NCBI GenBank assembly: GCA_964520295.1
Contig: CAZFMQ010000001.1
Location: 7,048 to 71,047, forward strand
Source: an uncultured Candidatus Saccharibacteria bacterium
GTDB lineage: Bacteria; Patescibacteriota; Minisyncoccia; Phycocordibacterales; EsbW-18
Direction: 5' to 3'
DNA: 64,000 nucleotides
Part shown: positions 1-64,000 of the stretch, one piece after another
How positions within the stretch are numbered: the stretch's first letter is position 1
Layout of the letters: each line of letters begins with the position of its first letter
Position numbers and translations under genes: made by a program
Notes under the pieces: model-generated
Seen by the model: only the letters and a program-made list of their open reading frames with translations
The model's database searches: none
What the model was told of the DNA's origin: nothing

Positions 1-2760
1 ACAGATACATGGCCTGGATGGACATTGTGGCAAGGAGATAATCAGTCAGCAGTAAGTTATGCGGTTGCCGAGCGCACGTATACACAAGCATCAGAAGAGC
101 AGTGGATATTCCGCCCTATGTCTACCGGTGCTGTAAGCGCTACCAACGAAGGACGATCAGCACTCTGTTATCGCAACAGCGGAGACAGCAACGAAAACGT
201 ATGTGTGGGGCTTCATACCGCTGGTGCTAGCGAACGCATTGAGATGTATTGTACAAATAACGGAAGCTTAAGTGTCGTAGGTTCTATTTCTTCAGCGGCA
301 CTTTCAGATAGTATAGTGCTCGGCATCCAGAAGAATGGTGATGTGTATTCGGGGTACGTCTATCCTTCAGATGGTGGTTTCAGCCATCCAACAAATGCAA
401 TGGCTTTTGGTTCATGTACGAAAACAGGTAACACCACATTTGACACCATTCAGTATCAGGTATCAACAGCAAACGAAACCCCATCACCAGTTACCGGTGT
501 TGATTTCATCCGTTACTACGCATCACGCACCTTTGCACTCCTCAACCCTGCACCGGCAAATGCAGGAGCGGGCATCATCAGCGCGGGCTTGCAAGGACAA
601 GTTGCCTACTACGCCGATTCTGGCACAACCACACTTTCGGGTTCATCAAATCTCGTTATTGATACATCGGGCAACGTTGGTGTGGGCACTTCAACGCCAT
701 CAGAAAAATTGCACGTAGAGGGTAATGCCATTATCACGGGCACAACAACAGCATCATGTTTCTCAACAGATGGCATCAATTGTTTGGCAGACAGCGGTGA
801 GTTCGCAACCACTACAGCTGACTTCTGGCTCAGCACAAAGTCCTTGCAAGACCTCGGCGATGTCGCAACAATGACCGCAACAACCGGTGATCTCTTGTAC
901 TGGAACGGAAGCGAGTGGGCAAACATTGCCACCTCATCACTCGGTCTTGGCGGTGGGGGAGGAGGCGGCGGTTCCGGTACGGTCAATACCGCAACAACAG
1001 GACAATTTGCATACTACGCATCAGACGGCACGGCGGTATCGGGTCAGTCAGTGCTCACGACTGACGGCACTAACATCGGCATTGGCACGACGACACCAGG
1101 CGAGAAGCTAGATGTCTGGGGCAACTTCCGTGTCGGTGTAAGCGAAACCCCACTTATATTTGCAAACACGGGAACGGGCATGCTCGGCATCGGCACCGCA
1201 TCACCAAGTGCGAAATTGCACGTGGTCGGCTCGACGCGATTTGAAGGTGGCAACTTCTCGGTTGGTGGCGGTGGTATTTTCCACAACACACTGACGAACA
1301 TGACGTCCATTGAGTCACTCAACCTCGGCAACATGAGCTTTGACACAGATGCCGGCATGGTCTCATGGATAAACTTGCCGATTTCAACGTCGCCCGCCGC
1401 GGGTGTCGTGCAGAGCTACAGCGCGCAGATTGACGATAATCCATTGCTCACGCTGTACGGTGAGTCAGACGGCAGTGGCGGAGCACGCAATATGCGCGTA
1501 GGTATTGGCACGACCACACCGAACGCACTGCTGACACTGCAAGGTTCTGCCGCCACCTCATCAACGCTGCTCTTCAATGTTGCCTCAAGTTCTGGTGCAA
1601 GTATCTTCTCTATCTGGAGCAATGCAACGGCGTCCACAACTGCGGGCGGACGTGTGGGAGTCGGCATGGCTTCCAGTGATGCACCACTCACTACGCTTGA
1701 AGTACGCGGTTTCAACGAAGCACCAACAACCGGCTCAAGCACCAACGGTATTCTTGGTTTGTATGCGGAAGGCATCACACCAGAACTCTCCATGGGCGTT
1801 ACGACAGTTGGTGGAGTATACACGTGGATACAGGGCAAGCATCGCACGGATCCAAATACCTACTATCCTGTCGTTATCAATCCAAATGGCGGCAATGTCG
1901 GCATTGGTACGACCACTGAAGCAAGTGCGTCAAGTACGCTGACCGTTGCCGGCGGCGTCTCACTGCTTGATTTGCCGACAGTGTCGTCGTTCCCACAAGA
2001 CGTACTGTGTATCACCACGGAAGGTGTGGTGCAGAGAAACCTTGGTGCAGGAACCTGTACGACATCATCCATTCGCTTTAAGCATGGTGATAAGAATTTG
2101 GAAATTGGTTTGACCCAGCTCGTTCAGTTGCGCCCCGTGTCATTCGTCTACAATGGCACGGAAGAAGAGCGTGTGGGATTCATTGCCGAGGACGTAGACA
2201 AGATTGAAGGTCTTGACCCATTTGTGTTCCGCGAAGAAGATGGCACACCGCGCGGTGTGCGCTACGAGGATATGGTCGCACTCGCCGTCAAAGCCATTCA
2301 AGAGCTGAATGCAAAGGTGGAGACACTGCTGACGGCGATGGCAGAAGGCGTGGTGGAGTTTGCAAAAATTATTGCCGACAATGTGACGACACGTGAACTG
2401 TGTCTTGATGATGTGTGCATCACGAAGTACGAATTGCAACAATTACTTGATAGTGCCGATGTACAGAGCGCGCCACAGCAACCAGAAGAGCCGGTGCTAC
2501 CCGAAGAGCCACCAGTTACACCGCCAACAGAACCTGTTGATCCCGACGAGCCAATTGAACCGGAGCTTGTCCCGATGCAAGAGGGAGTCCCGACAGAGCC
2601 TGTGCCACCTGAACCGGAAGACCCTGTAGATCCCGACGAGCCAACTGATCCCGATCCAGAGGTTCCGACAGAGCCCGAAGAACCTGGACCAATAGAGCCT
2701 GTTGATCCCGAGTCGGAGGTCCCGACACAGCCCGTGGAGGGAGAACCGGTAACACCGTAG
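1..2760 (+). CDS. Tail-fibre-like repeat protein with C-terminal peptidase-S74 intramolecular-chaperone domain and Pro/Glu-rich tail. It is 5'-truncated: the frame is open from position 1 and the first listed start (25) is TTG.
   Basis: Repeated motifs of the form GIGTTTP..KL.V.G (for example NVGVGTSTPSEKLHVEG, NIGIGTTTPGEKLDVWG, MLGIGTASPSAKLHVVG). The segment SSIRFKHGDKNLEIGL…VSFVYNGTEEERVGFIAEDV…RGVRYEDMVALAVKAIQEL matches the S74 tail-spike/endosialidase chaperone signature (S-x-R-x-K…N). The C-terminal ~100 aa are PEEP/PVDP low-complexity. A poly-Gly linker GGGGGGGGSG is present. Confidence 0.6.
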   Translation, partial: TDTWPGWTLWQGDNQSAVSYAVAERTYTQASEEQWIFRPMSTGAVSATNEGRSALCYRNSGDSNENVCVGLHTAGASERIEMYCTNNGSLSVVGSISSAALSDSIVLGIQKNGDVYSGYVYPSDGGFSHPTNAMAFGSCTKTGNTTFDTIQYQVSTANETPSPVTGVDFIRYYASRTFALLNPAPANAGAGIISAGLQGQVAYYADSGTTTLSGSSNLVIDTSGNVGVGTSTPSEKLHVEGNAIITGTTTASCFSTDGINCLADSGEFATTTADFWLSTKSLQDLGDVATMTATTGDLLYWNGSEWANIATSSLGLGGGGGGGGSGTVNTATTGQFAYYASDGTAVSGQSVLTTDGTNIGIGTTTPGEKLDVWGNFRVGVSETPLIFANTGTGMLGIGTASPSAKLHVVGSTRFEGGNFSVGGGGIFHNTLTNMTSIESLNLGNMSFDTDAGMVSWINLPISTSPAAGVVQSYSAQIDDNPLLTLYGESDGSGGARNMRVGIGTTTPNALLTLQGSAATSSTLLFNVASSSGASIFSIWSNATASTTAGGRVGVGMASSDAPLTTLEVRGFNEAPTTGSSTNGILGLYAEGITPELSMGVTTVGGVYTWIQGKHRTDPNTYYPVVINPNGGNVGIGTTTEASASSTLTVAGGVSLLDLPTVSSFPQDVLCITTEGVVQRNLGAGTCTTSSIRFKHGDKNLEIGLTQLVQLRPVSFVYNGTEEERVGFIAEDVDKIEGLDPFVFREEDGTPRGVRYEDMVALAVKAIQELNAKVETLLTAMAEGVVEFAKIIADNVTTRELCLDDVCITKYELQQLLDSADVQSAPQQPEEPVLPEEPPVTPPTEPVDPDEPIEPELVPMQEGVPTEPVPPEPEDPVDPDEPTDPDPEVPTEPEEPGPIEPVDPESEVPTQPVEGEPVTP

Positions 2761-2761
2761 T

Positions 2762-5656
2762 ATGCGTTTCATCACACCAACGAAAACACGCATAGCACTG
2801 GCAGTTGCAGGCATTGCGTGCATCATTTTGATTGTCGCTGTTGCATCAGGTAATTCATTCTTCGGCATATCCATGCGCAACGATACACTTGCCGACGGTC
2901 TCATCGGACATTGGACCTTTGACGGCAAGTACATGACACCAGGTGTGCAGGATGCTAGTGGCAATGAGTTACACGGTACGCTCTCTGGATTTAGTGCGAC
3001 GACCACTGTCATCGGCAAAATCGGCCAGGCATTGGATTTTGATGGTGTGAATGATTACGTCAATATCGGCGACATTGATCTCACAACCGCCATGAGTGCT
3101 TCTGCATGGTTTTATGTAGATAGCTTTAGTACTGGTGGCTTACTCAATAAAGGCATCGTGTCTCGCCATATTGGTGACGCAGGCAGTAATCGTTCGTGGT
3201 CGTTGTATGTTGATTTACAAACGAGTGGTTCCAACCCACGCCTCGGTGCCGCGCTTTCAAGTAATGGTACAAACCAAGCTTCCAATAATCTTGTTGGTAC
3301 CACCATGCTACAAGAAGGCAGGTGGTATCATGCGGTGCTCACATACGATGCAAATGACAAAACCATTATCTATATAGATGGTGCACAAGAAGCAACAGAT
3401 GCTACACCGCCTGCATCACTCCATTTGAATGATATTCCTGCAAAAATCGGTACACAATATACTGCAACGGATAACCGCTTCTTTTTAGATGGAAAAATAG
3501 ACGACGTGCGTATCTACAACCGCGCGCTCACACCCGAAGAGGTGCAGCGCCTCTATTCTCTCGGTGAAGGTGTCAAAATTGATGCATCACGCGCAACGGG
3601 TGGACTCGGCAACGGCGCGGATTCGGGTCTTGTTGGCCACTGGACCTTTGACGGCAAGTACATGAACCCGAATCCACAAGATTCAAGTGGGTTGGGGAAA
3701 CATGGTGTGCTTACAAACTTCGCTGCCAACCCGGGCATCATTGGCCCTATTGGCCAGGCGCTCGCATTTGATAGCGCCACCGATTACGTACAGATAGATA
3801 ACCCCGATATGCCCACAGGTGATTTCACCATATCGGCGTGGGTGCGCATGACGTCATTTGCGGGTTCACCGACCATTGTGATGATAGGCAACGGATCCAA
3901 TGGTGTGGCAGGTAACGAAATATGGTGGGGGTTTGATACAAGTGGTCGCCTCGGTCACAATTTTGATGGTACAAGTGGTGCAGAGAGTAATACGTTGTTG
4001 TCTCTGAACACATGGGCGCACGCCGTATTACGACGTTCAGGAAGTGCAGTGGAAATGTTTTTGGACGGCATGCTCGTCAGCACATTCACGCGTGCGCAGA
4101 CGCTAAACTTTTCAACGTGCCCGCTTTTTTTAGGGACGGATGCAGACAGTGGTTGTTCGGGCAATTTGGGTAACTATTTCCATGGCCAGATGGACGATGT
4201 GCGTGTGTACGATCGCGCACTTTCCAACGAAGAGGTGATAGTGCTGTACAACATGCGCGGGGGCACCAAAATAGCAACAACACCGCAGGGCGGTGATCTC
4301 TCCAATACAGTTGGTGCTGATCCATATGGCCACTGGACGTTTGATCTCGCGGATTTGGTTTCGGGTGTGCAAGATGTCAGTGGCAATGGACACCACGGTC
4401 AATTGATACTCGGCTCAAATGGCAACACGGCAACGACGACGGCTACAGGTGTGAGAGGGGAGGCGCTAGTGTTTGATGGTAATGATGACCGTGTGCAAAT
4501 TGATTCGCCGAATTTGCCGACGGGTGATTTCACTATATCATTCTGGGCAAAAGCAGATTCATACAGTGGAGGTCCAGCGTTACTCATGATAGGAAACGGT
4601 GCTAATGGTACGGGGGGTAATGAAATATATATTGCATTTCATACAACAGGACAGTTACGGTACCTTGTGGATGGCGGAGATACATTTGAGAGTGCTAAGG
4701 CACTACCTGTCGGCACATGGGGACATATTCTACTACGTCGCACAGGAAGCACTGTTGATTTGCTTCTTGATGGGGTGAAAATACTAACTAGCACGAGCGC
4801 TGGAACGTATAATTATGGGTCATGTCCTCTGCATTTGGGCGTTGATCCGGATTCAGGTTGCTCGGGTTCTTTGACGCAATTCTTGAATGGTCAGCTCGAT
4901 GATTTTCGTGTGTATGACTATGCACTTTCAGATGGTGAAGTGCAGGCGCTGTATCTCGGCGATTCAGGTAATGCTTCTTCAGATTTGATCGCACACTGGA
5001 CATTTGATGGCAAATACATGACCCCGGGCGTGCAGGATGCAAGTGGCAATAATTTGCACGGAACACTTTCAGGATTTTCTGCTACCACTACCGTGATTGG
5101 TCGCATCGGCCAAGCACTTGATTTTGATGGTACGAATAATTATGTATCAGTTCCCGATACTACTGCCCTGGATTTTGGTACAGGGAACATAACCATGAGC
5201 GCGTGGTTTAAGGCACCAAATGAGAATCAGTACAGAACAATAGTTGTGAAGCGAAATCCTTCCTCTCCATTTACCCAAGCTGGTTTGTTCATCTGTACTA
5301 TCAATAGTGGTGGCACCTGTTCTGCAAGTAAAAAACTAACGGGTATTTTTTACGGAGGATCATTAGGTAGCGCTTTGTTCGTGCACACCACAAATGATGT
5401 TGTTGATGGAGAGTGGCACTTAGCGACAGTAGTCCGAACGGGGGCAGCGTCTGCAAAAATATATATTGATGGTGTTGAGGTGGCAACGACAGTGCAACTT
5501 GCGGCAGGTACTCCGAATGTTAATAACAACAACCCACTCATGATAGGGAACGATGGGAGCAGTCACTTTTTCTCAGGTGCAATTGACGATGTGCGCATTT
5601 ACGGGCGTGCACTCACCGCCATCGAAATAGAACGCCTCTACAATATGGGGAGATAA
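2762..5656 (+). CDS. Membrane-anchored protein with four tandem LamG-like (concanavalin-A-like lectin, Laminin_G_3) domains
   Basis: N-terminal TM helix IALAVAGIACIILIVAVA. Four repeats share the pattern HWTFDG…GVQD.SGN..HG.L…IG.IGQAL.FDG.NDYV…DDVR(I/V)Y.RAL…E(V/I)..LY. The gene starts 2 nt after the upstream stop. Confidence 0.65.
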   Translation: MRFITPTKTRIALAVAGIACIILIVAVASGNSFFGISMRNDTLADGLIGHWTFDGKYMTPGVQDASGNELHGTLSGFSATTTVIGKIGQALDFDGVNDYVNIGDIDLTTAMSASAWFYVDSFSTGGLLNKGIVSRHIGDAGSNRSWSLYVDLQTSGSNPRLGAALSSNGTNQASNNLVGTTMLQEGRWYHAVLTYDANDKTIIYIDGAQEATDATPPASLHLNDIPAKIGTQYTATDNRFFLDGKIDDVRIYNRALTPEEVQRLYSLGEGVKIDASRATGGLGNGADSGLVGHWTFDGKYMNPNPQDSSGLGKHGVLTNFAANPGIIGPIGQALAFDSATDYVQIDNPDMPTGDFTISAWVRMTSFAGSPTIVMIGNGSNGVAGNEIWWGFDTSGRLGHNFDGTSGAESNTLLSLNTWAHAVLRRSGSAVEMFLDGMLVSTFTRAQTLNFSTCPLFLGTDADSGCSGNLGNYFHGQMDDVRVYDRALSNEEVIVLYNMRGGTKIATTPQGGDLSNTVGADPYGHWTFDLADLVSGVQDVSGNGHHGQLILGSNGNTATTTATGVRGEALVFDGNDDRVQIDSPNLPTGDFTISFWAKADSYSGGPALLMIGNGANGTGGNEIYIAFHTTGQLRYLVDGGDTFESAKALPVGTWGHILLRRTGSTVDLLLDGVKILTSTSAGTYNYGSCPLHLGVDPDSGCSGSLTQFLNGQLDDFRVYDYALSDGEVQALYLGDSGNASSDLIAHWTFDGKYMTPGVQDASGNNLHGTLSGFSATTTVIGRIGQALDFDGTNNYVSVPDTTALDFGTGNITMSAWFKAPNENQYRTIVVKRNPSSPFTQAGLFICTINSGGTCSASKKLTGIFYGGSLGSALFVHTTNDVVDGEWHLATVVRTGAASAKIYIDGVEVATTVQLAAGTPNVNNNNPLMIGNDGSSHFFSGAIDDVRIYGRALTAIEIERLYNMGR

Positions 5657-5659
5657 TAA

Positions 5660-5880
5660 GTAGGGCACAGGGAACAGTTAACAGCCCCGATACATCGGGG
5701 CAGGGGAACAGGAAGAAAAAAGACGATAGATAACAGAGGACAAGGGCTGACTGAGCAACCGAACCTCTCAGTTTAAGAGAAAAGCAACCCTCCCCCTAAT
5801 TCGCGCGAATTAGGGGGAGGGTTTTCTTTCTGACTTTTTCTTCCCCCGTTCCCTGTTAACTGTTCCCTAGTCCCTACGTT
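5660..5880. repeat. MITE-like structured intergenic element with ~25-bp terminal inverted repeats
   Basis: Left end is GTAGGGCACAGGGAACAGTTAACAG. The reverse complement of the right end is GTAGGGACTAGGGAACAGTTAACAG (2 mismatches). The interior holds two perfect hairpins, CCCCGATACATCGGGG and CCCTCCCCCTAATTCGCGCGAATTAGGGGGAGGG. Confidence 0.4.
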
Positions 5881-5947
5881 TCTTGCATCACTGGGTACAC
5901 TATGGTATCTTTTCTCCACCCACACAGCGGGGTTTTTCTTTGGAAAT

Positions 5948-6364
5948 ATGGCAACAATCAATCAACTAACACGACGCAATCGCAAAAAAGTGGGACGTAA
6001 AGCCAAGACCACTGGTCTTCGTCGTGGTTTCAATACGATTACGAACCGCCCAACCCGCTACATTTCTCCTTTTAAGCGTGGCGTGTGCACACAGGTAAAG
6101 ACCACAACACCAAAGAAGCCAAACTCAGCTATCCGTAAAATCGCACGTGTACGTTTGACGAACGGTCACGAAATTACCGCATACATTCCTGGTATGGGAC
6201 ACAAATTGCAAGAGCACTCTGTGGTATTGGTGCGTGGTGGTCGTGTAAAGGACATCGGTGTTCGCTACACTATCGTACGTGGCACATTGGACGCAGAGGG
6301 CGTAGAGAAGCGCATGAAAGGTCGTTCACACTACGGTGCTAAGAAACCAAAAGCAGCTAAATAA
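5948..6364 (+). CDS. rpsL: 30S ribosomal protein S12
   Basis: [10 protein letters not shown]…VRLTNG…[21 protein letters not shown]; full-length match to S12. Confidence 0.95.
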
Positions 6365-6375
6365 TATATTCAATC

Positions 6376-6873
6376 ATGCGACGCCGACTCAAAGCACGTG
6401 AAAAACACCCTGTTCAACCAGACCGTACGTACAATTCTGTAACGGTTTCTAAACTCATTTCATACGTTACGAAAAGCGGTAAGAAAAACACCGCACAGCG
6501 TCTTGTGTACGGTGCACTAACACGTTTGCAGACAGAACACGATGTACAAGAGCCCGCAGCACTTTTGGAGCAGGCAATTCAGAATGTGGCACCTACAATG
6601 GAAGTACGCTCACGCCGTGTCGGTGGTGCAAACTATCAGGTGCCATTTCCTGTACGCCCAGAGCGACAGCTCGCACTCGCACTCCGATGGATTTTGGAAG
6701 GTGCACGTAGCAAAAAAGGAAGCGATTTTTCAAAGCGACTTGCCGATGAACTCTTTGCCGCAAGCAAGGGTGAAGGTGGTGCAATGACGAAGCGTGAGAA
6801 CGTACACCGCATGGCAGAAGCCAACAAGGCATTTGCACACTTCGCACTCTCACGTTCAAAGACGAAAAAATAG
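6376..6873 (+). CDS. rpsG: 30S ribosomal protein S7
   Basis: Position after rpsL; S7-like sequence throughout (KSGKKNTAQRLVYGAL…MEVRSRRVGGANYQVP). Confidence 0.95.
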   Translation: MRRRLKAREKHPVQPDRTYNSVTVSKLISYVTKSGKKNTAQRLVYGALTRLQTEHDVQEPAALLEQAIQNVAPTMEVRSRRVGGANYQVPFPVRPERQLALALRWILEGARSKKGSDFSKRLADELFAASKGEGGAMTKRENVHRMAEANKAFAHFALSRSKTKK

Positions 6874-7040
6874 GGAACAGGGACTAGTTCACATGCCCGC
6901 CCGTACCGACTGGTACAGTCGGGCGAGGAACAGAAGAACCAAAATCTCAAGGCATCGCCTTGAGATTTTGGTTCTTGAGACACATTTTCTTTATTTTTCC
7001 TGTTCCCCGGTAACTGTGCCCCGTTCCTTAGGTATCCATT
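6870..7040. repeat. Second structured intergenic element related to the 5660-5880 element
   Basis: Starts TAGGGAACAGGGACTAG right at the rpsG stop. Contains hairpins CCGACTGGTACAGTCGG and a 16-bp-stem hairpin GAACCAAAATCTCAAGG…CCTTGAGATTTTGGTTC. Ends with CCTGTTCCCCGGTAACTGTGCCCCGTTCC, whose reverse complement contains GGGCACAG and GGGAACAG. Confidence 0.35.
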
Positions 7041-7145
7041 TGCTAGATAGGCGATCAGTGGTATAGTACCTGTGCCCGTGGGGGCTTGTTTTTATATCAC
7101 ATACGCACCACACACAGTACGTAACAGTAAAATACATAATTATAT

Positions 7146-9296
7146 ATGAATAGAGAGTATCCATTAGAGAAAGTACGCAACTTCGGAATTATTGCACACA
7201 TTGACGCCGGCAAAACGACGACATCAGAGCGCGTTCTTTTCTATACCGGTTTGTCACACAAGATTGGTGAAGTGCACGAAGGTGAAGCAACCATGGACTG
7301 GATGGATCAAGAGCGCGAGCGTGGTATCACCATCACTGCTGCTGCGACAACTTGTTTTTGGACTCCTACAGGTGAAAAAGATAACCCAGATCGTAAACAC
7401 CAATTCAACCTCATTGACACGCCAGGACACATTGACTTCACCATTGAAGTAAAGCGCTCACTGCGCGTATTGGACGGTGCTGTTGTCGTCTTTGACGGTG
7501 TATCGGGTGTGGAGCCACAATCAGAGACAAACTGGCGCTATGCCGACGAAGGTAAAGTGCCTCGTTTGTGTTTCATCAATAAATTGGACCGCACCGGTGC
7601 ATCATTTGAACGTTCATTTGCATCCATTCTTGATCGATTGACGACAAAAGCGGTACGCATGCAGATTCCTATCGGCGAAGAAGATAAGCACCTCGGTGTA
7701 GTGGATTTGCTTACCATGAAAGCAGTGTACTTTGAAGGCAACATGGGTAGCACGCTTCGCTATGATGAGATTCCAGCAGAGTTGCAAGCGGATGCAGAGA
7801 AATACCGCCACGAACTCATTGAGCGCATTGTGGAGCAGGACGAGCAGGCAATGAACGACTATCTGGAAGGGAAGGAGCCATCATTGGAGGACTGCAAAAA
7901 GATTTTACGCCGCGCCGTTATTGCAAACGAAATTGTGCCGGTGTTTACAGGCTCATCGTTGAAGAACAAAGGTGTACAGCTCGTGCTGGATGCCGTTGTA
8001 GAGTACTTGCCATCACCATTGGATATTCCTCCTGCGCACGGTATTGATCCACGAACCGGAGACACCATTGAACGAGAAACATCAGACAGCGCACCATTCG
8101 CCGCACTCGCGTTTAAAGTGCAGACCGACCCATTCGTTGGTCAGCTCACGTTCTTCCGCGTGTACTCAGGAACCGTTGAGGCGGGCTCATACATTTACAA
8201 CAGCCAAACAGAAACCAAAGAGCGTTTGGGACGTATTGTGCGCTTGCACGCAAATGACCGCGAAGAAGTGAAGAAAGTGTACGCAGGAGAAATTGCTGCG
8301 GCGGTAGGTTTGAAAGATGCAAAAACATCACACACACTCTGTGATGAAAACAATCCAATTATTCTGGACCCAATCAAGGTGCCTGAACCAGTGATCTCAT
8401 TGCGTATTGAACCAAAGACAAAGGCAGACCAAGAAAAACTCGGTCTCGCGCTCAAGCGTCTTGCCGATGAAGACCCAACATTCCGCGTTTCTACTGATCC
8501 AGAAACACTTGAAACGATTATTGCCGGCATGGGTGAATTGCACCTTGAGGTGCTCGTCGAGCGCATGCGTCGCGAGTTTTCAGTGGATGCAAACGTTGGT
8601 AAGCCACAGGTGGCATATCGCGAAACTATTTTGGGCGAAGCAGACGTGGAGCACAAATACATCAAGCAAACAGGTGGTCGCGGTCAGTACGGTCATGTGA
8701 AAATCCGCGTCAAGCCGATGGATGTTACCATCGCAGAAGAAGATTTGCCGAAGAACACAAAGCGCGACGATGGATTGGAGTTCATCAACTCTATCAAGGG
8801 AGGTGTCATTCCACAGGAGTACATCCCAGCAGTACAGAAGGGTTTGAAAGAGGCGATGGATCGCGGTGTGCTTGCGGGCTTCAAGTTGGTAAACATTTCA
8901 GTGGATTTGTACGATGGTTCGTACCACGAAGTGGACTCATCTGAAATTGCGTTCAAGATTGCAGCGTCACAAGCATTGCAAGAAGCAGTGCAGAAAGCAC
9001 GTCCGGTGATGCTTGAACCAGTGATGAATGTGGAAGTAGTAGTGCCCGAGCAGTTCATGGGTGACATTACCGGTAACCTTTCATCAAAGCGTGGTCAGAT
9101 TCAGGGTATGGAGGACCGCGGTGCGCTCAAAGCAATTAAAGCATTTGTACCATTGTCAGAAATGTTCGGTTACACGACACAGTTGCGCTCAATGACGGAG
9201 GGTCGTGGTAACTCAACAATGGAATTTGATCACTACGAAGTGGTGCCAGATAACGTGGCAAAGACGGTGATTGAGGCGAGAGGAGCAGGGAAGTAA
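7146..9296 (+). CDS. fusA: Elongation factor G
   Basis: [22 protein letters not shown]…[12 protein letters not shown]; EF-G domains II-V present; 716 aa. Confidence 0.95.
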
Positions 9297-9321
9297 GTGG
9301 TCCGACCTCTTTGTTGTATGT

Positions 9322-9353
9322 AAAAACCCGCCATCTACGATGGCGGGTTTTGG
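9322..9353. terminator. Bidirectional Rho-independent terminator shared by fusA and the convergent small ORF
   Basis: AAAAACCCGCCATCTACGATGGCGGGTTTTGG: GC stem flanked by an A-tract and a T-tract. Confidence 0.55.
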
Positions 9354-9371
9354 TTGTGGGGTGAGCCGAGC

Positions 9372-9617
9372 TCAGAGCTCGGTCGGCGGCGGGTCGTTGT
9401 GGTACGACCCCTTCTCCAGCAGGATGTTGAATCCTGCGTTGAGGGTCAACATGTGACCCTTGTACGGCCCCTCCTTGGGCCGTACGTTGAGGAGTCCGCC
9501 GATGCCCTGGCGAACGTCTGCGGCCACGAACTTCCCCGGGAAACAGGGAAGCTCGATGTGGTAGCAACCGGTCCGGATGTTCCGGTCGCACTGCACCACT
9601 TGGCGCGGCCTGTTCAT
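9372..9617 (-). CDS. Hypothetical 81-aa protein inside a G+C-rich islet
   Basis: Reads MNRPRQVVQCDRNIRTGCYHIELPCFPGKFVAADVRQGIGG…YKGHMLTLNAGFNILLEKGSYHNDPPPTEL. A GGGAGAAAG Shine-Dalgarno sits 5 nt upstream. It ends at the bidirectional terminator. Local G+C is visibly above that of the flanks. Confidence 0.35.
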   Translation of the reverse strand: MNRPRQVVQCDRNIRTGCYHIELPCFPGKFVAADVRQGIGGLLNVRPKEGPYKGHMLTLNAGFNILLEKGSYHNDPPPTEL

Positions 9618-9816
9618 ATGACTTTCTCCCATATAGTCACCGTGCGTTATGCACGGGACATCCCCGAGTACAACCAAAAGAACTACTACAGCTGATTGTA
9701 CATACTTTTCTAAAAAACGCAATACCACCGTATCATGCCTGTGGAAAATTTGACCGCAGAGTTTGGTTCTGGTACTATGCCTCGAGGCCACAAGGCCGTT
9801 TTTTTTCCACACAGAC

Positions 9817-10158
9817 ATGACACGATCGCTCAAAAAAGGACCATTTATCAACATGAAGTTGATGGCAAAAGTCGCCAAGCAAAAAGCAGGCGGTCCTGCT
9901 ATTCGCACATGGGCACGCGCAAGCGTTATCACGCCAGAAATGCTCGGCTACACCTTTGCAGTACACAACGGCAAGAACTTTATTGACGTATTTGTGACAG
10001 AAGAAATGGTAGGGCACCGTCTCGGTGAGTTTTCACCATCAAAAACATTCAGAAAGCACGGTGGTCAAATGCAGAAAGCACTTGATACTGCTAAGAAAGA
10101 CGCAGAAATTGCAGCAGCGCAAGCCGCTAAGAGTGCAGCAGCTGATAAGAAGAAATAA
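9817..10158 (+). CDS. rpsS: 30S ribosomal protein S19 with Lys/Ala-rich C-terminal extension
   Basis: [11 protein letters not shown]…[35 protein letters not shown]. Confidence 0.9.
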
Positions 10159-10166
10159 AAGAGCGT

Positions 10167-10604
10167 ATGAAAGTGTATCTTAAAAACTATCGTCAATCAC
10201 CACGAAAAGTTCGCCTCGTTGCGGACATGATTCGTGGTAAGGCAGTGCCACAAGCGCTGACATTGCTCCGTGCAACACCAAAGCGTGCAACGGGCCCGAT
10301 TGAAAAAGCACTTAAGTCAGCAATGGCAAATGCAAAACAGCACGGTGTTGCCGACGTTGAAGCACTCGTTATTTCAGAGATCCGCGTTGATAAGGGCATC
10401 ACGATGCAACGTTATTTGCCACGCGCACAAGGTCGTGCAACTGCATACGACAAACACTCAAGCAACATTATTTTGGTGCTTGGTGAGGCGCAGAAAAAAG
10501 GCAAAAAGGGTGCATCAGCATCAAAAGCGCCCATTGCAAAAACAGTCGCAAAAAAGGTAGCAAAGAAAGCACCAGCAAAGAAATCTGCTAAAGAATCTTC
10601 ATAA
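10167..10604 (+). CDS. rplV: 50S ribosomal protein L22 with Lys-rich C-terminal extension
   Basis: SPRKVRLVADMIRGK…ALTLL…KALKSAMANAK…ISEIRVDKG. Confidence 0.9.
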   Translation: MKVYLKNYRQSPRKVRLVADMIRGKAVPQALTLLRATPKRATGPIEKALKSAMANAKQHGVADVEALVISEIRVDKGITMQRYLPRAQGRATAYDKHSSNIILVLGEAQKKGKKGASASKAPIAKTVAKKVAKKAPAKKSAKESS

Positions 10605-10619
10605 TTTTATTCATATTCT

Positions 10620-11276
10620 ATGACACACAGAGTACATCCATTTGCACATCGCCTCGGCATTCTCCGTGATTGGCAGTCACGCTGGTTTGCACGTGGCGCT
10701 GATTATCGCGCGAACTTGAAAGCAGACGTGCTTATTCGTCGCAAGTTGGCAAAAATGACCGACAAGATGTACGTGTCTGATATTGAAATGGAGCGCCGTG
10801 GTCCACAGCTTCGCGCACTTATCAAAACATCACGCCCCGGTCTTATTATCGGACGCTCAGGTGAGGGTATTGCAAAAATCAAAAAAGAGATGGACCGCTT
10901 CATTGCAAAAGAGGGTCTCACAAATGTTGGTGCACTCAAAATTGATGTTGAAGAAGTAAAATCACCAGAATCACACGCCATGATTGTGGCAGGTATGGTG
11001 AAAGAGGGCATTGAGAAGCGCACCCCATTCCGTCGTGTGCTCAAGCAGACCGTGGACAAAGTGATGGCAAACCGCGACGTGCAAGGTGTTCGCATTACAC
11101 TTTCCGGTCGTCTCGGTGGTGCTGACATGGCACGTCGCGAGCAGTTGAAGCGTGGTCGTATTCCGTTGCAGACCTTGCGTGCGGATATTGATTACGCACA
11201 CGACGAGGCACACATCTCTCAGGGTCAGATTGGTATTCGTGTGTGGATTTACCGAGGTGATATTTTCGCTAAATAG
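10620..11276 (+). CDS. rpsC: 30S ribosomal protein S3
   Basis: KH domain followed by the S3 C-terminal part, RLGGADMARREQLKRGRIPLQTLRADIDYA. Confidence 0.95.
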   Translation: MTHRVHPFAHRLGILRDWQSRWFARGADYRANLKADVLIRRKLAKMTDKMYVSDIEMERRGPQLRALIKTSRPGLIIGRSGEGIAKIKKEMDRFIAKEGLTNVGALKIDVEEVKSPESHAMIVAGMVKEGIEKRTPFRRVLKQTVDKVMANRDVQGVRITLSGRLGGADMARREQLKRGRIPLQTLRADIDYAHDEAHISQGQIGIRVWIYRGDIFAK

Positions 11277-11290
11277 TTTTCAAAACGCAT

Positions 11291-11707
11291 ATGTTGTTTC
11301 CTAAGAAAGTAAAATACCGAAAATGGCAGACAAAGCGCGTCAACCCTAAGAAGGTTGGGGTTGCAAGTCGTGGCACAACAGTGGCATTTGGTTCATTCGG
11401 TTTGAAATCAATGTCTGCACACCGCATCACCTCAAATCAGATTGAAGCGGGTCGTCGCGTGATTCGTCGTGCGCTCGGTAAGAACGGCAACCTGTGGGTA
11501 CGCTTGTTCCCAGATCGCCCGTACACGGCAAAGCCAGCGGAAGTAGGTATGGGTAAGGGAAAGGGTGATCCGAAAGGATTTGTAACGGAAGTACTTCCGG
11601 GACAGGTGCTCTATGAAGTAGATGGCGTATCAGAAGCAGTAGCACGCGAGGTATTGCGTAAGGGTGGTGCAAAAATGCCACTGAAGACAAAAATCGTTGC
11701 ACGTTAG
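11291..11707 (+). CDS. rplP: 50S ribosomal protein L16
   Basis: KYRKWQTKRVNPK…GSFGLKSMSAHRITSNQIEAGRRVIRRAL. Confidence 0.95.
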   Translation: MLFPKKVKYRKWQTKRVNPKKVGVASRGTTVAFGSFGLKSMSAHRITSNQIEAGRRVIRRALGKNGNLWVRLFPDRPYTAKPAEVGMGKGKGDPKGFVTEVLPGQVLYEVDGVSEAVAREVLRKGGAKMPLKTKIVAR

Positions 11708-11736
11708 GTATTTTTTGGGTAGTATCACACGGACAT

Positions 11737-11925
11737 ATGGCAAAGAAACAGAATTACAAAAACATGACAGACAAAGACCTTATCGCACTCGTTGGCGAGA
11801 AGCGTGAGGCAATGCGTCAGGTTCGTTTCGCTACGTCATCAAGTCGCGGTCGTGATGTGAAGCAGTTGCGTGAAAGCAAGAAAGACATCGCGCGTGCGCT
11901 CACCGAACTCTCATCTCGTGCATAA
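11737..11925 (+). CDS. rpmC: 50S ribosomal protein L29
   Basis: 62 aa; DLIALVGEKREAMRQVRFA; operon position. Confidence 0.9.
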   Translation: MAKKQNYKNMTDKDLIALVGEKREAMRQVRFATSSSRGRDVKQLRESKKDIARALTELSSRA

Positions 11926-11932
11926 TCATTCT

Positions 11933-12172
11933 ATGGAAACTACAGTAAAAAAACCAAAAATCCTCAAGGGTGTTGTTGTGTCAGACAAAATGAAAGACAC
12001 GATTGTTGTTGCGGTACAGCGCTACATCAAGCACGCAAAGTACGGCAAGTACCTCAAGCGCCAGAAACGATACAAGGCACACGATGCGGGTAACACCAAG
12101 CGTATGGGGGAGATTGTGTCTATTATTGAGACCGCACCTATCTCAAAAGACAAGCACTTCAAAGTGATGTAA
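11933..12172 (+). CDS. rpsQ: 30S ribosomal protein S17
   Basis: [31 protein letters not shown]…; the internal ATG at 11933 was chosen over the overlapping ORF start at 11870. Confidence 0.9.
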
Positions 12173-12185
12173 TTATTTTAATACT

Positions 12186-12557
12186 ATGATTCAACCACGT
12201 TCCATCGTTCAAATTGCAGACAACTCCGGCGCAAAAATCGGACGTGTGTTTAAGGTGCTCGGCGGGAGCAAGCGCCGCTACGCTGAAATCGGCGATAAAA
12301 TTGTAATGTCAATTCAGGTTGCAGAGCCACGTAAAGCAACAAAGAAGAAGGATGTGGTACACGCTGTTGTGGTTCGTCAGAAAAAAGCATTTCGTCGCAA
12401 GGACGGTTCATACGTTCGCTTTGACGAAAACGCAGTGGTGATTGTTGATAAGGTAAAGCCAGAACCAAAGGCAAACCGTATTTTCGGTCCGGTACCACGC
12501 GAGCTCGGTGAGCGTGGCTTCCAGAAAATCGTTTCACTTGCGCCAGAGGTTGTATAA
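12186..12557 (+). CDS. rplN: 50S ribosomal protein L14
   Basis: [17 protein letters not shown]…[12 protein letters not shown]. Confidence 0.95.
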
Positions 12558-12561
12558 CTAT

Positions 12562-12777
12562 ATGCACGTAAAAAAAGGAGACAAAGTAAAAGTGATTGCA
12601 GGTAAGGACAAAGGTGCGTCAGGCACCATTGTGCGCGCATTCCCAAAGAAGAACCTCGTACTTATTGAGGGTATCAACCGCGTAAAGCGCCATCAGCGTG
12701 CAAATCGCAAAAACAACAAAGGTCAGATTGTAGAGAAGGCAATGCCGCTACACGTTTCAAACGTGACTAAAGCATAA
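12562..12777 (+). CDS. rplX: 50S ribosomal protein L24
   Basis: [39 protein letters not shown]; internal start chosen. Confidence 0.9.
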
Positions 12778-12785
12778 CGATATAT

Positions 12786-13325
12786 ATGATTACGGTACAA
12801 GAAAAACAGAAAAAAGCATTTGGTGAATTGAAAGAGCAACTCAACATTGCCAACGTTATGGCACTTCCTAAAATTGAGAAGGTGATTGTGTCAGTGGGTG
12901 TCGGTTCAGTGAAGGACAAGCACAGAATTGAAGTGATTCAAGATCGTCTTGAAAAAATTACGGGCCAAAAGTCAGTGAGCCGTGTTGCAAAACAATCTAT
13001 CGCGTCATTCAAACTTCGTGAAGGTCAGACCATCGGCTACCAAACAACGCTTCGTGGTCAGCGCATGTACGATTTTTTGGATCGTTTGTTCAACATTGCA
13101 CTCGCACGTACACGCGACTTCCGTGGTATTGATAGAAAATCAGTTGACCCCATGGGCAATCTCTCCATTGGTATTCGTGAGCACTCTATTTTCCCAGAAA
13201 CAGCAGATGAAGAAGCACGCGATGTATTTGGTTTCGCCATCACAATTGTAACGACTGCAAAGAATAAAAAAGATGCAGAGGCATATCTTGAGTACATTGG
13301 TGTGCCGTTCAAAAAGGCAAGCTAA
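12786..13325 (+). CDS. rplE: 50S ribosomal protein L5
   Basis: DFRGIDRKSVDPMGNLSIGIREHSIFPE. Confidence 0.95.
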   Translation: MITVQEKQKKAFGELKEQLNIANVMALPKIEKVIVSVGVGSVKDKHRIEVIQDRLEKITGQKSVSRVAKQSIASFKLREGQTIGYQTTLRGQRMYDFLDRLFNIALARTRDFRGIDRKSVDPMGNLSIGIREHSIFPETADEEARDVFGFAITIVTTAKNKKDAEAYLEYIGVPFKKAS

Positions 13326-13337
13326 ACATGTAATAAA

Positions 13338-13378
13338 GAGCCCGAATCCCGCCGTGTCGGGATTCGGGCTCTTTTGTT
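13338..13378 (+). terminator. Rho-independent terminator after rplE; its T-tract overlaps a TTGACA -35-like box
   Basis: AGAGCCCGAATCCCGCCGTGTCGGGATTCGGGCTCTTTTGTTGACA. Confidence 0.5.
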
Positions 13379-13468
13379 GACAGGGACATGTGCCGCATGT
13401 ACTCTGCCCGCAGAACAGTGTTCATTTATAGTGCTACACACACGGGCAATACAGCCCAAGGGAGAAAT

Positions 13469-14020
13469 ATGGCTATCAAAAGTCCCACGCTTTCGGACAG
13501 GCAGATGCAGAAGTTCATCAAAAAGATCGGCGGGAAGGATGTTATCATCGGCATCCTCAATGGCTCGTTGCAGTGCAGAGTTGAAACGGTGGAAACGCAG
13601 ATGCGTGGTTGTATTACCCGATACGTTCACGTAGATCGCACTAGAACACCGCGACAGGTCCTCAAGGCGACGGGGCGGAAGCAGTACGTTGAGAAGAGCG
13701 CTCTTGCTACGATGCCGCGAGGTGAGGGGCAATGCGTTGAGATGATTTTCTTCAAGCTCGGCCACTTCATCTCCGATGATGACCTCGCAAAAGAGTACTA
13801 TCTCCGTGACTTGTCACCTGATCCGTACGCTCAGGCGGCCATCAACGCAGCAGACCCCGCCTTCGCTTACTTCTATCCCAACTGCACACACTGGATAGGC
13901 GTTGCTGGTCGATGGTGCTTCGCAACTTTTTACGAGAGCGTCATGGCCAAGCGAGGAGTGAACATTGGCCACGACAGTGCTGGTTGGAGTGGCAACTGGT
14001 GGTTCGGTGGTCGCCGCTGA
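13469..14020 (+). CDS. Hypothetical 183-aa protein inserted into the spc r-protein operon
   Basis: Reads MAIKSPTLSDRQMQKFIKKIGGKDVIIGILNG…NCTHWIGVAGRWCFATFYESV…GHDSAGWSGNWWFGGRR. SD AGGGAGAAAT upstream. Bracketed by terminators. Visibly higher G+C than the flanking r-protein genes. No family recognised. Confidence 0.45.
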   Translation: MAIKSPTLSDRQMQKFIKKIGGKDVIIGILNGSLQCRVETVETQMRGCITRYVHVDRTRTPRQVLKATGRKQYVEKSALATMPRGEGQCVEMIFFKLGHFISDDDLAKEYYLRDLSPDPYAQAAINAADPAFAYFYPNCTHWIGVAGRWCFATFYESVMAKRGVNIGHDSAGWSGNWWFGGRR

Positions 14021-14037
14021 GCACTACTCGTTTTTTT

Positions 14038-14080
14038 GCCCCGCTATTCCGAGATTTCGGAATGGCGGGGCGTTTTCTTT
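14038..14080 (+). terminator. Rho-independent terminator after the inserted gene
   Basis: CCCCGCTATTCCGAGATTTCGGAATGGCGGGG followed by a T-tract. Near-identical hairpin core to the one at 38514-38551. Confidence 0.5.
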
Positions 14081-14287
14081 TGCTTCAGGTGCTCAGTTCC
14101 ACGCTTCCTTGCCCTTTTTCTCCACCTCTGGTAGTATGTGAGGGCTTCAGTTTTTGGAGCTTGTCCTACAGAGCAATACGCACCGTAGGAGACAACGCCT
14201 CACCGCCTGCCAGCCGCCAAGCATACATCGTATCGCTTAGCCATGGGCACGCTCCCGAGGCACTTTCATTTTGGATATACATACAAT

Positions 14288-14557
14288 ATGGCACGTAAAG
14301 CAATAGTTGCACGAGACAAAAAACGCGCAGATATGCGCGCACGGAACGCAGAAAAGCGTGCCGCTTTGAAGGAGTCACACGACTACGAAAAACTGCAGAC
14401 ACTCAAGAAGAACGCATCACCGGTACGCACGAAGCACCGCTGTTTTAAGTGCGGTCGTCCACGTGGCTACATGCGTGAATTCGGTTTGTGCCGTATTTGT
14501 TTCCGTGAACTCGCAAACCGCGGTCAGATTCCGGGTATTAAGAAAGCAAGCTGGTAA
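14288..14557 (+). CDS. rpsN: 30S ribosomal protein S14, zinc-binding type Z
   Basis: [25 protein letters not shown]: the CxxC…CxxC motif. Confidence 0.9.
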
Positions 14558-14565
14558 TTTTTCAT

Positions 14566-14955
14566 ATGACTACTGATCCTATTGCAAACTTCATTACCGC
14601 ACTCTCAAATGCCGCTCGCGCAGGCAAAGAGACCGTTGTGATCCACCGTTCAGCTATCAAAGAGGCAATCGCAAAAACTCTCAAGGGTGCCGGCTACCTC
14701 TCACAAGTGTCTTTGAAGGGCAAAAACGATAACAAGATTGAAGCAACACTTACGTACGCCGGCGGAGAAGCAAAGATTCATGGTGTGAAGCGCCTTTCAC
14801 GTCCAGGCAAGCGCATGTACGTTAGTGCAAGTGAAATTACACCTGTACGCCAAGGATACGGTCATCTTATTTTGACGACACCACAAGGAGTGCTCACTGG
14901 TCAGGATGCACGCAAGAAACACATTGGTGGGGAAGTATTGTTTGAAATCTGGTAA
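14566..14955 (+). CDS. rpsH: 30S ribosomal protein S8
   Basis: TDPIANFITALSNAARAGKETV; LTTPQGVLTGQDARKKHIGGEVL. Confidence 0.95.
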   Translation: MTTDPIANFITALSNAARAGKETVVIHRSAIKEAIAKTLKGAGYLSQVSLKGKNDNKIEATLTYAGGEAKIHGVKRLSRPGKRMYVSASEITPVRQGYGHLILTTPQGVLTGQDARKKHIGGEVLFEIW

Positions 14956-14960
14956 ATCAT

Positions 14961-15494
14961 ATGTCACGTATTGGTCGTCAAAAAATTGAAATTCCAGCAG
15001 GTACAACCGTTACAAACGAGAACGGCATGCTTACGGTTACTGGTCCAAAAGGAACACTCTCACGTGCATTCCGTAGTGATATTGCCATCAGCATTGAAGA
15101 CGGCGTCATAACACTTGCGCCAAAGAAAGAGGGCAAGCAGACAGGCGCACTTTGGGGTACATACGGCTCACACATTCAGAACATGGTTGAGGGTGTGAAC
15201 AAAGGATACGAAAAGAAACTTATTCTTGAGGGTGTGGGCTTTCGTATTGAGGTAAAGGGCAAAGAGCTTGTGATGGCACTTGGTTTTTCACACCCTGTGG
15301 TCGTTGCAATTCCAGACGGTCTCACCGTCACATCAGAAAAGAACATCACCACGTTTTCAGGTATTGATAAGGAACTTGTAGGACAATTCAGCGCAAAGAT
15401 TCGCGCACTCAAGAAGCCAGAGCCATACAAGGGTAAAGGGTTCCGATTTGAAGGTGAAGTTATCCGTCGTAAGGAGGGAAAACGCGCAGCGTAA
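14961..15494 (+). CDS. rplF: 50S ribosomal protein L6
   Basis: SRIGRQKIEIPAGTTV…LTVTGPKGTLSRAF; two L6 repeats. Confidence 0.95.
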   Translation: MSRIGRQKIEIPAGTTVTNENGMLTVTGPKGTLSRAFRSDIAISIEDGVITLAPKKEGKQTGALWGTYGSHIQNMVEGVNKGYEKKLILEGVGFRIEVKGKELVMALGFSHPVVVAIPDGLTVTSEKNITTFSGIDKELVGQFSAKIRALKKPEPYKGKGFRFEGEVIRRKEGKRAA

Positions 15495-15513
15495 TGTAGC
15501 ATAGACACACGAT

Positions 15514-15858
15514 ATGACAGCTCACAACAAAAAAGAACAACGAGTACGTCGCCGCGCGCGCATTCGCGCAAAGGTTTCAGGTACCAGCGAGCGTCCTCGC
15601 ATGGCAGTATTTCGTTCAAATACTGCGCTTTCTGTACAGCTCATTGATGATGAGCGTGGCGCAACACTAATTGCAGGCTCAACACGTGGCATGAAAGGCA
15701 AGCCATCTGAAAATGCGCGTGCGCTCGGTGCAGAGATTGCGAAAGCAGCGAAGGATAAAAAAATTACACAGGTCGTATTTGATCGAGGAGGATTTTCATA
15801 CGCAGGCAGCATTGCAGCAATTGCAGAAGGTGCACGCGCAGAAGGTCTCACACTGTAA
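15514..15858 (+). CDS. rplR: 50S ribosomal protein L18
   Basis: RRRARIRAKVSGTSERPRMAVFRSN…IDDERGATL…GFSYAGSIAAIAEGARAEGL. Confidence 0.9.
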   Translation: MTAHNKKEQRVRRRARIRAKVSGTSERPRMAVFRSNTALSVQLIDDERGATLIAGSTRGMKGKPSENARALGAEIAKAAKDKKITQVVFDRGGFSYAGSIAAIAEGARAEGLTL

Positions 15859-16499
15859 TGTATATGTCAGACCAAACACACACAAAAGAAAAAGAGATGG
15901 ACACGACAGTTGTTGCAACTGATGTTGCGACAACAGCTGATACCACAACACAGGAAGGTGGGGAGCGTGCGCGCACAGAACGTGGTGGACGCTTTGCCAA
16001 GAACCCACGTCGTCGTCCGCGCGCACGCACAGAACGCGTGAAGCCAGAGTTTGATCAGCGTATCATCAGCATTCGTCGCGTAACCCGCGTGGTATCAGGT
16101 GGTCGCCGTTTCTCATTCTCTGTCTGTGTGGTTGCGGGTAACCACCGCGGTCAAGTTGGTGTCGGCACCGGTAAAGCAGGTGACACTGCATTGGCAGTGG
16201 AGAAGGCATACCGTAGCGCACTCAAGCACAAGATTGACATCGCAAAGACAGATACCAACTCAATTCCGCACGAAGTACAGGCAAAGTACAGCAGTGGTAT
16301 TGTAAAATTGTACCCAGCACCAGGTCGTGGTCTTATTGCGGGTGGTGCAGTACGTGACGTGTTGGAGCTCGCAGGTTTGTCAGGTATTGGTGCAAAAATT
16401 CTTTCACGCAGTCACAACAAGCTCAACAATGCGTGTGCAACTATCAAAGCGTTGTCACAACTCCAGCAACCAAAGCGTTCAGCTAAGAAACCAGAATAA
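15858..16499 (+). CDS. rpsE: 30S ribosomal protein S5 with ~60-aa N-terminal extension
   Basis: RVTRVVSGGRRFSFSVCVVAGNHRGQVGVGTGKAGDTALAVEKA. Confidence 0.9.
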   Translation: MYMSDQTHTKEKEMDTTVVATDVATTADTTTQEGGERARTERGGRFAKNPRRRPRARTERVKPEFDQRIISIRRVTRVVSGGRRFSFSVCVVAGNHRGQVGVGTGKAGDTALAVEKAYRSALKHKIDIAKTDTNSIPHEVQAKYSSGIVKLYPAPGRGLIAGGAVRDVLELAGLSGIGAKILSRSHNKLNNACATIKALSQLQQPKRSAKKPE

Positions 16500-16505
16500 A
16501 CTCGT

Positions 16506-16955
16506 ATGCAACTTCACGAACTCAAAAGAAAAACACCAAACACCAAAGCACGTCGCGTCGGACGTGGTGGTAAGCGTGGTAAAACAGCTGGCCGCGGTAC
16601 AAAAGGTCAGAAAGCACGTGCAGGTCACCGCATTCGTCCAGAGTTTCGCGACATGATTAAGAAATTGCCGAAGCGTCGTGGATACGGTAAGCACCGCGCA
16701 ACCTCTACTATTGGCGGACGCATTGCACCATTTGCACTTGATATTCGTGCCCTTGATACTGCATTTGCATCAGGTGACACTGTCACTATGGCATCACTTG
16801 TGGAAAAGAAACTTATTCCAACACGCGGAGGAAAGATGCCTGCAGTCAAAATTCTTGGAAACGCACCAGTTGCACACAAGCTCACCATCTCTGGTGTTCC
16901 TGTGTCAGCGACTGTAAAGAAGGCAATTGAGAAGGCGGGTGGCAGCGTTGCATAA
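16506..16955 (+). CDS. rplO: 50S ribosomal protein L15. No L30 gene lies between rpsE and rplO.
   Basis: LHELKRKTPNTKARRVGRGGKRGKTAGRGTKGQKARAG. Confidence 0.9.
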   Translation: MQLHELKRKTPNTKARRVGRGGKRGKTAGRGTKGQKARAGHRIRPEFRDMIKKLPKRRGYGKHRATSTIGGRIAPFALDIRALDTAFASGDTVTMASLVEKKLIPTRGGKMPAVKILGNAPVAHKLTISGVPVSATVKKAIEKAGGSVA

Positions 16956-16957
16956 CT

Positions 16958-18229
16958 ATGGGAAATTTTTTCAATAAACTGAAAATTGTTGTCGGCGATC
17001 GACAGTTGCGTTCGCGCATGTTGTTTGTGCTCGGCATTCTCGGTTTGTCCCGCGTCTTCGCTGCTATTCCAATTCCTGGTATTGATACCGTAGCGCTTGC
17101 GCAATTTTTCTCAAACAATCAATTCTTCGGATTCCTCAACCTCTTTTCGGGTGGTGGTCTTTCAGGTCTTTCTATTGTGATGCTCGGTGTGGCTCCGTAC
17201 ATTACGGCGTCCATCATCATGCAGTTGTTCACCGTGCTTTCCCCTCGCTTGAAAGCAATGTTCCACGAAGAAGGGCAGGCAGGCCGTCGCCGTGTATCAC
17301 AGTACTCCCGCTTACTTTCTGTACCACTTGCAGCACTGTCAGCATTTGGTTTTATCATGTTGCTCCAGCGCAACGGTATTCTTGCACCACTCTCATCGCT
17401 TGATTTGATTACCAACATCATTGTGGTCATTGGTGGTGCTGTATTGATGATGTGGCTCGGTGAACTGATTTCTGAATTCGGCATCGGCAACGGCGTCTCA
17501 CTCCTCATTTTTGCAGGTATTATTTCAAGTTTTCCAACTGCACTGCAACAGCTGGCGTTCACCTTTACCCCTGAGCAAATTCCTGCATACATCGGCTTCC
17601 TCGTAGCAGCCGTCATTACGGTGTTGGGTGTGGTGGTGGTGACAGAAGCAGAGCGTCCTATTCCGGTTACGTACGCAAAGCAGGTGCGCGGTAACCGCGT
17701 ATACGGCGGTGTATCCACATACTTGCCGTTGCGTATCAATCAGGCGGGTGTGATGCCAATTATTTTTGCGCTCTCAATCTTGTTGTTCCCGGGCATGATT
17801 GCAAACTTTCTTTCAGGGGTTGCGAATCCACTCGTGCAGAAGATTGTGCTCCTCATTAATGGTTTTCTGAATAATTTGCTCTGGTACGGTATTGCATACT
17901 TCGTACTTGTGTTCTTGTTCACGTACTTCTATACGACTGTTACGTTTGATCCAGACGCATTGTCAAAGAACTTGCAGCGTTCAGGTGCATTCATTCCTGG
18001 TGTTCGTCCTGGTGCATCAACCTCAACGCACATTGCAAACATTCTGACGCGCCTCACGTTGCTCGGCGCTCTCTTCCTCGGTCTCATTGCAATTTTGCCG
18101 CTTATTATGCAGTCAATTACAGGTATTACCTCCATTGCCATCGGTGGTACCGGTTTGCTCATTGCGGTGTCAGTGGTAGTTGATCTTGTTAAGAAAATTG
18201 AAGCACAGGTATCGCTTCGCGAATACTAA
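16958..18229 (+). CDS. secY: Preprotein translocase subunit SecY
   Basis: 10 TM helices; GIDT…FSGGGLSGLSI…GVAPYITASIIMQL; operon position. Confidence 0.95.
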   Translation: MGNFFNKLKIVVGDRQLRSRMLFVLGILGLSRVFAAIPIPGIDTVALAQFFSNNQFFGFLNLFSGGGLSGLSIVMLGVAPYITASIIMQLFTVLSPRLKAMFHEEGQAGRRRVSQYSRLLSVPLAALSAFGFIMLLQRNGILAPLSSLDLITNIIVVIGGAVLMMWLGELISEFGIGNGVSLLIFAGIISSFPTALQQLAFTFTPEQIPAYIGFLVAAVITVLGVVVVTEAERPIPVTYAKQVRGNRVYGGVSTYLPLRINQAGVMPIIFALSILLFPGMIANFLSGVANPLVQKIVLLINGFLNNLLWYGIAYFVLVFLFTYFYTTVTFDPDALSKNLQRSGAFIPGVRPGASTSTHIANILTRLTLLGALFLGLIAILPLIMQSITGITSIAIGGTGLLIAVSVVVDLVKKIEAQVSLREY

Positions 18230-18309
18230 AATTAAAATCGGCAAAAGACACAACGAGAGACCGAAACGCCCAGTGGTGTTTCGGTCTCTTTTGTTGTTAT
18301 ACTTGAGCC

Positions 18310-18876
18310 ATGCAATACAACACCATTGTCATTTTAGGTAAGCCGGGTTCTGGGAAGGGCACACAGGCGGCCCTGTTGTCGGAGAAGGCGGGTTTCCCTG
18401 TGTTTGCGGCATCAGCGCGTCTCAAAGAGTTGGCGCAATCGCATCCTGACATTGGTCAAGAGATTTTGGAGAGCATGCACCAAGGCGTGCTCGTGCCTCA
18501 TTGGATTATGTCGTACTTGTGGATTTCAGAGATGGTGGCACTCGGGCACCACGGCGGTATTATTTTTGATGGCGCGGTGCGCAAGCTTGAGGAAGCAAAA
18601 TTATTTCATGAAGTGATGACGTGGTTGAAGCGTTCATACACGGTTGTGTATCTGAATATTTCAAATGAAGAATTGTACGATCGTCTTTCTAAGCGTGCAG
18701 GGATTGAAGGACGTGCTGACGACACTGAAGAAGTTATCAAAAAACGTTTGATTGAGTACGATGAAAATACGCAAGATTCACTCACGTTCTTTAAAGAGCA
18801 AGGAACGTTGAAAGAAATAGACGGGGAAGGAAGTGTTGAGGAGATTCATGAGCGCATTATGCAGGTCCTGATATAG
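18310..18876 (+). CDS. adk: Adenylate kinase
   Basis: ILGKPGSGKGTQA P-loop; follows secY. Confidence 0.85.
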   Translation: MQYNTIVILGKPGSGKGTQAALLSEKAGFPVFAASARLKELAQSHPDIGQEILESMHQGVLVPHWIMSYLWISEMVALGHHGGIIFDGAVRKLEEAKLFHEVMTWLKRSYTVVYLNISNEELYDRLSKRAGIEGRADDTEEVIKKRLIEYDENTQDSLTFFKEQGTLKEIDGEGSVEEIHERIMQVLI

Positions 18877-18877
18877 T

Positions 18878-19645
18878 ATGAATTTTATCAAAGCACCAGA
18901 AGATATCGGGCATATTCGCGAAGCAGGAAAGCGCCTCGCGCGCATTCTTCGTGTGGTTGGCGAACACGCCACGGCGGGTACGACAACGCAGGCACTCAAT
19001 GACATGTGTGAGCATCTCATCCGTGAAGGTGGTGATACACCCGCATTTCTCAATTACAAACCCGATGGCGCATCCCGTCCATTTCCCGCAACGCTGTGCG
19101 TGTCTATAAATGATGAGGCGGTGCATGGTATCCCATCTCCGACACGTGTATTGCGTGATGGTGATATGGTGAGTTTAGATGCGGGGCTTATACACAACGG
19201 ATGCATTGCAGATATGTGCATCACCGTTCCTGTTGGTGTCGTTGATGCACAAGCACAGCATCTGATTGCTGTTACAAAAGATGCGCTATTCAAAGGTATT
19301 GCCGTTGCACGCGGTGGTGCACATACGGGCGACATTGGGCGTGCCATTGAACCATTCGTATTGGATGCGGGATTTGAAGTGGTGGCTGATTTGGGTGGAC
19401 ATGGGGTTGGCTACGCAGTACATGAGGTGCCACATATTTTTCACATTGCCTTAAAAGGAAAAGGTGATGTATTGGAGCCGGGTATGGTTATTACTATTGA
19501 GCCAACAGTTGCCGAAGGTGCAGGAGAGGTAGAGATTGCAGAAGATCAATGGACGTACCGTACCATAGATGGTTCACGCACTGCTCAATGGGAGCATACT
19601 ATCCTCATTACCGATGGCGACCCAGAGATTTTGACGCTAGAATAG
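18878..19645 (+). CDS. map: Methionine aminopeptidase, type I
   Basis: Pita-bread fold; metal-ligand context D…D…H…E…E (for example SLDAGLIHNG, HGVGYAVHE, ITIEP). Confidence 0.85.
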   Translation: MNFIKAPEDIGHIREAGKRLARILRVVGEHATAGTTTQALNDMCEHLIREGGDTPAFLNYKPDGASRPFPATLCVSINDEAVHGIPSPTRVLRDGDMVSLDAGLIHNGCIADMCITVPVGVVDAQAQHLIAVTKDALFKGIAVARGGAHTGDIGRAIEPFVLDAGFEVVADLGGHGVGYAVHEVPHIFHIALKGKGDVLEPGMVITIEPTVAEGAGEVEIAEDQWTYRTIDGSRTAQWEHTILITDGDPEILTLE

Positions 19646-19649
19646 TAGT

Positions 19650-22262
19650 ATGAAATCAATAGAAGGAGCTCCAGTACCAACAGGGCCAGAGGTACCAGCG
19701 GAGCGAGTTACCAAAAAACCGCGCGCATCTAGAAAAAAACAAGCAGAGCCCAAAGCCCCCACGGTTGAGGAGGTGTTTACACCAGAGCAACGAGAAGCGG
19801 GTATACAAGCGGCAAAAGAAGCACAAACGCCGCGCGTCACAAAGAAATTTATTGAAGATAGGCGTATCAAACTTGAAGAAGATACGTGGCTTACAAAACA
19901 AAAGAAAAAGGAGATTGAAGATTTGATTGATGAGTTAGAAGAAATTCACATCGGACTCAAAGAAAAAAAGTATTCTGTTAAAGAGATAGGAGAGAGACGG
20001 GATCGACAGGCGCATCTAGTACGGCAATTACGCGTTGGATCTGAAATGGGTATTACAGAAGATGAGATAGAAGAGGTGCGCGCCATTGGTATGCGTGATG
20101 CAGAAGTGCGCCGTGCAAAAGCTGCAAAAGCAAAAAAGCGAAACGCAAAACCAAAACGAGAAAAAACTGCAAAGGAGCGTGTTACAAAAGGCGAAGTAGC
20201 GGCAGCCTACGCAAAAATACAAGAAGCGCAGGATGCAAAAAAAGAAATACCAACTGCATACGAGGCGGCTCTGAAACGATTGGCAGAAGTAGATGTGCAA
20301 GAATCATTGGCATCGGTCGCTGTTGCGGAAGGTATTGCACTAGATGAAAACCACGATGGTTTGACGGAGAAGCTATCCACTGAAGAGGGGGTATTTTCTG
20401 AATCAGATGTGTTTGAAAAAATGACCGACGAAGAGCAGGTGGAGGCAGCCCTTGAAACTGTGCCCGCAAAAGAACGACCAACATGGTTGCGCAAACTTGC
20501 AGGTGCAGGATTTGCTTTGCAAGAAGCAAAAAATGCATTTGGAGAAAAGGCATTCGGATTTGCCTATGAGAAGTTTTTTAAAAAAACACTACAGGATAAA
20601 GCAGAGGGGGAAGATGTTGGTGATACGCGTTTCAATTCAGCATTGTTGATGCGCTCGTTGGCCAATCACTATGCAAGCGCAAAAGAGCAATCACGCCAAA
20701 ATCGAGAAGATTTCTACGCGGGCAAAAGCAAAAAGAGTGCCTGGGCACAACTTGCAGGGGAAGGTATTCGTGCAACGCGTGCAGTGTTTGCGCCGTTCAA
20801 TATGCTCCGCTCCCCAGTGTGGGCATTGATGGCAATGGGTCGCATATCAGAAACCGCATCGGATGTACGTCTTGAAAAGAAAAAATGGGGTACCACGGAG
20901 GATGAGGCAGCGGAGGAGGCGTGGTACTTGTACCAACGGGCAGAAAAGAGTGCACGAGAACAGAATCGTGCAATGCCGACTGCCGATGATATTCGACGTG
21001 AATATGTGACGAGGGTTGCCGAGGGCACGTTCGAAGCATATGAGGGCACCATTGCCACCTCAAGTGCTGGTATGGCTATCAAAAAGTTGATTGAACCGAT
21101 GTATGTACAATTGCAAGAGATACAAGCCAATACCACGTTGACTTCAGAAGAAAGGGAGACGCAATTGAATGCGTTGGCACAGAAACATGAAAAAATGATG
21201 CATGAAATCGACGCGCTTGTTGATCAAACGGGAAAAGTAGATGCAGTTGCATACTACTTGAAACGCTCGGGTGTATGGACAAAGCGTGTTGCAACCGTAC
21301 TTGCGATTGAAACACTTGCTGAAGCGGGGTGGCGCATTGCTCAATTGGACACTGCATTTCACATAAGCCCAGATACGCTGGCAGAGGCGCACGAGTACGG
21401 AGCGGCGGTGAATCATGCACCAGAGTATGCACCGGATGTTGCGGGAGCATTATCGGCTGAAGAGGCACAAAAGATAGTGACATCGGTGGAAGGGGTATCA
21501 GAAGCACCGGAGGTACCCGCATCTGTGGAGGTAGAAAAAGCAGCACCAGTTATCATTGAGAAAGGAGGTAATATTTGGAGTGCGGCAAAAGAAGTATTTG
21601 GGGACACGGGGTTGCCCAAAGAACAGTTTGCTGAAGCATGGAGTAACTCAACGGTAGCACTTGCTGATGGTCGTGAGATTCCGCTTGCCGAACTCCATTT
21701 GGTACATGAGGGCGATACTCTTTCATATGTGGCAGGGGAGAATGGTGCCGTGGGACATTTTGAATTCAATAATGAATCACACATTGCGTATGGTGATGCA
21801 CTCAATTTACCGGGGGCACATGAAGCCACACCGACATTTGACGAAACAGTTGATGTGGAACCGCGAGCAGTCGGCGTGCCTGAAGAGGCGCTTGAAACAA
21901 TAGACACACCTCGTGAGGTGCGAGTCGAGATGAGTGATATGTATGATGCGGCATCGGAAGCATCAACAGAGTCATATACTGAACCGCTCGCACGTGAAAT
22001 GCACGAAAAATTGCAAAACTTTTTTGGGGACTATACCAATGAGCGTGCGTCATCGTGGCATCAATGGAAGGATATGGGTGCGCGTAAGTTTATGCGCCTT
22101 GCACTCGGAGATGATACGCTCGATGCATCGTTTCAAAAACATCTTGAATACTTGCAAGAACAAACAGGATCACGCCCACGTGGTGGTTTTTGGCAAAAAA
22201 ACGAGACTGTGGAAGCATACCTAGAGCGTGCCACTGCCGAACTACTCAAACGCAAAGAATAA
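19650..22262 (+). CDS. Large (870 aa) highly charged K/E/A-rich, predicted coiled-coil protein of unknown function
   Basis: Low-complexity KKQAEPK…, AKAAKAKKRNAKPKREKTAKER. Possible LysM-like bit HLVHEGDTLSYVAG near the C-terminus. No TM helix. Occupies the position normally held by infA-rpmJ-rpsM-rpsK-rpsD-rpoA-rplQ. Confidence 0.5.
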   Translation: MKSIEGAPVPTGPEVPAERVTKKPRASRKKQAEPKAPTVEEVFTPEQREAGIQAAKEAQTPRVTKKFIEDRRIKLEEDTWLTKQKKKEIEDLIDELEEIHIGLKEKKYSVKEIGERRDRQAHLVRQLRVGSEMGITEDEIEEVRAIGMRDAEVRRAKAAKAKKRNAKPKREKTAKERVTKGEVAAAYAKIQEAQDAKKEIPTAYEAALKRLAEVDVQESLASVAVAEGIALDENHDGLTEKLSTEEGVFSESDVFEKMTDEEQVEAALETVPAKERPTWLRKLAGAGFALQEAKNAFGEKAFGFAYEKFFKKTLQDKAEGEDVGDTRFNSALLMRSLANHYASAKEQSRQNREDFYAGKSKKSAWAQLAGEGIRATRAVFAPFNMLRSPVWALMAMGRISETASDVRLEKKKWGTTEDEAAEEAWYLYQRAEKSAREQNRAMPTADDIRREYVTRVAEGTFEAYEGTIATSSAGMAIKKLIEPMYVQLQEIQANTTLTSEERETQLNALAQKHEKMMHEIDALVDQTGKVDAVAYYLKRSGVWTKRVATVLAIETLAEAGWRIAQLDTAFHISPDTLAEAHEYGAAVNHAPEYAPDVAGALSAEEAQKIVTSVEGVSEAPEVPASVEVEKAAPVIIEKGGNIWSAAKEVFGDTGLPKEQFAEAWSNSTVALADGREIPLAELHLVHEGDTLSYVAGENGAVGHFEFNNESHIAYGDALNLPGAHEATPTFDETVDVEPRAVGVPEEALETIDTPREVRVEMSDMYDAASEASTESYTEPLAREMHEKLQNFFGDYTNERASSWHQWKDMGARKFMRLALGDDTLDASFQKHLEYLQEQTGSRPRGGFWQKNETVEAYLERATAELLKRKE

Positions 22263-22284
22263 CAGATGCGCTATACTGTAGAGT

Positions 22285-25044
22285 ATGGAACGATTTTCAG
22301 TGACAGCGGAGACACAATTTTCTTCTGCTGAACAAGAAGCAGCGTTTTTGCGTGAGCGCCTCAAGCGCTTGGAAGAGGGTATTGATAGTGGCGCAGACAC
22401 ATTACGCCACGAGCGCCCCGAAGAACAGTTGACGCGTGCATACGCTTCTGTACAACCAGAGAAGGTACTGGCGAAAGGGCATCAGATGTTGAAGCCAGAA
22501 ATTGATGCCGTCGTGCTTGATTTGGCTCCCGAAGAGCACGATACCGTTATGAGTGAATTACTTACGCTTGTGCGTGAAAAGGGTATTCGCAATGCACTGT
22601 CAGTTGTTGAAAAATTACACGATGCGCATATAGAAGACGATTTTCATCGGTTTTTAGCAGAATATCTCAAGACGGGATACCCCGTTTCTGGTATCAAGGA
22701 GGGGGATGTGCTCTGGAAGGCATTGCATATGACACTATTGGAGGTAACGTTGCCGTTTTCCGCACAGGAAGCACGCGAGCACCAGCGCCCACTGAAAGAA
22801 TTGCTCTCATCTATGGAGCAATTTTATGCAGGCGCACTGTCTACAACAGCAGAAAAAAATGCAAAGAAAAATTATTTCACGATTGAGTTAGCAGTAGAAT
22901 CACATCAAGAGCACATCGCACTCTTTCTCTCGGTGCCAGTTGAGAAGGTGCCACTCTTTGAGCGTCAGTTACTTTCTATTTTCCCGCAGGCACGTATTGA
23001 GGTTGCAAAAAATGATTACAACGTCTTTGTGCCCGAAGGGCAGGTGGCGGGTTCTACGGTGTCGTACAGTCGTCCATCCGCGTATTCGCTTAAAACACAC
23101 GAATCCTTTGACTACGACCCGCTCAATATCTTGCTCTCGTCATTTGCAAAGTTGCTCAAAACAGGGGAGGGAGCAGCATTTCAAGTACTGATTCGCCCTG
23201 CGCAAACCGATTACACAGGACGATTTAGAAAGTCGTTGGAAAAACTATCAAAGGGTATTTCAGTGAAAGAGGCGTTTGCGCAAGAATCACTCATGTCTTC
23301 TATTGGTAAGGAGCTCAACGGGTTGTTCTTCTCATCGGGGAAAAAAGAGGACACAGAAAAAGAAAAGGAGCGCGTGATAGATGATATCGCCATAGAGCAA
23401 GTTAAGCAGAAGGTGGCGCATCCAATTGTGGAGACAAACATACGTCTCGTGGCATCAGCAACCACTATGACACGGGCCGAAGCAATACTTTCAGACATGG
23501 AAGCGAGCCTCAATCAGTTTGAAGACCCGCGCGGGAATGCACTGGTGTGCACGCGCATCAAAAAGAATGCATTCAAAGTATTCATTAAAAACTTCTCTTT
23601 CCGTCTTTTTTCTGAGAGCAATGTGTTGCCGATGAATTTGCGCGAAGTTGCATCAATCATTCACCTGCCGACCGCAGGAAGCGATGGCTCGCGAGAATTG
23701 AAACGTTCAAAGTCAGGCGGCGCACCAGCGCCTATGGATTTGCCAACAGAAGGAATCCTTCTCGGTCATAACACATACGGCAATAAGCGCACACCAATAC
23801 ACATGGCAGATGTTGATCGTGTGCGCCACCTGTACGTCATTGGTCAGACTGGTACAGGTAAAACAACCATTTTGAAAAATATGATTGTACAAGATATCAA
23901 AAATGGGGAAGGGGTTTGTATGATTGATCCGCACGGCACTGACATTCAAGACATTCTTGCGCAGATTCCGAAAGAACGTTGGGATGATGTTATTTACTTT
24001 GATCCTGCACACACAGAGCGTCCGATGGGGTTGAATATGTTGGAGTACGATACGCGATACCCCGAGCAAAAGACATTTGTGGTCAACGAGCTCTTTTCTA
24101 TTTTCCAAAAATTATATGAGGCAGATACCATGGGGCCAATGTTTGAGCAGTACTTCCGTAACGCCACGCTCTTGGTTATTGAAGATCCCAACAGTGGTAA
24201 TACACTCGCAGATGTGTCGCGTGTCTTAAGTGATCCTGCATTTCGTGAATTGAAGCTTGCGCGCTGTAAAAACCCTATTGTGGTGCAGTTTTGGCGCGAT
24301 GTTGCCGAAAAAGCAGGTGGCGAATCATCGTTGGTCAACATGGTGCCGTACATCACCAGCAAGTTTGACGTCTTTTTGGCGAATGATTTTATGCGTCCGA
24401 TTATTACTCAGCGCACATCGGCGTTTAATTTCCGCCAGATTATGGATGAGCGCAAAATCTTACTCGTCAATCTCTCCAAGGGGCGTTTGGGTGATATCAA
24501 TGCCAACCTCATCGGCCTTATTATTGTCGGCAAGATTCTCATGGCGGCACTGTCACGCGTGGACGTACTTGGGCGTGGGGAAGTACATCCGTTCTATCTC
24601 TACATTGATGAGTTCCAAAACGTAACGACTGATTCTATCTCAACCATTCTTTCAGAGGCGCGTAAGTACAAACTAGGATTGATTGTGGCGCATCAGTTTA
24701 TTAAGCAATTACCAGATAAAATTCGTGATGCGATATTCGGTAACGTCGGTTCTTTGTGTGCGTTCCGTGTTGGTTCTGAGGACGCAGAGTTTTTGGAAAA
24801 ACAATTCACACCTGTATTTTCAGCAACTGATTTGATGAACATAGATAACTTCAATGCAGTTATTAAAATGCTAGCGAATAATAAGCCCGTGCGTCCGTTC
24901 AACTTGCAAATTGAAAAACCAGCAGAAGGCAACATTGATGTAACCGACCGCCTCAAAGAACTTTCCTATGTTCGGTATGGTCGCCCACGCGCTGAAATTG
25001 AGGCGCAGGTAAGTACAACCCATACGGGTTTTGGCAATTCTTGA
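22285..25044 (+). CDS. FtsK/HerA-superfamily P-loop ATPase with a TraG/TraD/VirD4-type C-terminal domain (type IV coupling-protein-like). It has no N-terminal TM anchor.
   Basis: Walker A HLYVIGQTGTGKTT; Walker B FYLYIDEFQN; KLGLIVAHQF…GNVGSLCAFRVGSEDAEFL matches the TraG-D_C pattern. The N-terminal ~480 aa are unique. Confidence 0.6.
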   Translation: MERFSVTAETQFSSAEQEAAFLRERLKRLEEGIDSGADTLRHERPEEQLTRAYASVQPEKVLAKGHQMLKPEIDAVVLDLAPEEHDTVMSELLTLVREKGIRNALSVVEKLHDAHIEDDFHRFLAEYLKTGYPVSGIKEGDVLWKALHMTLLEVTLPFSAQEAREHQRPLKELLSSMEQFYAGALSTTAEKNAKKNYFTIELAVESHQEHIALFLSVPVEKVPLFERQLLSIFPQARIEVAKNDYNVFVPEGQVAGSTVSYSRPSAYSLKTHESFDYDPLNILLSSFAKLLKTGEGAAFQVLIRPAQTDYTGRFRKSLEKLSKGISVKEAFAQESLMSSIGKELNGLFFSSGKKEDTEKEKERVIDDIAIEQVKQKVAHPIVETNIRLVASATTMTRAEAILSDMEASLNQFEDPRGNALVCTRIKKNAFKVFIKNFSFRLFSESNVLPMNLREVASIIHLPTAGSDGSRELKRSKSGGAPAPMDLPTEGILLGHNTYGNKRTPIHMADVDRVRHLYVIGQTGTGKTTILKNMIVQDIKNGEGVCMIDPHGTDIQDILAQIPKERWDDVIYFDPAHTERPMGLNMLEYDTRYPEQKTFVVNELFSIFQKLYEADTMGPMFEQYFRNATLLVIEDPNSGNTLADVSRVLSDPAFRELKLARCKNPIVVQFWRDVAEKAGGESSLVNMVPYITSKFDVFLANDFMRPIITQRTSAFNFRQIMDERKILLVNLSKGRLGDINANLIGLIIVGKILMAALSRVDVLGRGEVHPFYLYIDEFQNVTTDSISTILSEARKYKLGLIVAHQFIKQLPDKIRDAIFGNVGSLCAFRVGSEDAEFLEKQFTPVFSATDLMNIDNFNAVIKMLANNKPVRPFNLQIEKPAEGNIDVTDRLKELSYVRYGRPRAEIEAQVSTTHTGFGNS

Positions 25045-25096
25045 TTATAGGTGTCTCGTTTGCTACGATGATGCCGTTACTCATAGTATTTTTGTT

Positions 25097-25681
25097 ATGA
25101 AAAATCCGAAGGAAGAGAAGACATTCGTGATGGTAAAGCCCGATGGCGTTCGTAAGGGTCTCGTGGGGGAAATCATTCACCGTTTTGAGCAGCGCGATCT
25201 TAAAATCGTTGCGTTGCAGATGTTTCAGCCAACGCTCAAACAGATGGATAAGCATTATCCAAAAGATAAGATGTGGATTACCCGTGTGGGTGAGAAGACG
25301 GCTGGTACGTATGAAAAGTATGGCTACTCGTTAAAAAAAGATTTTGGTACTGAAGATAAGTACAAAATAGGTAAAATCGTGCGCGGATGGCTCATCAATT
25401 ATATGGTGTCAGCGCCATTGGTGCGCATGGTTGTGCAAGGTGTGCATGCGGTAGATATGGTACGTAAAATTGTAGGTCCGACCATTCCATATGCGGCAGA
25501 CATGGGTACGATTCGTGGTGATTATTCAGCCGATTCGCCAGTGCTTGCGAATGCGGAGAAGCGTGCCATCATGAACCTGGTACACGCGTCAGAAACGCCA
25601 GCTGAAGCAGCTCATGAAATCAAACACTGGTTTGGTAAAGATCCGGTCTTCTCATACAAACGCTTTGGTGTAGATCAATAA
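25097..25681 (+). CDS. ndk: Nucleoside diphosphate kinase with a ~35-aa internal insertion
   Basis: EKTFVMVKPDGVRKGLVGEIIHRFE; GTIRGDY; NLVHASE with the catalytic His. Extra segment KMWITRVGEKTAGTYEKYGYSLKKDFGTEDKYKIG. Confidence 0.8.
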   Translation: MKNPKEEKTFVMVKPDGVRKGLVGEIIHRFEQRDLKIVALQMFQPTLKQMDKHYPKDKMWITRVGEKTAGTYEKYGYSLKKDFGTEDKYKIGKIVRGWLINYMVSAPLVRMVVQGVHAVDMVRKIVGPTIPYAADMGTIRGDYSADSPVLANAEKRAIMNLVHASETPAEAAHEIKHWFGKDPVFSYKRFGVDQ

Positions 25682-25684
25682 TAA

Positions 25685-25745
25685 TTGGTTTTTGAGGTGA
25701 AAATACCGCCCAAAATACACTATGTATTTTGGGCGGTATTCACTT
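25685..25745 (+). terminator. Terminator hairpin after ndk
   Basis: AATACCGCCCAAAATACACTATGTATTTTGGGCGGTATT. Confidence 0.45.
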
Positions 25746-26036
25746 TCCATTTTCTTTGTGTCGTAAACTGCTATCCACCCTTGCATCAACAGTAGTGGAA
25801 GGGGTATCGTATATGTGGGGTTGTTTTGGATATTATCTAGATCAAATAATTTTTTCAGGGACTTCGAATTGTTTCAAACCGACCGCCTTGGCGGACGTAC
25901 TGAGAAGACCCACCTAGCTTCTGCTAGGTAAAAATCTGAAATGACCCCAACAATGAGCTCCGAACTGCTGTTCGGAGCTCATTGTTTTCGTATGATATAC
26001 TTGAGATGTTACTGAGGCATATAATCAGAGTATTCC

Positions 26037-26465
26037 GTGACGGAAAAACGAACCCGCATTTTACTTTTTATAATCGCTATAACTGCTTTTGCGCTCTTTT
26101 ACCTTGATCATATTGCGCAAGAACGTTTTTACTATTGGCTGTACTGGTGGTATGACATTATGATGCATTTTCTCGGCGGTTTTCTTGTCGGCAGCATTGT
26201 TTTGTGGGGAATTGCGCGATTCTACACTCCGCAAAAATGGACCACATTTGGATTGTTCACACTTACCGCACTTTCTGCTGCAACCATCGGGCTTGCATGG
26301 GAGTATTTTGAGTTTTTTTCCGGCGCACTCATATTACAGCGCGGTGATATTGTGGGGGATACAAAGCTTGATTTAGTTATGGATGTTTCAGGTGCATTGG
26401 TGGCGTGGCTTTTTGTCATGCCGACGGTATTCAAACGTTTTTCATTTTCTAAAAAAGTAGTATGA
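26037..26465 (+). CDS. Hypothetical 4-TM membrane protein
   Basis: Four hydrophobic helices; W/Y-rich; overlaps the next start by 4 nt. Confidence 0.4.
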   Translation: MTEKRTRILLFIIAITAFALFYLDHIAQERFYYWLYWWYDIMMHFLGGFLVGSIVLWGIARFYTPQKWTTFGLFTLTALSAATIGLAWEYFEFFSGALILQRGDIVGDTKLDLVMDVSGALVAWLFVMPTVFKRFSFSKKVV

Positions 26466-27841
26466 ATGAAGTAGCTCCAAATACAAACGTACGCATTGGA
26501 TTTTATGGTGGTGTCGGAGCAGTTACCGGTGCGAACTTTCTGCTGGAATCACCACAGGCAAAGATTCTTGTGGATTGTGGTTTGCATCAAGGTGGGCGTA
26601 TATGTAGTCCTGAAAATAGCAATGTGTTTCCGTACGATCTTGCCACCATTGATTCGCTTGTGGTAACGCATGCGCACGCGGATCACATCGGGCGCATTCC
26701 CAAACTTGTTAAAGATGGGTTTACAGGAAAGATATATTCAACGGCAGAGACAAAAAAACTAGCTGAAGTGATGCTGCCGGACACGGCGCGTCTAATTGGG
26801 CAGGAGGCGATAGAGTGCGGTACGGAGGCGCCATATGCACCCGATGATGTTGGTCGCGTGTTTGCGAACTGGGAAACGATACCGTACTATGCGCCGTTCA
26901 CTATCGGTGATTTCACACTCATGCTGAAAAACGCGGGGCATATTCTCGGTTCGGCCATGGTTGAGTGTGTGCATCCAAAGGTGGGCAAGATACTCTTTAC
27001 CGGTGATTTGGGTAACTCACCATCACTTCTTCTTAAAAACACTGACATTGTTGAAAATGTGAACTACCTTGTTATGGAATCAGTGTATGGCGACCGCGTG
27101 CACCCAGTGGTGGATAGTCGTTTGGGGCAGTTGGAAGATGCAATTGAATTGACGGTAAAACACAATGGCACACTCATCATCCCATCGTTTTCAATAGAAC
27201 GCACACAGAACCTACTCTATGAGATAAACATGCTCGCGGAAAAGGAACGTATCCCTGATGTGCCGGTTTTTCTTGACTCGCCATTGGCATCAAAGGTAAC
27301 CCAGATTTATAGGGAATCAGTATCTGAATATAACGAATCAACTCAGAAGGTGATTGCGCGAGGAGATGATATTTTTTCATTCAAGAATCTTACGGTAGTG
27401 GAGTCGGAAGAGGAATCGCGTAAAATTCACGAACTACCTGGAGCAAAAATTATTATTGCGGGATCGGGCATGTCTGTTGGTGGTCGTGTTATTTCTCACG
27501 AACGACAGTATCTCAGTGATCCCAACAGCACACTTCTCGTTGTTGGGTACCAGGCACCGGGGAGCATGGGGCGTTTGCTCGTAGACGGTGCGAAGGAGGT
27601 TACCATCAACAAAGAAATCGTTCCGGTTCGTGCCCGTATTGTATCGGCAATTGGATATTCCGGGCATCGTGATTTGAATGGTCTGCTTGATTTTGTAAGC
27701 ACCACAAATGTATCTATCAAGCGCGCATTCGTTACCATGGGTGAACCAAAGAGCTCTCAATTTCTTGCACAGCGTTTGCGCGACTATTACGGTATTGATG
27801 CGCAGGTGCCAAATCCGGGCGATGTAATTTCTTTAGAGTAG
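26462..27841 (+). CDS. MBL-fold beta-CASP family RNA-processing nuclease (RNase J/CPSF-like)
   Basis: VVTHAHADHIGRIP (HxHxDH); N-terminal GGVGAVTGANFLLE; beta-CASP-like C-terminal half. Confidence 0.65.
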   Translation: MNEVAPNTNVRIGFYGGVGAVTGANFLLESPQAKILVDCGLHQGGRICSPENSNVFPYDLATIDSLVVTHAHADHIGRIPKLVKDGFTGKIYSTAETKKLAEVMLPDTARLIGQEAIECGTEAPYAPDDVGRVFANWETIPYYAPFTIGDFTLMLKNAGHILGSAMVECVHPKVGKILFTGDLGNSPSLLLKNTDIVENVNYLVMESVYGDRVHPVVDSRLGQLEDAIELTVKHNGTLIIPSFSIERTQNLLYEINMLAEKERIPDVPVFLDSPLASKVTQIYRESVSEYNESTQKVIARGDDIFSFKNLTVVESEEESRKIHELPGAKIIIAGSGMSVGGRVISHERQYLSDPNSTLLVVGYQAPGSMGRLLVDGAKEVTINKEIVPVRARIVSAIGYSGHRDLNGLLDFVSTTNVSIKRAFVTMGEPKSSQFLAQRLRDYYGIDAQVPNPGDVISLE

Positions 27842-27889
27842 GTTTGTGCACATTTGTGCATGGGTTTGTGAGAAGAGCACGGTATACTG

Positions 27890-28522
27890 ATGCATATGAG
27901 TTATCGCAAAGATGTAAATAACGATATAAAAATATGTGTATCGGGTGCGGCTGAAACATCGCACTGTGGTCCGCACGCGTATGAGCTAGCAAAAGAATTA
28001 GGTCGTGAAATTGCCCGACAGGATGCAGTGATTGTAACCGGTGCTACAACCGGGTTTCCGCTGTGGTCTGCGATTGGTGCAAAGGAAGCAGAGGGCACGT
28101 CTATCGGATTTTCTCCTGCCGCTAGTGAGCGCGAGCACATTGAAGCGTTCCGCTTGCCACTAGATTACATGGATCTCATCATTTACACAGGTTTCGGCTA
28201 TGCGGGTCGTGATCTTATTCTGACACGCTCATCTGATGCAGTGCTTTTTGGATGCGGGCGCGTGGGAACGATTCACGAGTTCACCATTGCTTTTGAAGAC
28301 AATAAGCCAATCGGTATTTTGGAAGGGGATTGGTTGACTGATGAGACCATCAAGACCATTGTGGAGCGCGGTAATCGCGCATACGAAAAAATCGTGTACG
28401 ATACCAATCCAAAGAAGCTAATAGAAAAAGTGATTGAATTGGTGAAAAAAGATAAGGCGGCTGATCGTATGACGTATAGCTATCGTCCGGTAGAGGAGGA
28501 CGATGGTTCTATAAAGGGCTAG
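27890..28522 (+). CDS. LOG/TIGR00725-family Rossmann-fold protein
   Basis: ICVSGAAET; VIVTGATTGFP; GCGRVGTIHEF resembles the LOG PGGxGTxxE motif. Confidence 0.45.
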   Translation: MHMSYRKDVNNDIKICVSGAAETSHCGPHAYELAKELGREIARQDAVIVTGATTGFPLWSAIGAKEAEGTSIGFSPAASEREHIEAFRLPLDYMDLIIYTGFGYAGRDLILTRSSDAVLFGCGRVGTIHEFTIAFEDNKPIGILEGDWLTDETIKTIVERGNRAYEKIVYDTNPKKLIEKVIELVKKDKAADRMTYSYRPVEEDDGSIKG

Positions 28523-28570
28523 AACAAAAAAGCAAATACACGTAGCGTCCGAAGCGCTTCGGGCGCTCAG

Positions 28571-28601
28571 TAACAAAAATCCCGCCTTTCGGCGGGATTT
28601 T
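28571..28601. terminator. Bidirectional terminator between the LOG-like gene and rplT
   Basis: AAAAATCCCGCCTTTCGGCGGGATTTTTGTT, preceded by a second hairpin AGCGTCCGAAGCGCTTCGGGCGCT. Confidence 0.5.
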
Positions 28602-28604
28602 TGT

Positions 28605-28952
28605 TTATGCTGTTACCTGGGTAACGATGCGTTCAAATGTTTTTGGGTGGTCTTTTGCAATTTCTGCAAGCATTTTGCGGTTCAATACAATACCTTTTTT
28701 GTGCACCAATCCCATGAATTTGCTGTAGGAGATATCAAATGGTGTGAGACCTGCAGAGATGCGGTTCTGCCAAAGTTTGCGGAAGTCGTTCTTTTTATCT
28801 TTGCGGTGTGCGAATGCGTACACGCCTGCGTGGAAGAGTGCTTCGCGTGCTTGGCGCTCCTTGCTTTTGCGCGCATTGCGAAAGCCTTTGGTGCGTGCGA
28901 GCACGTTGCGGCGACGCTTCATTGAAATCTTTCCTCGTTTTACTCGTGTCAT
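28605..28952 (-). CDS. rplT: 50S ribosomal protein L20
   Basis: MTRVKRGKISMKRRRNVLARTKGFRNARKSK…. Confidence 0.9.
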   Translation of the reverse strand: MTRVKRGKISMKRRRNVLARTKGFRNARKSKERQAREALFHAGVYAFAHRKDKKNDFRKLWQNRISAGLTPFDISYSKFMGLVHKKGIVLNRKMLAEIAKDHPKTFERIVTQVTA

Positions 28953-28981
28953 GGTTGGTAGTAGTAGTTAGTGGCGGGGGA

Positions 28982-29167
28982 CTATTTGCCTGCAAGAAAA
29001 CGTGTGCGCACCTTCACCGTCAAGTTGATTGGCTTATTGCGCTTACGTGCAAGCTGGGTTGAACGCGACTCTTTTGCGTTGTAGTGGTTGCCACCGGCCT
29101 TTCGTCCGATGATTTTTCCTGATTTTGTAACGCGGAGGCGCTTACTGTATGCCTTATTTGTTTTCAT
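28982..29167 (-). CDS. rpmI: 50S ribosomal protein L35
   Basis: MKTNKAYSKRLRVTKSGKIIGRKAGGNHYNAKESR. Confidence 0.85.
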   Translation of the reverse strand: MKTNKAYSKRLRVTKSGKIIGRKAGGNHYNAKESRSTQLARKRNKPINLTVKVRTRFLAGK

Positions 29168-29252
29168 AAAAAATGCCCCCTAGAGGCCTAGTCATAATAC
29201 CCTTTTTCGGGGAGTTTGCAAGCCCTTCTGGAGTACACGCTGGAGTACCTAT

Positions 29253-29810
29253 TTAGCGCTCGTATTTACCAACAACAAACTCAAATCCGCCCTCTGTTGG
29301 GTCGCCAAAATCAAATTCTGGACATGTCCAACCAGGGGAGAGCTGGTGGCGTCCTGGGCTTGCTTCCATATCCACGATACCAAGAACATAAAATGGGCCA
29401 CGTTCTTCAGGGCACCCGTAGGATCCAGCAGGGAATCGATAGTAACGGACATTTGCCTGCTGACTTGCGAGTGGGTCAAACACTGTGCCACTCATAGCCT
29501 TGTTGATGACGAGCGTATTGATGAAATCATCATCCTCTGGTGTATCCCAGAACGAGGCAGAGAACCCATCACCTTCTCCAACGGTAAAACTGCTGTCGTT
29601 ATCTGAATCTGGGTAGATTTGTGCAGTTGCAAAGTACAGTTCAAGTCCTGTTTGTAGTTCACGAATAGAGGCGATGCGCTTGCTGTCGCGGGCGTTTTTT
29701 CGCGCACTATTTACCGCTGACAAAATAACGCTGGAAAGCAGTGCAATAATAGAAAGTGAAACAAGGATTTCGATAAGGGTAAAACCATGTTTTCGTGATG
29801 TGTAGTGCAT
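29253..29810 (-). CDS. Type IV pilin / pseudopilin-like protein
   Basis: Prepilin N-terminus KHGFTLIEILVSLSIIALLSSVIL: the G-F-T-L-I-E methylation/cleavage motif followed by a hydrophobic helix. Confidence 0.6.
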   Translation of the reverse strand: MHYTSRKHGFTLIEILVSLSIIALLSSVILSAVNSARKNARDSKRIASIRELQTGLELYFATAQIYPDSDNDSSFTVGEGDGFSASFWDTPEDDDFINTLVINKAMSGTVFDPLASQQANVRYYRFPAGSYGCPEERGPFYVLGIVDMEASPGRHQLSPGWTCPEFDFGDPTEGGFEFVVGKYER

Positions 29811-30112
29811 ATAATTATGATTGAGCGTGAGCAAGTTCCGGCGGAATTTCTCGTTGTGCGTTGAGCGGCTCTTCGTTGATGGTTCTAAAGAAGAGCATGG
29901 ATGCGATCGCAAAACAGAAGCATCCAGTTGCCACAAGCAACAAGCGGGCAACAGCAGGTGATGACGTGATGCCCCAACGCACTAACGCGTTTACAAATAC
30001 ACCGTCTGATTTTCGACTCGCAATAGGGGGCAAGCCCGCATCCTCAAACTGAACATCTATCATACGTGTATGGTATCGGCTTTTATGGTGAGTCGCAATC
30101 CACTCCTGTGGA

Positions 30113-31219
30113 CTAGCTGTAGAGCGCTTCTGTGGCGGTGAGCATTCGCTCAAGAGAGAATTCTGTTCGTACTTTTCTCTGTAGTGCCGAGCCTACTTGT
30201 GCCCGTAATGCGGGATTTTCAATGAGGGTGGTGAGTGCGTTGGCGAGTGCCTGCGGATCCTTTGATGGTACGAGCAACCCCGTCTTTCCGTCTTCGATAA
30301 TCTCTGGAATGCCACCGACGCGTGTGGCGACGACAGGTAACCCTGCGTTACCGGCTTCTAGGAGTACGTAGCCCGATGCCTCGGACAGAGAGGGGAGCAC
30401 AAAACAATCAAACGCGCGCATATAGTGTTCAGCATTTTGCACATGTCCTTGAAGGAATATGTTTGCGGAAAGTGAATGTTGTTCTATATGATTCTGCAAT
30501 CGCTGTCGTTCTTCTCCTTCTCCCCAAATGACATATGAGATATTTTGCGCATTGAGTGTGTGGACGGCCTCAATGGCGTATGTGATGCCTTTTATGGGGT
30601 GCAGTTCAGCAACAGTACCGAGTACGGTCGTGTTGTCCGTTTTTTCTGGTAATACGTGGCGAGCTTCTTCTTGTGACAGTGGAGATGCGTTACGTAGTCC
30701 GAGGTTGATGACGGTTATTTTTTTTGCGACACCCGGAAAATACAACGCTTGAGAACGAACTGATTCTGAAACAGCAATCGTTGCATGGCATAACAGCATA
30801 GTTATGTAATGGATCATGCAAATAAAAATTTTACTCAGCATGTTTCTATCTTCGTTCCATGCCCAACCATGCGCGGTAAAAATAATTCGAGGCACATGCA
30901 ACAGGCGTCCAATGACAGCACCAAGCGCCCCTATTTTTGAACTATTGAGATGTACTACATCGGGATGTTCCCGACGAATGATGCGCATGAGTTCTATAAA
31001 AGTCCGTACATCTTTTTGTAAGTGTACGTCGCGTGTGAGGTGGGGGAGAGAAATAACGCGCACAGATGCTTCGGTGAGACGTGTGGTTAGTGTACCGTTA
31101 CCACCACACACCACTGCAACATCGTGTGTGGTATTGAAATGTGTCGCCAAATCATACACATATCGCTGTGCACCGCCCCAATTAGATTTTGTTATAACGA
31201 AGAGTATCTTCTTTTTCAT
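30113..31219 (-). CDS. Glycosyltransferase family 4 (GT-B)
   Basis: MKKKILFVITKSNWGGAQRYVYDL; EASGYVLLEAGNAGLPVVATRVGGIPEII. Confidence 0.75.
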   Translation of the reverse strand: MKKKILFVITKSNWGGAQRYVYDLATHFNTTHDVAVVCGGNGTLTTRLTEASVRVISLPHLTRDVHLQKDVRTFIELMRIIRREHPDVVHLNSSKIGALGAVIGRLLHVPRIIFTAHGWAWNEDRNMLSKIFICMIHYITMLLCHATIAVSESVRSQALYFPGVAKKITVINLGLRNASPLSQEEARHVLPEKTDNTTVLGTVAELHPIKGITYAIEAVHTLNAQNISYVIWGEGEERQRLQNHIEQHSLSANIFLQGHVQNAEHYMRAFDCFVLPSLSEASGYVLLEAGNAGLPVVATRVGGIPEIIEDGKTGLLVPSKDPQALANALTTLIENPALRAQVGSALQRKVRTEFSLERMLTATEALYS

Positions 31220-31302
31220 GGCATGTGTCATTACGCTCTTACTATGTCTGTTTTCTCGTTGCTTCACAAGGGTCTGCTGCTGGTGTACGCTACTGTGTAC
31301 GT

Positions 31303-32652
31303 ATGCACGTGGGCAGGATTACAAGCCGTTGGGAGCCGTTCACACTTCTACTCGGAGACCTATTGGTACTCTATTTTTCGTTATGGATTGCGTTGTGGTT
31401 TCGTTGGTTTTCTTTCCCAACGTTGAGTGAGTTTGAAATATATATCAAACCCTTTACGTTCCTTTTTGTGCTCTGGATTTCTGTGTTTTTTATTGCGGGT
31501 TTGTATGACAAGCACACAACCGTACTAAAGAAACAGATTCCAACCATCATTTTTAATGCACAACTTATAAATAGCGCACTGGCGGTCTTCTTTTTCTACA
31601 TCATTCCTTATTTTGGTATTACGCCTAAAACCATCCTTTTTATTTTTCTTGTTGTCTCCTTTGCTTGTATGGTGCTTTGGCGTCGCTACAGCATCATGTT
31701 GTTTGATGTACCTGATCGGCAACCCGCATTGCTCATTGGCTCAGGTCCGGAGATGGAAGAATTGTGGAAAGAGATAAATGAAAATCCTCGGTACGGTATT
31801 TCTTTCGTGTCTATACTCAATCTTGAGCGCGTGGGAGAAGCAGATGCAAATGCAACGGTGTCGGATTTCATTGAGCGCGAATCTATTCGTAGTGTTGTGG
31901 TAGATACCCAACATGACGCGGTGCAGACGATTTTGCCAAGTTTGTATAGCTCGCTGTTTTCCGGCGTGCGGTTTTTGGATATGCATAAAGTGTATGAGGA
32001 TGTGTTTGACCGCGTGCCACTGTCACTGCTGGGCTATAACTGGTTTCTTGAAAATATCTCAATGACAAAGAAAATAGCGTATGAATTTTGTAAGCGTGTG
32101 ATGGATATCATTATTTCTATTCCACTTGCGCTTCTAACAGTGATACTCCTGCCATCCGTGTGTTGGGCAATTAAGTGGGACGATAAAGGACCTATTTTTA
32201 TTGTGCAGGAGCGTATCGGCAAAGATAACAAGCGCATTCTGATTCCTAAGTTTCGCACCATGCGCACAAATGATCGTGGTGTGTGGGTAAAAGAAAACGA
32301 TGATCGCATTACGCGTGTAGGTCGCTTCTTACGCAAATCTCGCATTGATGAACTTCCACAACTTTTTTCAGTGCTTAAGGGGGACATGTCGCTCGTTGGT
32401 CCACGCCCTGATATCTACGATCTCGGTTTGCAACTTGCAGAAGAGATTCCATACTATGTGGTGCGCAACGTCATCAAACCTGGTTTGTCGGGATGGGCAC
32501 AGATTCGCCAGAAGTTGCCACCGCAATCATTGGAGGAGACAAAGCTTCGTTTAGCGTATGATTTCTATTATATTAAGAATCGCTCATTGTTTTTGGATAT
32601 AAAGATTGCACTTAAAACAGTGATGACATTATTGTCGCGAGCGGGTAAATAA
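31303..32652 (+). CDS. Polyprenyl-phosphate sugar phosphotransferase (bacterial sugar transferase, WbaP/EpsE-like)
   Basis: Multi-TM N-terminus plus C-terminal KRVMDIIISIPLALL…GKDNKRILIPKFRTM…DELPQLFSVLKGDMSLVGPRP. Confidence 0.75.
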   Translation: MHVGRITSRWEPFTLLLGDLLVLYFSLWIALWFRWFSFPTLSEFEIYIKPFTFLFVLWISVFFIAGLYDKHTTVLKKQIPTIIFNAQLINSALAVFFFYIIPYFGITPKTILFIFLVVSFACMVLWRRYSIMLFDVPDRQPALLIGSGPEMEELWKEINENPRYGISFVSILNLERVGEADANATVSDFIERESIRSVVVDTQHDAVQTILPSLYSSLFSGVRFLDMHKVYEDVFDRVPLSLLGYNWFLENISMTKKIAYEFCKRVMDIIISIPLALLTVILLPSVCWAIKWDDKGPIFIVQERIGKDNKRILIPKFRTMRTNDRGVWVKENDDRITRVGRFLRKSRIDELPQLFSVLKGDMSLVGPRPDIYDLGLQLAEEIPYYVVRNVIKPGLSGWAQIRQKLPPQSLEETKLRLAYDFYYIKNRSLFLDIKIALKTVMTLLSRAGK

Positions 32653-32658
32653 TTTTTT

Positions 32659-33711
32659 ATGCAACATACTATTTTTATTACGGGTGCAGCAGGGTATATC
32701 GGCACAATGCTTGTGCGTGAGTTTGCACAGCGCGATAACATCTCACGTATCATTGGTTTAGACAAAGAAAAAATACCAGATCTTCTTGAGGGTGTAGAAA
32801 AACTAGTATGGATTGAAAAAAATACCTCAGATGATTGGGAACAGGATGTTGCACAGTACACTCCTGATATTGTTATTCATGCAGCGTGGCAGATACGAGA
32901 GATGTATGGTCAGCAAGATCTCCAATGGAAGTGGAATATCGGTGGGTCAGAAAAAGTATTTGATTTTGCCTTCTCCCACACATCAGTGCAGCGACTCATC
33001 CATTTTTCAACGGTTGCATCATACGCCGCACGTCCTGATAACACGATTGCACATCGTTTTACCGAGGAAGAACCATTCAGAAAAAGTGATTACCTGTATG
33101 CTGAGGAGAAGCGTATTGCTGAGGAGCGTTTGAGGGATCGTTATGAGCAAGCACAGCGGGTAGGGGAGCACACCCCGCTGGTGCGCGTGATTCGTCCCGC
33201 AGCCATTACTGGACCGCGCGGCAGATATATGCGCGTACGTTTCGGACTGCAGTCCGCCCTCTCTGGTCAATTGAAAGAAAACTTTATACATCGCCTTATA
33301 TCTGCAATGGTATCCTTCGTGCCCATAACAAAGCAGTGGTGTCGGCAGTTTATTCACGAAGATGATGTGGTTTCGATTGTGGAACTCCTGGCATTCAATG
33401 ATATACCCTCACCATTTGAGATATTTAACATCTGCCCCCCTGGCGATGTCGTAACAGGAAAAGATATGGCACAGGCAGTTGGTAAGCGAACAGTGCGTGT
33501 ACACCCCTTACTTGTACGGATTGCATTTTTCTGTATGTGGCATATTTCACGCGGTCGCGTGCCAACATCACGTGGTGGTTGGAAATCATACTCGTATCCA
33601 ATTGCTGTAGATGGATCAAAAATTACACACATGTGCGGTTTCCATTACACAATGTCTTCAAAAGATGCATTTGTGAAAAAGGAAGGGAAGTACATGCAAT
33701 TTGTGAAATAG
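32659..33711 (+). CDS. NAD-dependent epimerase/dehydratase (extended SDR)
   Basis: IFITGAAGYIGTMLVREF Rossmann motif; YxxxK context. Confidence 0.7.
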   Translation: MQHTIFITGAAGYIGTMLVREFAQRDNISRIIGLDKEKIPDLLEGVEKLVWIEKNTSDDWEQDVAQYTPDIVIHAAWQIREMYGQQDLQWKWNIGGSEKVFDFAFSHTSVQRLIHFSTVASYAARPDNTIAHRFTEEEPFRKSDYLYAEEKRIAEERLRDRYEQAQRVGEHTPLVRVIRPAAITGPRGRYMRVRFGLQSALSGQLKENFIHRLISAMVSFVPITKQWCRQFIHEDDVVSIVELLAFNDIPSPFEIFNICPPGDVVTGKDMAQAVGKRTVRVHPLLVRIAFFCMWHISRGRVPTSRGGWKSYSYPIAVDGSKITHMCGFHYTMSSKDAFVKKEGKYMQFVK

Positions 33712-34120
33712 TGTTGCAAAAGTAGCGGGGACGTGTAGAGTACCTGTTAGAAAGGAGGTCATATATGGCTGTCATTGGAGACGCGCTTGTGGTGCGTTTG
33801 CCGAGGGCGGTTTCACCAGAGAAACTTGAGGTGGCGATGGAGATTGCTCGCAAGGTAATTGCGAGCACCGACATTCCGGATGGTTCTGGCTTGATTCTGT
33901 CAGTGCCTCCGGACAACAGCGATCTGGATGATACACACATGATTATCCAGATCTATCGCACCTGCCCGCCCTTGCCAAAGGGGTGAACGACCCCGCCATC
34001 TGTACAGATGGCGGGGCATTGTTTTTGCGATATTTTTGGGATAGGAGTATACTCGCCGTTACATACCGCTCTGCACGTTTTGATGTGTGCATGATGTATC
34101 TAAATAAACAACGGTTACAG

Positions 34121-35452
34121 ATGAAATACAAAATTGGAGCACTCAGTATTCTTGTGGCAACATTTTTGATTGGCTTTTTTGTGTACAGCACAGAAAATCC
34201 AACATCGCCATACGCATTCAAACAAGGTCTGGATCTTGCGGGCGGTACTATGTTGACCTATCGCGCAGATGTGTCTGGTATTGCACCAGCGGATTTGAAA
34301 GATTCCATGCGCACGCTCCGCGATGTGATTGAACGTCGTATCAATGCAGGCGCAGTGTCCGGTGTACTCGGTGTGTTGGAGCCCGTCATTCAAGAGGAAG
34401 TTGCAAACCTTGGAGGCAGTGAGGAACACCGTGTGATTGTGGAGTTGCCAGGTGTGACTGATTTGGCGGGCGCAACTGAGTATCTTAAAAAGACACCTGT
34501 GCTCGAATTCAAATTGCTTGCAAACGGTGACGAACTTACCGCAACCGGCACCGGTACGCCAGAGTATGCAGATACAGGATTGACCGGACGCTATCTCTCA
34601 AGTGCACAGGTGCAATTTGTACAGGGCGGGCAGGGCATCATGCAGACACCTGTGGTGGCGCTGCAATTTGATGAAGAAGGTGCCGCGCTCTTTGGAAAAA
34701 TCACCAGCGAGAATGTCGGCGAAATACTTGCCATTTTCCTTGATGGACAAATTATCTCAGCGCCAGTGATTCAAACAGCAATTACTGATGGTCAGGCAAT
34801 TATTACTGGATCGGGTTCTGCAGAAGAAGCGCGCGAGCTTGCCAATAATCTGAAGTTCGGCGCGTTGCCTGTGCCAATTGAACTCATTGGTTCTGAAAAT
34901 ATTGGTGCATCGCTTGGTTCAGATATTGCGGCATCTGGTGTGAAAGCGGGTATCGGTGGTTTCCTTGTTATCGCATTGTTTATGACACTGTGGTATCGCT
35001 TACCTGGTCTTATTGCAACACTTTCACTCTGTGTGTATACCGTGCTGACACTCGCACTCTTCAAACTTATTCCGGTAACACTCACCGCATCGGGTATCGC
35101 CGGTTTCATACTTTCTATCGGCATGGCGGTGGATGCGCACGTGCTCGTGTTTGAACGAACCAAAGAAGAATTACGCGGTGGCAAAGGCATTCGTCAGGCG
35201 ATTGAAGATGGATTTTCTCGTGCATGGCTTTCTATCCGCGATGGTAACCTCACCACCATTCTTGCCGCAGTGATTTTGTTCTTCATGACCAACACACTGG
35301 TGCGTGGCTTTGCACTCACACTTATTCTTGGTGTGGTGGTGTCATTACTCACTGCAACCATCGTGACGAAAGTGTTTATGAATGCGATTGCACCGGATAA
35401 AGTAACACCGCTCACCCGATTCTTATTCGGCTCCGGTATTTCTAACGTATAG
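34121..35452 (+). CDS. secD: Protein translocase subunit SecD (start uncertain; the ORF is open from 33983)
   Basis: N-terminal TM, large periplasmic domain, six C-terminal TMs; GLDLAGG. Confidence 0.8.
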   Translation: MKYKIGALSILVATFLIGFFVYSTENPTSPYAFKQGLDLAGGTMLTYRADVSGIAPADLKDSMRTLRDVIERRINAGAVSGVLGVLEPVIQEEVANLGGSEEHRVIVELPGVTDLAGATEYLKKTPVLEFKLLANGDELTATGTGTPEYADTGLTGRYLSSAQVQFVQGGQGIMQTPVVALQFDEEGAALFGKITSENVGEILAIFLDGQIISAPVIQTAITDGQAIITGSGSAEEARELANNLKFGALPVPIELIGSENIGASLGSDIAASGVKAGIGGFLVIALFMTLWYRLPGLIATLSLCVYTVLTLALFKLIPVTLTASGIAGFILSIGMAVDAHVLVFERTKEELRGGKGIRQAIEDGFSRAWLSIRDGNLTTILAAVILFFMTNTLVRGFALTLILGVVVSLLTATIVTKVFMNAIAPDKVTPLTRFLFGSGISNV

Positions 35453-35454
35453 TC

Positions 35455-36393
35455 ATGTTTGTCATCAACTATAAAAAAATATTCTTTATTTTTTCTGCAG
35501 TATGTATTGCGTTGTCGTTAGGTGCACTTATGAAGTGGGGTCTGCACCTTGGTGTTGATTTTACCGGTGGCTCTTCAGTGACCGTATCGTACACCGATGC
35601 TGTACCTGCACCAGAAACGATTGCAACTGCATTGGAAGGCGCTGGTTTTGAGAATACGGTTGTGCGTGCAACGGGGGAGCGCGGCATCAATATTCGCATG
35701 CAGGCATTGGCAGATACAGACCACGATGTGCTTACGCAAGCACTGACTATTGAAGGTAGTGTGCCAACGATTGAGCGTTTGAGCTCTGTTGGTCCATCAG
35801 TGGGGCAGGAGCTCCGTCGCAAGACCATGTGGGCAATTGTGCTCGTGTTGCTCATGATTATCGTATACCTCGCATTTACATTTCGTCGGGTGTCAAAACC
35901 GGTGTCATCGTGGATGTATGGTTTGGTAGCGATTGCAACACTCGCACATGACGTCATTATTCCAACCGGTCTTGCAGCATTTCTCGGACACTATGCAGGA
36001 TTTGAGGCAGATATCTTGTTTGTGGTGGCACTGCTCACTATTCTCGGTGTGTCAGTGAACGACACGATTGTGGTGTTTGACCGTATTCGTGAAAATCTAA
36101 GCTTGCAGGAGGGGCATCGTTCACCTCAAAAAACATTTTCAGAAACTGTTGGTGAAAGTTTGAAGCAGACGTACGTGCGTTCATTCAACACGTCGTTTAC
36201 GGTGGTACTTGTGTTGATTGTATTGTTCTTCTTTGGTGGTGCGGCAATTCATGGATTTATTTTGACCTTGCTTGTTGGGCAGATTGCAGGAACGTACTCG
36301 TCTATTTTCCTTGCATCACCGATGTTGGCGGTTATTGGGGAGCGCAAGATTAAAAAAGAGGGAACCCACTCGCTCACACGATCGGGCAAGTAG
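35455..36393 (+). CDS. secF: Protein translocase subunit SecF
   Basis: GVDFTGG…; 6 TM; adjacent to secD. Confidence 0.85.
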   Translation: MFVINYKKIFFIFSAVCIALSLGALMKWGLHLGVDFTGGSSVTVSYTDAVPAPETIATALEGAGFENTVVRATGERGINIRMQALADTDHDVLTQALTIEGSVPTIERLSSVGPSVGQELRRKTMWAIVLVLLMIIVYLAFTFRRVSKPVSSWMYGLVAIATLAHDVIIPTGLAAFLGHYAGFEADILFVVALLTILGVSVNDTIVVFDRIRENLSLQEGHRSPQKTFSETVGESLKQTYVRSFNTSFTVVLVLIVLFFFGGAAIHGFILTLLVGQIAGTYSSIFLASPMLAVIGERKIKKEGTHSLTRSGK

Positions 36394-36485
36394 GGAAACA
36401 GAAAAGGGCTTCGACTCCAAAAAAGGGGTCGAAGCCCTGAATCTATTGACACAAAACAGTTTTTATATATTACTGGTATGAACCA

Positions 36486-36806
36486 ATGGTGGTTCATACT
36501 GTTCTTTCAGGGGGGATGCTGATGTTGGATATACTCAAAGACCCAATCTTGGGTAACCCACTCATATGGGGCGTACTCCTGTATGTTGTGTTGTACGTAG
36601 TGAGTGAGGTTGCTGGGCATCGGCAGGACCGTGCATGGGAGAAACTTCAGGAGGAGCGTTGGGCGCGAATCCGCCATGGAGAAACTCTCAAGCCGTTACC
36701 ACCTCACGTTGATCAGCGTGGCGCGATGCGGTTTGATGTCGCATCCATGCTTCGATCTGAGCACGACCGAAGCATTATTGCAGATATTTTGCGCCCCCAA
36801 CTGTAG
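36486..36806 (+). CDS. Hypothetical small membrane protein
   Basis: One or two TM helices. A palindrome GTATGAACCA…TGGTTCATAC and a TTGACA box lie just upstream. Confidence 0.3.
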   Translation: MVVHTVLSGGMLMLDILKDPILGNPLIWGVLLYVVLYVVSEVAGHRQDRAWEKLQEERWARIRHGETLKPLPPHVDQRGAMRFDVASMLRSEHDRSIIADILRPQL

Positions 36807-36917
36807 TTGGGGGCGTTTTTGCAACCCATTGACGACTTTGACTTTAGAGAGTAATATAGAGCACGTACATCCGACCCCCGCAGGGGTTTTTTAGTACCAG
36901 AAAAAAATACAAAAACT

Positions 36918-37106
36918 ATGAGCAGATTCGTTCAATATCTCAAAGACACGCAAACAGAGTTGAAGCACGTGTCATGGCCAACACGCCGACAGGCAATTAT
37001 CTTTACCTGTATCGTGATTGCTGTATCTGTTGCAGTTGCCGCATACATTGGTGCGCTGGACTGGGCATTCACCTGGGTTGCTGAGACCTTCATCCTTGCT
37101 CGCTAA
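36918..37106 (+). CDS. secE: Preprotein translocase subunit SecE
   Basis: 62 aa; ELKHVSWPTRRQAIIFTCIVIAVSVAVAAYIG; precedes nusG. Confidence 0.75.
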   Translation: MSRFVQYLKDTQTELKHVSWPTRRQAIIFTCIVIAVSVAVAAYIGALDWAFTWVAETFILAR

Positions 37107-37251
37107 TCTCTGAAAATCAAGGAGCGGGGCGACTATGATTTTCGAGACCTCGCCCTCTACAACATCTAAAACTCAAAATTATTTACACAGAAAAAAAGAG
37201 GGTGGGGTGATGATTTTGAAAGCTCGCTCTCGCTCACTAATAAAACCTATT

Positions 37252-37800
37252 ATGTCTACACAAAAACAACAGGATCAAGGACGTCACTGGTACGCCATTC
37301 ACACCTACGCAGGTTATGAGGACGCTGTTGTGCGTAACCTCAAACAACGTGTGGAGAGTTTGGGTATGGAAGATAAAATCTTTAACGTACTCATTCCAAC
37401 TGAAAAGAAAATTAAAGTAAAACGTGGCAAGCGCGTAGAAGAAGAGGAGAAGATTTATCCGGGCTACGTGCTCGTGGATATGATTGTGACTGATGATTCC
37501 TGGTACGTCGTACGTAACACGCCACGTGTGACAGGATTCGTTGGTTCGGGTATTCAGCCGGTACCATTGCGCCAAGACGAAATCGATGAACTCTTTGGTC
37601 GCATGCAGGCAGATATTCCGATGCACGCCATTGACTTTGAATTGGAAGACCGCGTTACCATCGTGGACGGTCCGTTCAAAGAATTTGAAGGACGTGTGTC
37701 AGAAGTTGATCGTCAGCGCGGTAAGGTCAAAATTCTCGTCTCAATGTTTGGTCGCGAGACGCCGGTGGAGTTGGATTTCTTGCAGGTTAGAAAGATATAG
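37252..37800 (+). CDS. nusG: Transcription termination/antitermination factor NusG
   Basis: HWYAIHTYAGYE…; KOW GRVSEVDRQRGKVKILVSMFGRETPVELDF. Confidence 0.85.
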   Translation: MSTQKQQDQGRHWYAIHTYAGYEDAVVRNLKQRVESLGMEDKIFNVLIPTEKKIKVKRGKRVEEEEKIYPGYVLVDMIVTDDSWYVVRNTPRVTGFVGSGIQPVPLRQDEIDELFGRMQADIPMHAIDFELEDRVTIVDGPFKEFEGRVSEVDRQRGKVKILVSMFGRETPVELDFLQVRKI

Positions 37801-37891
37801 TCGGACTTGAAAGAAGTAGCAAACAGTAGTACTATCCCATCGTTACGCATTAGTCTTCGGTTCGCGCTTCTCGGACTACAATACAAAAAAC

Positions 37892-38311
37892 ATGGCAAAA
37901 AAAGTTCTAAAAACCCTCAAATTGCAGATCCCCGGTGGTGCGGCAACTCCTGCGCCTCCATTGGGTGCAACGCTTGGTCAAGCGGGTGTTAACATTGGTG
38001 ATTTCGTTAATAAATTCAACACCGCCACTGCAGAGATGCGTGGAGAAACAGTGTCGGTATTGCTCACTGTATTTGAAGATCGAAGCTACGACTTCGTACT
38101 CAAAAGCCCACCAGCAACATCACTCTTGCTCAAAGCAGCAGGTATTCAGAAAGGTTCTGGCAATCCGCTCAAGATTGTGGGCAAGGTAACCAAAGCGCAA
38201 GTAAAAGAAATTGCAGAGCGCAAGTTGGTAGACCTCAACGCACACGATGTTGATGCCGCAATGAAAATCATTGAAGGTTCAGCTCGTAGTATGGGGATTG
38301 AAGTGCGTTAA
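37892..38311 (+). CDS. rplK: 50S ribosomal protein L11 (no rplA/rplJ/rplL follow)
   Basis: [26 protein letters not shown]…. Confidence 0.9.
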
Positions 38312-38480
38312 TCGCACTTCAATCCGCCGGAGGCCGACTGGGCCGAGGCAGGCCTGCGCAACTTTTCAGCAGAAAAGTATGTGCAGGTTGAGTGCGTTAA
38401 TCGCACTTCAATCCGCCGGAGGCCGACTGGGCCGAGGCAGGCCTGCACAACTTTTCAGCAGAAAAGTATGTGCAGGTTGA
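38303..38480 (+). repeat. Tandem duplication, 2 x 89 bp with 1 mismatch, beginning with the last 9 nt of rplK
   Basis: Unit GTGCGTTAATCGCACTTCAATCCGCCGGAGGCCGACTGGGCCGAGGCAGGCCTGC(G/A)CAACTTTTCAGCAGAAAAGTATGTGCAGGTTGA. Contains the hairpin CTTTTCAGCAGAAAAG. Confidence 0.85.
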
Positions 38481-38513
38481 GGTGAAATAAATTTCTAATC
38501 TGGAATTAAAAAA

Positions 38514-38556
38514 CACCCCCGCCATTCCGAAACTTCGGAATGGCGGGGGTGTTTGT
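38514..38556 (+). terminator. Rho-independent terminator
   Basis: CACCCCCGCCATTCCGAAACTTCGGAATGGCGGGGGTGTTTGTT. Confidence 0.5.
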
Positions 38557-38603
38557 TATGTGCTAGTGTAGCGCCAGATTATAACCCGACGAAAGGAGAC
38601 ACA

Positions 38604-39182
38604 ATGAATATCAGGCAGGAAACACGCATTTTTGAGCCACCGTTTGTGGCACAAAAGTACGTGCAGAGCATGGAAGATCTTGCGAGTATTCGCAAGGGCT
38701 ACGAGTTGCTGGGCAAGAAGGTTGTTCTCACACAAGGTGTGTGGGACCTCCTGCACCGTGGCCATCTGCGGTACCTGTACGCCGCCGCACAAATGGGCGA
38801 CGTACTCATTGTCGGTGTTGACTCTGATGCTTTGACGCGTAAGCGCAAGGGAGAAGGGCGACCGGCAGTGCCACAGGACGAGCGTATTGAAATGCTGGCA
38901 TTTGAGCATTTCATCAACCACATCGTTCTGCGGGATGTACAGCAGGACATCGGCACGCTCATCAAGACGGTGCGTCCCGATGTCCTGATTGTCTCGGAAA
39001 CGACCAAGGACTTCCCGAAAGAGGATGTTGAGGTCTACACCGAGTGCTGTGGACAGATTGTGCGGCTGGCGGAACAGGCGCGGACGAGTAGCACGGAGCG
39101 TCTGCGTCAGCAGGTAATTCAGGGGAAGCTGGAAGTGGTGAACCTTCTGGAAAATCTCATCAAGAAGGTGAGGGGTTCATGA
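38604..39182 (+). CDS. Cytidylyltransferase-like nucleotidyltransferase (HxGH family; TagD/RfaE-domain-II-like)
   Basis: VVLTQGVWDLLHRGHLRYL…VGVDSD; SD AAAGGAGACACA ahead of the ATG; 4-nt ATGA overlap with the next gene. Confidence 0.55.
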   Translation: MNIRQETRIFEPPFVAQKYVQSMEDLASIRKGYELLGKKVVLTQGVWDLLHRGHLRYLYAAAQMGDVLIVGVDSDALTRKRKGEGRPAVPQDERIEMLAFEHFINHIVLRDVQQDIGTLIKTVRPDVLIVSETTKDFPKEDVEVYTECCGQIVRLAEQARTSSTERLRQQVIQGKLEVVNLLENLIKKVRGS

Positions 39183-40009
39183 CACTTCCCATCGTCGCCT
39201 ACGTTCCCGTAATCCATCAGGGGTATCTGGAACTGTTCGCACAGTATCCGGAGTATCTCTATGTGCTAAACGAGGATGTACTCTCGCTGGTGCCGTATCT
39301 GTCGCGCGATGTGCGTGCGTGTAGACCCGAAAGTATTGTCGCGCAAGCACGCGGACTCGGTTTTTTCCGAGAGGTGCGTGTTGTGGGCAGGCAGTACCTC
39401 AAGTCGCTGAAAAAATCGGGCATGCACGTGGTGATGCCCGATGAAGACATTTCGCGCGAAGTGGCAAAGCGCTTCTCGCTTGAGGCACAGGTGCAGTTTG
39501 CAAGTGTGTTTCTGCGATACGACAGTACCGTGGTTGCAAAAGCATCTGTACCTAATCCGCATCACACGATCACGCAGGAACGCGCGCACGCCGATTTTAT
39601 GAAGCGTGCGCGCGCAGAGACGAAGCGGAGTCCTGACTGGTGGCGGCAAGTCGGTGCGGTTGCAGTGTGCAAGGACAGAACTGTGCTGTCTGCGCACAAC
39701 GAGCACTTTCCGGCACAGCAAACAGCGTACATCATGGGTGATCCGCGTACGCCGTTTGCTCCCGGAGAACGCACCGATATCTCTCTTGCAGGACACGCAG
39801 AACGAATGCTTATTGGTTCTGCGGCTCGACGAGGGATTTCGTTGCATGGTGCTGACCTGTACGTTACTACCTTTCCGTGCCCGGCATGTGCGATTCAAAT
39901 CGCCGCCACCGGATTCTCTCGGGTGTTCTACGAGGAGGGTTACTCGCTTGCGCAAGGAGATGAAATTCTCCGAGAGCACGGAGTAACGCTGACTCGGGTT
40001 GTTCTTTAG
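39179..40009 (+). CDS. Fusion protein: unknown N-terminal domain (~130 aa) plus a C-terminal dCMP/CMP deaminase zinc-binding domain
   Basis: GHAERMLI…LYVTTFPCPACAIQIA (H-A-E…P-C-x-x-C). Confidence 0.65.
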   Translation: MTLPIVAYVPVIHQGYLELFAQYPEYLYVLNEDVLSLVPYLSRDVRACRPESIVAQARGLGFFREVRVVGRQYLKSLKKSGMHVVMPDEDISREVAKRFSLEAQVQFASVFLRYDSTVVAKASVPNPHHTITQERAHADFMKRARAETKRSPDWWRQVGAVAVCKDRTVLSAHNEHFPAQQTAYIMGDPRTPFAPGERTDISLAGHAERMLIGSAARRGISLHGADLYVTTFPCPACAIQIAATGFSRVFYEEGYSLAQGDEILREHGVTLTRVVL

Positions 40010-40065
40010 AAAAAGCCCCCAACCGTGCGAACGGTTGGGGGCGTATTTTTTACAGAGACATACTG

Positions 40066-40536
40066 CTAGTCGTTGCCGATGGCTTTGCCACCGTACGAGC
40101 CAAGCCACAAGCTAATGCGCTTGGCCTGACCAGCGGCATGGTGGGGCGGCACGATGAGGTGCCCATGCAGATGCTGCACGGTGGATCCAGAGTATCCGGA
40201 TTCACCGAAGCGCATCAACAGTCCGCCACCGGGGATGTTGTATTCCGTGCATGCCCAGTGCATCAGCACACCAAATCCCGTCCACTCGTCGTCCACGAGT
40301 TCGGCGGGGGAAATGATGTGTCGCTTGGCGATGCAGAGCAAGTGCAACTGGCTCTGCTGGTATGGCCACTGGTTCTCGGTGAGCACCCAGTGGTCGTTTT
40401 CATACAGCACCGGTCGCGCATGGAACCGCAAAAGATGTTCGGGACAGAATGGACAGACCTTGTCTGCCACAATGTCCTCCATCACCTTGCGTTGTTCGTC
40501 CTCCCGCGCGTGTTCCAGGTTCACGTACTTGGTCAT
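40066..40536 (-). CDS. HIT-superfamily (histidine triad) protein with an N-terminal CxxC…H motif
   Basis: VQHLHGHLIV (HxHxHxx); CPFCPEH; SD GAGGAGGGG. Confidence 0.6.
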   Translation of the reverse strand: MTKYVNLEHAREDEQRKVMEDIVADKVCPFCPEHLLRFHARPVLYENDHWVLTENQWPYQQSQLHLLCIAKRHIISPAELVDDEWTGFGVLMHWACTEYNIPGGGLLMRFGESGYSGSTVQHLHGHLIVPPHHAAGQAKRISLWLGSYGGKAIGND

Positions 40537-40546
40537 GAACCCCTCC

Positions 40547-41485
40547 TCATACTGGTGTCGGGATTGTCATCGCAGGATGCGGATGATACTCCGAGAGTGA
40601 GAAGTGATACGGCGTGAACGCAAACAGATCCGTCACGCTCGTGTCCAACGACATGGTGGGGAATGGGCGCGGTGCGCGGTTGAGCAGTTCCTGTACGAAT
40701 GGAATCTGTTCCTCGTAGATGTGCACGTCAGACAACATGCACACCAACTCACGCATCCGATAACCGACGGTGTGCGCCACCATCATGCCGAAGGCCATGT
40801 ATTGCACGATATTGAACACGAGCCCGACGGGCGCATCAGCACTCCGCTGGTAGTGCACGATATCCAGTTCTTCCGTTTCCGGATAGGCGTGGATGTGGAT
40901 GTCGCCATGGCACGGTGCCACGACAACCTTCCGTTCGTTCGTCGGACCGGGAACCGCATACTGCGGCGCCCAGTTGCTGATGCGTAGGGTGCGCAGGTGC
41001 GGAGCGCGCTTGAGCAACTCCACCACATTGCGCACCTGGTTGACTGATGGTCCTTCGGCGGTGGGGAAATTCGTCCACACCGAGCCGTACGAACCGGGGC
41101 CGAGATCACCTTCGGGAAGTCCGAACACGTCGCACTTCTCCTTGGTAACCCAGCGCTTCCACCACGGGCACCCCCACGCCTTGAGTTCTTCGTGCGTGTG
41201 GGCGCCATGCAGGAAGCCGATGTGTTCGGCGAGCGCACCATGCAACAGGTTGCCGCCGAGATCGCGTTCGGTCATGAGTGGGAATCCGTTTGAGAGCGGA
41301 TACCGCAACACTTCACCGACCAGCTTCAGCGCGGACTTTCCCTGAATGGGATAGACCGTCTGCCCGCTGGACAAAATACTGTCCAACAGGTCGTGGTACT
41401 GCCAATCTGCCTTTCTTTCCATGATATGTCTCCTGTAAAGGTACGGTTCTGGTGGCACTATACGTGTGTGACGTGCGTGCGTCAA
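40547..41485 (-). CDS. Diverged thymidylate synthase (ThyA)-family enzyme
   Basis: EGDLGPGSYGSVW (ThyA has GDLGPVYG.QW); VVAPCHGD (PPCH, catalytic Cys); VHYQRSADAPVGLVFNIVQY (YQRS.D…PFNI.SY); SDVHIY (GD.HIY); RAPRPFPT (REPRP.P); YHPHP. The dUMP-binding DRTGTGT block is replaced by PIQGKSALKL. Confidence 0.75.
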   Translation of the reverse strand: MTHARHTRIVPPEPYLYRRHIMERKADWQYHDLLDSILSSGQTVYPIQGKSALKLVGEVLRYPLSNGFPLMTERDLGGNLLHGALAEHIGFLHGAHTHEELKAWGCPWWKRWVTKEKCDVFGLPEGDLGPGSYGSVWTNFPTAEGPSVNQVRNVVELLKRAPHLRTLRISNWAPQYAVPGPTNERKVVVAPCHGDIHIHAYPETEELDIVHYQRSADAPVGLVFNIVQYMAFGMMVAHTVGYRMRELVCMLSDVHIYEEQIPFVQELLNRAPRPFPTMSLDTSVTDLFAFTPYHFSLSEYHPHPAMTIPTPV

Positions 41486-41523
41486 TCAATGCGCTCTGGG
41501 CATTTTTTGTGTAGGATGGGGAT

Positions 41524-43209
41524 GTGAATACAAGCAAGCAAGTTCTCATAGAGGCGGTACAGGCAGTGTGCGTAGAGCTCGGCTATCCCGAGGTGTCGTT
41601 TGTGATTGAGCGACCTGCCGATATGCAACATGGCGATTGGGCGTGCAACGTGGCACTGCTCCTTGCAAAGCATGTTGGTAAAAAGCCACGAGACATTGCC
41701 GAGACAATTGCAGGGGCATTGCGTGCTCGTTCGCTTCCACACATCGCGTCTATTGAAATCGCGGGCGCAGGTTTCATCAATGTGCGTTGCACACCTGCAT
41801 ATTTCAAAGAAGCACTCGCACGCACGCTCGCCAATACCACAGACATGACGAACCCTGCATTCGCGGGAAAAACAGTGATGGTGGAATACACACAACCAAA
41901 TCCATTCAAACCATTTCACATCGGACACTTGATGAGCAATACCATCGGCGAGACGATTGCGCGTGCGTATGCTGATGCGGGTGCAACAGTTATACGTGCA
42001 AACTATCAAGGTGATGTTGGTTTGCACGTTGCAAAAGCACTGTGGGGCATGATGCAAAAAAATGTAGATCCATCAGATATTGCAGGTATCGGTACGGCGT
42101 ACGCATATGGGCATGAGCAGTATGAGACCAATGAAACTGCGAAAGCAGAAATCATTGCACTGAACAAAAAAGTGTACGCGCGCGACGAAAGCATTATGGA
42201 TACGTACACCGCAGGGCGCACCGAGACGCTACAGGCATTTGAAAAAATTTACGCACTGCTTGGCACCACCTTTGACGAATACTTTTTTGAAAGCGAGGTG
42301 TGGGAGCAGGGTATGACACTCGTGCACGAGGGAGTGGAGAAGGGCATTTTTGAAAAGAGTGATGGCGCCATTGTGTTTCCGGGGGAGAAATATGGATTGC
42401 ACACACGTGTCTTCATTACACGCGAGGGTATTCCAACGTATGAAGCAAAAGAATTAGGGTTGTGTTTGGAAAAAACACAACGTCGCACCTTTGATGTTTC
42501 AGTGACCATCACCGCTGTGGAGCAAGAGCAGTACTTCAATGTGGTGTTCAAAGCATTTGAAGTGTTGCGTCCAGAGTTTGTAGGGAAGTTTCTACACGCG
42601 CACCACGGCATGATGGTGTTGCCATCAGGGAAAATGGGTTCGCGCAAAGGCAATGTCATCACCGGTGAATCACTTATTGATGACATGATTGCGCGTGCAA
42701 AAGAAAAAGTATCGGAGCGCGGCGTGTCTGATGCCGAGCAGATTGCACAGGATGTCGCTGTCGGTGCCATTAAGTACATGGTGCTCAAACAAGGTTTGGG
42801 TAAAAACATCACGTTTGATATTGAGAAGTCACTTTCATTTGAAGGAGACTCAGGACCATATCTGCAGTACACGTACACACGCGCCAATGCGGTATTGGAA
42901 AAAGCGCGTGACAACGGTATTGTACCTGCGCTCAATGAACAAACAGAAACGACTGATGTAGTGCGTCTCTGCGAGCGTTTTGCCGAAGTAGTGCGTGGTG
43001 CGCTTGAAAAACAGTACGCACCGAATGATCTCGTGCACTACCTCATTGCAGTGGCGTCGGCATTCAATAGTTGGTACGCACAAGAAAAAATCGTAGACAC
43101 CGACAATATGGATGTCTCTGCACACCGCACGGCGGTTACACAGGCGGTGGCATCCATCCTCTCGCACGGCCTGTCTCTGCTTGGCATCCCAACACCATCA
43201 AGAATGTAA
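41524..43209 (+). CDS. argS: Arginine--tRNA ligase
   Basis: HIGH-class I (PFHIGHLMSN); DALR anticodon-binding C-terminus. Confidence 0.85.
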   Translation: MNTSKQVLIEAVQAVCVELGYPEVSFVIERPADMQHGDWACNVALLLAKHVGKKPRDIAETIAGALRARSLPHIASIEIAGAGFINVRCTPAYFKEALARTLANTTDMTNPAFAGKTVMVEYTQPNPFKPFHIGHLMSNTIGETIARAYADAGATVIRANYQGDVGLHVAKALWGMMQKNVDPSDIAGIGTAYAYGHEQYETNETAKAEIIALNKKVYARDESIMDTYTAGRTETLQAFEKIYALLGTTFDEYFFESEVWEQGMTLVHEGVEKGIFEKSDGAIVFPGEKYGLHTRVFITREGIPTYEAKELGLCLEKTQRRTFDVSVTITAVEQEQYFNVVFKAFEVLRPEFVGKFLHAHHGMMVLPSGKMGSRKGNVITGESLIDDMIARAKEKVSERGVSDAEQIAQDVAVGAIKYMVLKQGLGKNITFDIEKSLSFEGDSGPYLQYTYTRANAVLEKARDNGIVPALNEQTETTDVVRLCERFAEVVRGALEKQYAPNDLVHYLIAVASAFNSWYAQEKIVDTDNMDVSAHRTAVTQAVASILSHGLSLLGIPTPSRM

Positions 43210-43255
43210 TATCCACACAGAAAGCGCCCGCGTATGCTGTATACTGCTGATATCT

Positions 43256-43675
43256 ATGGAGATGGACGCAACACCACGCAGAATGACAGAGGCGCCTTCA
43301 CGACGCGGGCGCGGCATCAAAAAAGTATTCTTTTTCCTCGTATTATGCGCACTTCTTGTCGCAGGTATCTGGTACTGGCTTTCATTGCCCGCAACTGGTT
43401 CATCTGAAGCAACTGCACGTCAAACAGAAAGTGCAGTAGAGCGTGTGTCTAAGGTGATGGTGTTACCACAGGACGAACAACCTGCAATCGGCACAATTAT
43501 TGATCCGTATAAATTCCAAGGAGGGGTATTTTTTGACGTAGTACAAATGGGGGATCTTGTGCTCATGTATCCCGAGCGCGGTATGCTCATTGTGTACAGT
43601 GCCGCACATAAAAAAATTGTAGGTGTTGCACCATTTGTCATGAATACACCGCCAGGCATCTCGGTTACCGAGTAA
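43256..43675 (+). CDS. Hypothetical membrane-anchored protein
   Basis: TM VFFFLVLCALLVAGIWYWL; short extracytoplasmic domain; ends 3 nt before the next gene. Confidence 0.35.
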   Translation: MEMDATPRRMTEAPSRRGRGIKKVFFFLVLCALLVAGIWYWLSLPATGSSEATARQTESAVERVSKVMVLPQDEQPAIGTIIDPYKFQGGVFFDVVQMGDLVLMYPERGMLIVYSAAHKKIVGVAPFVMNTPPGISVTE

Positions 43676-43677
43676 TC

Positions 43678-44916
43678 TTGCTTCTCAACAGGGTATGTAG
43701 CGAGTTTGCATACGTATTTTACAATAGAGTTACTGTGATCCCGCTGTCGTTATATTATTTGAAGATAGCATCTCTATCTGTTGCCATTGTGCTCGTGGCG
43801 ATAGCAATTTCTCCATTCATCATTCACAGTCAGGAGGGAGCAGAATCAGCAGAAGATTTTGTAGAAGAAGTGTCAGAAGAAATTGTTGAGGATGAAGTAC
43901 AGGAGGTACCAGCAGAACCAGAATCAGAGCCAGTTCCGGAAGAGCCCGAAGAAGAGCACACAGAGGAAGCCACCGATACAGAAGAGGTGGTTATTACTGA
44001 TGTCGGCAACGAAGCAACTACGACAGATGGTACAGAAGTGCTACACATTCCTTTTCCACAGGAGGAAGCAACCACAACTGCTTCAAGTAGTACTGAAACA
44101 TCAGAGAGCGCAACAAGCACCGCCTCCTCCACCGCATCAGACGTTGCAACAAGCACCGCATCTTCCACCGAATCAGACGTTGCGACGAGCACCGCGTCTT
44201 CATCAGAAACATTTTCAGAAGATCCATTTGCAACGTCAGTGGAATTGACGCCATTGACGGAAGCAGAAATAGCAACACCTGAAATACAACAAGACCTTGC
44301 ACAACTTGAAATATTTACAACGACCACCGACGCACTGCCAACAGATGATGCCACCACCACTGCGTCTACCACAGGGGATGAGTATCTAGAGATTGTATTG
44401 GAAGAATTGCCGCTTGAAGAGGAGATAGTGGAAGAAGAATATGTTTTGGCGCCACCATCACCAGAACCTCCACCACTGTATGAATCGCCATGGCAACGAT
44501 ATCTCAATAAGGTATTTGCGCTTGATGATGAGGCACGGCATACATGCACGTTTGAAAGTGATGTAAATCTTACTGAAGGTGGCACACAAGACGTAACGCT
44601 ATTGTTATCTAATCGAAACGGCTCTATGGGTGAGCTAGAAGTAGGGAATACACCTAATGGTGTGAGTGTGTTATTCAATGGTGAAGATAGTTATGTACAA
44701 TTTTGGTCAGCGGGACCAGAGACGCGATTGAGTATAGAAGTAAAACGTACGCTGTGGGCACAAGAGGGAATGTTCAATGTCCCTGTATTTTATACGAAAG
44801 GTTCATCTACCACTGTATGTCAGCTTATTATTATCAATGGTGTGTATCCGCAATCAGAGAGCGCCACGCAAGAGGTTCTTATTACCGATAGTGTCTCTGA
44901 AACGAAAGGAGAGTAG
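43678..44916 (+). CDS. Secreted/anchored surface protein: N-terminal TM, long acidic S/T-rich low-complexity stalk, C-terminal ~130-aa beta-rich domain
   Basis: TM IASLSVAIVLVAIAISPFII; EE/PE-rich; ATSTASSTASDV-type repeats; folded C-terminal domain. Confidence 0.45.
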   Translation: MLLNRVCSEFAYVFYNRVTVIPLSLYYLKIASLSVAIVLVAIAISPFIIHSQEGAESAEDFVEEVSEEIVEDEVQEVPAEPESEPVPEEPEEEHTEEATDTEEVVITDVGNEATTTDGTEVLHIPFPQEEATTTASSSTETSESATSTASSTASDVATSTASSTESDVATSTASSSETFSEDPFATSVELTPLTEAEIATPEIQQDLAQLEIFTTTTDALPTDDATTTASTTGDEYLEIVLEELPLEEEIVEEEYVLAPPSPEPPPLYESPWQRYLNKVFALDDEARHTCTFESDVNLTEGGTQDVTLLLSNRNGSMGELEVGNTPNGVSVLFNGEDSYVQFWSAGPETRLSIEVKRTLWAQEGMFNVPVFYTKGSSTTVCQLIIINGVYPQSESATQEVLITDSVSETKGE

Positions 44917-44922
44917 TACGAT

Positions 44923-47900
44923 ATGCAGTATAAGCGCATCATACAAAATAGTATGTTTATTGTGTACAGTGCGGTACTGGTATTTTTTGCGCTACCTGCA
45001 ATGGCCGCAACGTTTACGATGCAGACGGGATATTACGTAGGTGATGGTACAGATAATCGCGTTATCTCAGGACTTGGCATAACACCGAATGTGGTGTTTG
45101 TGAAAGATGATACCAATAATGGAGACGACGGTATTATTATGCGCACCAGTGCAATGGCCGGTGATTCATCTGCTAAACTGGCCGAAGCAGAAGCCAATGC
45201 CGCCGATCTCGTACAAGCACTTGCGTCAGGACAATTCACCATCGGTGCTGAGGCAGACATCAATGCAGTAGATCAAATGTATTACTGGACTGCGTTCGGT
45301 GGCAGTGATTGTACATCCACGGGTACGTTGTGTGTGGGTTCATATTTGGGCAGTGGTGATCTTTCACGCAATGTGAACGTGGGGTTTGCGCCCGATTTGG
45401 TGATTGTCAAACGAGCGGGCGCAACAGCAGGTGTGTGGACTTCATCGGCAATGCCCGCCAATACTACCGCTTTTTTCCATGGTGCCGCATCAAGTGCCGG
45501 TATCATCACGGCATTGGGTGCTACTCATTTTACAGTCAGTGCAAACGCAGCTGTTAATACTTTGGACAGTACATATTACTTTGTTGCATTCAAACAGGTT
45601 AGTGGCGCTATGGATGTGGGCACGTATACAGGGAACGGTAACGACAACAGAAATATAACATCATCTGATGACGCAGGGCTGACTTTTCAGCCGGACTTTG
45701 TGTGGGTCAAATCTTCAGCTGCTACTATAGCAGTACTTTCACAAACTGAACATTATGGTGATCGTACATACACAGCAGGAGACATATCATCTTTGTCAAA
45801 CAGCATACAAGAGTTACGTTCTGCTGGCGGTTTTCAGGTAGGAAATGAAACAACATATAACTCAGTTAATACAACAGGGAATACCTACTATTACGCGGCA
45901 TTCAACGGTGCGGTTGCAAAAAATCCTGCAAGCGAAACCTATACCATGAAATCCGGCTCATATACAGGTACCGGTTCGGGATTTTCTATTGGAGGTATTC
46001 CCTTTACACCCGACTTGGTCATTATTAAACACAATAATCAAGCAACTGATCAATACGCTGTTTTTCGTACAAGTCAGATGGGGGGCGATAACACATTGCA
46101 GTTTGCTACAGCAGCTTCTTTTACGGGTGGCATTACCTCATTGAATGCTAGTGGTTTCTCCGTTGGGACGGATGCTCGTGTTAATACTTCTGGTGATACA
46201 TACTACTGGACTGCATTTGGCAATGCCACGCGTCCTGACAAATCCGGTGGTGCAAATAATTTTGCAGTTGGTGCGTATATAGGCACGGGTGTAGATGGTT
46301 CTTCCGTAACGCGTCTCCCCATCGGTCCTGATTTATTGGTGGTAAAGCGCAGTGATAGTACAAACAATGGTGTATGGAGAACCAGTTCAGTGGCGGGTGA
46401 TTCATCTTTGTTTTTTCACAATGCAGCATCTGCGGCAAACTATATTCAGGCACTGACAAGTGATGGTTTTGAGCGCGGAAATAATGGATCAGTCAATACT
46501 GGTAGCGGTCGTTACAGTTATTTTGCATTTGCAGAGGGTGATGATTTTGTGCAGAACTCGTATACAGGTAATGGCAGTACGCAAAATATTGCTGCATACA
46601 ATTGGCAACCAGATATGGTATGGACGAAGAAAGGGACGGGAGGTACTGCGCGTGGTGGGTTATTACGTACGTCTGTAGTGAGTGGTGATGCATCATGGCC
46701 ATTTCTCAATCAAGCAACCCTTTCTAATGGTTTTACTAACCTACTCTCTGACGGTTTTTCATTAGGTTCATCGGTGGATGCCAATGAAAGCGGGTACACC
46801 TACTATTACGCGGTATGGGATGGTAAGAAGTATGGTCAATCAGGATTTCGTTTTTTTGAAAATACAGATAGCACAAGCGTGGGTACACCTCTTGCAAATG
46901 CAAATACGTCTGCAACACTGGGTGCTGTCGGTGATACATTTCGTCTTCGTATGTTGATGCACCTGACGGGAGGTAATTTATTACAAGGTAATGGTGGGTT
47001 CATATTGCAATACGCACAACCAAGCCCTTTTGATACTACTTGTAGTGGTCTGATGACATGGAATGACGTAGATACAGACACGGCAATTGCATTTTATGAT
47101 AACCCTAGTGCCACGGATGGTGCCGCACTGACAGCAACGAGTACTGATCCAACAAATGGTCTCTACACCATCGTCAATCAGAATTATCTAGAATCTCAAG
47201 GAAGTGGTTTTACCAATGGTATTGCTACCATCGCAGATATCCAAGATGGTAAATGGGATTTTTCGCTCGTGGACTACAGTGCTTCCGCCAAAACCACATA
47301 TTGTTTTCGTATGCGTCGCGCCGACACAGTATTATTTGAAGATTACACGGTACCGGCGGTGCGTATCACCACAGGAGCAACAGGAAGCCATGTGCCAACT
47401 GTCTCTAATGTATCTATTGATGAAGGGGCTCCGTCCATTACCTTGACTGAAGGTACGACCAAAAATGTGCAATGTACCGCAACAGCTACCGATACTGATG
47501 GGTATAGTGATATTACTGCTGTGACGGCGCACTTACACCAATCGTCAATCGATGTGAGTGCGCCCGCCGATGATAATCATCACTACATTGTTTCGGGCGA
47601 TTCGCAATGTGTACCGTCAAGTGGGTCAGGCAATTCCGAGGAATACACATGTACATTTGCGGTACAGTATTTTGCCAATCCAACGGATGCAGGTTCACCG
47701 AACGTGTTGGATGAGTGGGTGTGTTCTGTGTTTGCGTATGACGGTACATCCACCAGTACGGTGGCGACAGATACCACAGAGATAGATTCATTGATTGCGC
47801 TATCTGTTGATCCAGAAAGTATTGATTATAGTGAGGGTGGCCCACTGCTTCCTGAAGATATCTATGTACTTGTAAATAAAATGGATGTAGTCAACACAGG

Positions 47901-48183
47901 TAATCGGGACATTGACCCGCAGATTTCAGGCACACTTATGACAGGTGATGTACATAGTGGCACAATCGCGGTAGGGGAGCAGAAGTATGAAAATTTTGCT
48001 TTCGACTATGCCACTGAGGGCATCACACTGACGACCACGCCCACAACGATGGATTTGGCACTTCCACAGCGCACGGGTGGGGTAGTGTCAGATATACTCC
48101 ATTGGGGTATTCAAATTCCTTTGGGGACAATACCCGACACATACACAGGTGTAAATACACTGACTGCAGTGCCGGCGATATAA
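44923..48183 (+). CDS. Giant secreted protein (1086 aa): signal peptide, six tandem ~105-aa repeats, CARDB-like Ig domain, C-terminal LPQRT…WGI module
   Basis: Signal peptide VLVFFALPAMAA. Repeats share Y.G.G…F.PD.V.VK…W(R)TS.M.GD.S…GF.VG…VN…YY(Y/W).AF. C-terminus reads …VNKMDVVNTGNRDIDPQISGT…DLALPQRTGGVVSDILHWGIQIPLG. Confidence 0.6.
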   Translation: MQYKRIIQNSMFIVYSAVLVFFALPAMAATFTMQTGYYVGDGTDNRVISGLGITPNVVFVKDDTNNGDDGIIMRTSAMAGDSSAKLAEAEANAADLVQALASGQFTIGAEADINAVDQMYYWTAFGGSDCTSTGTLCVGSYLGSGDLSRNVNVGFAPDLVIVKRAGATAGVWTSSAMPANTTAFFHGAASSAGIITALGATHFTVSANAAVNTLDSTYYFVAFKQVSGAMDVGTYTGNGNDNRNITSSDDAGLTFQPDFVWVKSSAATIAVLSQTEHYGDRTYTAGDISSLSNSIQELRSAGGFQVGNETTYNSVNTTGNTYYYAAFNGAVAKNPASETYTMKSGSYTGTGSGFSIGGIPFTPDLVIIKHNNQATDQYAVFRTSQMGGDNTLQFATAASFTGGITSLNASGFSVGTDARVNTSGDTYYWTAFGNATRPDKSGGANNFAVGAYIGTGVDGSSVTRLPIGPDLLVVKRSDSTNNGVWRTSSVAGDSSLFFHNAASAANYIQALTSDGFERGNNGSVNTGSGRYSYFAFAEGDDFVQNSYTGNGSTQNIAAYNWQPDMVWTKKGTGGTARGGLLRTSVVSGDASWPFLNQATLSNGFTNLLSDGFSLGSSVDANESGYTYYYAVWDGKKYGQSGFRFFENTDSTSVGTPLANANTSATLGAVGDTFRLRMLMHLTGGNLLQGNGGFILQYAQPSPFDTTCSGLMTWNDVDTDTAIAFYDNPSATDGAALTATSTDPTNGLYTIVNQNYLESQGSGFTNGIATIADIQDGKWDFSLVDYSASAKTTYCFRMRRADTVLFEDYTVPAVRITTGATGSHVPTVSNVSIDEGAPSITLTEGTTKNVQCTATATDTDGYSDITAVTAHLHQSSIDVSAPADDNHHYIVSGDSQCVPSSGSGNSEEYTCTFAVQYFANPTDAGSPNVLDEWVCSVFAYDGTSTSTVATDTTEIDSLIALSVDPESIDYSEGGPLLPEDIYVLVNKMDVVNTGNRDIDPQISGTLMTGDVHSGTIAVGEQKYENFAFDYATEGITLTTTPTTMDLALPQRTGGVVSDILHWGIQIPLGTIPDTYTGVNTLTAVPAI

Positions 48184-48331
48184 TAACGCTACATAGCACG
48201 AGCAGTATTGTTGCCCTCTCATTATCCACAGCAGTACAACACGAGAAAACGGCATTTGCTATACTTTGCGTATGTCCAGTCCATGCTGATAGCGCGCTGG
48301 CCGTACTCTTATTCTGTTTCATAATCACCCC

Positions 48332-49216
48332 ATGAAAAAGACAGGGCTCATACTCGCTTCTTTGTTGCTCTCTACAGCATTTATTGTGTTTGCGGATGAT
48401 GTATCCACACAAGTGACTGTAGGTAACGCAACGCCATCAGCAACCAACCCCACGTTCAATGGGGGAGGTGCCATTACGCTTACTGAAAACACCACAACGA
48501 CGGTGTACGCTACCACCACAGTCACTGATACAAACGGGTGCGAAACAATTGTAGGAGTAACCATGGATTTTTATCGATCAGGTGTTGGCACGACATCATG
48601 TGACACCATTGGTGAAGCAGATGAAAACTATTGTTACCCACGTGTATCTTGTTCGGTCGCGGGCGGTTCATGTACTGGCCCTTCTGACACCAGTGCCGAT
48701 TATGTATGTTCTGTAGATTTGGAATACTATGCCGACCCTACTGACAGTGGTACATATGCTGCAGAAATCTGGAACGCAACAGTATATGCGGGTGATGGTA
48801 TTGCAACGACAACAGGTAACACGGGTACTGCTGAAGTAAACACACTTTTGGCGCTTGATGTAACAAGTTCAATCAACTACGGTACGCTCTCACCAAACAC
48901 TGATACGGGTGCTGATAATGCAACAACCACAGTGACAAATACCGGTAACGGTGCAATAGACCCAGAAGTTTCAGGTACCGACATGACTTCTGTTGGTGAC
49001 ACTATTACGGTTGGCTATCAAGAGTACGCAACCACCTCATTCACATATGGTGCGGGTACAGATCTTACTGGATCGGGTGTGCGTGCAGAAATTGATTTGC
49101 CACAACGAACTACGAGTGTGGTACAGGCACTGCTCTTGTGGGGTATCGGCATTCCCGCAGGTCAACCATCGGGTACATACACAGGTACCAACACATTTAC
49201 TGCCATTGCCGACTAG
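48332..49216 (+). CDS. Secreted 294-aa paralog of the C-terminal third of the giant protein
   Basis: Signal peptide MKKTGLILASLLLSTAFIVFADD. Aligns with 44923-48183 residues ~790-1086, including TVTNTGNGAIDPEVSGT and IDLPQRTTSVVQALLLWGIGIPAG. Confidence 0.6.
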   Translation: MKKTGLILASLLLSTAFIVFADDVSTQVTVGNATPSATNPTFNGGGAITLTENTTTTVYATTTVTDTNGCETIVGVTMDFYRSGVGTTSCDTIGEADENYCYPRVSCSVAGGSCTGPSDTSADYVCSVDLEYYADPTDSGTYAAEIWNATVYAGDGIATTTGNTGTAEVNTLLALDVTSSINYGTLSPNTDTGADNATTTVTNTGNGAIDPEVSGTDMTSVGDTITVGYQEYATTSFTYGAGTDLTGSGVRAEIDLPQRTTSVVQALLLWGIGIPAGQPSGTYTGTNTFTAIAD

Positions 49217-49241
49217 CATTACCTAAATATTTGCGACTGTC

Positions 49242-50186
49242 ATGAGCACTACACTTGTTAAATACAGCACAAAAATACTTCTCATGTGTGTGCTTGTGTG
49301 CGCGCCATTATTGACGCGTGCGGGATTTGGCGTCTCTCCAGGTCTTATTGAAGAATTACACCTTGTGCCAGGTACCCACATGGAAAAGACATTGTATCTC
49401 GTGCAGGGTGATCCAAAGCTAGATTTGCCTGCAACTGTTGCAGTTGAATCAGCAGATATTGCAAACTGGCTGACATTTCCTGATGGTACCTCGTTTATCA
49501 TTCCTGCTGGTGTACAGCAATATCCGTTACGCGTTGCATTTGATGTGCCGGTAGATGCACCTGTAGGTGACTATACTGCGTACATTCGTGTTACGACGCT
49601 TCCAAAACAAGATCCTGAAAATCAAATCACCATTGCACTCGGTGGACGCATTGACGTGCACCTTGTTGTTGGTACCGATATTGTAGTGGATTGGGATGTG
49701 CCACATATTGACGTGCTTGATGTAAAAGAGGGGGATGATCCAGAGGTGGTGCTGACAATTGATAACCGTGGTAATACGCAGGCAGGACCAGAGCGTGTAT
49801 CGTTTGATCTGTATAACAAGTATGGTGATGTGCGTTTGGGGTATGCAGAGACAGCGCAGGTATCCCGCGTACCATCGTTTACACGCAAGGCGCTTAAAGT
49901 AACATTTCCAATTGATATTCGTTTAGCGCCAGGGGAGTACTGGGGTCATGTGCGTGTGTATGGACGCGATGGTGTACTTGTACGCGAACTGAAAACACCA
50001 TTTGATGTAACGGTAAAGACCTTTGAAGAGAAGTATGGCGACCTCATTGTTGTCGGCGGTGCACTTCTTATCCTCTTGCTATGCATTGCGCTGGTTCGTT
50101 CAATTATTAAACACCGCCGCGCGCACAAGCAGTTGATGCATCATCAGCAGAACAACGTGCCACCACCGCCAATGCGCGTTTCCTAA
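49242..50186 (+). CDS. Signal-peptide protein with two predicted beta-sandwich domains, a C-terminal TM anchor and a basic tail. Topology resembles CscA/DUF916.
   Basis: Signal peptide ending LLTRAGFGVSPG. C-terminal TM LIVVGGALLILLLCIALV then RSIIKHRRAHK. Confidence 0.5.
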   Translation: MSTTLVKYSTKILLMCVLVCAPLLTRAGFGVSPGLIEELHLVPGTHMEKTLYLVQGDPKLDLPATVAVESADIANWLTFPDGTSFIIPAGVQQYPLRVAFDVPVDAPVGDYTAYIRVTTLPKQDPENQITIALGGRIDVHLVVGTDIVVDWDVPHIDVLDVKEGDDPEVVLTIDNRGNTQAGPERVSFDLYNKYGDVRLGYAETAQVSRVPSFTRKALKVTFPIDIRLAPGEYWGHVRVYGRDGVLVRELKTPFDVTVKTFEEKYGDLIVVGGALLILLLCIALVRSIIKHRRAHKQLMHHQQNNVPPPPMRVS

Positions 50187-50188
50187 GT

Positions 50189-51112
50189 ATGTTGTGGCGA
50201 CGTCTCCTCCTGTCGCTTATATGTATCGGCAGCGCAGCGCTCTGTAGCGCTACGGCGTTTGCCGACGATACCACCGTGACGGTGGAAGTCGTGATGCGTC
50301 AATGTTCAGATGGGATAGACAACGACGGCGATGCACTTATTGATTATCCTAATGATCCAGATTGTGATTCGCCAAATGATGACAGTGAAGGTGATGGAGT
50401 ACCACCCACTTCTGATGACGATGATGGTGGCGGTCGTGCATCATCATCGTATCGTCGTGGCACGCTGATACAATCGGCTATTCTATTTCGTGGAATAGCG
50501 CAACCGAACACATGGGTATTTGCATTTGAAGGTGATGACATGATTGGTATGGTGCAGGCTACAGTAGACGGCACATTCACGATGGGGCCAATAGCATTTT
50601 CTCCTGCACAAACGATATTTACGTTGTACGCATTTGACCCCGTGACAGGCACAACCACCACACATGCATTTCCGCTCACCATTCCTCGCTACTCAGTGGT
50701 AACCATAAGTGGCATTGCGCTGGGTATCGCACCTTTGGCGACAACAACCACAGCGACACTCCCGCCAATTTTATTTTTAGATGTTGTTGCCACTGACACA
50801 GCACACACAGAGTATCCAATACAATCACCCACAGAGAGTGTGCGTCCTGTACTCCCCACAGTTGTGACGCCCGATGCCGTGTATAGAGCATCATTGTTCG
50901 TAACGTCCGTGCGCGCACTTCTACAGACGCTCTATGATGGGTTCTTTGCGTGCCCAACACCGTACGACGTACGCGTCTTTTTAGCATCAGTGCAATTTTT
51001 GCAACCGTTGACACCGTTTATCCCATGCACCGTGTTGTGGTTTTCTGACCCGTTCTCGGCGCGTGTATTTGATGCTATAGTCGGTGTGTATGACAGCATC
51101 AGAAGGCGTTGA
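50189..51112 (+). CDS. Secreted protein with a MopE-like Cys/Asp metal-binding motif
   Basis: Signal peptide; CSDGIDNDGDALIDYPNDPDCDSPNDD (the C.DG.DND.D..ID…D.DC motif). Confidence 0.5.
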   Translation: MLWRRLLLSLICIGSAALCSATAFADDTTVTVEVVMRQCSDGIDNDGDALIDYPNDPDCDSPNDDSEGDGVPPTSDDDDGGGRASSSYRRGTLIQSAILFRGIAQPNTWVFAFEGDDMIGMVQATVDGTFTMGPIAFSPAQTIFTLYAFDPVTGTTTTHAFPLTIPRYSVVTISGIALGIAPLATTTTATLPPILFLDVVATDTAHTEYPIQSPTESVRPVLPTVVTPDAVYRASLFVTSVRALLQTLYDGFFACPTPYDVRVFLASVQFLQPLTPFIPCTVLWFSDPFSARVFDAIVGVYDSIRRR

Positions 51113-54100
51113 AAAAAGTGAACATGCGCTACGAGAGGAAGAGATTCTAGCGCAATGGAAAGAGCGAAATATCTTTGCAAAGACGTTGAAACAACCTGCA
51201 CCGCAGGGCGAGTTTACCTTTTATGAAGGCCCGCCAACAGCAAACGGACGTCCGGGTATTCACCACCTGATTTCGCGTATCTTCAAAGACGTTATTCCGC
51301 GCTACAAAACAATGCGTGGTTTCCACGTGCGTCGTAAGGCGGGGTGGGACACGCACGGTTTGCCTGTGGAGATTGCAGTAGAAAAATCACTCGGCCTCAC
51401 CTCAAAGAAACAAATTGAAGAGTACGGTATTGCGAAGTTCAATGAGCAGTGTAAAGAGGACGTGTGGAAATACATCAATGAGTGGCAAGAGTTTACGGAG
51501 CGCATCGGCTACTGGGTTGATCTCAATGATGCCTACATCACGTACTATCCGTCATATATAGAATCAGTATGGAACATTGTTGCGCACGTAGAGAAGCGCG
51601 GACTGCTGTATAAGGACTACAAAGTAGTCCCGTGGTGTCCGCGTTGTGGTACCGCACTCTCATCACACGAGCTTGCACAGGGATATCAGGATGTAAAAGA
51701 TTTATCTGTGTATGCGAAGTTTCGCGTGGTCGGGGAGGAGAATACTTTTTTGCTTGCATGGACAACGACACCATGGACACTTCCTGGTAACGTCGCGCTT
51801 GCCGTTGGTGCAGATATCGCGTATGTGAAAATCGCACAAGGCGGAGAGTTTCTTTGGTTGGCGCAAGAGCGCCTGTCGGTTGTGGAAGGGGAATATGAAA
51901 TTGTTGCAGGGGCGCGTGGTGCAGAGCTGGTAGGCATGTCGTATGAGCCTCTGTATCCGTTCTTGGGTGCACAGATTGCAGGAGCAGAAAAAGAGAAAAT
52001 GGAGAACGCATACAAGGTGTATCCGGCAGATTTTGTAACTACGGCAGATGGTACGGGTATCGTACACACAGCGGTGATGTACGGACAAGATGACTTTGAG
52101 CTCGGCAACCGCGTTGGATTGCCGAAGCACCACCTCGTTGGGGAAGATGGGCGCTTCATGTCAGGCACCGGTCTATTTGAAGGACGATTTGTGCGTGATG
52201 AAGATGTCGCAGTGGATGTGATAAAAGATTTGGCGGGTCGCGGACTGCTGTTTGCGAAAGAAAAATACGAACACACCTACCCGCACTGTTGGCGCTGTAA
52301 AACACCGCTTATCTACTACGCGCGCAATTCATGGTACATCCGTATGTCAGCACTCCGCGATGACCTCGTGCGTGAGAACAAAAAAATTAATTGGGTGCCA
52401 AGTCACATTCGCGACGGGCGTTTCGGTGAATGGCTTCGTGAAGTAAAGGATTGGGCAATATCGCGCGACCGCTACTGGGGTACGCCATTGCCTGCGTGGG
52501 AGTGTCAGTGTGGACACCGAGAAGTTATCGGTTCTATCGCGCACCTCAAAAAACTCACGCGCTCACGGGGCAATACATTCACGTTCGTGCGCCACGGAGA
52601 AGCAGAAAATAATGTACAAAACATTTCAAGCTCTGATGCCGATGCACCATTTCATCTTACGGAACGTGGCCGTGCACGCATCGCGCATGTTGCAAAAACA
52701 CTGACACGCAAGAAAGTATCTGCAGTGTACGCATCGCCATTTGTACGCACACAGGAGACAGCGCAGATTATTGCCGATGCGCTCGGAAAGAAGCATGACG
52801 ATATTATCACCGACAAACGATTGGGTGATTATGATTTCGGTGATTTTAGTGGTGGATCATATCATGATTTTCTTGCGTATGAAGGTGAGCACTTCACCAC
52901 GTATCGCGATCGTGCGCCGAATGGGGAAAGTTATGCAGATGCGCGTGCACGTTTTGCAGAGTTTCTCTATGACATAGATAGCAAACACGAACACGAGCAC
53001 ATCGTTGTCGTTTCGCACGGTATTTCATTGGAAGTCATCCCAGCAATTTTGGAAGGTATGGATGATACGCACGCAAAGCGTTTTATAGACAACATCAGCA
53101 CAAATCCGGGTGATACATTGTCATTTTCATTTGTACCAGTGCCACACAACGATGCACACGAGATTGATTTGCATAAACCATATATTGATGCAGTTGATTT
53201 GGTGTGCCCTGCATGTAGCAAAACGATGGCACGCACACCTGAGGTGATGGATGTGTGGTTTGATTCGGGTGCCATGCCGTTTGCGCAAGATCACTATCCA
53301 TTTGAAGGTGGTACGTATTTTTGGAATGCACAAAAACTTGCGTATCCTGCGCAGTATATTTCAGAAGCGATTGATCAAACACGAGGATGGTTTTACACAC
53401 TGCACGCAGTCGGTGCATTGATGGGGAAGGGTCGCGCGTATGAAAACGTGATTTGCTTAGGACACATTTTAGACGGTCAGGGTAAAAAAATGAGTAAGAG
53501 TTTGGGCAACATCATCAACCCATGGGAGGTTATGGCGAAGTATGGTGTTGATGTGGTGCGTTTTTGGATGTTCTCCATCAACCAGCCGGGTGATACAAAA
53601 AGTTTTGATGAGAAGACGGTTGATGAGGTACAAAAAAAGGTATTCAACATCGTGCGTAATGTCATGGCGTTTTATGCACTCTACGATGATGGTGCACCAT
53701 TGCCGAATGCGCGCAACAGCAAACATATTCTTGATACATGGATTTTGGCGCGCACCGATGCATTGGTGACGACGGTAACGCGCGAATTGGATGCATACCA
53801 CGCATTTGAATCTACCCGCGCAATTAAAGAGTTTGTTACCGATGTATCTACGTGGTACGTGCGCCGTTCTCGTGATCGTTTTCGCTCAGGTGGGGAGGAT
53901 GCGTTATATGCTCGTGCAACAACCCAGTATGTGTTGCAGGTGTTGGCAAAACTTCTTGCGCCGTTCACACCGTTTTTTGCAGAAGAGATATACCAAGCAA
54001 CGGGAGGCACTGCCGAAAGCGTGCACTTAGAAGCGTGGCCGGTTGCAGGCACAGTGTCGGGTGCGGAGACAGTATTGAAAGAAATGGAAGAGGCGCGCGA

Positions 54101-54545
54101 TGTGGTATCAAAAGCACTTGAAGCGCGCATGGGTGCGGGTATCAAAGTGCGCCAACCGCTCGCAACACTGACACTCTCACCACTGCACAAAGCATTGGCA
54201 CACAATGCTGAGTTGCTCGCGGTGATTGCAGATGAAGTAAACGTCAAAGCGGTAGTGGTTGCATCAGAAGAGCAAGGATTGGATGTGTCGCTGGATACAA
54301 CAATAACGCCTGCACTGGAGCAAGAGGGTGCTGTGCGTGAAATAATTCGTGCTATTCAAGATTTCAGAAAGACATCAGGATTACAGGCAACCGATACACC
54401 TGCATTGCACATCACCACATCAGAAACACAGAGCGCATTGATTGCAGAACATAAAGAAACACTACAGAAAGCAACGAATGTATCCGACATTATGGTTGCA
54501 ACAGGGGATACAGGTACAGAGCCGTTTGTGTTTTCATTGCGCTAA
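51090..54545 (+). CDS. ileS: Isoleucine--tRNA ligase carrying an inserted histidine-phosphatase (PGAM-like) domain
   Basis: HIGH (PGIHHL) and KMSKS present. About 195 aa inserted between ECQCGHREVIGSIAHLKKL and HKPYIDAVDLVCPACS, with FVRHGEAENN (RHGxxxxN), SPFVRTQETA and VVVSHGIS. Confidence 0.85.
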   Translation: MTASEGVEKSEHALREEEILAQWKERNIFAKTLKQPAPQGEFTFYEGPPTANGRPGIHHLISRIFKDVIPRYKTMRGFHVRRKAGWDTHGLPVEIAVEKSLGLTSKKQIEEYGIAKFNEQCKEDVWKYINEWQEFTERIGYWVDLNDAYITYYPSYIESVWNIVAHVEKRGLLYKDYKVVPWCPRCGTALSSHELAQGYQDVKDLSVYAKFRVVGEENTFLLAWTTTPWTLPGNVALAVGADIAYVKIAQGGEFLWLAQERLSVVEGEYEIVAGARGAELVGMSYEPLYPFLGAQIAGAEKEKMENAYKVYPADFVTTADGTGIVHTAVMYGQDDFELGNRVGLPKHHLVGEDGRFMSGTGLFEGRFVRDEDVAVDVIKDLAGRGLLFAKEKYEHTYPHCWRCKTPLIYYARNSWYIRMSALRDDLVRENKKINWVPSHIRDGRFGEWLREVKDWAISRDRYWGTPLPAWECQCGHREVIGSIAHLKKLTRSRGNTFTFVRHGEAENNVQNISSSDADAPFHLTERGRARIAHVAKTLTRKKVSAVYASPFVRTQETAQIIADALGKKHDDIITDKRLGDYDFGDFSGGSYHDFLAYEGEHFTTYRDRAPNGESYADARARFAEFLYDIDSKHEHEHIVVVSHGISLEVIPAILEGMDDTHAKRFIDNISTNPGDTLSFSFVPVPHNDAHEIDLHKPYIDAVDLVCPACSKTMARTPEVMDVWFDSGAMPFAQDHYPFEGGTYFWNAQKLAYPAQYISEAIDQTRGWFYTLHAVGALMGKGRAYENVICLGHILDGQGKKMSKSLGNIINPWEVMAKYGVDVVRFWMFSINQPGDTKSFDEKTVDEVQKKVFNIVRNVMAFYALYDDGAPLPNARNSKHILDTWILARTDALVTTVTRELDAYHAFESTRAIKEFVTDVSTWYVRRSRDRFRSGGEDALYARATTQYVLQVLAKLLAPFTPFFAEEIYQATGGTAESVHLEAWPVAGTVSGAETVLKEMEEARDVVSKALEARMGAGIKVRQPLATLTLSPLHKALAHNAELLAVIADEVNVKAVVVASEEQGLDVSLDTTITPALEQEGAVREIIRAIQDFRKTSGLQATDTPALHITTSETQSALIAEHKETLQKATNVSDIMVATGDTGTEPFVFSLR

Positions 54546-54547
54546 GT

Positions 54548-55141
54548 ATGTATTCAAAGACGCACACGCACGCTATTGTTTTGGGACATTATGATGCGGG
54601 TGAAGCAAGTCGCGTGTACCGATTATTTACGCGCGACCTCGGCACAGTGTTTGCGCGAGCGCAATCATCGCGCCTGCTTGGTTCAAAGCATCGGTATGGT
54701 TTGCAAACACTATCGGTCGCAGAAGTGTCGCTTGTGCGCTCGCGCGGGGGATGGCGACTGACGAATGTGGTGCCGCAAGTATCACTCCATGCGTTGCATA
54801 AAGACGCGCGTGCGAAGCACGCGCTGACGTGTCGTATACTCGCACTTGTACGGCGCTTTGTTATAGGTGAAGAAGAAGGAGGAGAGTTGTTCGGCATACT
54901 CTGGAATGGTCTTCATTTTTTTGAGAAGCACGCACTATCATCGGAACACGCACGGTGGTTTGAAGCACTGCTCGTACTACGCATACTCAATACGTTGGGA
55001 TACGTGCAGCGTAATGCTGTGTACACACCATTCGTAGAAAGTCCATCTCTATTTTCGCAAGAACATATAGAGCAATTTGCACCAGCATATACAACGGCAG
55101 TGCAAGAAATAAACCGCGCAATTATCGCATCGCACTTGTAA
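54548..55141 (+). CDS. recO: RecO-like recombination mediator (short form, no zinc finger)
   Basis: N-terminal OB-fold pattern AIVLGHYDAGEASRVYRLFTRDLG…; helical C-terminal part. Confidence 0.45.
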   Translation: MYSKTHTHAIVLGHYDAGEASRVYRLFTRDLGTVFARAQSSRLLGSKHRYGLQTLSVAEVSLVRSRGGWRLTNVVPQVSLHALHKDARAKHALTCRILALVRRFVIGEEEGGELFGILWNGLHFFEKHALSSEHARWFEALLVLRILNTLGYVQRNAVYTPFVESPSLFSQEHIEQFAPAYTTAVQEINRAIIASHL

Positions 55142-55234
55142 TCGCCGGTGTCGTGGTGTAGTTGACAAAAAGTGTATTTTAGGATATACTGTACACCAGG
55201 TGTTGTTTCTAAACTAACAGAAAGGAGAAAAAGA

Positions 55235-56068
55235 ATGCGAAGAGAAGAGTTGGAGGAGTCGGAACCGTTTCCTCCGTACCCTACGGATGAGTCGGATGCC
55301 ATGAGCGCCCAGGAGACCGTCCAGTGGGCGGTCATCCTGGTCGTAATCATCGGCCTCATCATCTATGTGATGATGAAGCCGACGCCGGCCGAAGGACAGG
55401 AGTTTTCGATGTCTTACGAGAGTAAGTACATCGACTACAACGGAGAGCTGCTTCATGACGACCCTGTCGGTCGTCTGAAGTATTTCCAGCCGTTGTCCCA
55501 GAACAACTGTCTCTATCTCTACAGCGAAGTGCTGTGGGACGGGGATAGCTGGGGCAACTCGTACGGCGACGAAGCTGGGCTGTATCTCGGATGCTACTTC
55601 GCATCCGAGAACACGAGTTGGTTCGTCGACGCGGGTGCGGGTTATGTCTGGGTTTCCAAGCTGGAAGGCGAGGAAATCCCAGACATCATCAACCCGTACG
55701 TGGAGCTCGGTCGGTCATTCGACCGCAACGAGGAGGGAGCGTCATTTTCGCTCTCTCTCGTTGCGGATGGATACCATCCAACCGAGAGTTGGCTGCAAGA
55801 TGGGTGGTTCACCCGCCTTCGCACAGTCAGCATGGTGCCTCTGGGATCGCGCGCGAATCTGCGCGTGTTCTTGGAGGGCACGCACGATCCAGGCGTATAT
55901 GGCCTGGATGAGGCGTACATCGGTTTGGCTGACCTGTCTGTTCAGTTTTCCCTTGGGGAAAACTGGACGGTGGCACCAGGGTTCAAGCGGTCCGTTCTAC
56001 TCTCGGATGTCTCGGATTACCGAGATGACGAGAGTTCGTGGATGCTCACGTTCTCGTACAGTCGTTAG
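55235..56068 (+). CDS. Hypothetical beta-strand-rich membrane-anchored protein in a G+C-rich insert
   Basis: SD AAAGGAGAAAAAGA ahead of the ATG. TM VQWAVILVVIIGLIIYVMM. Alternating-hydrophobic strands SFSLSLVADGY, NLRVFLEGTHD, WMLTFSYSR. Confidence 0.35.
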   Translation: MRREELEESEPFPPYPTDESDAMSAQETVQWAVILVVIIGLIIYVMMKPTPAEGQEFSMSYESKYIDYNGELLHDDPVGRLKYFQPLSQNNCLYLYSEVLWDGDSWGNSYGDEAGLYLGCYFASENTSWFVDAGAGYVWVSKLEGEEIPDIINPYVELGRSFDRNEEGASFSLSLVADGYHPTESWLQDGWFTRLRTVSMVPLGSRANLRVFLEGTHDPGVYGLDEAYIGLADLSVQFSLGENWTVAPGFKRSVLLSDVSDYRDDESSWMLTFSYSR

Positions 56069-56113
56069 TTGTACTTGTTGTGCTGTAAAGCGCGTCGTTA
56101 CCGACGCGCTTTT

Positions 56114-56950
56114 CTATTTTTCACTCAACCTGTATCGTACAGCACGTTTTTCAATAAATCCTTCAGTGCGTAGTGCAGAAAGTGCAGCACGCACATCAAC
56201 AGGTGTTCTCTTTGTATGTTTCACTATCTGTTTTTCAGTGGTTGTGTGTTGTGCAAGTAGTTTCAGAATGGCACCGCGCAGTTCGCGCTTTGACCCTTTG
56301 AATGTGGATTGTCTCACGTAATGTTTGCTTCGGACATTTGCATTACCTACAGTTTTTTTCAAGTGCGCACCGTAGTCCATAAGCGCCCAATACCACATAC
56401 GAGGATTACGCATGTATAGCATGTCGGCAATTTTGTTTTCTAGTACCGCATCTGACACGTGCTTCCTCCGTGGAAAAAAATGATGCAGAAATACAGTGCG
56501 TATGTTTGTTTCAATAAGCATCATCGGTTCGTTCCATGCAAATGCACACACGGCTCCTGCGGTATACGGACCAATACCAGGCAGTGCAACAAGCGCACCA
56601 TACGTTCGGGGCAGGGTGCCGCGATGTTCTTGCATTACAATTTGTGCTAAACGATGCAGTGCAAGCGCACGACGGTTATAGCCCAGCCCTTGCCAGAGTG
56701 TAAGGACATCGGCAGTTGTGGCTCGTGCAAGTTTTGCAATCGTGGGAAAGCGTTTTAAAAATTGTGCATACTTCGGCAGAACACGATCAACCTGCGTTTG
56801 TTGCAGCATCATTTCCGATACAAGAATATGGTACGGATTATCGGTGTGTCGCCACGGGAGCGTATGGCGACCGTGCTTCTTGTAAAAATCCAATACAACC
56901 TTTTGGAATTGGCGCGTATCCATACACATAGCGTATCGCACAAATAGCAA
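56114..56950 (-). CDS. mutY: MutY-like HhH-GPD adenine DNA glycosylase, short form lacking Fe-S cysteines and the C-terminal NUDIX-like domain
   Basis: VLDFYKKHGRHTLPWR…PYHILVSEMMLQQTQVDRVLP (MutY has VLDWYDKYGRKTLPWQ…WLSEVMLQQTQV); LPGIGPYTAGA HhH-GPD loop; no Cys cluster. Confidence 0.65.
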   Translation of the reverse strand: MLFVRYAMCMDTRQFQKVVLDFYKKHGRHTLPWRHTDNPYHILVSEMMLQQTQVDRVLPKYAQFLKRFPTIAKLARATTADVLTLWQGLGYNRRALALHRLAQIVMQEHRGTLPRTYGALVALPGIGPYTAGAVCAFAWNEPMMLIETNIRTVFLHHFFPRRKHVSDAVLENKIADMLYMRNPRMWYWALMDYGAHLKKTVGNANVRSKHYVRQSTFKGSKRELRGAILKLLAQHTTTEKQIVKHTKRTPVDVRAALSALRTEGFIEKRAVRYRLSEK

Positions 56951-56986
56951 TAGAAAAAAGCAAAAAAAAGTGGTATTCTGCGCTCT

Positions 56987-57074
56987 GGAGACGTGTCAGA
57001 GTGGTCGAATGTACCTCCTTGCTAAGGAGGCAGGGCGCAAGCCCTCGTGGGTTCGAATCCCACCGTCTCCGCCA
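56987..57074 (+). tRNA. tRNA-Ser (anticodon GCU), class II long variable arm, encoded CCA
   Basis: Acceptor stem GGAGACG/CGTCTCC. Anticodon stem-loop CCTCC-TTGCTAA-GGAGG. Variable arm CAGGGCGCAAGCCCTCG. T-arm GTGGGTTCGAATCCCAC. Confidence 0.9.
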
Positions 57075-57094
57075 AGACAACTAAGTATCGGAGT

Positions 57095-57109
57095 GACCCG
57101 AATACCTAA
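57095..57109 (+). repeat. 15-bp direct repeat (left copy) GACCCGAATACCTAA flanking the AT-rich mini-island
   Basis: Second copy GACCCGAGTACCTAA at 58228-58242. A third partial copy GACCCGAGTACT lies near 58338. Confidence 0.45.
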
Positions 57110-57137
57110 TCTTTCCTATTTAAGGTAAAATATAATT

Positions 57138-57821
57138 ATGAATCCAAAAAGCTTTTTTAGAGAAGACTTAAATCTAATGAACCGATGGTGGCACCGGTTG
57201 TTTCTTGTGATTTTTATTGTTGCATTTATTTCTATTGTGATAGCTGTTATCTCAAGTACGGTAAACGATAACCAGTTACCAAAATACAGAAAGGTTGGAA
57301 TGCTATCTGATCGAATGACAAGTAAAGTGCAGCTCATAGGAAATCTGGTAAAGCCGAATGAAAAAATTGCTGTTTATGAACATAACCTATATGGCTCGTA
57401 TCTTGGCAAGGATTTTTATGACGGGAATGGAGGCTGGCTATTGAAACAAGAATATTATTGTGCAAAAAATATTTCCGATCATGTTGAAGAAATATCAGAA
57501 ATAACTGGAGTAAAAAACTATAAAGGCAACTCCGAGTTGGTTTCATTGGATGAATTCAAATCTTATCTTGCAAAACAAAATGCTGACTGCATCGAGAACC
57601 TTAAGCTGGATGAAATTAATTTTTTAGGTAACATCCGTAATACTTTGTCTTGGGGTCTTGAAGCTGATGATATGGCTGTTTGGCAAATATCTGTATTGAA
57701 AACTATTGTTGCAGTTTTGTTACCAATATTGTTTATAACACTAGGTTTTATACTACTCCTTGTAATCTATTATAAAGTTTTCTTATTTATTGTTTTTGGT
57801 AAATCTCAAGGAGTCAATTAG
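57138..57821 (+). CDS. Hypothetical membrane protein (N- and C-terminal TM helices), AT-rich
   Basis: Markedly lower G+C than the surrounding window. TMs LFLVIFIVAFISIVIAVI and VAVLLPILFITLGFILLLVIYY. Confidence 0.4.
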   Translation: MNPKSFFREDLNLMNRWWHRLFLVIFIVAFISIVIAVISSTVNDNQLPKYRKVGMLSDRMTSKVQLIGNLVKPNEKIAVYEHNLYGSYLGKDFYDGNGGWLLKQEYYCAKNISDHVEEISEITGVKNYKGNSELVSLDEFKSYLAKQNADCIENLKLDEINFLGNIRNTLSWGLEADDMAVWQISVLKTIVAVLLPILFITLGFILLLVIYYKVFLFIVFGKSQGVN

Positions 57822-57822
57822 T

Positions 57823-58221
57823 ATGTGGTTAGAACTACTCCAAAATATTTTAGGTGCATTTCTGGGAGCGGGTATCATAGCTGCAATATTTGGTTACTGG
57901 TTTGAAGAAAGACGAAGGAAAGAAATCAAGAAAGAGGAAGCTGTAGAGGCTGTCTCAGAACTCCTAGCAGAATGGATCAGGTCAGGTTACATCAGCAATG
58001 TAAGCGAGAATGAGGCTCGTTGGAGATTGCAATCAATGTACTGGAAAACCGTTCTTCGCTTGGATAAAAAAATCCTTGATGTACTAATCCCTCGGTTAGC
58101 AAACAAAGAAGATGCTGTTCCAACCAATGAGGTAATAGTTGAGGTTAGGAAAGCCTTACTCAATCTGAAGAAGCCAGATATCAAGGCAAGCGATTTAAAC
58201 AACTGGCTTCCAAAGAAATAG
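57823..58221 (+). CDS. Hypothetical small membrane-anchored protein, AT-rich
   Basis: MWLELLQNILGAFLGAGIIAAIFGYWF; SD AGGAGT ahead of the ATG, 2 nt after the upstream stop. Confidence 0.4.
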   Translation: MWLELLQNILGAFLGAGIIAAIFGYWFEERRRKEIKKEEAVEAVSELLAEWIRSGYISNVSENEARWRLQSMYWKTVLRLDKKILDVLIPRLANKEDAVPTNEVIVEVRKALLNLKKPDIKASDLNNWLPKK

Positions 58222-58227
58222 CACCCC

Positions 58228-58242
58228 GACCCGAGTACCTAA
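58228..58242 (+). repeat. 15-bp direct repeat (right copy)
   Basis: GACCCGAGTACCTAA, 14 of 15 identical to the 57095 copy. Confidence 0.45.
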
Positions 58243-58397
58243 ATTCGCATACTCAAAATGTGCTAAAATACCCTTACAAGGCTTGAACGTGTGGGTACTT
58301 AACCCACGTAGCCCGCACTAAAAACCTGTTATCGGTAGACCCGAGTACTCAGGTGCACATATTTAAATGCGACAGAATATCGCGTCTTATCGTGAAG

Positions 58398-58775
58398 CTA
58401 CTGCAACGTAACGGTTGCGTTTAGTTTGTGATACGCGCGATACGAAAGTATGAGTACTATCATGCACACTGCAGGCAAAATGAGCATTGAGGACATGCCA
58501 TAGACAATTGCCAAACTTGCAAATGCGAACATGAAGTCAAAACCAAATCCAACGTATGCCCATTCCTTGATGCGTGCCGGAATGGCAGGAATAATCAAAA
58601 TGAGTGCACCAAGCACCTTGCAGATGGTCAGCAACGTGCCGAAGTAATCAGGGTAGCCGAGCGCGCGAATACCTTCGCGCGCCAATTCGGTGTGCGAGGT
58701 GAGTGCGGGCACGACACCTTCAAATAAAAAGATAAAGGTAGTGGTAACCCAAAAAAGTATTTTTGTTTTTTTCAT
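58398..58775 (-). CDS. DoxX-family membrane protein
   Basis: 4 TM; MKKTKILFWVTTTFIFLFEGVVPALT…. Confidence 0.55.
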   Translation of the reverse strand: MKKTKILFWVTTTFIFLFEGVVPALTSHTELAREGIRALGYPDYFGTLLTICKVLGALILIIPAIPARIKEWAYVGFGFDFMFAFASLAIVYGMSSMLILPAVCMIVLILSYRAYHKLNATVTLQ

Positions 58776-58813
58776 ACAGCATTGAGTGTACTTCATTTTT
58801 AGACAGGCGTACA

Positions 58814-59059
58814 ATGACGTGTATGGCAGATATCATTGTGCAGGTCAAAGTGCGGGCGGGCGCCAAAACAGAGAGTGTTGAGGAGATAGGGCAACACACT
58901 TTGAAAGTACGCGTGACGACGGCACCAGAAAAAGGAAAAGCAAACAAGCGTGTGGCCGAATTGGTGGCACAGCATTATCACGTGCCTGTATCGTGCGTTA
59001 TTCTGACGTCGGGAAGCACCTCACCAGAGAAGCGTTTTTTGATTTCAGGCGTGCAGTAA
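58814..59059 (+). CDS. DUF167/YggU-family small protein
   Basis: IIVQVKVRAGAKTESVEEIGQHTLKVRVTTAPEKGKANKRVAELVAQHYHVPVSCVILTSG. Confidence 0.55.
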   Translation: MTCMADIIVQVKVRAGAKTESVEEIGQHTLKVRVTTAPEKGKANKRVAELVAQHYHVPVSCVILTSGSTSPEKRFLISGVQ

Positions 59060-59137
59060 TGCGCGTGGTATACTGTAATAAGAAACCGATGTTTATTATG
59101 TATCAAGCGCGCGATGCGCGCATAACCATCTCATACT

Positions 59138-59851
59138 ATGAAACGATTTCTTATTACGTTGTCTATTCTTGTTGTCGCATTGTTGGGTATTAAGTTTTTG
59201 GCGCCAACCATAGAAACACCTACGCCGGCATCTACTGCGGCAACATTTTCTGACGGCACTACACACGTTGATGCATCGTTTGATAACGAAGCACACACCG
59301 TTACGTTCACACATGAAGCAACGGGCGAGATAACACTGCCACAGGCGGTATCAGCAAGTGGCGCACGATATGCGAACGAAGACGAGAGCATTGTGTTTTG
59401 GGAACATCAAGGTGAGGTAACTATTACAAAAGATGACGAGACCGTCTTTCAAGGTGACGTACAAGAAGATGTAGAGACGCCAGAAGAGCCGTCAGCAACT
59501 GTAGCAACACCTGCAGAGTTGGTTGGTACATGGGAGTGGCAGAAAACAGAGATGAATGATGATTCAGAGGTGGTGCCTACGGAGGCGGGAGCGTTTACCT
59601 TGACGTTTGCGCAAGATGGACGAGTGTCGGGTACCACGGATTGTAACAATTATATGGGAAGCGTAACGGTAGATGGCTCATCTTTGAGCTTCGGTCAGCT
59701 AGCAAGCACGATGATGTATTGCGAGGGTTCACAGGAAAGTGTCTTTACGCGTGCACTTATGGATGTGGCAACGTACGTTTTTGATGCAGAAGGCAACCTG
59801 GTGCTCAATATAAAATTTGATTCGGGTAATATGCATTTCGTGAAGCAGTAG
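59138..59851 (+). CDS. Secreted MliC-like plus META (HslJ-like) two-domain protein
   Basis: Signal peptide. MliC-like TFSDGTTHVDASFDNEAHTVTFT…ARYANEDESIVFWEHQGEVTI. META LVGTWEW…FTLTFAQDGRVSGTTDCNNYMGSVTVDG.SLSFGQLASTMMYC. Confidence 0.55.
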   Translation: MKRFLITLSILVVALLGIKFLAPTIETPTPASTAATFSDGTTHVDASFDNEAHTVTFTHEATGEITLPQAVSASGARYANEDESIVFWEHQGEVTITKDDETVFQGDVQEDVETPEEPSATVATPAELVGTWEWQKTEMNDDSEVVPTEAGAFTLTFAQDGRVSGTTDCNNYMGSVTVDGSSLSFGQLASTMMYCEGSQESVFTRALMDVATYVFDAEGNLVLNIKFDSGNMHFVKQ

Positions 59852-59942
59852 TGGGGAACAAAGCACCCGAAGTGCCAAGAGCACTTCGGGTGCTTTTCTG
59901 TTAGTATGAACTCACTTCATTATTCATAACTATACACAATGT

Positions 59943-60521
59943 ATGGCACTCAATATAAAAGTGATTGCGGGTAGTGTTCGTGAAGGGCGTTTTGCCGACA
60001 GAGCAGCACAGTGGATTGCGGGAGCATTAGCAAACCAAAATGATGTAACGGTGGAGGTCATTGATTTGCGTGACTACGACATGCCGTTTTTCAACGAAGT
60101 ACAAACACCATCATCAAAAACACAACCGTATACGCACGAAGCGGTGGCGCGGTTCACACAAAAGATTGCAGAAGGCGATGCCTTCGTCATTGTGACGCCG
60201 GAATATAATCACAGCACTTCAGGCGTTCTGAAGAATGCGATGGATTGGGTTTTTCAAGAATGGCAAAACAAACCTGTTGCATTTGTGAGTTATGGTTCGG
60301 TGGGCGGTGCGCGCGCTGTAGAGCACTTGCGCCTCATTGCCATTGAGCTACAGATGGCGCCGATTCGCAACGCGGTGCACATGCCTGGCGCGCAGTATTT
60401 TCCTGTACTTATGGGGCAGGCAGATGCACAGGAGCTATTCGCGAGCATGCAGAAAGCGGCAGACGGTATGATTTCCCAGCTGATTTGGTGGGCGCAGGCG
60501 CTCAAAACCGCCCGTGGTTAG
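59943..60521 (+). CDS. NAD(P)H-dependent FMN reductase
   Basis: KVIAGSVREGRF…FVIVTPEYNHSTSGVLKNAMDW. Confidence 0.75.
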   Translation: MALNIKVIAGSVREGRFADRAAQWIAGALANQNDVTVEVIDLRDYDMPFFNEVQTPSSKTQPYTHEAVARFTQKIAEGDAFVIVTPEYNHSTSGVLKNAMDWVFQEWQNKPVAFVSYGSVGGARAVEHLRLIAIELQMAPIRNAVHMPGAQYFPVLMGQADAQELFASMQKAADGMISQLIWWAQALKTARG

Positions 60522-60590
60522 TATTTGGCACTAGGCAGAGGTATACTAGAGGTCATCATTAGTAAGAGTAGTTAGTTGTAATTTTTTTTT

Positions 60591-61175
60591 ATGACAGAAG
60601 AATCAATGTCATCATCTGCACCAGCAGGTGGTGCAAAGTGGGGTATTGCGCTCATCATCGGTGTCTTGCTCCTCGGAGGTTGGGCATTGTTTGGTCGCAA
60701 TGGCGGCTCAAGTGTAGACATGGGCGGTTCAGGTGACACCATTCAAGGATCATTGAAAGAATTGATTGCGCTTGGTGGTAATCGCACCTGTACCTACACT
60801 ATTACAACTCCAGATGGTGATATGGAAGGTGTTGTGTACACTGCAGGTGGTTCATCACGCAGTGATGTCACATTTACTTCAAGTGAGGGTGCGATGACCA
60901 TGCACTCAATCACTGACAGTGAGTACATGTACTCATGGTCTGATGCGATGGCGTTTGGTGTGAAGATGCGTTTGTCAGATGTAGAAAATGCATCTGCAGA
61001 TACATCAGCAGATGCATCAGCGGGAAATAAGGCGGATGCGTACACGCAGTCAGTTGATTTTGATTGTAAAAACTGGTCAGCGGATGCGTCAGTATTCGCA
61101 CCTCCAACATCTGTGGACTTCCAGGATATGTCCGACATGATGCAACAGATGCAACAAATGCAGGGACAACAGTAG
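60591..61175 (+). CDS. Hypothetical membrane-anchored secreted protein with a Gln/Met-rich C-terminus
   Basis: TM WGIALIIGVLLLGGWALFG; no recognised domain. Confidence 0.35.
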   Translation: MTEESMSSSAPAGGAKWGIALIIGVLLLGGWALFGRNGGSSVDMGGSGDTIQGSLKELIALGGNRTCTYTITTPDGDMEGVVYTAGGSSRSDVTFTSSEGAMTMHSITDSEYMYSWSDAMAFGVKMRLSDVENASADTSADASAGNKADAYTQSVDFDCKNWSADASVFAPPTSVDFQDMSDMMQQMQQMQGQQ

Positions 61176-61296
61176 GGGGCAGAGTGAAGGCAAGGAAAAG
61201 AGTCCGAATTCCGACTTGTTGGGATTCGGACTCTTGTTTTTAGCGCCCGAAGCGCTACAAGCGCTTCGGGCGCTCAGTGTCTCGTGCCTCATGACT

Positions 61297-62004
61297 TCAG
61301 TGCGCCACCGCAATGCAAAGAATGCGGCGCGCGCCCGCGGCACGCAGGGCGCGCGCCATATCCGACATTGTCGCGCCACTTGTCGTTACATCATCAATGA
61401 CGAGTATGTTTTTATCGCGCACCGCCTCCGTGTCAGTAACAACGAAGACGTTATGCGCATTTTTTTGTCGCTCAGAACGTGAACGCGTCAGTGTTTGACT
61501 TTCTCGATGTGTTACTCGTCCGACGCAGTGTGGCGCGTACATACAGACGTCTGCAGAAGCATGGGACACAAAACTGTGCGCAATCTCACCTGCATGATTG
61601 TAACCACGTTTGCGTTTTTTTCGTGGAGACATAGGTACGGGGACTACGAACCACGGCATACCACACATGAGCGTATGGACTGCCACATCCTCTCCGTATA
61701 TATCCCACATGACTGCGCCCAACATATGACAGACCGATTTTTTACCACGATATTTACCAACGTGGATTGCCGTGCGCACGAGTGCATCGCGATACACAAA
61801 AGGAGATAGCGTATAGGGCTTTTTTCGCACAACGTGCGCATGTCTGCGGGCGGCGCACTGCATAAAGTCCGTGGCGGTCATTGCGGCCACCCGCCTTTCT
61901 TCCGACGTCAACGGAAAAAAGAAATCAATGAGAGCGTGAAATATGGCGCGTATGCTATGCATAGTGTCTGCGGGGCGTGTATAAAATGGTATACTACAGG
62001 GCAT
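61297..62004 (-). CDS. comF: ComF-family phosphoribosyltransferase-domain protein
   Basis: C-terminal NILVIDDVTTSGATMSDMARAL PRTase motif. Confidence 0.6.
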   Translation of the reverse strand: MPCSIPFYTRPADTMHSIRAIFHALIDFFFPLTSEERRVAAMTATDFMQCAARRHAHVVRKKPYTLSPFVYRDALVRTAIHVGKYRGKKSVCHMLGAVMWDIYGEDVAVHTLMCGMPWFVVPVPMSPRKKRKRGYNHAGEIAHSFVSHASADVCMYAPHCVGRVTHRESQTLTRSRSERQKNAHNVFVVTDTEAVRDKNILVIDDVTTSGATMSDMARALRAAGARRILCIAVAH

Positions 62005-62022
62005 AAAATAGTTCTAAAGTGC

Positions 62023-63156
62023 ATGTCTGAATTATTAGATACACTCAAAAAAGTTGTCGGTGATCTTACAAAGCCAAAACCAAAAAGCGTTCTTGGTATT
62101 GACGTATCATCATCCACTATAAAAGTGGTGCAGTTGGGGCGCGTGAAAGGTCGCGCAGTACTTGAAACATACGGTGCGCTTGCACTCGGACCTTACGCGG
62201 GTGTAGAACCGGGCAAGGTAACGAGTTTATCACCGGATAAAATTGGTGAAGCACTCATTGACCTTCTCAAGGAAGCAAAAACATCAACGACGGCGTGTGG
62301 TATTGCTATTCCGCTTTCATCATCGCTCATCAATGTGATTTCAATGCCGAATGTGGGCGAGGCAAAACTAAAAGAAATGGTGCCGTTGGAGTTGCGCAAG
62401 TACGTGCCGGTGTCTATCAATGAAGTCATGGTGGATTGGCGTGTCGTACCGCGCATTGAGGCGCAAACGCGTGAGGAAGTTGAGAAAGAACGAGAAGAGG
62501 AAAAAAATAAAAAAGTAGAAGTGCTAACGGTCGCTATTCATAAAGAGACTATTGATCGCTATACGCAGATGGTACACAAGGCGGGTTTGCAAGCATCATT
62601 CTTTGAAATAGAAGTGTTCTCTACGATTCGCACAACGATGGAAGAGGAGTTAGCACCGACGATGGTTATCGGCCTCGGTGCGGGTACGACGAAGGTGTAC
62701 ATTGTTGATCGCAAAGTATTGCGCGAATCGCACATCGTCAATCGTGGTTCGCAAGAAATCACCCTGGCACTGACGAAGGGACTTGGCGTGTCGCAACAAC
62801 AAGCAGAAGAAATGAAAAAAACATACGGTGTGCTGTTGCAGGGAGTAGGTGCCGATGTAGGGCAAATTTCCTCACTTGTCGTTGATGCGATATTAGGTGA
62901 GGTACAGCGTGTGATGCTGGCGTATCAGCGCAAGTATTCGCGCAACATTAGTCGCGTGATTTTAACGGGCGGTGGCATCATCATTCCGGGTATTGTGGAT
63001 CGCGTGCACGAAACGTTGCAAGTAGATGTATCAGTTGCCAATCCATTCATGAAAGTTGAGGCCCCAGCGTTTCTTGGTGATGTACTCAAACAAGTAGGAC
63101 CTGAGTTTGATGTGGCAATAGGCGTTGCGTTACGCAAACTTGAAGAATCCGCGTAA
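62023..63156 (+). CDS. pilM: Type IV pilus assembly protein PilM (actin-like ATPase)
   Basis: VLGIDVSSSTIKVVQLGR…; ASKHA fold; followed by a PilN-like gene. Confidence 0.8.
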   Translation: MSELLDTLKKVVGDLTKPKPKSVLGIDVSSSTIKVVQLGRVKGRAVLETYGALALGPYAGVEPGKVTSLSPDKIGEALIDLLKEAKTSTTACGIAIPLSSSLINVISMPNVGEAKLKEMVPLELRKYVPVSINEVMVDWRVVPRIEAQTREEVEKEREEEKNKKVEVLTVAIHKETIDRYTQMVHKAGLQASFFEIEVFSTIRTTMEEELAPTMVIGLGAGTTKVYIVDRKVLRESHIVNRGSQEITLALTKGLGVSQQQAEEMKKTYGVLLQGVGADVGQISSLVVDAILGEVQRVMLAYQRKYSRNISRVILTGGGIIIPGIVDRVHETLQVDVSVANPFMKVEAPAFLGDVLKQVGPEFDVAIGVALRKLEESA

Positions 63157-63249
63157 CACGAAGGGGCTCCGCCCCGCACAACAAAGATATGCACACATCG
63201 TATTCGTTTTGATGTGCAACCTGTTCTATACTAAAGACATATAACGCTC

Positions 63250-63972
63250 ATGGCGGAGCAATTTCAGACATCATTCATTCCGAAGAAAGCCGTGGAGACA
63301 CAAGCACCACAGGGCGGTTTTTCAGGTGCAGGTATCGCATCATTCATCGGCATTCTCTCATTGGTTGTGTCGGTGGCATTGGCAGGTGGTGTATTTGCCT
63401 ACGATATATATCTCAACAATGCCATTACGCGCAAAGAAGCACAGTTGCAACAACAGCGCGATGCATTTGCACCAGAGGTGATTCGTGACATGTCACGCTT
63501 GAGTACAAAAATCTCCGTATCAGAAAATCTGCTGACACAGCACATTGCCACATCAGAAATATTCAATTTGTTGCAAGCGCTGACACTGCAAACGGTGCGT
63601 TTCACTTCATTCTCATTCAGTACGACTGAAAAGGGTATTCAAGTAACGATGCAAGGGGAAGGTCTGTCGTTTACATCGGTGGCATTGCAGGCAGACGAAT
63701 TTGCTCGTAACGCAAACTTCACCGGTACTGTCTTTTCATCATTTGCCCTCAACAATGTCGGTAACGTAACATTTTCAGTTATAACGACGGTCAATCCAAA
63801 AATTATTTCGTATCCTGAAAGTGTAACGAAGCGGGGAACAGCAGTGATGGACGTGCCAGTGCAACCAGTTGCGACTGTACCGCAGGAACAGTCGTTGCCA
63901 GCTCCGGAAGAAGCACAAGCAGTACAAGCACCCGAAACACCCGAAGCAGTTGAGAATCCCCAAACATTCTAA
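63250..63972 (+). CDS. pilN: PilN-like bitopic membrane protein
   Basis: N-terminal TM IASFIGILSLVVSVALAGGVFAY, then coiled coil NNAITRKEAQLQQQRD; position after pilM. Confidence 0.5.
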   Translation: MAEQFQTSFIPKKAVETQAPQGGFSGAGIASFIGILSLVVSVALAGGVFAYDIYLNNAITRKEAQLQQQRDAFAPEVIRDMSRLSTKISVSENLLTQHIATSEIFNLLQALTLQTVRFTSFSFSTTEKGIQVTMQGEGLSFTSVALQADEFARNANFTGTVFSSFALNNVGNVTFSVITTVNPKIISYPESVTKRGTAVMDVPVQPVATVPQEQSLPAPEEAQAVQAPETPEAVENPQTF

Positions 63973-64000
63973 ATATATATGCGTTTTATCACAGGTATCA

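What the first reader, a model, noticed from the sequence alone, without database searches (positions are those of the whole stretch)
1..5656. Tail-fibre-like protein with an S74 intramolecular-chaperone domain coupled to a membrane-anchored 4xLamG lectin protein, with no phage context
The first ORF has collagen/tail-fibre-type xIGIGTTxPxxKLxVxG repeats, then a recognisable peptidase-S74 chaperone domain (SSIRFKHGDKN…). This is a module normally found on phage tail spikes and fibres. The second ORF starts 2 nt later and has a signal-anchor plus four concanavalin-A-like (LamG) domains of the HWTFDG…DDVRIY.RAL type.

Nothing else nearby is phage-like; the rpsL operon follows. In a presumed episymbiotic CPR cell, a phage-derived receptor-binding fibre paired with a lectin is a plausible host-attachment apparatus.
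Basis: partly seen in the sequence, partly recalled or inferred. Interest (0 to 1): 0.6.

Follow-up and report, generated by a model that had tools for sequence, protein, structure and literature searches.

The report
Phage-like surface fibre plus lectin operon
A tiny symbiotic (CPR) bacterium carries, among ordinary housekeeping genes, a two-gene operon for a very long phage-tail-fibre-like surface filament and a four-domain sugar-binding protein. It is probably a cell-attachment device like the prey-recognition fibres of the predator Bdellovibrio, but its function has not been tested.

Summary
ORF1 (nt 1-2760, open at the left edge) has six fibre-loop motifs, a Cys-bracketed tip and a real Peptidase_S74 domain with an invariant Ser689/Lys694. 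ORF2 (2762-5656) has an N-terminal signal sequence and four Laminin_G_3 domains.

There is no phage context. A Campbellbacteria genome (EF-G 88% identical) has the same fibre, LamG, rpsL-rpsG-fusA order, with RNase H, MscL, ComEC, ParB and M50 protease upstream. Other relatives sit among housekeeping genes.

The closest characterised relatives are the Bdellovibrio MAT (mosaic adhesive trimer) S74 fibres, which match by sequence (E = 5e-15). The MAT paper's table of examples from other organisms lists no CPR bacterium.

The fibre-then-LamG order recurs. LamG is the next gene in 7 of 38 related loci, against 2 of 180 genes at other positions. It is not universal: other secreted proteins take that place elsewhere.

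Compared with the phage relatives fetched, these cellular proteins are much longer. Most have a Cys hairpin and an acidic disordered tail after S74, and their full-length relatives have signal peptides.

Verdict: a new variant of a known kind. Host attachment is plausible but inferred.

The parts
1..2760 (+). ORF1: C-terminal 919 aa of a giant secreted fibre protein. It is cut off at its N-terminus by the window edge; the orthologue in L001 is 2276 aa with a signal peptide.
   Evidence: Open frame from nt 1. 43% identity over 700 aa to L001 7319-14149. The L001 N-terminus has a signal peptide.
1..600 (+). Orphan all-beta segment of ORF1 (aa 1-200). It is absent from the L001 orthologue and may be a swapped-in module.
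   Evidence: No homologue at E<=1e-3. No local BLAST or LamG-HMM hit. AF2 single-sequence model has pLDDT 40 and is all beta.
679..1947 (+). Fibre shaft with six G[VI]G-T-x-x-P-x-x-K-L-x-V capping-loop motifs (nt 679-717, 1078-1116, 1186-1224, 1501-1539, 1657-1704, 1900-1947) and a Gly run (943-978).
   Evidence: Motif positions. phmmer to Bdellovibrio Bd2133 8OND E = 7e-9; profile E = 4.7e-15.
1318..1482 (+). Conserved roughly 55-aa module (LNLGNMSFDTDAGMVSW...SYSAQIDDN...YGESDGSGG). It occurs at varying positions in many related fibres.
   Evidence: BLAST against homologues shows the module at different places in different proteins.
2005..2064 (+). Cys-bracketed distal tip (LC-x16-C-TT) that would end the mature fibre after cleavage.
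   Evidence: Both Cys residues are invariant in A2. The motif is present in 137 of the 149 best cluster representatives.
2065..2331 (+). Peptidase_S74 intramolecular chaperone domain. Catalytic Ser689 (nt 2065-2067) and Lys694; predicted cleavage between Thr688 and Ser689.
   Evidence: Pfam. Invariant S and K. PDB profile hits. AF2 pLDDT 87-92 for aa ~700-770. Foldseek top hit is the MyRF ICA domain.
2395..2448 (+). Post-S74 Cys hairpin motif ELCLDDVCITKYELQQLL ('ctail'). It is absent from all 18 phage relatives fetched.
   Evidence: Motif in 22 of 120 homologues and 84 of 149 representatives. None in 18 viral loci. Modelled as a beta-hairpin plus helix, block-mean pLDDT 49-74.
2470..2757 (+). 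Pro/Glu-rich, acidic, low-complexity C-terminal tail.
   Evidence: 33 P and 22 E in the last 100 residues. Equivalent T/E/P/S/D-rich tails, median 86 aa, occur in relatives.
2762..5656 (+). ORF2: secreted (or signal-anchored) protein of four Laminin_G_3 domains. Approximate domain limits: nt 2894-3556, 3623-4252, 4316-4966, 5006-5653.
   Evidence: Pfam E = 1.1e-108, four stretches. 37% identity to the L001 partner. PDB 4QVS LamG E = 1.8e-12. Motif positions.
2762..2845 (+). ORF2 signal sequence: MRFITPTKTR, an 18-residue hydrophobic core, then A-V-A|S.
   Evidence: Kyte-Doolittle maximum 2.88 at aa 11. Similar AxA-ended N-termini occur in all LamG partners.
5786..5823 (+). 17-bp perfect hairpin followed by a T-run. 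It is a likely terminator that closes the two-gene operon before rpsL.
   Evidence: Terminator-like scan.
5948..9296 (+). rpsL, rpsG and fusA. These are flanking housekeeping genes and share synteny with L001.
   Evidence: ORF list. EF-G 88% identical to L001. Same gene order in L001.

Best explanation
This is a chromosomal two-gene operon of a Campbellbacteria-like CPR bacterium that builds a cell-surface adhesion device.

**ORF1** is a very long, Sec-exported fibre of the same kind as phage tail fibres and Bdellovibrio MAT fibres.
- Three chains are brought into register by the C-terminal S74 chaperone domain and zip up into a beta-helical shaft.
- The chaperone then cuts itself off at Ser689. 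This releases a fragment of about 231 aa (S74 domain, Cys hairpin and acidic tail) and exposes a small disulfide-bracketed tip.

**ORF2** is translated from the same message. It is a secreted array of four LamG lectin domains that supplies, or adds to, carbohydrate-binding specificity.

**Function.** Together they most likely mediate recognition of and attachment to another cell, the host of the episymbiont.

**Shown here:** domain identities, conserved catalytic residues, operon structure, conserved synteny, cellular context, recurrence of the pairing, and fast divergence.

**Inferred:** trimerisation, autocleavage, surface display, and the ligand and biological role.
For: - **S74 domain.** Pfam hit. 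Ser689 and Lys694 are invariant in 18 sequences. The profile matches solved S74 proteins at 1e-18 to 3e-10. This part of the AF2 model is confident.
- **Fibre shaft.** It is homologous to the Bdellovibrio MAT fibres Bd2133 and Bd3182. Those fibres were shown experimentally to be surface-displayed adhesins that self-cleave through S74 (PMC10769870).
- **Export.** The orthologue and other full-length relatives start with signal peptides.
- **Operon.** There is a 1-nt gap between the ORFs and a hairpin terminator after ORF2.
- **Synteny.** The pair is syntenic in L001, with cellular genes upstream.
- **Recurrence.** LamG is the next gene at 7 of 38 Cys-loop-tip loci, against 2 of 180 genes at other positions (Fisher p = 8e-5), and at 0 of 33 loci without the Cys loop. 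Six of those seven pairs are separated by 6 nt or less.
- **Divergence.** The fibre is 43% and the LamG protein 37% identical to their orthologues, against 88% for EF-G. That is typical of surface-interaction proteins.
- **Literature.** ConA-like lectins have already been proposed as attachment factors in Patescibacteria (PMC12911398).
Against: - No experiment or expression data bear on function.
- The N-terminus of ORF1 is missing from the window, so its export signal is inferred from relatives.
- The monomer AF2 model of the shaft is poor (mean pLDDT 54.6), so the trimeric beta-helix is inferred from homology only.
- LamG pairing is absent at about 80% of related loci. There the next gene is another secreted protein or an unrelated housekeeping gene.
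- The loci are not phylogenetically independent, and four of the seven positives were picked as top hits to ORF1.
- How the fibre stays attached to the cell is unknown.
- The residue after the catalytic Ser is Ser, not the usual Asp.
Confidence: 0.6

Rival explanations
1. Two-component fibre tip, as in phage S16/T2 gp37-gp38. S74 cleavage exposes a conserved docking surface, and the protein encoded downstream (here the LamG array) binds there as an exchangeable adhesin. ORF2 would then be the real specificity determinant, riding on the fibre.
For: - In S16, cleavage of the intramolecular chaperone exposes the gp38 docking surface, and the gene order is fibre then adhesin (PMC7917993). S16 gp37 matches the ORF1 family profile at 1.5e-15.
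- The pre-cleavage tip is small and conserved (two invariant Cys), not a variable binding domain.
- The next gene is usually a secreted protein of interchangeable family: one to four LamG domains, Gly-rich proteins, or other families.
- LamG is the next gene only at loci with the Cys-loop tip (7 of 38 against 0 of 33, p = 0.013).
Against: - ORF2 has no separate attachment domain. LamG starts about 20 aa after the signal sequence and the protein ends with the last LamG domain.
- There is no homology to gp38.
- Many Cys-loop fibres are followed by non-secreted housekeeping genes.
- No complex modelling was possible with these tools.
Confidence: 0.2
2. ORF2 is the cell-side anchor. A signal-anchored LamG protein would hold the N-terminal or glycosylated part of the fibre on the CPR cell surface. 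That is the role still unassigned for the MAT N-terminal domain in Bdellovibrio.
For: - ORF2 has an 18-residue hydrophobic core that could act as an uncleaved anchor.
- The MAT paper states that the surface element retaining the fibres is unknown.
- The genes are tightly coupled.
Against: - A-V-A|S and equivalent AxA sites in all partners favour cleavage.
- Partner architecture changes greatly between close relatives (four LamG domains, against two LamG domains plus another region). Fibre N-termini are also not conserved. This argues against a fixed anchor-ligand pair.
Confidence: 0.1
3. A general envelope or matrix structure: surface fibrils used for aggregation, biofilm or particle attachment, or as a protective coat, with no specific host recognition.
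For: - The best solved LamG match is an S-layer-domain protein (4QVS).
- The family is very large: 9539 cluster representatives at E<=1e-3. It also occurs in Bacteroidia, Kiritimatiellota, Zixibacteria and an archaeon, not only in symbionts.
- The genes lie next to highly expressed translation operons in several lineages.
Against: - Modular swapping and fast divergence between near relatives fit changing specific ligands better than a generic coat.
- The characterised cellular homologues are prey-recognition adhesins.
Confidence: 0.15
4. A remnant or cargo of a prophage: an ordinary phage receptor-binding module left in the chromosome.
For: - PHROGs tail-fibre families match ORF1 (phrog_9942, 3e-15), and virion and baseplate families match ORF2.
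- Related S74 fibres occur on IMG/VR viral contigs.
Against: - No phage structural, integrase or lysis genes lie in the 58 kb downstream or in the 7 kb upstream of the syntenic orthologue.
- Both ORFs are intact, and the locus is conserved between genomes that have diverged to 88% EF-G identity.
- Full-length relatives carry Sec signal peptides, which virion proteins do not need.
- Viral relatives are shorter, lack the post-S74 extension and have no LamG neighbour.
Confidence: 0.03

Closest known systems
Bdellovibrio bacteriovorus MAT (mosaic adhesive trimer) fibres, S74 subgroup (e.g. Bd3182; also Bd2133). Caulton et al. 2024, PMC10769870.
   Same: - Chromosomal, cellular genes rather than phage genes.
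- Signal peptide, and a long shaft with the same G-x-G-T-x-x-P-x-x-x-L capping-loop motif. Direct sequence match E = 7e-9 (single sequence) and 5e-15 (profile).
- C-terminal S74 domain with an S-x-x-x-x-K motif.
- Mosaic module content.
- The organism lives on other bacteria.
   Different: - The organism is a CPR episymbiont (presumed monoderm), a group not in the MAT paper's list of lineages.
- The N-terminal domain could not be shown to match the conserved ~130-aa MAT domain.
- The catalytic motif is S-S rather than S-D.
- There are about 130 extra residues after S74 (Cys hairpin plus acidic tail).
- A LamG protein is translationally coupled, which is not described for MATs.
Phage S74 tail fibres and spikes (K1F endosialidase 3GW6, T5 pb1 4UW8/8HQZ, GA-1 appendage 3GUD, 8JOV)
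   Same: S74 intramolecular chaperone after a trimeric beta-helix; profile matches at 1.4e-18 to 0.14; PHROGs tail-fibre hits.
   Different: - Not in a phage.
- Full-length relatives carry export signals.
- Much longer: 2276 aa in the orthologue, against 300-1100 aa in most viral loci (up to 2343 aa).
- Has the post-S74 extension, which is absent from the viral loci.
Phage S16/T2 gp37-gp38 long-tail-fibre tip (6F45)
   Same: The fibre has an S^S-type S74 cleavage site and is followed by a separately encoded adhesin gene.
   Different: The downstream protein is a LamG array, not a polyglycine-sandwich gp38. Docking is untested.
MyRF ICA domain (7DC3)
   Same: Same S74/ICA fold. Profile E = 2.9e-10; top Foldseek hit.
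   Different: MyRF is a eukaryotic membrane transcription factor with an unrelated function.
TafC, the LamG-tipped minor subunit of haloarchaeal Tat-fimbriae (NF052521; PMC11821415)
   Same: A LamG domain proposed to act as the adhesive element of a surface filament. NCBIfam E = 3.3e-51.
   Different: The score is 174.6, against a cut-off of 410. Only the LamG part matches. ORF2 has no pilin-like donor-strand domain and no twin-arginine signal.
Concanavalin-A-like lectins of Patescibacteria
   Same: Secreted ConA/LamG proteins have already been speculated to mediate attachment (PMC12911398).
   Different: In the papers searched here they are not linked to an S74 fibre gene.

Membership tests
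Peptidase_S74 / intramolecular chaperone auto-processing domain | Sequence match to PF13884 above the gathering threshold | tested here: met
   24.4 bits against a cut-off of 22, E = 3.6e-5, aa 689-735. The family profile matches solved S74 proteins at 1.4e-18 to 2.9e-10.
Peptidase_S74 / intramolecular chaperone auto-processing domain | Catalytic Ser-Lys dyad in an S-D-x-x-x-K motif | tested here: met
   S689-S-I-R-F-K694. The Ser and Lys are invariant in 18 sequences. Asp is replaced by Ser, as in many relatives (SSARFKH).
Peptidase_S74 / intramolecular chaperone auto-processing domain | Trimerisation-dependent self-cleavage | not testable with these tools
   Needs expression of wild type against S689A, or at least multimer modelling.
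MAT (mosaic adhesive trimer) superfamily | Beta-helical fibre with capping-loop motif, homologous to Bd fibres | tested here: met
   Six motifs. 8OND E = 7e-9. 8OND, 8OML, 8OJN, 8OL4 and 8ON4 matched by the profile.
MAT (mosaic adhesive trimer) superfamily | N-terminal signal peptide | tested here: inconclusive
   The N-terminus lies outside the window. The signal peptide is present in the orthologue L001 and in P0001, P0021 and P0045.
MAT (mosaic adhesive trimer) superfamily | Conserved beta-rich domain of about 130 aa after the signal peptide | not testable with these tools
   No Bd N-domain sequence or structure was available. The first 260 aa of L001 have no match among the CPR relatives.
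MAT (mosaic adhesive trimer) superfamily | Surface display and binding of prey or host epitopes | not testable with these tools
   Experimental.
Laminin_G_3 (ConA-like lectin/glucanase) | PF13385 match | tested here: met
   E = 1.1e-108, 360 bits, four stretches.
TafC family fimbrial protein (NF052521) | Score above the equivalog cut-off and a match to the pilin-like N-domain | tested here: not met
   174.6 bits against a cut-off of 410. The best-scoring stretch covers model positions 149-362, which includes the LamG domain.
Prophage receptor-binding module | Neighbouring phage structural or integration genes | tested here: not met
   Cellular genes surround the orthologous locus and five others. 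The rest of the window is housekeeping.
gp37-gp38 type two-component tip | The downstream adhesin docks on the cleaved fibre tip | not testable with these tools
   Only the gene order and the conserved tip are consistent with it.
Collagen-like fibre | G-X-Y triplet repeats | tested here: not met
   The translation shows none. The only Gly run is GLGGGGGGGGSG.

The most novel reading that the evidence does not exclude
CPR bacteria have taken over the phage long-tail-fibre logic as a modular host-range organelle. In this reading, a Sec-exported fibre matured by S74 has its cleaved, disulfide-bracketed tip capped by an exchangeable secreted adhesin encoded in the next gene. That adhesin may be a LamG array, a Gly-rich protein or another family. 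Swapping this cassette would set which host cells an episymbiont can attach to. The CPR-specific post-S74 Cys hairpin and acidic tail would be an adaptation that lets the chaperone work outside the cell after Sec export.
Probability: 0.15. Interest if true: 0.8.

Novelty: new variant of a known kind. Interest (0 to 1): 0.5.

Why it matters
How CPR/Patescibacteria recognise and hold on to their hosts is largely unknown. In the papers read here, attachment is ascribed to type IV pili, loosely defined 'adhesins' and speculated lectins.

This locus gives a concrete and widespread candidate. The family has 9539 cluster representatives, and many members are giant proteins. It is homologous to the experimentally validated prey-recognition fibres of Bdellovibrio.

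It also gives testable predictions: Ser689-dependent self-cleavage, surface display, glycan binding by the LamG domains, and cassette-like partner genes.

It would extend the MAT concept from predators to episymbionts. It also points to a subfamily-specific C-terminal extension that no current model explains.

The function is not shown, and NCBI already annotates such proteins as 'tail fiber domain-containing' in CPR genomes, so this is a moderate lead rather than a surprise.

Tried and rejected
1. Extending the window upstream through an exact-protein look-up of ORF2: not on record. A syntenic orthologue was used instead.
2. Looking for paralogues of either ORF in the window: none.
3. Identifying ORF1 aa 1-200:
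   - no Pfam hit;
   - no homologue in the 5.8-billion-protein search;
   - no local hit;
   - the single-sequence AF2 model has pLDDT 40, too poor for a fold search, so none was run.
4. AF2 monomer of aa 420-830: only the S74 part is confident. Foldseek hits are weak (best E = 0.019, MyRF ICA) and are used only as consistency evidence.
It succeeded with the narrower alignment A3.
6. The idea that LamG always follows the fibre: rejected. Ten other downstream proteins have no LamG_3 domain. They include a weak Gly_rich_2 match, an amidase, NYN, EF-G and unknowns.
7. TafC membership: rejected on score.
8. Prophage reading: rejected on context.
9. Collagen reading: rejected on sequence.
10. Literature searches linking S74, tail fibre or MAT with Patescibacteria found nothing specific.
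11. DNA repeats within ORF2: the LamG units are only 63-78% identical at DNA level, so there has been no recent duplication or cassette conversion.
Full report
**What is in the sequence.** Frame 1 of the + strand is open from nt 1 to a stop at 2758-2760. ORF1 is therefore the C-terminal 919 aa of a gene that begins outside the window. ORF2 starts at 2762, one base after that stop, and runs to 5656 (964 aa). A 17-bp perfect hairpin with a T-run at 5786-5823 follows. After it come rpsL (5948), rpsG (6376) and fusA (7146). The two ORFs thus look like a separate bicistronic unit.

**Domains of ORF2.**
- Pfam gives Laminin_G_3 at E = 1.1e-108 in four stretches.
- HWTFD start motifs lie at aa 50, 293, 524 and 745. 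DD[VF]R[IV]Y end motifs lie at aa 247, 478, 713 and 942.
- The best solved relative is a LamG module of an S-layer-domain protein, 4QVS, at E = 1.8e-12.
- The N-terminus is MRFITPTKTR, an 18-residue hydrophobic core, then A-V-A|S.
- Every LamG partner in related loci has the same kind of N-terminus ending in an AxA-like site.
- The LamG units are only 63-78% identical at DNA level.

**Domains of ORF1.**
- *S74 domain.* Pfam Peptidase_S74 matches aa 689-735 just above threshold (24.4 against 22 bits). In an 18-sequence alignment, Ser689 and Lys694 (S-S-I-R-F-K) are invariant.
- *Solved relatives.* The profile of that alignment hits solved S74 proteins:
  - tail fibre 8JOV, 1.4e-18;
  - phage S16 gp37 (6F45), 1.5e-15;
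  - MyRF ICA (7DC3), 2.9e-10;
  - T5 pb1 (8HQZ), 7e-4.
- *Structure model.* The AF2 monomer model is confident only over this domain (pLDDT 87-92). Its best Foldseek match is the MyRF ICA domain.
- *Predicted cleavage.* In S16 (S^SDRRIKK; PMC7917993) and Bd3182 (S782; PMC10769870), cleavage is just before the catalytic Ser. By analogy it is predicted here between Thr688 and Ser689, releasing a 231-aa fragment.
- *Shaft motifs.* Upstream lie six G[VI]G-T-x-x-P-x-x-K-L-x-V motifs. They are not collagen-like. They match the beta-helix capping loops of Bdellovibrio fibres: Bd2133 (8OND) at E = 7e-9 with the single sequence and 4.7e-15 with the profile, along with 8OML, 8OJN, 8OL4 and 8ON4.
- *Tip.* Just before the cleavage site is a Cys-bracketed loop (LC-x16-C-TT) whose two Cys are invariant.
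- *Extension after S74.* There is an unusual extension: a Cys hairpin motif (ELCLDDVCITKYELQQLL), then about 96 aa of Pro/Glu-rich tail.
- *Orphan start.* Residues 1-200 have no detectable homologue. They are absent from the orthologue.

**Context, and whether this is phage.**
- *The rest of the window.* The other 58 kb is ordinary CPR chromosome: ribosomal proteins, SecY, Map, NDK, SecDF, ArgRS, ThyA, PilM and a VirD4-like ATPase.
- *Upstream of the window.* The window could not be extended.
- *Syntenic orthologue.* A Candidatus Campbellbacteria MAG (BTUR01000001.1, locus L001) has the same arrangement: a 2276-aa S74 fibre, a 1067-aa LamG protein, then rpsL-rpsG-fusA. Upstream of its fibre gene lie RNase H, MscL, ComEC, a cell-wall hydrolase, ParB, an MBL-fold protein and an M50 protease.
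- *Divergence.* EF-G is 88% identical between the two genomes. The fibre is only 43% and the LamG protein 37% identical, and their module content differs. The surface genes are evolving far faster than the core.
- *Export signals.* The L001 fibre and other full-length relatives begin with signal peptides.
- *Other relatives* also lie among housekeeping genes:
  - L009: pentose-phosphate genes;
  - L010: SecDF;
  - L012: inside the spc ribosomal operon;
  - L020: FolD and EF-G, on a 680-kb contig;
  - L043: GuaA and AlaRS.
- *Viral relatives.* Eighteen relatives on IMG/VR viral contigs are shorter. None has the post-S74 extension or a LamG neighbour.
- *Conclusion.* The prophage reading is rejected.

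**How general the pairing is.**
- *First sample.* Among the closest homologues, a LamG gene follows the fibre gene directly in L001, L006/L007, L009 and L010. It lies two and four genes away in L008. It does not occur in L011 or L012.
- *Wider sample.* A scan of metagenome contigs gave 79 more loci.
- *Method.* I used crude gene calls and a LamG HMM built from the partner proteins.
- *Counts.* LamG is the next gene at 7 of 38 loci whose fibre has the Cys-loop tip. It accounts for 2 of 180 genes at other positions (Fisher p = 8e-5). It follows 0 of 33 fibres without the Cys loop (p = 0.013). Six of those seven pairs are separated by 6 nt or less.
- *Caveats.* The loci are not independent. Four of the seven positives were chosen as top hits to ORF1. 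The HMM is narrow, although Pfam found no LamG_3 in ten other downstream proteins.
- *Other partners.* Elsewhere the next gene is often another signal-peptide protein of a different family: a group sharing a C-terminal domain (L042, L044, L055), Gly-rich proteins (L032, L024), or L012/L036. In other loci it is an unrelated housekeeping gene.
- *Conclusion.* The pairing is a real, recurrent module, but only one of several options.

**Size of the family.** The tip-S74-hairpin region matches 9539 cluster representatives at E<=1e-3 and 638 at E<=1e-10. Of the best 149, 137 have the Cys-loop tip and 84 have the post-S74 hairpin. Their tails have a median length of 86 aa and are rich in T, E, P, S and D. 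Thirty-one are longer than 1500 aa, and the longest is 4986 aa. Named hits are mostly Paceibacterota/Parcubacteria MAGs, annotated by NCBI as 'tail fiber domain-containing protein'.

**Mechanism.**
- *Best-supported reading.* This is a MAT-type surface fibre. It would be exported by Sec, brought into trimeric register by the S74 chaperone and self-cleaved at Ser689. It would be co-expressed with a secreted four-domain LamG lectin, and the two together would mediate attachment to another cell.
- *Shown.* Domain identities, catalytic residues, operon structure, synteny, cellular context, enrichment of the pairing and fast divergence.
- *Inferred.* Trimerisation, cleavage, surface display and the ligand.
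- *How the two proteins cooperate is open.* They may act independently, which is my default. ORF2 may dock on the cleaved tip as gp38 does on S16 gp37. The small conserved tip and the interchangeable secreted partners favour this; the lack of any attachment domain in ORF2 argues against it. Or ORF2 may anchor the fibre to the cell.
- *Unexplained.* The role of the post-S74 hairpin and acidic tail. It is absent from the phage relatives fetched here, and Bd3182 has only about 140 residues after its catalytic Ser.

**Comparison with what is known.**
- *Closest system.* The closest characterised system is the Bdellovibrio MAT superfamily. These are chromosomal fibres homologous to phage tail fibres. 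They are surface-displayed and have S74 or other tips. One member binds prey glycans.
- *Literature gap.* No paper in the library both cites that work and mentions Patescibacteria.
- *Earlier speculation.* ConA-like lectins have been loosely proposed as CPR attachment factors. A LamG domain is the proposed tip adhesin of haloarchaeal Tat-fimbriae (TafC). ORF2 matches that model only through LamG and scores far below its cut-off.
- *Classification.* I class this as a new variant of a known kind: a MAT-like S74 fibre in a CPR bacterium, with a characteristic C-terminal extension and a translationally coupled LamG partner.

**Verdict.** It is wrong on 'collagen', unproven on 'membrane-anchored', and plausible but untested on host attachment. 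Interest is moderate (0.5). This is a concrete, testable candidate for CPR host recognition, but it is homologous to a described system, very common in metagenomes, and has no functional data.

Noticed in passing
window 51084-54545 (+): A 1153-aa class-I aminoacyl-tRNA synthetase (tRNA-synt_1 plus Anticodon_1, IleRS-like) has a complete histidine-phosphatase (His_Phos_1) domain inserted at aa 500-672, inside the catalytic region.
   Followed up: no
window 1-9296; L001; L020 6020-10854; L022 1-3257; L012 7271-15505: S74 fibre genes repeatedly lie beside or inside translation operons. In the window and L001 they are upstream of rpsL-rpsG-fusA. In L020 and L022 they are directly upstream of fusA. 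In L012 the gene sits between rplE and rpsH, inside the spc operon. The reason is unknown.
   Followed up: partly
window 2395-2757 and relatives: After the S74 domain there is an extension: the motif LC-x4-9-C-[IV]-T-x-x-E-L-x-x-L-L, then an acidic disordered tail of about 65-200 aa. It occurs in 84 of the 149 best cluster representatives and in none of 18 viral relatives. No known S74 model explains it.
   Followed up: partly
window 1-600 (+): The first 200 visible residues of ORF1 have no homologue in the 5.8-billion-protein search. They are missing from the orthologue in a genome with 88% identical EF-G. This suggests recent module swapping within the fibre.
   Followed up: yes
P0045 (L012 8001-11453), P0016, P0042, P0080: These relatives carry two S74 catalytic motifs in tandem (SDRRLK, then SSDERLKKNI about 160 aa later), which implies tandem chaperone domains.
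   Followed up: no
window 19650-25044 (+): A VirD4/TraG-like coupling ATPase (22285-25044) is preceded by an 870-aa protein with no Pfam match (19650-22262). It may be part of the type IV secretion-like system reported in CPR.
   Followed up: no
window 43678-48183 (+) and 61834-63156 (+): A 1086-aa DUF7483/DUF7361 protein is preceded by a 412-aa orphan. PilM lies further downstream. These are other possible surface or pilus components.
   Followed up: no
window 38001-42000: This stretch has a higher G+C content (0.53-0.56, against about 0.47 around it). It carries a cytidylyltransferase, a dCMP deaminase and ThyA, the last on the opposite strand.
   Followed up: no
L032 2871-3935; L024 5200-6273; L042, L044, L055: Alternative secreted proteins follow Cys-loop S74 fibres. 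Some are Gly-rich (weak Gly_rich_2 match). Another family shares a C-terminal domain of about 130 aa. Phage S16 gp38 is also a polyglycine-rich adhesin.
   Followed up: partly

What the first reader, a model, noticed from the sequence alone, without database searches (positions are those of the whole stretch)
19650..25044. An 870-aa charged coiled-coil protein plus a soluble TraG/VirD4-like coupling ATPase replace infA-rpmJ-rpsM-rpsK-rpsD-rpoA-rplQ downstream of map
The alpha-operon genes expected after map are absent. In their place sit two co-oriented genes 22 nt apart. The ATPase has FtsK/HerA-type Walker A/B motifs and a TraG-D_C-like C-terminus but no TM helices. Its partner is an unannotatable K/E-rich giant protein.

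This could be a DNA or protein translocation module (conjugation-like or competence-like) of a kind repeatedly noted in CPR but functionally uncharacterised.
Basis: partly seen in the sequence, partly recalled or inferred. Interest (0 to 1): 0.55.

Follow-up and report, generated by a model that had tools for sequence, protein, structure and literature searches.

The report
Conserved chromosomal conjugation-type ATPase, orphan neighbour
A motor protein of the kind that normally feeds DNA into bacterial conjugation machines sits just after the ribosomal gene cluster, as a conserved gene with no DNA-nicking partner (relaxase) nearby, in a whole class of ultra-small (CPR) bacteria; its 870-residue neighbour is a fast-evolving orphan found only in close relatives.

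Summary
Both ORFs are real and lie where stated. Window 22285-25044 encodes a 919-aa soluble P-loop ATPase of the VirD4/TraD/TrwB coupling-protein (T4CP) lineage. It has three parts:
- a helical N-terminal extension;
- an alpha/beta domain (Pfam DUF8128) whose predicted fold matches only the N-terminal domain of VirB4;
- a T4CP-type ATPase domain with intact catalytic motifs.

It is not a local insertion. In 39 of 65 informative loci from other Paceibacteria species it lies between map and ndk. It is as conserved as map (about 50% identity). No alpha-operon gene, relaxase or VirB4 lies within 10 kb in any locus.

Outside CPR, its full-length relatives hold the coupling-protein slot of Bacillus and actinomycete plasmid T4SS operons, and also occur in SPO1-like phages. 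In all three loci examined, a Replic_Relax protein follows immediately. CPR lacks that partner.

The 870-aa neighbour is an orphan with six known members, always map-X-ATPase-ndk. Only its N-terminal third is K/E-rich, and heptad signal is sparse.

A 2025 paper already reports thousands of orphan T4CP homologues in Patescibacteria, so this is a variant of a known kind. Function is inferred, not shown.

The parts
18255..18290 (+). 16-bp G+C-rich hairpin followed by a T-run, between secY and adk. It is the probable upstream boundary of the transcription unit that holds the two genes.
   Evidence: Terminator-like scan. The boundary role is an inference.
18310..18876 (+). adk (adenylate kinase), first gene of the putative adk-map-X-ATPase-ndk unit.
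   Evidence: Pfam ADK E 3.8e-25.
18878..19645 (+). map (methionine aminopeptidase). It ends 4 nt before the 870-aa ORF.
   Evidence: Pfam Peptidase_M24 E 6e-43; sequence.
19650..22262 (+). 870-aa orphan protein with no Pfam, NCBIfam, PADLOC, PHROG or PDB match. It has six family members, always located between map and the ATPase.
19650..20444 (+). Orphan protein aa 1-265: a poorly conserved, about 41% charged (K/R/D/E) N-terminal third, with one heptad-like segment at about aa 83-120.
   Evidence: Composition and heptad scan; alignment A2.
20445..21449 (+). Orphan protein aa 266-600: the best-conserved core (PTWLRK.AGAGF ... FYAGKSKK ... MLRSPVW). It has weakly hydrophobic stretches but no predicted transmembrane helix.
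   Evidence: Alignment A2 invariant columns; hydropathy scan.
21537..21824 (+). Orphan protein aa 630-725: a second conserved block (GGNIWS.AK ... LVHEGDTLSYV ... GHFEFNNESH.AYGD). It looks LysM-like by eye only.
   Evidence: no LysM hit at E up to 1.
21957..22259 (+). Orphan protein aa 770-870: a conserved C-terminal block ending in ETV.(E)Y..R.
   Evidence: An HMM of this block finds no other protein in the 85 loci.
22285..25044 (+). 919-aa soluble ATPase of the T4CP lineage (DUF8128 plus a VirD4/TraD-type nucleotide-binding domain). It is a core gene of Paceibacteria.
22285..22689 (+). ATPase aa 1-135: an all-helical N-terminal extension with invariant H85, D86, H115, D119 and R122. It is missing from the roughly 800-aa subfamily and from plasmid and phage relatives.
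22690..23679 (+). ATPase aa 136-465: the alpha/beta core of DUF8128. Its predicted fold matches only the N-terminal domain of TrwK/VirB4.
   Evidence: NTD-only model at pLDDT 77. The 12 Foldseek PDB hits with E<1e-3 are all TrwK/VirB4, best E 5e-6, TM 0.35-0.39. hhalign to SPO1 gp27.4 gives 94% probability.
23755..25041 (+). ATPase aa 491-919: a RecA-like nucleotide-binding domain of T4CP type.
   Evidence: Foldseek to TrwB gives TM(target) 0.61-0.64, and to the VirB4 C-terminal domain 4ag5 gives 0.65. The only PDB profile hit is TrwB.
23842..23865 (+). Walker A motif GQTGTGKT (aa 520-527).
   Evidence: Invariant in 33 homologues; aligned to the TrwB P-loop.
24064..24447 (+). aa 594-721: an all-alpha insertion of nine helices between Walker A and Walker B, at the topological position of the T4CP all-alpha domain.
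   Evidence: Secondary structure of the model. Homology to the TrwB all-alpha domain is not shown.
24592..24618 (+). Walker B motif FYLYIDEFQ (aa 770-778), followed by SEARKYKL and AHQ, which align to TrwB GRKAGL and GLQ.
25099..25681 (+). ndk. The likely true start is ATG 25099 (MKNPKEEKTFVMVKPDG).
   Evidence: Pfam NDK; sequence; the L001 orthologue is 194 aa.
25702..25740 (+). Perfect 18-bp hairpin 20 nt after ndk, followed by a T-rich tract. It is the probable downstream boundary of the unit.
   Evidence: The boundary role is an inference.

Best explanation
The 919-aa protein is the vertically inherited, class-wide Paceibacteria member of the type IV coupling protein (VirD4/TraD/TrwB) lineage.

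It derives from a subfamily that has no obligatory membrane anchor. That subfamily carries a VirB4-N-terminal-domain-like alpha/beta domain in front of the ATPase. In Bacillus and actinomycete plasmids it sits in the coupling-protein slot next to a Replic_Relax relaxase. In CPR the relaxase partner is absent, a helical N-terminal extension has been added, and the gene has settled into a probable adk-map-(X)-ATPase-ndk unit just after the spc ribosomal operon.

Its catalytic motifs are intact and it evolves as slowly as map. It is therefore most likely an active, oligomeric NTP-driven motor.

Inferred role: it serves as the relaxase-independent substrate-recruiting or energising ATPase of the chromosomal patescibacterial T4SS. 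That T4SS is encoded elsewhere, near dnaA according to the literature. The ATPase would dock through its VirB4-like domain rather than through its own membrane helices.

The 870-aa protein is a clade-restricted, fast-evolving accessory gained between map and the ATPase. It is probably a lineage-specific adaptor, anchor or substrate, and is not a defining part of the system.

Shown: homology, domain architecture, synteny and conservation. Inferred: oligomer formation, translocation, the link to the T4SS, the role of the 870-aa protein and the operon boundaries.
For: Sequence:
- Pfam TraG-D_C, TrwB_AAD_bind and DUF87 score above their cut-offs.
- The best NCBIfam hits are TraD and VirD4-like models.
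- The only PDB sequence hit is TrwB.
- The precomputed Pfam domains of homologues are DUF8128 plus T4SS-DNA_transf.

Fold:
- The full-length model (pLDDT 76) matches TrwK/VirB4 over about 900 aligned columns (E 2e-14).
- It matches TrwB with TM 0.61-0.64.
- The N-terminal domain alone matches only the VirB4 N-terminal domain.

Conservation:
- 403 homologues were found, and the 120th is still 54% identical over the full length.
- The N-terminal-domain profile finds 2,517 representatives.
- Median identity to the window protein is 50%, against 49% for map and 61% for secY.

Synteny:
- map lies upstream in 39 of 65 informative loci, spread over nearly all major clades of the ATPase tree.

Origin:
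- Full-length relatives occur in 385 plasmid records and 55 phage records.
- In B. subtilis plasmid NZ_CP154917, an Embleya plasmid and phage SPO1, a Replic_Relax protein follows the homologue immediately.
- In both plasmids a separate VirB4/TcpF-type ATPase lies in the same operon.
- PHROG 5156 matches at E 2e-82, and phage G gp156 matches by fold at E 5e-39.

Literature:
- 5,713 VirD4-like T4CP homologues were found in 2,918 of 3,035 Patescibacteria genomes. Only 148 lie near virB4, and relaxases are rare (PMC12102498).
- The Southlakia T4SS cluster lacks recognisable coupling and relaxase proteins (PMC10633639).

No sign of a mobile element:
- GC content is flat across the region, there are no flanking repeats, and no tRNA is nearby.
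Against: - No T4SS gene lies within 10 kb in the window or in 85 loci, so the link to the T4SS rests on family membership only.
- The Saccharimonadia t4cp homologue was reported as not essential for epibiotic growth (PMC12102498).
- Homologues in lytic SPO1-like phages show that the family can work without a T4SS.
- The protein lacks the N-terminal membrane anchor of classical T4CPs.
- It scores far below the curated TraD/VirD4 equivalog cut-offs (51 bits against 366).
- The fold match of the N-terminal domain to VirB4 has a modest TM score (0.35-0.39) and rests on a predicted model.
- The role of the 870-aa protein is unsupported by any homology.
Confidence: 0.5

Rival explanations
1. The ATPase is an exapted housekeeping motor that works independently of any T4SS. 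One possibility is a DNA or RNA translocase used in chromosome handling. Another is nucleic-acid uptake and salvage, acting with the conserved neighbours ndk, adk, the beta-CASP nuclease and the SLOG protein.
For: - Its ancestral position lies in the secY-adk-map ... ndk-DUF2238-betaCASP-SLOG block.
- It is conserved to the same degree as map.
- It is not linked to virB4 (PMC12102498, whose authors state that exaptation cannot be ruled out).
- T4CP homologues are present in more genomes (2,918) than VirB4 (2,417).
- Relatives in lytic phages have no T4SS.
- It gives weak hits to the archaeal DNA-import ATPases CedD and CedB.
Against: - Gene order in reduced genomes can be conserved without any functional link.
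- No DNA-binding module such as an FtsK gamma domain was detected.
- The nearest characterised contexts are conjugation operons.
- ComEC-mediated transformation was reported as not essential for nucleotide acquisition in Southlakia (PMC12857230).
Confidence: 0.28
2. The two genes form a dedicated two-component translocation module. The 870-aa protein would be the obligatory partner of the ATPase: a membrane tether, a stator or a substrate.
For: - The genes are co-oriented with a 22-nt gap and no terminator between them.
- The pair is syntenic in all five other genomes that have the 870-aa protein.
- In another Paceibacteria clade the ATPase is followed by a different large, fast-evolving protein plus DUF5663.
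Against: - The partner family has only six members.
- It is absent in L003, whose ATPase is 67% identical, and in all 78 remaining comparison loci.
- No HMM or hhalign relation exists to the large neighbours found in other clades.
- The ATPase is equally conserved with or without it.
Confidence: 0.12
3. The region is a remnant of an integrated conjugative element or prophage that inserted after map and displaced the alpha operon.
For: The closest non-CPR relatives are plasmid and phage genes.
Against: - The gene holds the same position in deep-branching members of the class.
- GC content and skew are the same as in the flanks.
- There is no integrase, relaxase, flanking repeat or tRNA.
- Sequence conservation is at housekeeping level.
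- No locus has alpha-operon genes nearby, so nothing was displaced locally.
Confidence: 0.03
4. The ATPase is the FtsK/SpoIIIE or HerA orthologue of these genomes.
For: The P-loop region hits DUF87/HerA and, weakly, FtsK_SpoIIIE. HerA structures appear among the fold hits.
Against: - FtsK_SpoIIIE scores below its gathering cut-off, and NCBIfam FtsK gives E 0.08.
- There are no membrane helices and no gamma domain.
- The HerA matches cover only the ATPase core, and no NurA partner is present.
- The best sequence and profile hits are TraD, VirD4 and TrwB.
Confidence: 0.04

Closest known systems
Type IV coupling proteins (VirD4 / TraD / TrwB of R388)
   Same: - RecA-like nucleotide-binding domain with the same Walker A, Walker B, R-K and Q motifs.
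- A helical insertion between Walker A and Walker B.
- Pfam TraG-D_C and TrwB_AAD_bind score above their cut-offs.
- TrwB is the only PDB hit by sequence profile, and TM(target) is 0.61-0.64.
   Different: - No N-terminal membrane helices.
- About 490 extra N-terminal residues.
- No relaxase or T4SS genes nearby.
- Chromosomal, vertically inherited and conserved like a housekeeping gene.
- Far below the curated equivalog cut-offs.
Coupling-slot ATPases next to Replic_Relax relaxases in monoderm plasmid T4SS operons (B. subtilis NZ_CP154917, 885 aa; Embleya NZ_CP108778, 812 aa)
   Same: - Homology runs from about aa 195 to 900, covering both the DUF8128 core and the ATPase (25-28% identity, E down to 6e-52).
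- The Bacillus protein also has no membrane helix.
   Different: - These sit in operons with a VirB4/TcpF-type ATPase, PrgI-like and NlpC/P60 proteins, and are immediately followed by a Replic_Relax protein. The CPR gene has none of these neighbours.
- They lack the N-terminal 135-aa helical extension.
PHROG 5156: SPO1 gp27.4, phage G gp156 and relatives in Bacillus phages
   Same: Same full-length architecture. PHROG E 2e-82 over aa 173-909. BFVD fold match E 5e-39 with TM 0.46-0.50. hhalign of the N-terminal domain gives 94% probability.
   Different: These are phage-borne and function is unknown. They are followed by a Replic_Relax protein (gp27.3). Identity is about 23%.
VirB4 (TrwK of R388)
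   Same: Two-domain layout, with an alpha/beta N-terminal domain and a C-terminal ATPase. The N-terminal domain model hits only the VirB4 N-terminal domain in the PDB.
   Different: - No significant sequence match to VirB4 models (TIGR00929 gives 19.9 bits against a cut-off of 643).
- The patescibacterial VirB4 is a different gene, reported near dnaA (PMC12102498).
- TM scores are modest.
Orphan VirD4-like T4CP homologues of Patescibacteria (Quinonero-Coronel et al. 2025, PMC12102498)
   Same: This gene is very probably one of them. They are widespread, usually not near virB4, lack a relaxase and have no known function.
   Different: In the passages read, that paper does not describe the following, all seen here: the DUF8128/VirB4-like N-terminal domain, the lack of a membrane anchor, the map-ATPase-ndk synteny, or the link to plasmid and phage pairs of Replic_Relax protein and ATPase.

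Membership tests
Type IV coupling protein (VirD4/TraD/TrwB) | P-loop nucleotide-binding domain homologous to TrwB, with Walker A, Walker B and the downstream R-K and Q motifs | tested here: met
Type IV coupling protein (VirD4/TraD/TrwB) | All-alpha domain inserted in the nucleotide-binding domain | tested here: inconclusive
   The model has a nine-helix insertion at aa 594-721 in the right topological place. The Pfam TrwB_AAD_bind match covers only the P-loop region.
Type IV coupling protein (VirD4/TraD/TrwB) | N-terminal transmembrane anchor | tested here: not met
   The hydropathy scan finds no membrane helix in the first 700 residues. The only hydrophobic stretch lies inside the ATPase domain of the model. 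The Bacillus plasmid and SPO1 relatives also lack one.
Type IV coupling protein (VirD4/TraD/TrwB) | Encoded with a relaxase and/or T4SS channel genes | tested here: not met
   No Replic_Relax and no VirB4-like ORF lies within 10 kb in the window or in 85 loci. The whole genome could not be searched.
Type IV coupling protein (VirD4/TraD/TrwB) | Score above curated family cut-offs | tested here: inconclusive
   Pfam TraG-D_C (24.1 against 22) and TrwB_AAD_bind (22.4 against 20.5) pass. NCBIfam SXT_TraD (51 against 366) and the CD1115 VirD4-like model (37 against 250) fail.
Type IV coupling protein (VirD4/TraD/TrwB) | Hexamer that couples substrates to a T4SS | not testable with these tools
   This needs biochemistry or multimer modelling.
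VirB4 | N-terminal alpha/beta domain plus C-terminal ATPase domain | tested here: met
   At fold level only. Full-length and N-terminal-domain models hit TrwK/VirB4 first, with TM 0.3-0.39.
VirB4 | Sequence match to VirB4 family models | tested here: not met
   TIGR00929 gives 19.9 bits against a cut-off of 643, over aa 506-538 only.
VirB4 | Adjacent VirB3/VirB6/VirB8-like genes | tested here: not met
   Neighbours are map, ndk and lineage-specific ORFs.
FtsK/SpoIIIE | FtsK_SpoIIIE motor domain above cut-off, N-terminal membrane domain and C-terminal gamma domain | tested here: not met
   Pfam gives 18.3 bits against a cut-off of 24. NCBIfam FtsK gives E 0.08. No membrane helices.
HerA | HAS-barrel plus HerA ATPase, with a NurA partner | tested here: not met
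   DUF87 passes but covers only aa 509-551. The PADLOC and NCBIfam HerA hits are P-loop only. No NurA-like neighbour is present.
Pfam DUF8128 (PF26449) proteins | N-terminal DUF8128 domain | tested here: met
   A precomputed PF26449 hit exists for the window protein itself (P0001) and for all listed homologues. The local Pfam scan returned no hit to this model.
Plasmid/phage ATPase + Replic_Relax pair (PHROG 5156 type) | Full-length homology of the ATPase | tested here: met
Plasmid/phage ATPase + Replic_Relax pair (PHROG 5156 type) | Replic_Relax (PF13814) gene immediately downstream | tested here: not met
   Present in L089, L090 and L091. Absent from the window and from all 85 CPR loci.

The most novel reading that the evidence does not exclude
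The DUF8128 ATPase is the missing coupling motor of the essential patescibacterial T4SS. It has been rewired to need neither a relaxase nor a membrane anchor. The hypervariable large proteins without signal peptides that recur next to it are its secreted substrates or host-specific adaptors. These include the 870-aa protein here and the 600-1,200-aa proteins plus DUF5663 in another clade. The locus would then be a built-in cassette of motor plus effector that sets host range. Alternatively, the motor has left the T4SS altogether and drives nucleic-acid import for nucleotide salvage.
Probability: 0.18. Interest if true: 0.7.

Novelty: new variant of a known kind. Interest (0 to 1): 0.4.

Why it matters
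Patescibacteria depend on host cells. Their T4SS is one of the few machines shown to be essential for the epibiotic lifestyle, yet its cluster lacks a recognisable coupling protein and relaxase.

A near-universal, slowly evolving, relaxase-less T4CP-lineage ATPase sitting in the core gene block of a whole class is an obvious candidate for the missing motor. It could equally be a conjugation motor recruited to a housekeeping task.

The link found here to plasmid and phage pairs of ATPase and Replic_Relax protein gives the family a concrete evolutionary origin. It also offers tractable Bacillus and SPO1 homologues in which the biochemistry could be studied.

The 870-aa orphan matters less. It marks a variable slot next to the motor.

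Tried and rejected
1. I looked for a relation between the 870-aa protein and the large proteins next to the ATPase in other clades. By eye they share a charged N-terminus, a 'GDT.W'-type block and a C-terminal 'ET.E.YL.R' motif.
   - hhalign of A2 against A3 gave 1% probability.
   - A C-terminal HMM seeded with both groups recovered only its seeds.
   - Four region HMMs built from the six family members alone found nothing else among 1,629 ORFs, even at E up to 10.
   - I rejected the idea as unsupported.

2. LysM-like reading of aa 630-725: no Pfam LysM hit at E up to 1.

3. S4-like motif 'EKPTWL' in the orphan: the PDB hit to ribosomal S4 has E 0.079, and there is no Pfam S4 hit in any member. 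I treat it as chance.

4. A second homologue search of the orphan without its low-complexity N-terminus added only two members.

5. A Replic_Relax search in the CPR loci was negative.

6. A VirB4-like search in the CPR loci was negative.

7. Signs of a mobile element (GC shift, flanking repeats, tRNA) were all negative.

8. Defence-system reading: PADLOC mad8 hits at E 1.5e-16, but only as a generic ATPase-domain match, and no MADS neighbours are present. I did not pursue it.

Full report
**1. Observation**

The window carries a standard gene run: rpoB/C, rpsL-rpsG-fusA, then the S10 and spc ribosomal operons, ending in secY (16958-18229), adk (18310-18876) and map (18878-19645).
- Four nucleotides after map starts an 870-codon ORF (19650-22262).
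- Twenty-two nucleotides after that starts a 919-codon ORF (22285-25044).
- Downstream lie ndk (likely start 25099), a DUF2238 membrane protein, a beta-CASP metallo-beta-lactamase nuclease and a SLOG/LOG-like protein.

None of infA, rpmJ, rpsM, rpsK, rpsD or rplQ is detectable anywhere in the 64-kb window. I searched by tblastn with E. coli sequences recalled from memory. L14 and S8 queries of the same kind found their orthologues at about 50% identity, so the method works at this divergence. The factual part of the finding is therefore confirmed.

Two descriptors are overstated.
- The first protein is about 41% charged only in its N-terminal 265 residues.
- Heptad-like periodicity shows up only at about aa 83-120 and 503-534.

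**2. The ATPase**

*Sequence.* It belongs to the coupling-protein side of the FtsK-HerA superfamily.
- Pfam DUF87, TraG-D_C and TrwB_AAD_bind pass their gathering scores. FtsK_SpoIIIE does not.
- The best NCBIfam models are TraD and VirD4-like ones. All score far below the equivalog cut-offs.
- TrwB is the only PDB protein found by sequence, both with the single sequence and with a 33-member profile.
- Walker A (GQTGTGKT), Walker B (YLYIDEF) and the downstream R-K and H-Q motifs that align with TrwB are invariant in 33 homologues.
- There is no transmembrane helix.

*Structure.* An AlphaFold2 model (mean pLDDT 76) shows three parts:
- a helical extension (aa 1 to about 135);
- an alpha/beta domain (to about aa 465);
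- a RecA-like domain with a nine-helix insertion between the Walker motifs.

Foldseek against the PDB ranks full-length TrwK/VirB4 of R388 first (E 2e-14, about 900 aligned columns). HerA, TrwB (TM of target 0.61-0.64) and the VirB4 C-terminal domain (0.65) follow.

I also modelled the N-terminal 492 residues alone (pLDDT 77). All 12 PDB hits with E<1e-3 are the N-terminal domain of TrwK/VirB4 (best E 5e-6, TM 0.35-0.39). This region is what Pfam now calls DUF8128 (precomputed hits).

**3. Distribution and synteny**
- The 5.8-billion-cluster search returned 403 homologues. The 120th is still 54% identical over the full length, and all named ones are Paceibacteria/Parcubacteria.
- A profile of the N-terminal domain alone finds 2,517 representatives at 50% clustering. 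These include a roughly 800-aa subfamily (Wolfebacteria and others) that lacks the first 135 residues.
- A scan of one genome per species returned 80 loci.
- With ORF calling, clustering and tblastn, 39 of the 65 loci with enough upstream sequence have map within a few genes upstream. Most of these also have ndk-DUF2238-betaCASP-SLOG downstream.
- On a neighbour-joining tree of the ATPases, this context occurs in nearly all major clades, so it is ancestral.
- Median identity to the window protein in 24 loci that contain secY, adk, map, the ATPase and ndk is 50% for the ATPase, 49% for map, 61% for secY and 31% for adk.
- No alpha-operon protein, Replic_Relax protein or VirB4-like ATPase occurs within 10 kb of the gene in any locus.
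- GC content is flat, and there are no flanking repeats or tRNA genes nearby.

The gene is thus a vertically inherited core gene, not an insertion that displaced the alpha operon.

A 16-bp hairpin with a T-run after secY (18255-18290) and a perfect 18-bp hairpin after ndk (25702-25740) suggest a unit adk-map-X-ATPase-ndk. This is an inference.

**4. Relatives outside CPR**
- PHROG 5156 (function unknown) matches aa 173-909 at E 2e-82.
- tblastn finds the family in 55 phage records. These include SPO1 gp27.4, SP8 'VirD4 component-like' and phage G gp156, at about 23% identity over 75-81% of the query.
- It also finds the family in 385 plasmid records from Bacillus, Streptomyces/Embleya, Clostridium, haloarchaea and Sulfolobus.
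- The predicted structure matches phage G gp156 over 840 aligned columns (E 5e-39).
- hhalign of the N-terminal-domain profile gives 94% probability to SPO1 gp27.4, and E 1e-4 to the Embleya protein.

I examined three loci: B. subtilis plasmid NZ_CP154917, Embleya plasmid NZ_CP108778 and phage SPO1. In each, the gene immediately downstream encodes a Replic_Relax (PF13814) protein. In the two plasmids the pair lies inside a T4SS operon with a separate VirB4-type ATPase (TcpF at E 3e-251; CD1110-type at E 5e-79).

So the nearest characterisable context is the coupling-protein slot of monoderm conjugation systems. This fits the published conclusion that the patescibacterial T4SS derives from the monoderm MPF-FATA class (PMC12102498). 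The Bacillus and SPO1 proteins also lack membrane helices. The Embleya protein has one.

**5. The 870-aa protein**
- It has no hit in Pfam, NCBIfam, PADLOC, PHROGs or the PDB.
- Two database searches, the second without the low-complexity N-terminus, found six members in all, 42-46% identical to the window protein.
- In every genome that has it, the order is map-X-ATPase-ndk.
- A relative whose ATPase is 67% identical (CP064977, L003) has only a 257-nt spacer there.
- The N-terminal third is poorly conserved. The core (aa 266-600), a block at aa 630-725 and the C-terminal 100 residues are well conserved. It is therefore a real, constrained gene.

In another Paceibacteria clade the ATPase is followed by a different 600-1,200-aa fast-evolving protein and a DUF5663 protein. 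I could not show any homology between those proteins and the window protein. The 870-aa protein is thus a lineage-specific occupant of a variable slot beside the ATPase. It is not a defining partner.

**6. Mechanism**

Shown:
- T4CP-lineage homology.
- VirB4-like fold of the N-terminal domain (predicted).
- Intact catalytic motifs.
- No membrane anchor.
- No relaxase or T4SS gene nearby.
- Class-wide synteny.
- Housekeeping-level constraint.

Inferred, as the most likely reading (confidence about 0.5): the protein is an oligomeric NTP-driven motor. It acts as the relaxase-independent coupling or energising ATPase of the chromosomal patescibacterial T4SS, and it docks through its VirB4-like domain.

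The main rival (about 0.28) is full exaptation to a T4SS-independent task such as nucleic-acid handling or uptake. Four points favour it:
- the genomic context;
- the phage homologues;
- the published observation that T4CP homologues are more widespread than VirB4 and mostly unlinked to it;
- the report that one Saccharimonadia homologue is not essential.

The mobile-element, FtsK/HerA and obligatory two-gene-module readings are poorly supported.

**7. Comparison with what is known, and verdict**

Quinonero-Coronel et al. 2025 counted 5,713 VirD4-like homologues in 2,918 of 3,035 Patescibacteria genomes. Only 148 lie near virB4, and the authors raised the possibility of exaptation. Wang et al. 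2023 noted that the essential Southlakia T4SS cluster lacks recognisable coupling and relaxase proteins. The existence of such genes is therefore known, and Pfam already defines DUF8128.

As far as I could find, four things are not described elsewhere:
- the VirB4-like nature of the N-terminal domain;
- the ancestral map-ATPase-ndk position;
- the housekeeping-level conservation;
- the link to plasmid and phage pairs of ATPase and Replic_Relax protein.

I rate it a new variant of a known kind, of moderate interest (0.4).

Noticed in passing
window 51084-54545 (+): The isoleucyl-tRNA synthetase (1,153 aa) carries a histidine-phosphatase domain (His_Phos_1, E 7e-35) at aa 500-672, after the best tRNA-synt_1 match (aa 21-485; two stretches matched) and before a tRNA-synt_1g match at aa 766-859. 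This is an unusual domain insertion in an aminoacyl-tRNA synthetase.
   Followed up: no
window 25682-26036: The 355-nt spacer between ndk and the DUF2238 gene is very strongly structured (RNA folding z-score -8.9). It has two perfect hairpins at 25702-25740 and 25949-25986 and no Rfam match. In relative L001 the same spacer holds an 80-aa GIY-YIG ORF.
   Followed up: partly
window 43112-51112 (+): Six co-oriented ORFs have either no Pfam hit or only DUF7483/DUF7361 (the 1,086-aa protein). Each has one hydrophobic segment: at the very N-terminus (signal-like) in the last four, at about residues 72 and 30 of the called ORF in the first two, and one ORF also has a C-terminal one. This is probably a cluster of secreted or surface proteins.
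   Followed up: partly
window 38000-42000: G+C rises to 0.53-0.57, against about 0.47 elsewhere. The rise covers a cytidylyltransferase-like ORF and a dCMP/cytidine-deaminase-like ORF, with long overlapping antisense ORFs. This may be foreign DNA.
   Followed up: no
loci L023, L032, L037, L040-L043, L046: In Nomurabacteria-like genomes, one to three tandem copies of a roughly 580-aa cysteine-rich protein lie between adk and map, in most of them together with a roughly 228-aa kinase-like protein. This interrupts the otherwise tight adk-map pair.
   Followed up: no
loci L004, L035, L038, L050, L051, L061, L063, L064, L073: In one Paceibacteria clade the ATPase is followed by a 600-1,200-aa fast-evolving protein. 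In those read, the protein has a charged N-terminus and a Gly/Ala-rich hydrophobic hairpin. In five of these loci a roughly 105-aa DUF5663-type protein comes next. The large proteins are distantly related to each other but not detectably to the window's 870-aa protein.
   Followed up: partly
window 20445-20500 (orphan protein, about aa 266-283): The orphan family motif 'ALE.vP.KEkPTWL' resembles the conserved 'ALELAEQREKPTWL' of ribosomal protein S4, one of the alpha-operon proteins expected at this position. The hit is not significant (E 0.079), and no Pfam S4 domain is found.
   Followed up: yes
window 22285-22689 (ATPase aa 1-135): The CPR-specific helical extension has invariant His and Asp residues (H85, D86, H115, D119, plus R122). 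This suggests a metal- or ligand-binding site. It has no family match, and it is absent from the roughly 800-aa subfamily and from plasmid and phage relatives.
   Followed up: partly

Follow-up and report, generated by a model that had tools for sequence, protein, structure and literature searches.

Here we describe a four-gene region that is likely to be the local version of a thymidylate-supply module found throughout the Patescibacteria, built as two convergent, translationally coupled bicistronic operons. The genes, which encode a nucleotidyltransferase (NTase), a fused deaminase, a HIT protein and ThyA, follow one conserved order in hundreds of species of ultra-small (CPR) bacteria. What the original prediction had observed in the window (the whole 64-kb stretch of DNA that was analysed) is partly confirmed: open reading frames and Pfam matches bear out all four genes, and coupling holds for both pairs, with the NTase and deaminase genes overlapping by ATGA at 39179-39182 and 10 nt (40537-40546) lying between ThyA and HIT. 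The pairs do not, however, stand head to head as had been stated; rather, they run tail to tail onto a common terminator. The features are:

38559..38603 (+): upstream region of operon 1, with Shine-Dalgarno AAGGAG at 38593-38598
38604..39182 (+): predicted NTase, 192 aa, operon 1 gene 1 (PF01467)
39179..39553 (+): N-terminal domain of the deaminase protein, residues 1-125 (invariant columns, AlphaFold2, Foldseek)
39554..40009 (+): predicted zinc deaminase domain, dCMP-deaminase type, operon 1 gene 2 (PF00383)
40015..40042 (no strand): bidirectional intrinsic terminator of both operons (hairpin scan; inverted repeat I4)
40066..40536 (-): predicted HIT-superfamily protein, 156 aa, operon 2 gene 2 (DcpS_C/HIT profiles)
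40547..41422 (-): predicted ThyA, 291 aa, operon 2 gene 1 (PF00303, TIGR03284)
41423..41485 (-): ThyA leader, with Shine-Dalgarno AGGAGA at 41434-41429 and a promoter-like TTGACG-17-TATAGT site at 41485-41457

The terminator combines a 12-bp stem, 9 pairs of which are G-C, with T-runs on each strand. A block upstream of the NTase gene (...gtgctagtgt(a/t)gcgccagattataac...) is also kept in both sister genomes, L009 and L010, and is likely the operon 1 promoter; a promoter consensus scan made no call at this block. In operon 2, the Shine-Dalgarno of the HIT gene, GAGGAGGGG (40548-40540), overlaps the stop codon of ThyA, and the ThyA leader (...tttacaggagacatat.ATG) is near-identical in assembly L001. 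The TTG at 41485 is most likely the -35 hexamer of the promoter-like site and not the ThyA start, which is most likely the ATG at 41422 with AGGAGA upstream; ThyA therefore spans 40547-41422 and has 291 aa, and this protein is identical to database protein P0001. Window positions 38452-42813 are matched at 100% identity by a second, independent assembly (Logan, L004), so the region is not an assembly chimera.

Predicted products of the four genes

The first gene of operon 1 is predicted from its sequence to encode a HIGH-motif NTase, HldC/RfaE-domain-II-like, with intact catalytic motifs. It matches PF01467 (E 3.8e-13), scores 90.5 bits against TIGR02199, under the cutoff of 181.5, and falls below the cutoff of every equivalog model; its best solved structure is HldC (5x9q, E 8.6e-16), and its HxGH and QATTST-R-IR motifs are conserved across 117 homologs. 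The same fold, HxGH and C-terminal (R)TxxST-type motif are found in HldC/RfaE domain II, TagD, ECT and the Fom1 CyTase. Unlike in the HldC and TagD systems, no heptose or teichoic-acid genes are near, and the NTase is genetically tied to a deaminase.

The deaminase protein (276 aa, 39179-40009, + strand) matches PF00383 over residues 137-251 (E 9.4e-17), with HAE and PCPAC motifs. Sequence matches include the dCMP deaminases of T4, S-TIM5 and S. mutans, and each of the top 15 Foldseek matches of the deaminase domain is a dCMP deaminase, with TM to target of 0.63-0.86. A Pfam search returned nothing for the ~130 N-terminal residues, noted originally as an unknown domain; as modelled by AlphaFold2 (pLDDT 88.5), this domain is a degenerate nucleotidyltransferase-like Rossmann fold. 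Its best Foldseek match is the Fom1 cytidylyltransferase domain 5x3d (E 6e-3, prob 0.99, TM 0.54), and HldC, PPAT, FAD synthetase and TagD are further top matches. The likeness to HldC and related cytidylyltransferases is at fold level only, with hhalign against NTases giving E 0.037 and a probability of 1.4%. Invariant positions are H13-x-G15-Y16, P87-D-E89 and R113, and the domain is probably not catalytic, since its motif reads HxGY and the C-terminal motif is missing. Searching 1.84 billion representatives with a profile brought up only 595 sequences, almost all of them fusions of 275-300 aa or fragments, indicating that the domain occurs only in the deaminase fusion.

The HIT protein is a predicted HIT-family nucleotide hydrolase or transferase, of a CPR family that is always downstream of, and coupled to, ThyA. 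It scores 27.6 bits against DcpS_C (cutoff 24) and 17.2 bits against HIT (below the cutoff of 21.5), and it carries a zinc-knuckle-like CPFC and HLHGH. The family profile finds only generic HIT proteins in the PDB (E about 4e-6). C28, C31, H122 and H124 are invariant among orthologs; at the third His of the triad, 34 of 72 orthologs have Q, 26 have H and 11 have N. The H-x-H triad core with CxxC upstream is shared with Hint, Fhit, GalT, DcpS and aprataxin, and the frequent Gln at the third triad position with GalT, but the family matches none of these branches specifically (E about 1e-6 to 1e-3 for all).

ThyA matches PF00303 (196.6 bits, E 5.6e-58) and TIGR03284 (141.6 bits, over the cutoff of 108.35) and is 74% identical to a Campbellbacteria ThyA. 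Residue mapping upholds the original reading of this protein: the catalytic Cys C146 (APCH) and the dUMP-specifying Asn N177 (FNIVQY) are kept, and the DRTGTGT phosphate loop is gone, with R21 replaced by Ile and R127 by Thr. Also kept are R126, R166, S167, D169, H207 and Y209, all of which are invariant in the Patescibacteria subfamily together with C146, H147, E58, W80, W83, Y94 and N177. The subfamily includes DHFR-ThyA fusions (P0012, P0027, P0048), which resemble protozoan bifunctional DHFR-TS in their N-terminal DHFR and free TS C-terminus; unlike the protozoan enzyme, the CPR fusions are bacterial and the window ThyA is monofunctional. Because of these fusions, the DHFR, SHMT and dUTPase neighbours described below, the invariant residues and a C-terminus as long as that of E. 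coli, ThyA of this subfamily is most likely a true thymidylate synthase (methylase), not a hydroxymethylase, fed by dCMP deaminase.

In the CPR subfamily the DRTGTGT loop reads P-I-[HQ]-G-E-K-A (QGKSA in the window). R21 is replaced in 74 of 74 module ThyAs and R127 is kept in none (Thr in 71, Ser or Ile in the other 3); a second count gave 120/120 and 116/120, respectively. To our knowledge, no characterised enzyme has lost two phosphate-clamp arginines together, and this might signal a different substrate. However, cited mutagenesis and a natural Vibrio enzyme show that, among the four phosphate-binding arginines, R21 and R127' are the two that can be dispensed with. A natural, active TS without the R127' equivalent, VpTS, has been described, and its authors regard it as the first natural loss among the four (PMC6005164), citing Kawase et al. 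2000 and Santi et al. 1990 as evidence that this position tolerates replacement. The VpTS clade (Vibrionales/Alteromonadales/Aeromonadales/Pasteurellales; PMC6005164) thus shares a replaced R127' with the CPR subfamily, in which, by contrast, the replacement is Thr and not Gly and R21 is missing too.

Conservation across CPR genomes

All of 80 species-level loci from Patescibacteria show the order NTase (+), deaminase (+), HIT (-) and ThyA (-), as far as their contigs reach, and coupling by a 4-nt overlap or ~10-nt gaps is kept in L001 and L005-L008. The fused deaminase is encoded by at least 511 species genomes, all named CPR except evident mislabels. The usual neighbours of the module are nusG-rplK, and DHFR, SHMT or dUTPase are often present too (in 55, 27 and 24 of the 80 loci, respectively). 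The 64-kb window holds no DHFR, SHMT, dUTPase or thyX, which counts against the thymidylate-supply reading with regard to DHF recycling.

Known bacterial and phage thymidylate genes (thyA + folA + comEB/dcd-type deaminase in Gram-positives; T4 cd-td-frd) share the two core reactions, the catalytic residues and, in most CPR clusters, the linkage to DHFR and SHMT. Unlike them, the CPR module always includes an NTase and a HIT protein, its four genes standing in a fixed convergent arrangement; it has an extra N-terminal domain on the deaminase and a ThyA without R21 and R127', and in this window it has no DHFR gene nearby. Three of its traits appear to be undescribed: the loss of R21/R127' in all 74 module ThyAs, the degenerate NTase fold in a deaminase always coupled to an intact HldC-like NTase, and a ThyA always coupled to a distinct HIT protein.

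A putative route from cytosine deoxynucleotides to thymidylate

In the proposed pathway, the deaminase would convert dCMP to dUMP and ThyA would convert dUMP and methylene-tetrahydrofolate to dTMP, offering a nucleotide-scavenging cell a route from cytosine deoxynucleotides to thymidylate. The NTase is the obligate partner of the deaminase, as the HIT protein is that of ThyA. From gene linkage and family chemistry only, the two most likely handle the 5'-phosphate end of pyrimidine nucleotides entering or leaving the pathway, making and breaking an NMP-phosphate conjugate, and the NTase-like domain of the deaminase may be a docking or nucleotide-sensing partner for the NTase.

It is possible, though unlikely, that the NTase and HIT protein are unrelated housekeeping enzymes (e.g., in sugar-nucleotide synthesis or nucleotide-phosphoramidate clean-up) that merely share operons in compact genomes. 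Indeed, CPR genomes are densely packed, the best named relatives of the NTase are heptose-1-phosphate adenylyltransferases and the HIT profile matches generic Hint-type proteins only. This sits poorly with a gene order that is invariant over phylum-level divergence (35-60% protein identity) though flanking genes vary, with the conserved translational coupling, with an NTase-like domain fused to the deaminase and restricted to that fusion, and with the 14-nt initiation region that is identical, in the window, between the second genes of the two operons.

At the other extreme, all four enzymes could form one linear 'nucleotide-handle' pathway acting on a 5'-phosphate-conjugated nucleotide, a reading to which we give rather little credence. 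Here the NTase would link a cytosine deoxynucleotide to a partner that bears a phosphate, for instance by adenylylating dCMP or joining dCTP to an X-phosphate; the deaminase, sensing this handle via its NTase-like domain, would yield the uracil conjugate; ThyA, its phosphate pocket opened by R21/R127' loss, would methylate the conjugate; and the HIT enzyme would free dTMP or dTDP. The scheme is favoured by the chemistry of both families, since the NMP-phosphate-X pyrophosphate bonds made by HIGH-motif NTases are the very bonds that HIT enzymes cleave or transfer, and by a step order mirroring the gene order (NTase-deaminase and ThyA-HIT). Gln often takes the place of the third His in the HIT triad, as it does in GalT-type transferases; the two arginines are missing from every module ThyA; and the deaminase has gained a nucleotide-binding fold found nowhere else, whose best structural match, Fom1, acts in a pathway using a CMP handle. 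However, the scheme is purely inferential and no such conjugate is known. The lost arginines are the dispensable ones, so that a new substrate is unneeded, the ordinary dUMP route fits the DHFR, SHMT and dUTPase neighbours, and a putative viral contig has the NTase-deaminase pair without ThyA-HIT, so the pair can work alone.

Composition and origin of the module

The composition of the module is anomalous far beyond chance, as originally suggested. At 0.566, its G+C exceeds the 0.476 of the rest and ranks first among 612 same-length sliding windows; GC3 of its genes is 0.56-0.75, against 0.435 +/- 0.058 in 49 other genes (z 2.2-5.3); and its tetranucleotide correlation to the rest is 0.51, against 0.83 +/- 0.06 (z -5.5), a deviance matched by 0 of 112 other segments. 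Strong Shine-Dalgarno sites (5 or more matching nt, correctly spaced) precede 4/4 module genes and 1/31 elsewhere (hypergeometric, about 1e-4). The high G+C, deviant tetranucleotides and Shine-Dalgarno-led starts are peculiar to a Campbellbacteria-like clade: module-minus-flank G+C averages +0.009 +/- 0.028 in 63 CPR loci, against +0.097 in the window, +0.084 in L010 and +0.061 in L009, and Shine-Dalgarno sites are absent from module genes of distant CPR genomes.

The enzyme set had been interpreted in two ways, with partial support. For a horizontally acquired salvage module, the dCMP -> dUMP -> thymidylate enzyme set and the deviant composition and translation signals stand, but not the inserted island: relatives (e.g., Campbellbacteria GCA_045863475) carry the same four genes between rplK and argS, and the DNA of the nearest relative is 67-80% identical over module and flanks alike. 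Synteny and nearest homologs are thus those of CPR relatives, while the composition is still deviant. The second interpretation, a recent island from a phage or non-CPR donor whose ThyA-like hydroxymethylase serves nucleotide or DNA hypermodification, is highly improbable. The strong compositional deviation, Shine-Dalgarno use unlike the host, the missing DRTGTGT loop and the common carriage of dCMP deaminase and ThyA homologs by phages would suit it, and phage thymidine hypermodification (PMC8989533) and T4/SPO1-type hydroxymethylase systems do set a ThyA-fold enzyme beside a dCMP deaminase, as here. Yet the nearest homologs are all CPR, with ThyA 55-74% identical within its subfamily and at most 33% identical to 3600 phage records, and of 2.9 million IMG/VR contigs only 1 carries the fused deaminase. 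Integrase, tRNA gene and flanking direct repeat are all absent, as are phage genes and hypermodification partners near the module (5-hmdU DNA kinase, glycosyl- or aminoacyl-transferase, or other); the locus is syntenic and has diverged as much as its flanks. N177 is kept, where dCMP hydroxymethylases have Asp, and in most genomes the subfamily is DHFR-fused or adjacent, near SHMT or dUTPase, whereas a hydroxymethylase needs no DHFR.

Anti-phage nucleotide depletion of the dCTP-deaminase type is just as hard to credit: the best NCBIfam/PADLOC matches of the deaminase core are anti-phage dCTP deaminase models (NF041025, E 4.4e-16; PDLC02373, E 7.8e-17) and a P-loop kinase adjoining the module in some CPR genomes resembles the N-terminal kinase domain of the anti-phage protein, but these matches span just ~60 residues of the zinc-binding core (58.8 bits vs a 400-bit cutoff), the window deaminase lacks a kinase domain, the structural neighbours of the whole domain are dCMP deaminases, the gene belongs to the core, is syntenic and has links to ThyA, DHFR and SHMT, and the other three module proteins match no defence model.

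For the thymidylate-supply module, the evidence instead supports the swapping of single module genes between CPR lineages at a conserved locus, rather than a recent foreign island, because the G+C and Shine-Dalgarno signals are clade-only and the identities mosaic. The NTase of the window lineage is only 41-45% identical to its counterparts, with flanking genes roughly equidistant, and the ThyA of sister lineage L010 is likewise only 41-45% identical to its own. The high G+C and Shine-Dalgarno signals would then accompany gene-by-gene displacement by alleles from other CPR lineages. A single old transfer fits GC3 poorly, since neutral amelioration should have erased the excess: three lineages keep a GC3 near 0.7 although they share only 67-71% identity in module DNA.

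Gene layout, initiation regions and composition

The module of nucleotidyltransferase (NTase), fused deaminase, HIT protein and ThyA genes is made up of two convergent bicistronic operons, with conserved coupling within each and one terminator common to both:

38604-39182, + strand: NTase (Pfam PF01467), 192 aa
39179-40009, + strand: deaminase protein, 276 aa, with a dCMP-type zinc deaminase domain (PF00383) at residues 137-251
40015-40042: bidirectional terminator shared by both operons
40066-40536, - strand: HIT/DcpS_C-like protein, 156 aa
from a probable start at ATG 41422, - strand: ThyA homolog (PF00303, E 5.6e-58), 291 aa

The original prediction described a first gene pair overlapping in ATGA and a second spaced by 10 nt, both of which we see, and placed the pairs head to head; they in fact lie tail to tail, converging on the terminator at 40015-40042. 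It further began thyA at 41485, where the TTG is instead the -35 hexamer of a promoter-like site (TTGACG-17-TATAGT). ThyA most probably starts at ATG 41422 behind AGGAGA, and the 291-aa product from this ATG is identical to a database protein (P0001). The Shine-Dalgarno site of the HIT gene overlies the ThyA stop codon. The second genes of the operons, encoding the deaminase and the HIT protein, have an identical 14-nt initiation region, GAGGGGTTCATGAC (39170-39183 and 40532-40545), and the first genes, encoding the NTase and ThyA, both use AGGAGACA; these common initiation regions suggest matched translation of the two operons. An Rfam search of the intergenic regions returned no RNA element above threshold.

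The elevated G+C that first drew attention to the module is a real anomaly. G+C is 0.566 in the module against 0.476 in the remainder of the window, the highest value of 612 sliding windows of equal length, and GC3 of the module genes is 0.56-0.75 against 0.435 +/- 0.058 for 49 other window genes (z 2.2-5.3). Furthermore, tetranucleotide correlation with the rest of the window is 0.51, compared to 0.83 +/- 0.06 for 112 other segments (z -5.5), none of which is equally deviant. Two more compositional outliers were seen in the window, a 298-aa ORF at 55172-56068 (GC3 0.67, with a weak sub-threshold match to PagL) and a 227-aa ORF at 57138-57821 (G+C 0.33). The contrast originally noted, with strong Shine-Dalgarno sites on every module gene and none on core genes, likewise holds: a correctly spaced match of 5 nt or more precedes 4/4 module genes and 1/31 other window genes. 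The 31 non-module starts (e.g., 5948, 7146, 12186, 18878, 37892) are A/T-rich upstream, ribosomal proteins included, the sole Shine-Dalgarno case being orf1086 (44923) with AAGGAG; the genome seems largely Shine-Dalgarno-independent. The 16S rRNA gene, which would give the anti-Shine-Dalgarno sequence, is absent from the window. An assembly chimera is ruled out, because a contig from an independent Logan assembly (L004) is identical from 38452 to 42813, covering the right junction and the whole module.

Distribution and history of the module

The closest homologs of the window ThyA all belong to Patescibacteria (the ultra-small CPR bacteria), led by a Campbellbacteria MAG at 74% identity and followed by hundreds at 55-62%. 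This MAG has the same four genes in the same order between rplK and argS, and distant CPR genomes retain the order and coupling of the four genes with added neighbours, namely DHFR, SHMT, dUTPase, deoC or a (d)CMP-kinase-like P-loop protein. In a scan of one genome per species, the fused deaminase was found in at least 511 genomes, all of them CPR except evident mislabels. Among the best 80 loci, every contig long enough to show it has the order NTase (+), deaminase (+), HIT (-), ThyA (-); nusG-rplK adjoins the module in about half, and DHFR is present in 55. CPR bacteria have no de novo nucleotide synthesis and depend on other cells, and the module therefore belongs to their minimal core. By sequence, it is a phylum-wide version of the genes for the thymidylate pathway. 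A search of open-access literature found no paper on the four-gene cluster, the fused domain or the loss of two ThyA arginines; this double loss, the obligate pairing with an NTase and a HIT protein, and the NTase-like domain on the deaminase would be undescribed features. A P-loop kinase gene beside the module, in the distant CPR locus L007 (9394-9948) and 12 other CPR loci, encodes a protein that resembles archaeal (d)CMP kinase and also the kinase domain at the N-terminus of the anti-phage dCTP deaminase (NF041025, E 7e-11).

The composition and translation signals of the window module are a signature of one clade. The module exceeds its flanks by only 0.9 +/- 2.8 G+C points across 63 CPR loci, and the three largest excesses, +9.7 in the window, +8.4 in L010 and +6.1 in L009 (the latter two being sister genomes), all fall in a single Campbellbacteria-like clade. 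It is in this clade that the module genes have Shine-Dalgarno sites, which are absent from distant CPR genomes. Within it, identities are mosaic. The flank protein ArgS is 64-72% identical among the three, and the flanks are roughly equidistant; the window NTase is 41-45% identical to those of L009 and L010, which share 71% with each other, while the L010 ThyA is 41-45% identical to those of the window and L009, which share 74%. In L010, moreover, a DHFR gene is inserted between HIT and ThyA. Because identities are mosaic and flanks equidistant, single module genes have been displaced, gene by gene, by alleles of other CPR lineages at a fixed locus. Horizontal acquisition as originally proposed thus survives as exchange among CPR lineages at this locus, and fails as the insertion of an island. 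A donor search over 80 loci found none close enough to name a lineage, the best identities outside the clade being 47-60%. In this part of L010 (4891-6801) the ThyA is of the other CPR subtype, 41% identical to the window ThyA, yet equally G+C-rich (GC3 0.78).

GC3 is near 0.7 in all three lineages, despite module DNA identities of only 67-71% among them. A single old transfer should have lost its composition to neutral amelioration, which leaves the persistent GC3 unexplained by such an event; it may reflect selection, replacement on several occasions, or biased gene conversion at a recombination hotspot. Exchange of core metabolic genes among CPR lineages at a fixed locus could mislead composition-based island finders.

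A recently inserted genomic island would account for the deviant composition, which is the one island feature found here. The module is not absent from the relatives' site, occupying the same position in L009 and L010, and mobility features are lacking: we found no tRNA gene, flanking direct repeat or integrase ORF. At the DNA level the window matches its closest relative at 67-80% identity across flanks and module alike, leaving no block that would mark a recent transfer. The original observation was largely right, and its interpretation as an island or hypermodification cassette mostly wrong.

The hypermodification reading, in which the genes would form a phage-type DNA-modification cassette, is not supported. 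The window ThyA is at most 33% identical to any of 50,697 phage records, the fused deaminase is seen in just one IMG/VR contig, and this ThyA family is linked to DHFR. PHROGs and PADLOC searches gave generic family matches only, the module is flanked by rplK and argS rather than phage genes, and no hypermodification partners (5-hmdU DNA kinase, transferases) were found among the ORFs of 36-44.5 kb. The one viral-collection match (L089 5471-6831, IMG/VR UViG 3300037483_001116, 62% G+C) has an NTase and a fused deaminase amid phage-like genes, with HIT and ThyA absent within 6 kb. From the NTase stop to the conserved HAGY motif, its deaminase frame offers no ATG, GTG or TTG, pointing to an unusual start or a frameshift link.

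Four proteins and a proposed working

Thymidylate synthesis is textbook biochemistry as well as a drug target, and the four phosphate-binding arginines of thymidylate synthase are regarded as near-invariant. A ThyA short of two of them serves a whole bacterial radiation (at least 511 species genomes), always in genetic linkage with the HIT gene and the NTase-deaminase pair. The window ThyA scores 196.6 bits with PF00303 (cutoff 24.3) and 141.6 bits with TIGR03284 (cutoff 108.35), and falls under the cutoffs of the narrower NF00249x equivalogs. The catalytic Cys and the dUMP-specifying Asn said to be retained are present as C146 and N177, together with H147, E58, Y94, D169, H207 and Y209; the first two, H147, E58, Y94 and D169 do not vary among 120 homologs or 74 module ThyAs, with H207 replaced by Gln in 4 and Y209 by Phe in 3 of 51 subtype-B enzymes. 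W80, W83, R126, R166 and S167 are likewise kept in the window ThyA and the 120 homologs when aligned with E. coli ThyA, whose numbering in the alignment reproduces the canonical C146, R166, N177, H207 and Y209. W80, W83, G173 and F176 are conserved at the folate site, where Arg replaces K48 and Val replaces L172. The C-terminus is of canonical length, ...PHPAMTIPTPV and E. coli ...PHPGIKAPVAI aligning to the last residue.

The loss of the DRTGTGT loop was correctly noted, and extends to the whole subfamily in both of its sequence subtypes. Of the phosphate-binding arginines, the window ThyA retains R126 and R166, with R21 replaced by Ile and R127 by Thr. Both positions are replaced in 74/74 module ThyAs, R21 always by Ile in the window's subtype, and R127 by Thr in 71 and by Ser or Ile in 3. 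An active natural Vibrio thymidylate synthase without an R127' equivalent, which its authors call the first such case, has been described in a paper that also cites mutagenesis showing this position to be permissive (PMC6005164). A natural clade lacking both R21 and R127' appears to be undescribed. Kawase and colleagues are said to have found in 2000 that R21 (R23 in L. casei) is the other tolerant arginine.

The window ThyA is most likely a true thymidylate synthase. The usual neighbours of its subfamily are DHFR and SHMT, and DHFR-ThyA fusions, with the TS C-terminus free, occur in the same subfamily; a hydroxymethylase yields THF, not DHF, and has no DHFR requirement. DHFR, SHMT, dUTPase, thyX and a second thyA were not found in the 64-kb window, nor was a DHFR gene near the module in L009.

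The deaminase domain has HAERM and PCPAC zinc motifs and matches PF00383 at 61.2 bits (cutoff 25). Its top 15 Foldseek matches in the PDB are all dCMP deaminases (those of S-TIM5, T4, S. mutans, human and PBCV-1 among them), and its TIGR02571 (ComEB) match, at 32.9 bits, is under the cutoff of 219. The first ~130 residues of the protein, the N-domain, have no Pfam match and carry the invariants H13-x-G15-Y16, P87-D-E89 and R113. A structural model (pLDDT 88.5) gives a five-stranded Rossmann-like fold whose best matches are the Fom1 cytidylyltransferase domain, HldC, PPAT, FAD synthetase and TagD (Foldseek E 6e-3). At the level of the predicted fold, the N-domain is a HIGH-type nucleotidyltransferase minus the second His and the C-terminal motif. 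Homology to the module's NTase was not significant at the sequence level by hhalign (E about 0.04, single sequence and family profile), with the HxG[HY] regions in register. In a profile search of 1.84 billion representative proteins, the N-domain appeared only in fusions of ~275-300 aa or their fragments. Identity with the anti-phage dCTP deaminase (NF041025/PADLOC dCTPase) was rejected, since the match is confined to residues 203-265 and scores 58.8 bits where the cutoff is 400, and the N-domain is modelled as an NTase fold, not the P-loop kinase fold of that enzyme.

The NTase coupled upstream is predicted to be intact, with LHRGH and ARTSSTERLR in the window corresponding to HxGH and QATTST-R-IR motifs conserved in 117 homologs. 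It matches PF01467 at 50.2 bits (cutoff 21) and TIGR00125 at 51.6 bits (cutoff 27.7), and is most like HldC/RfaE domain II, yet falls under every equivalog cutoff, including that of heptose-1-phosphate adenylyltransferase (TIGR02199, 90.5 bits vs 181.5). Its neighbours are rplK and the deaminase gene, with no heptose genes among them. The HIT protein has the triad HLHGHLI; its family has CPFC and the first two His (H-x-H) without exception, and at the position of the third His 34 of 72 orthologs have Q, 26 have H and 11 have N. It reaches 27.6 bits with DcpS_C (cutoff 24) and 17.2 with PF01230 (under 21.5), and its family profile weakly matches structures of Hint, Fhit and GalT. The HIT protein forms a family of its own.

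From family chemistry and context, the deaminase would convert dCMP to dUMP and ThyA would convert dUMP to dTMP, so that a scavenging cell would get thymidylate from cytosine deoxynucleotides. The NTase and HIT genes are obligate genetic partners in the module. HIGH-type NTases form NMP-phosphate-X pyrophosphate bonds, which HIT enzymes break or transfer; given this chemistry, the pair probably acts at the 5'-phosphate end of nucleotides entering or leaving the pathway, and the NTase-like N-domain would serve to dock on, or to sense, either the NTase or its product. Working out the two proteins could bring to light a step or control point so far unrecognised in the salvage of deoxynucleotides.

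A more specific scheme, which we consider improbable as a whole, has all four enzymes working in sequence on a 5'-conjugated nucleotide. Through the NTase, a cytosine deoxynucleotide would receive a nucleotidyl or phosphoryl partner on its 5'-phosphate; the deaminase would dock on this handle via its NTase-like domain, the arginine-depleted ThyA would act on the conjugate, and the HIT enzyme would come last, releasing dTMP or dTDP. The order of the genes, the loss of arginines and the new N-domain are all consistent with the scheme. If true, it would be a previously unrecognised phylum-wide variant of one of biology's most conserved pathways, and might exclude dUMP from the kinase pool.

Observations in the flanks

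Upstream of the module, two tandem copies of an 89-bp unit (98% identical) lie inside the last codons of rplK at 38302-38481, creating a new stop at 38309-38311 and shifting the old end, ...gaggtgaaataa, to about 38478-38489. The insertion is missing from L009 and L010; the unit occurs nowhere else in the window, forms three hairpins when folded (-44.5 kcal/mol) and has no Rfam match. Between this insertion and the NTase gene is an unusually long perfect hairpin (38511-38554) with a 20-bp stem and 12 G-C pairs, at the site of which L009 and L010 have a shorter terminator hairpin. On the other side, the interval from argS to ileS (~43200-51100) contains ~8 kb of genes encoding large proteins of secreted or surface type, including a 1086-aa DUF7483 protein and several proteins without a Pfam match. 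The block is a lineage-specific insertion, as the Campbellbacteria relative L001 has a single small ORF at this position.
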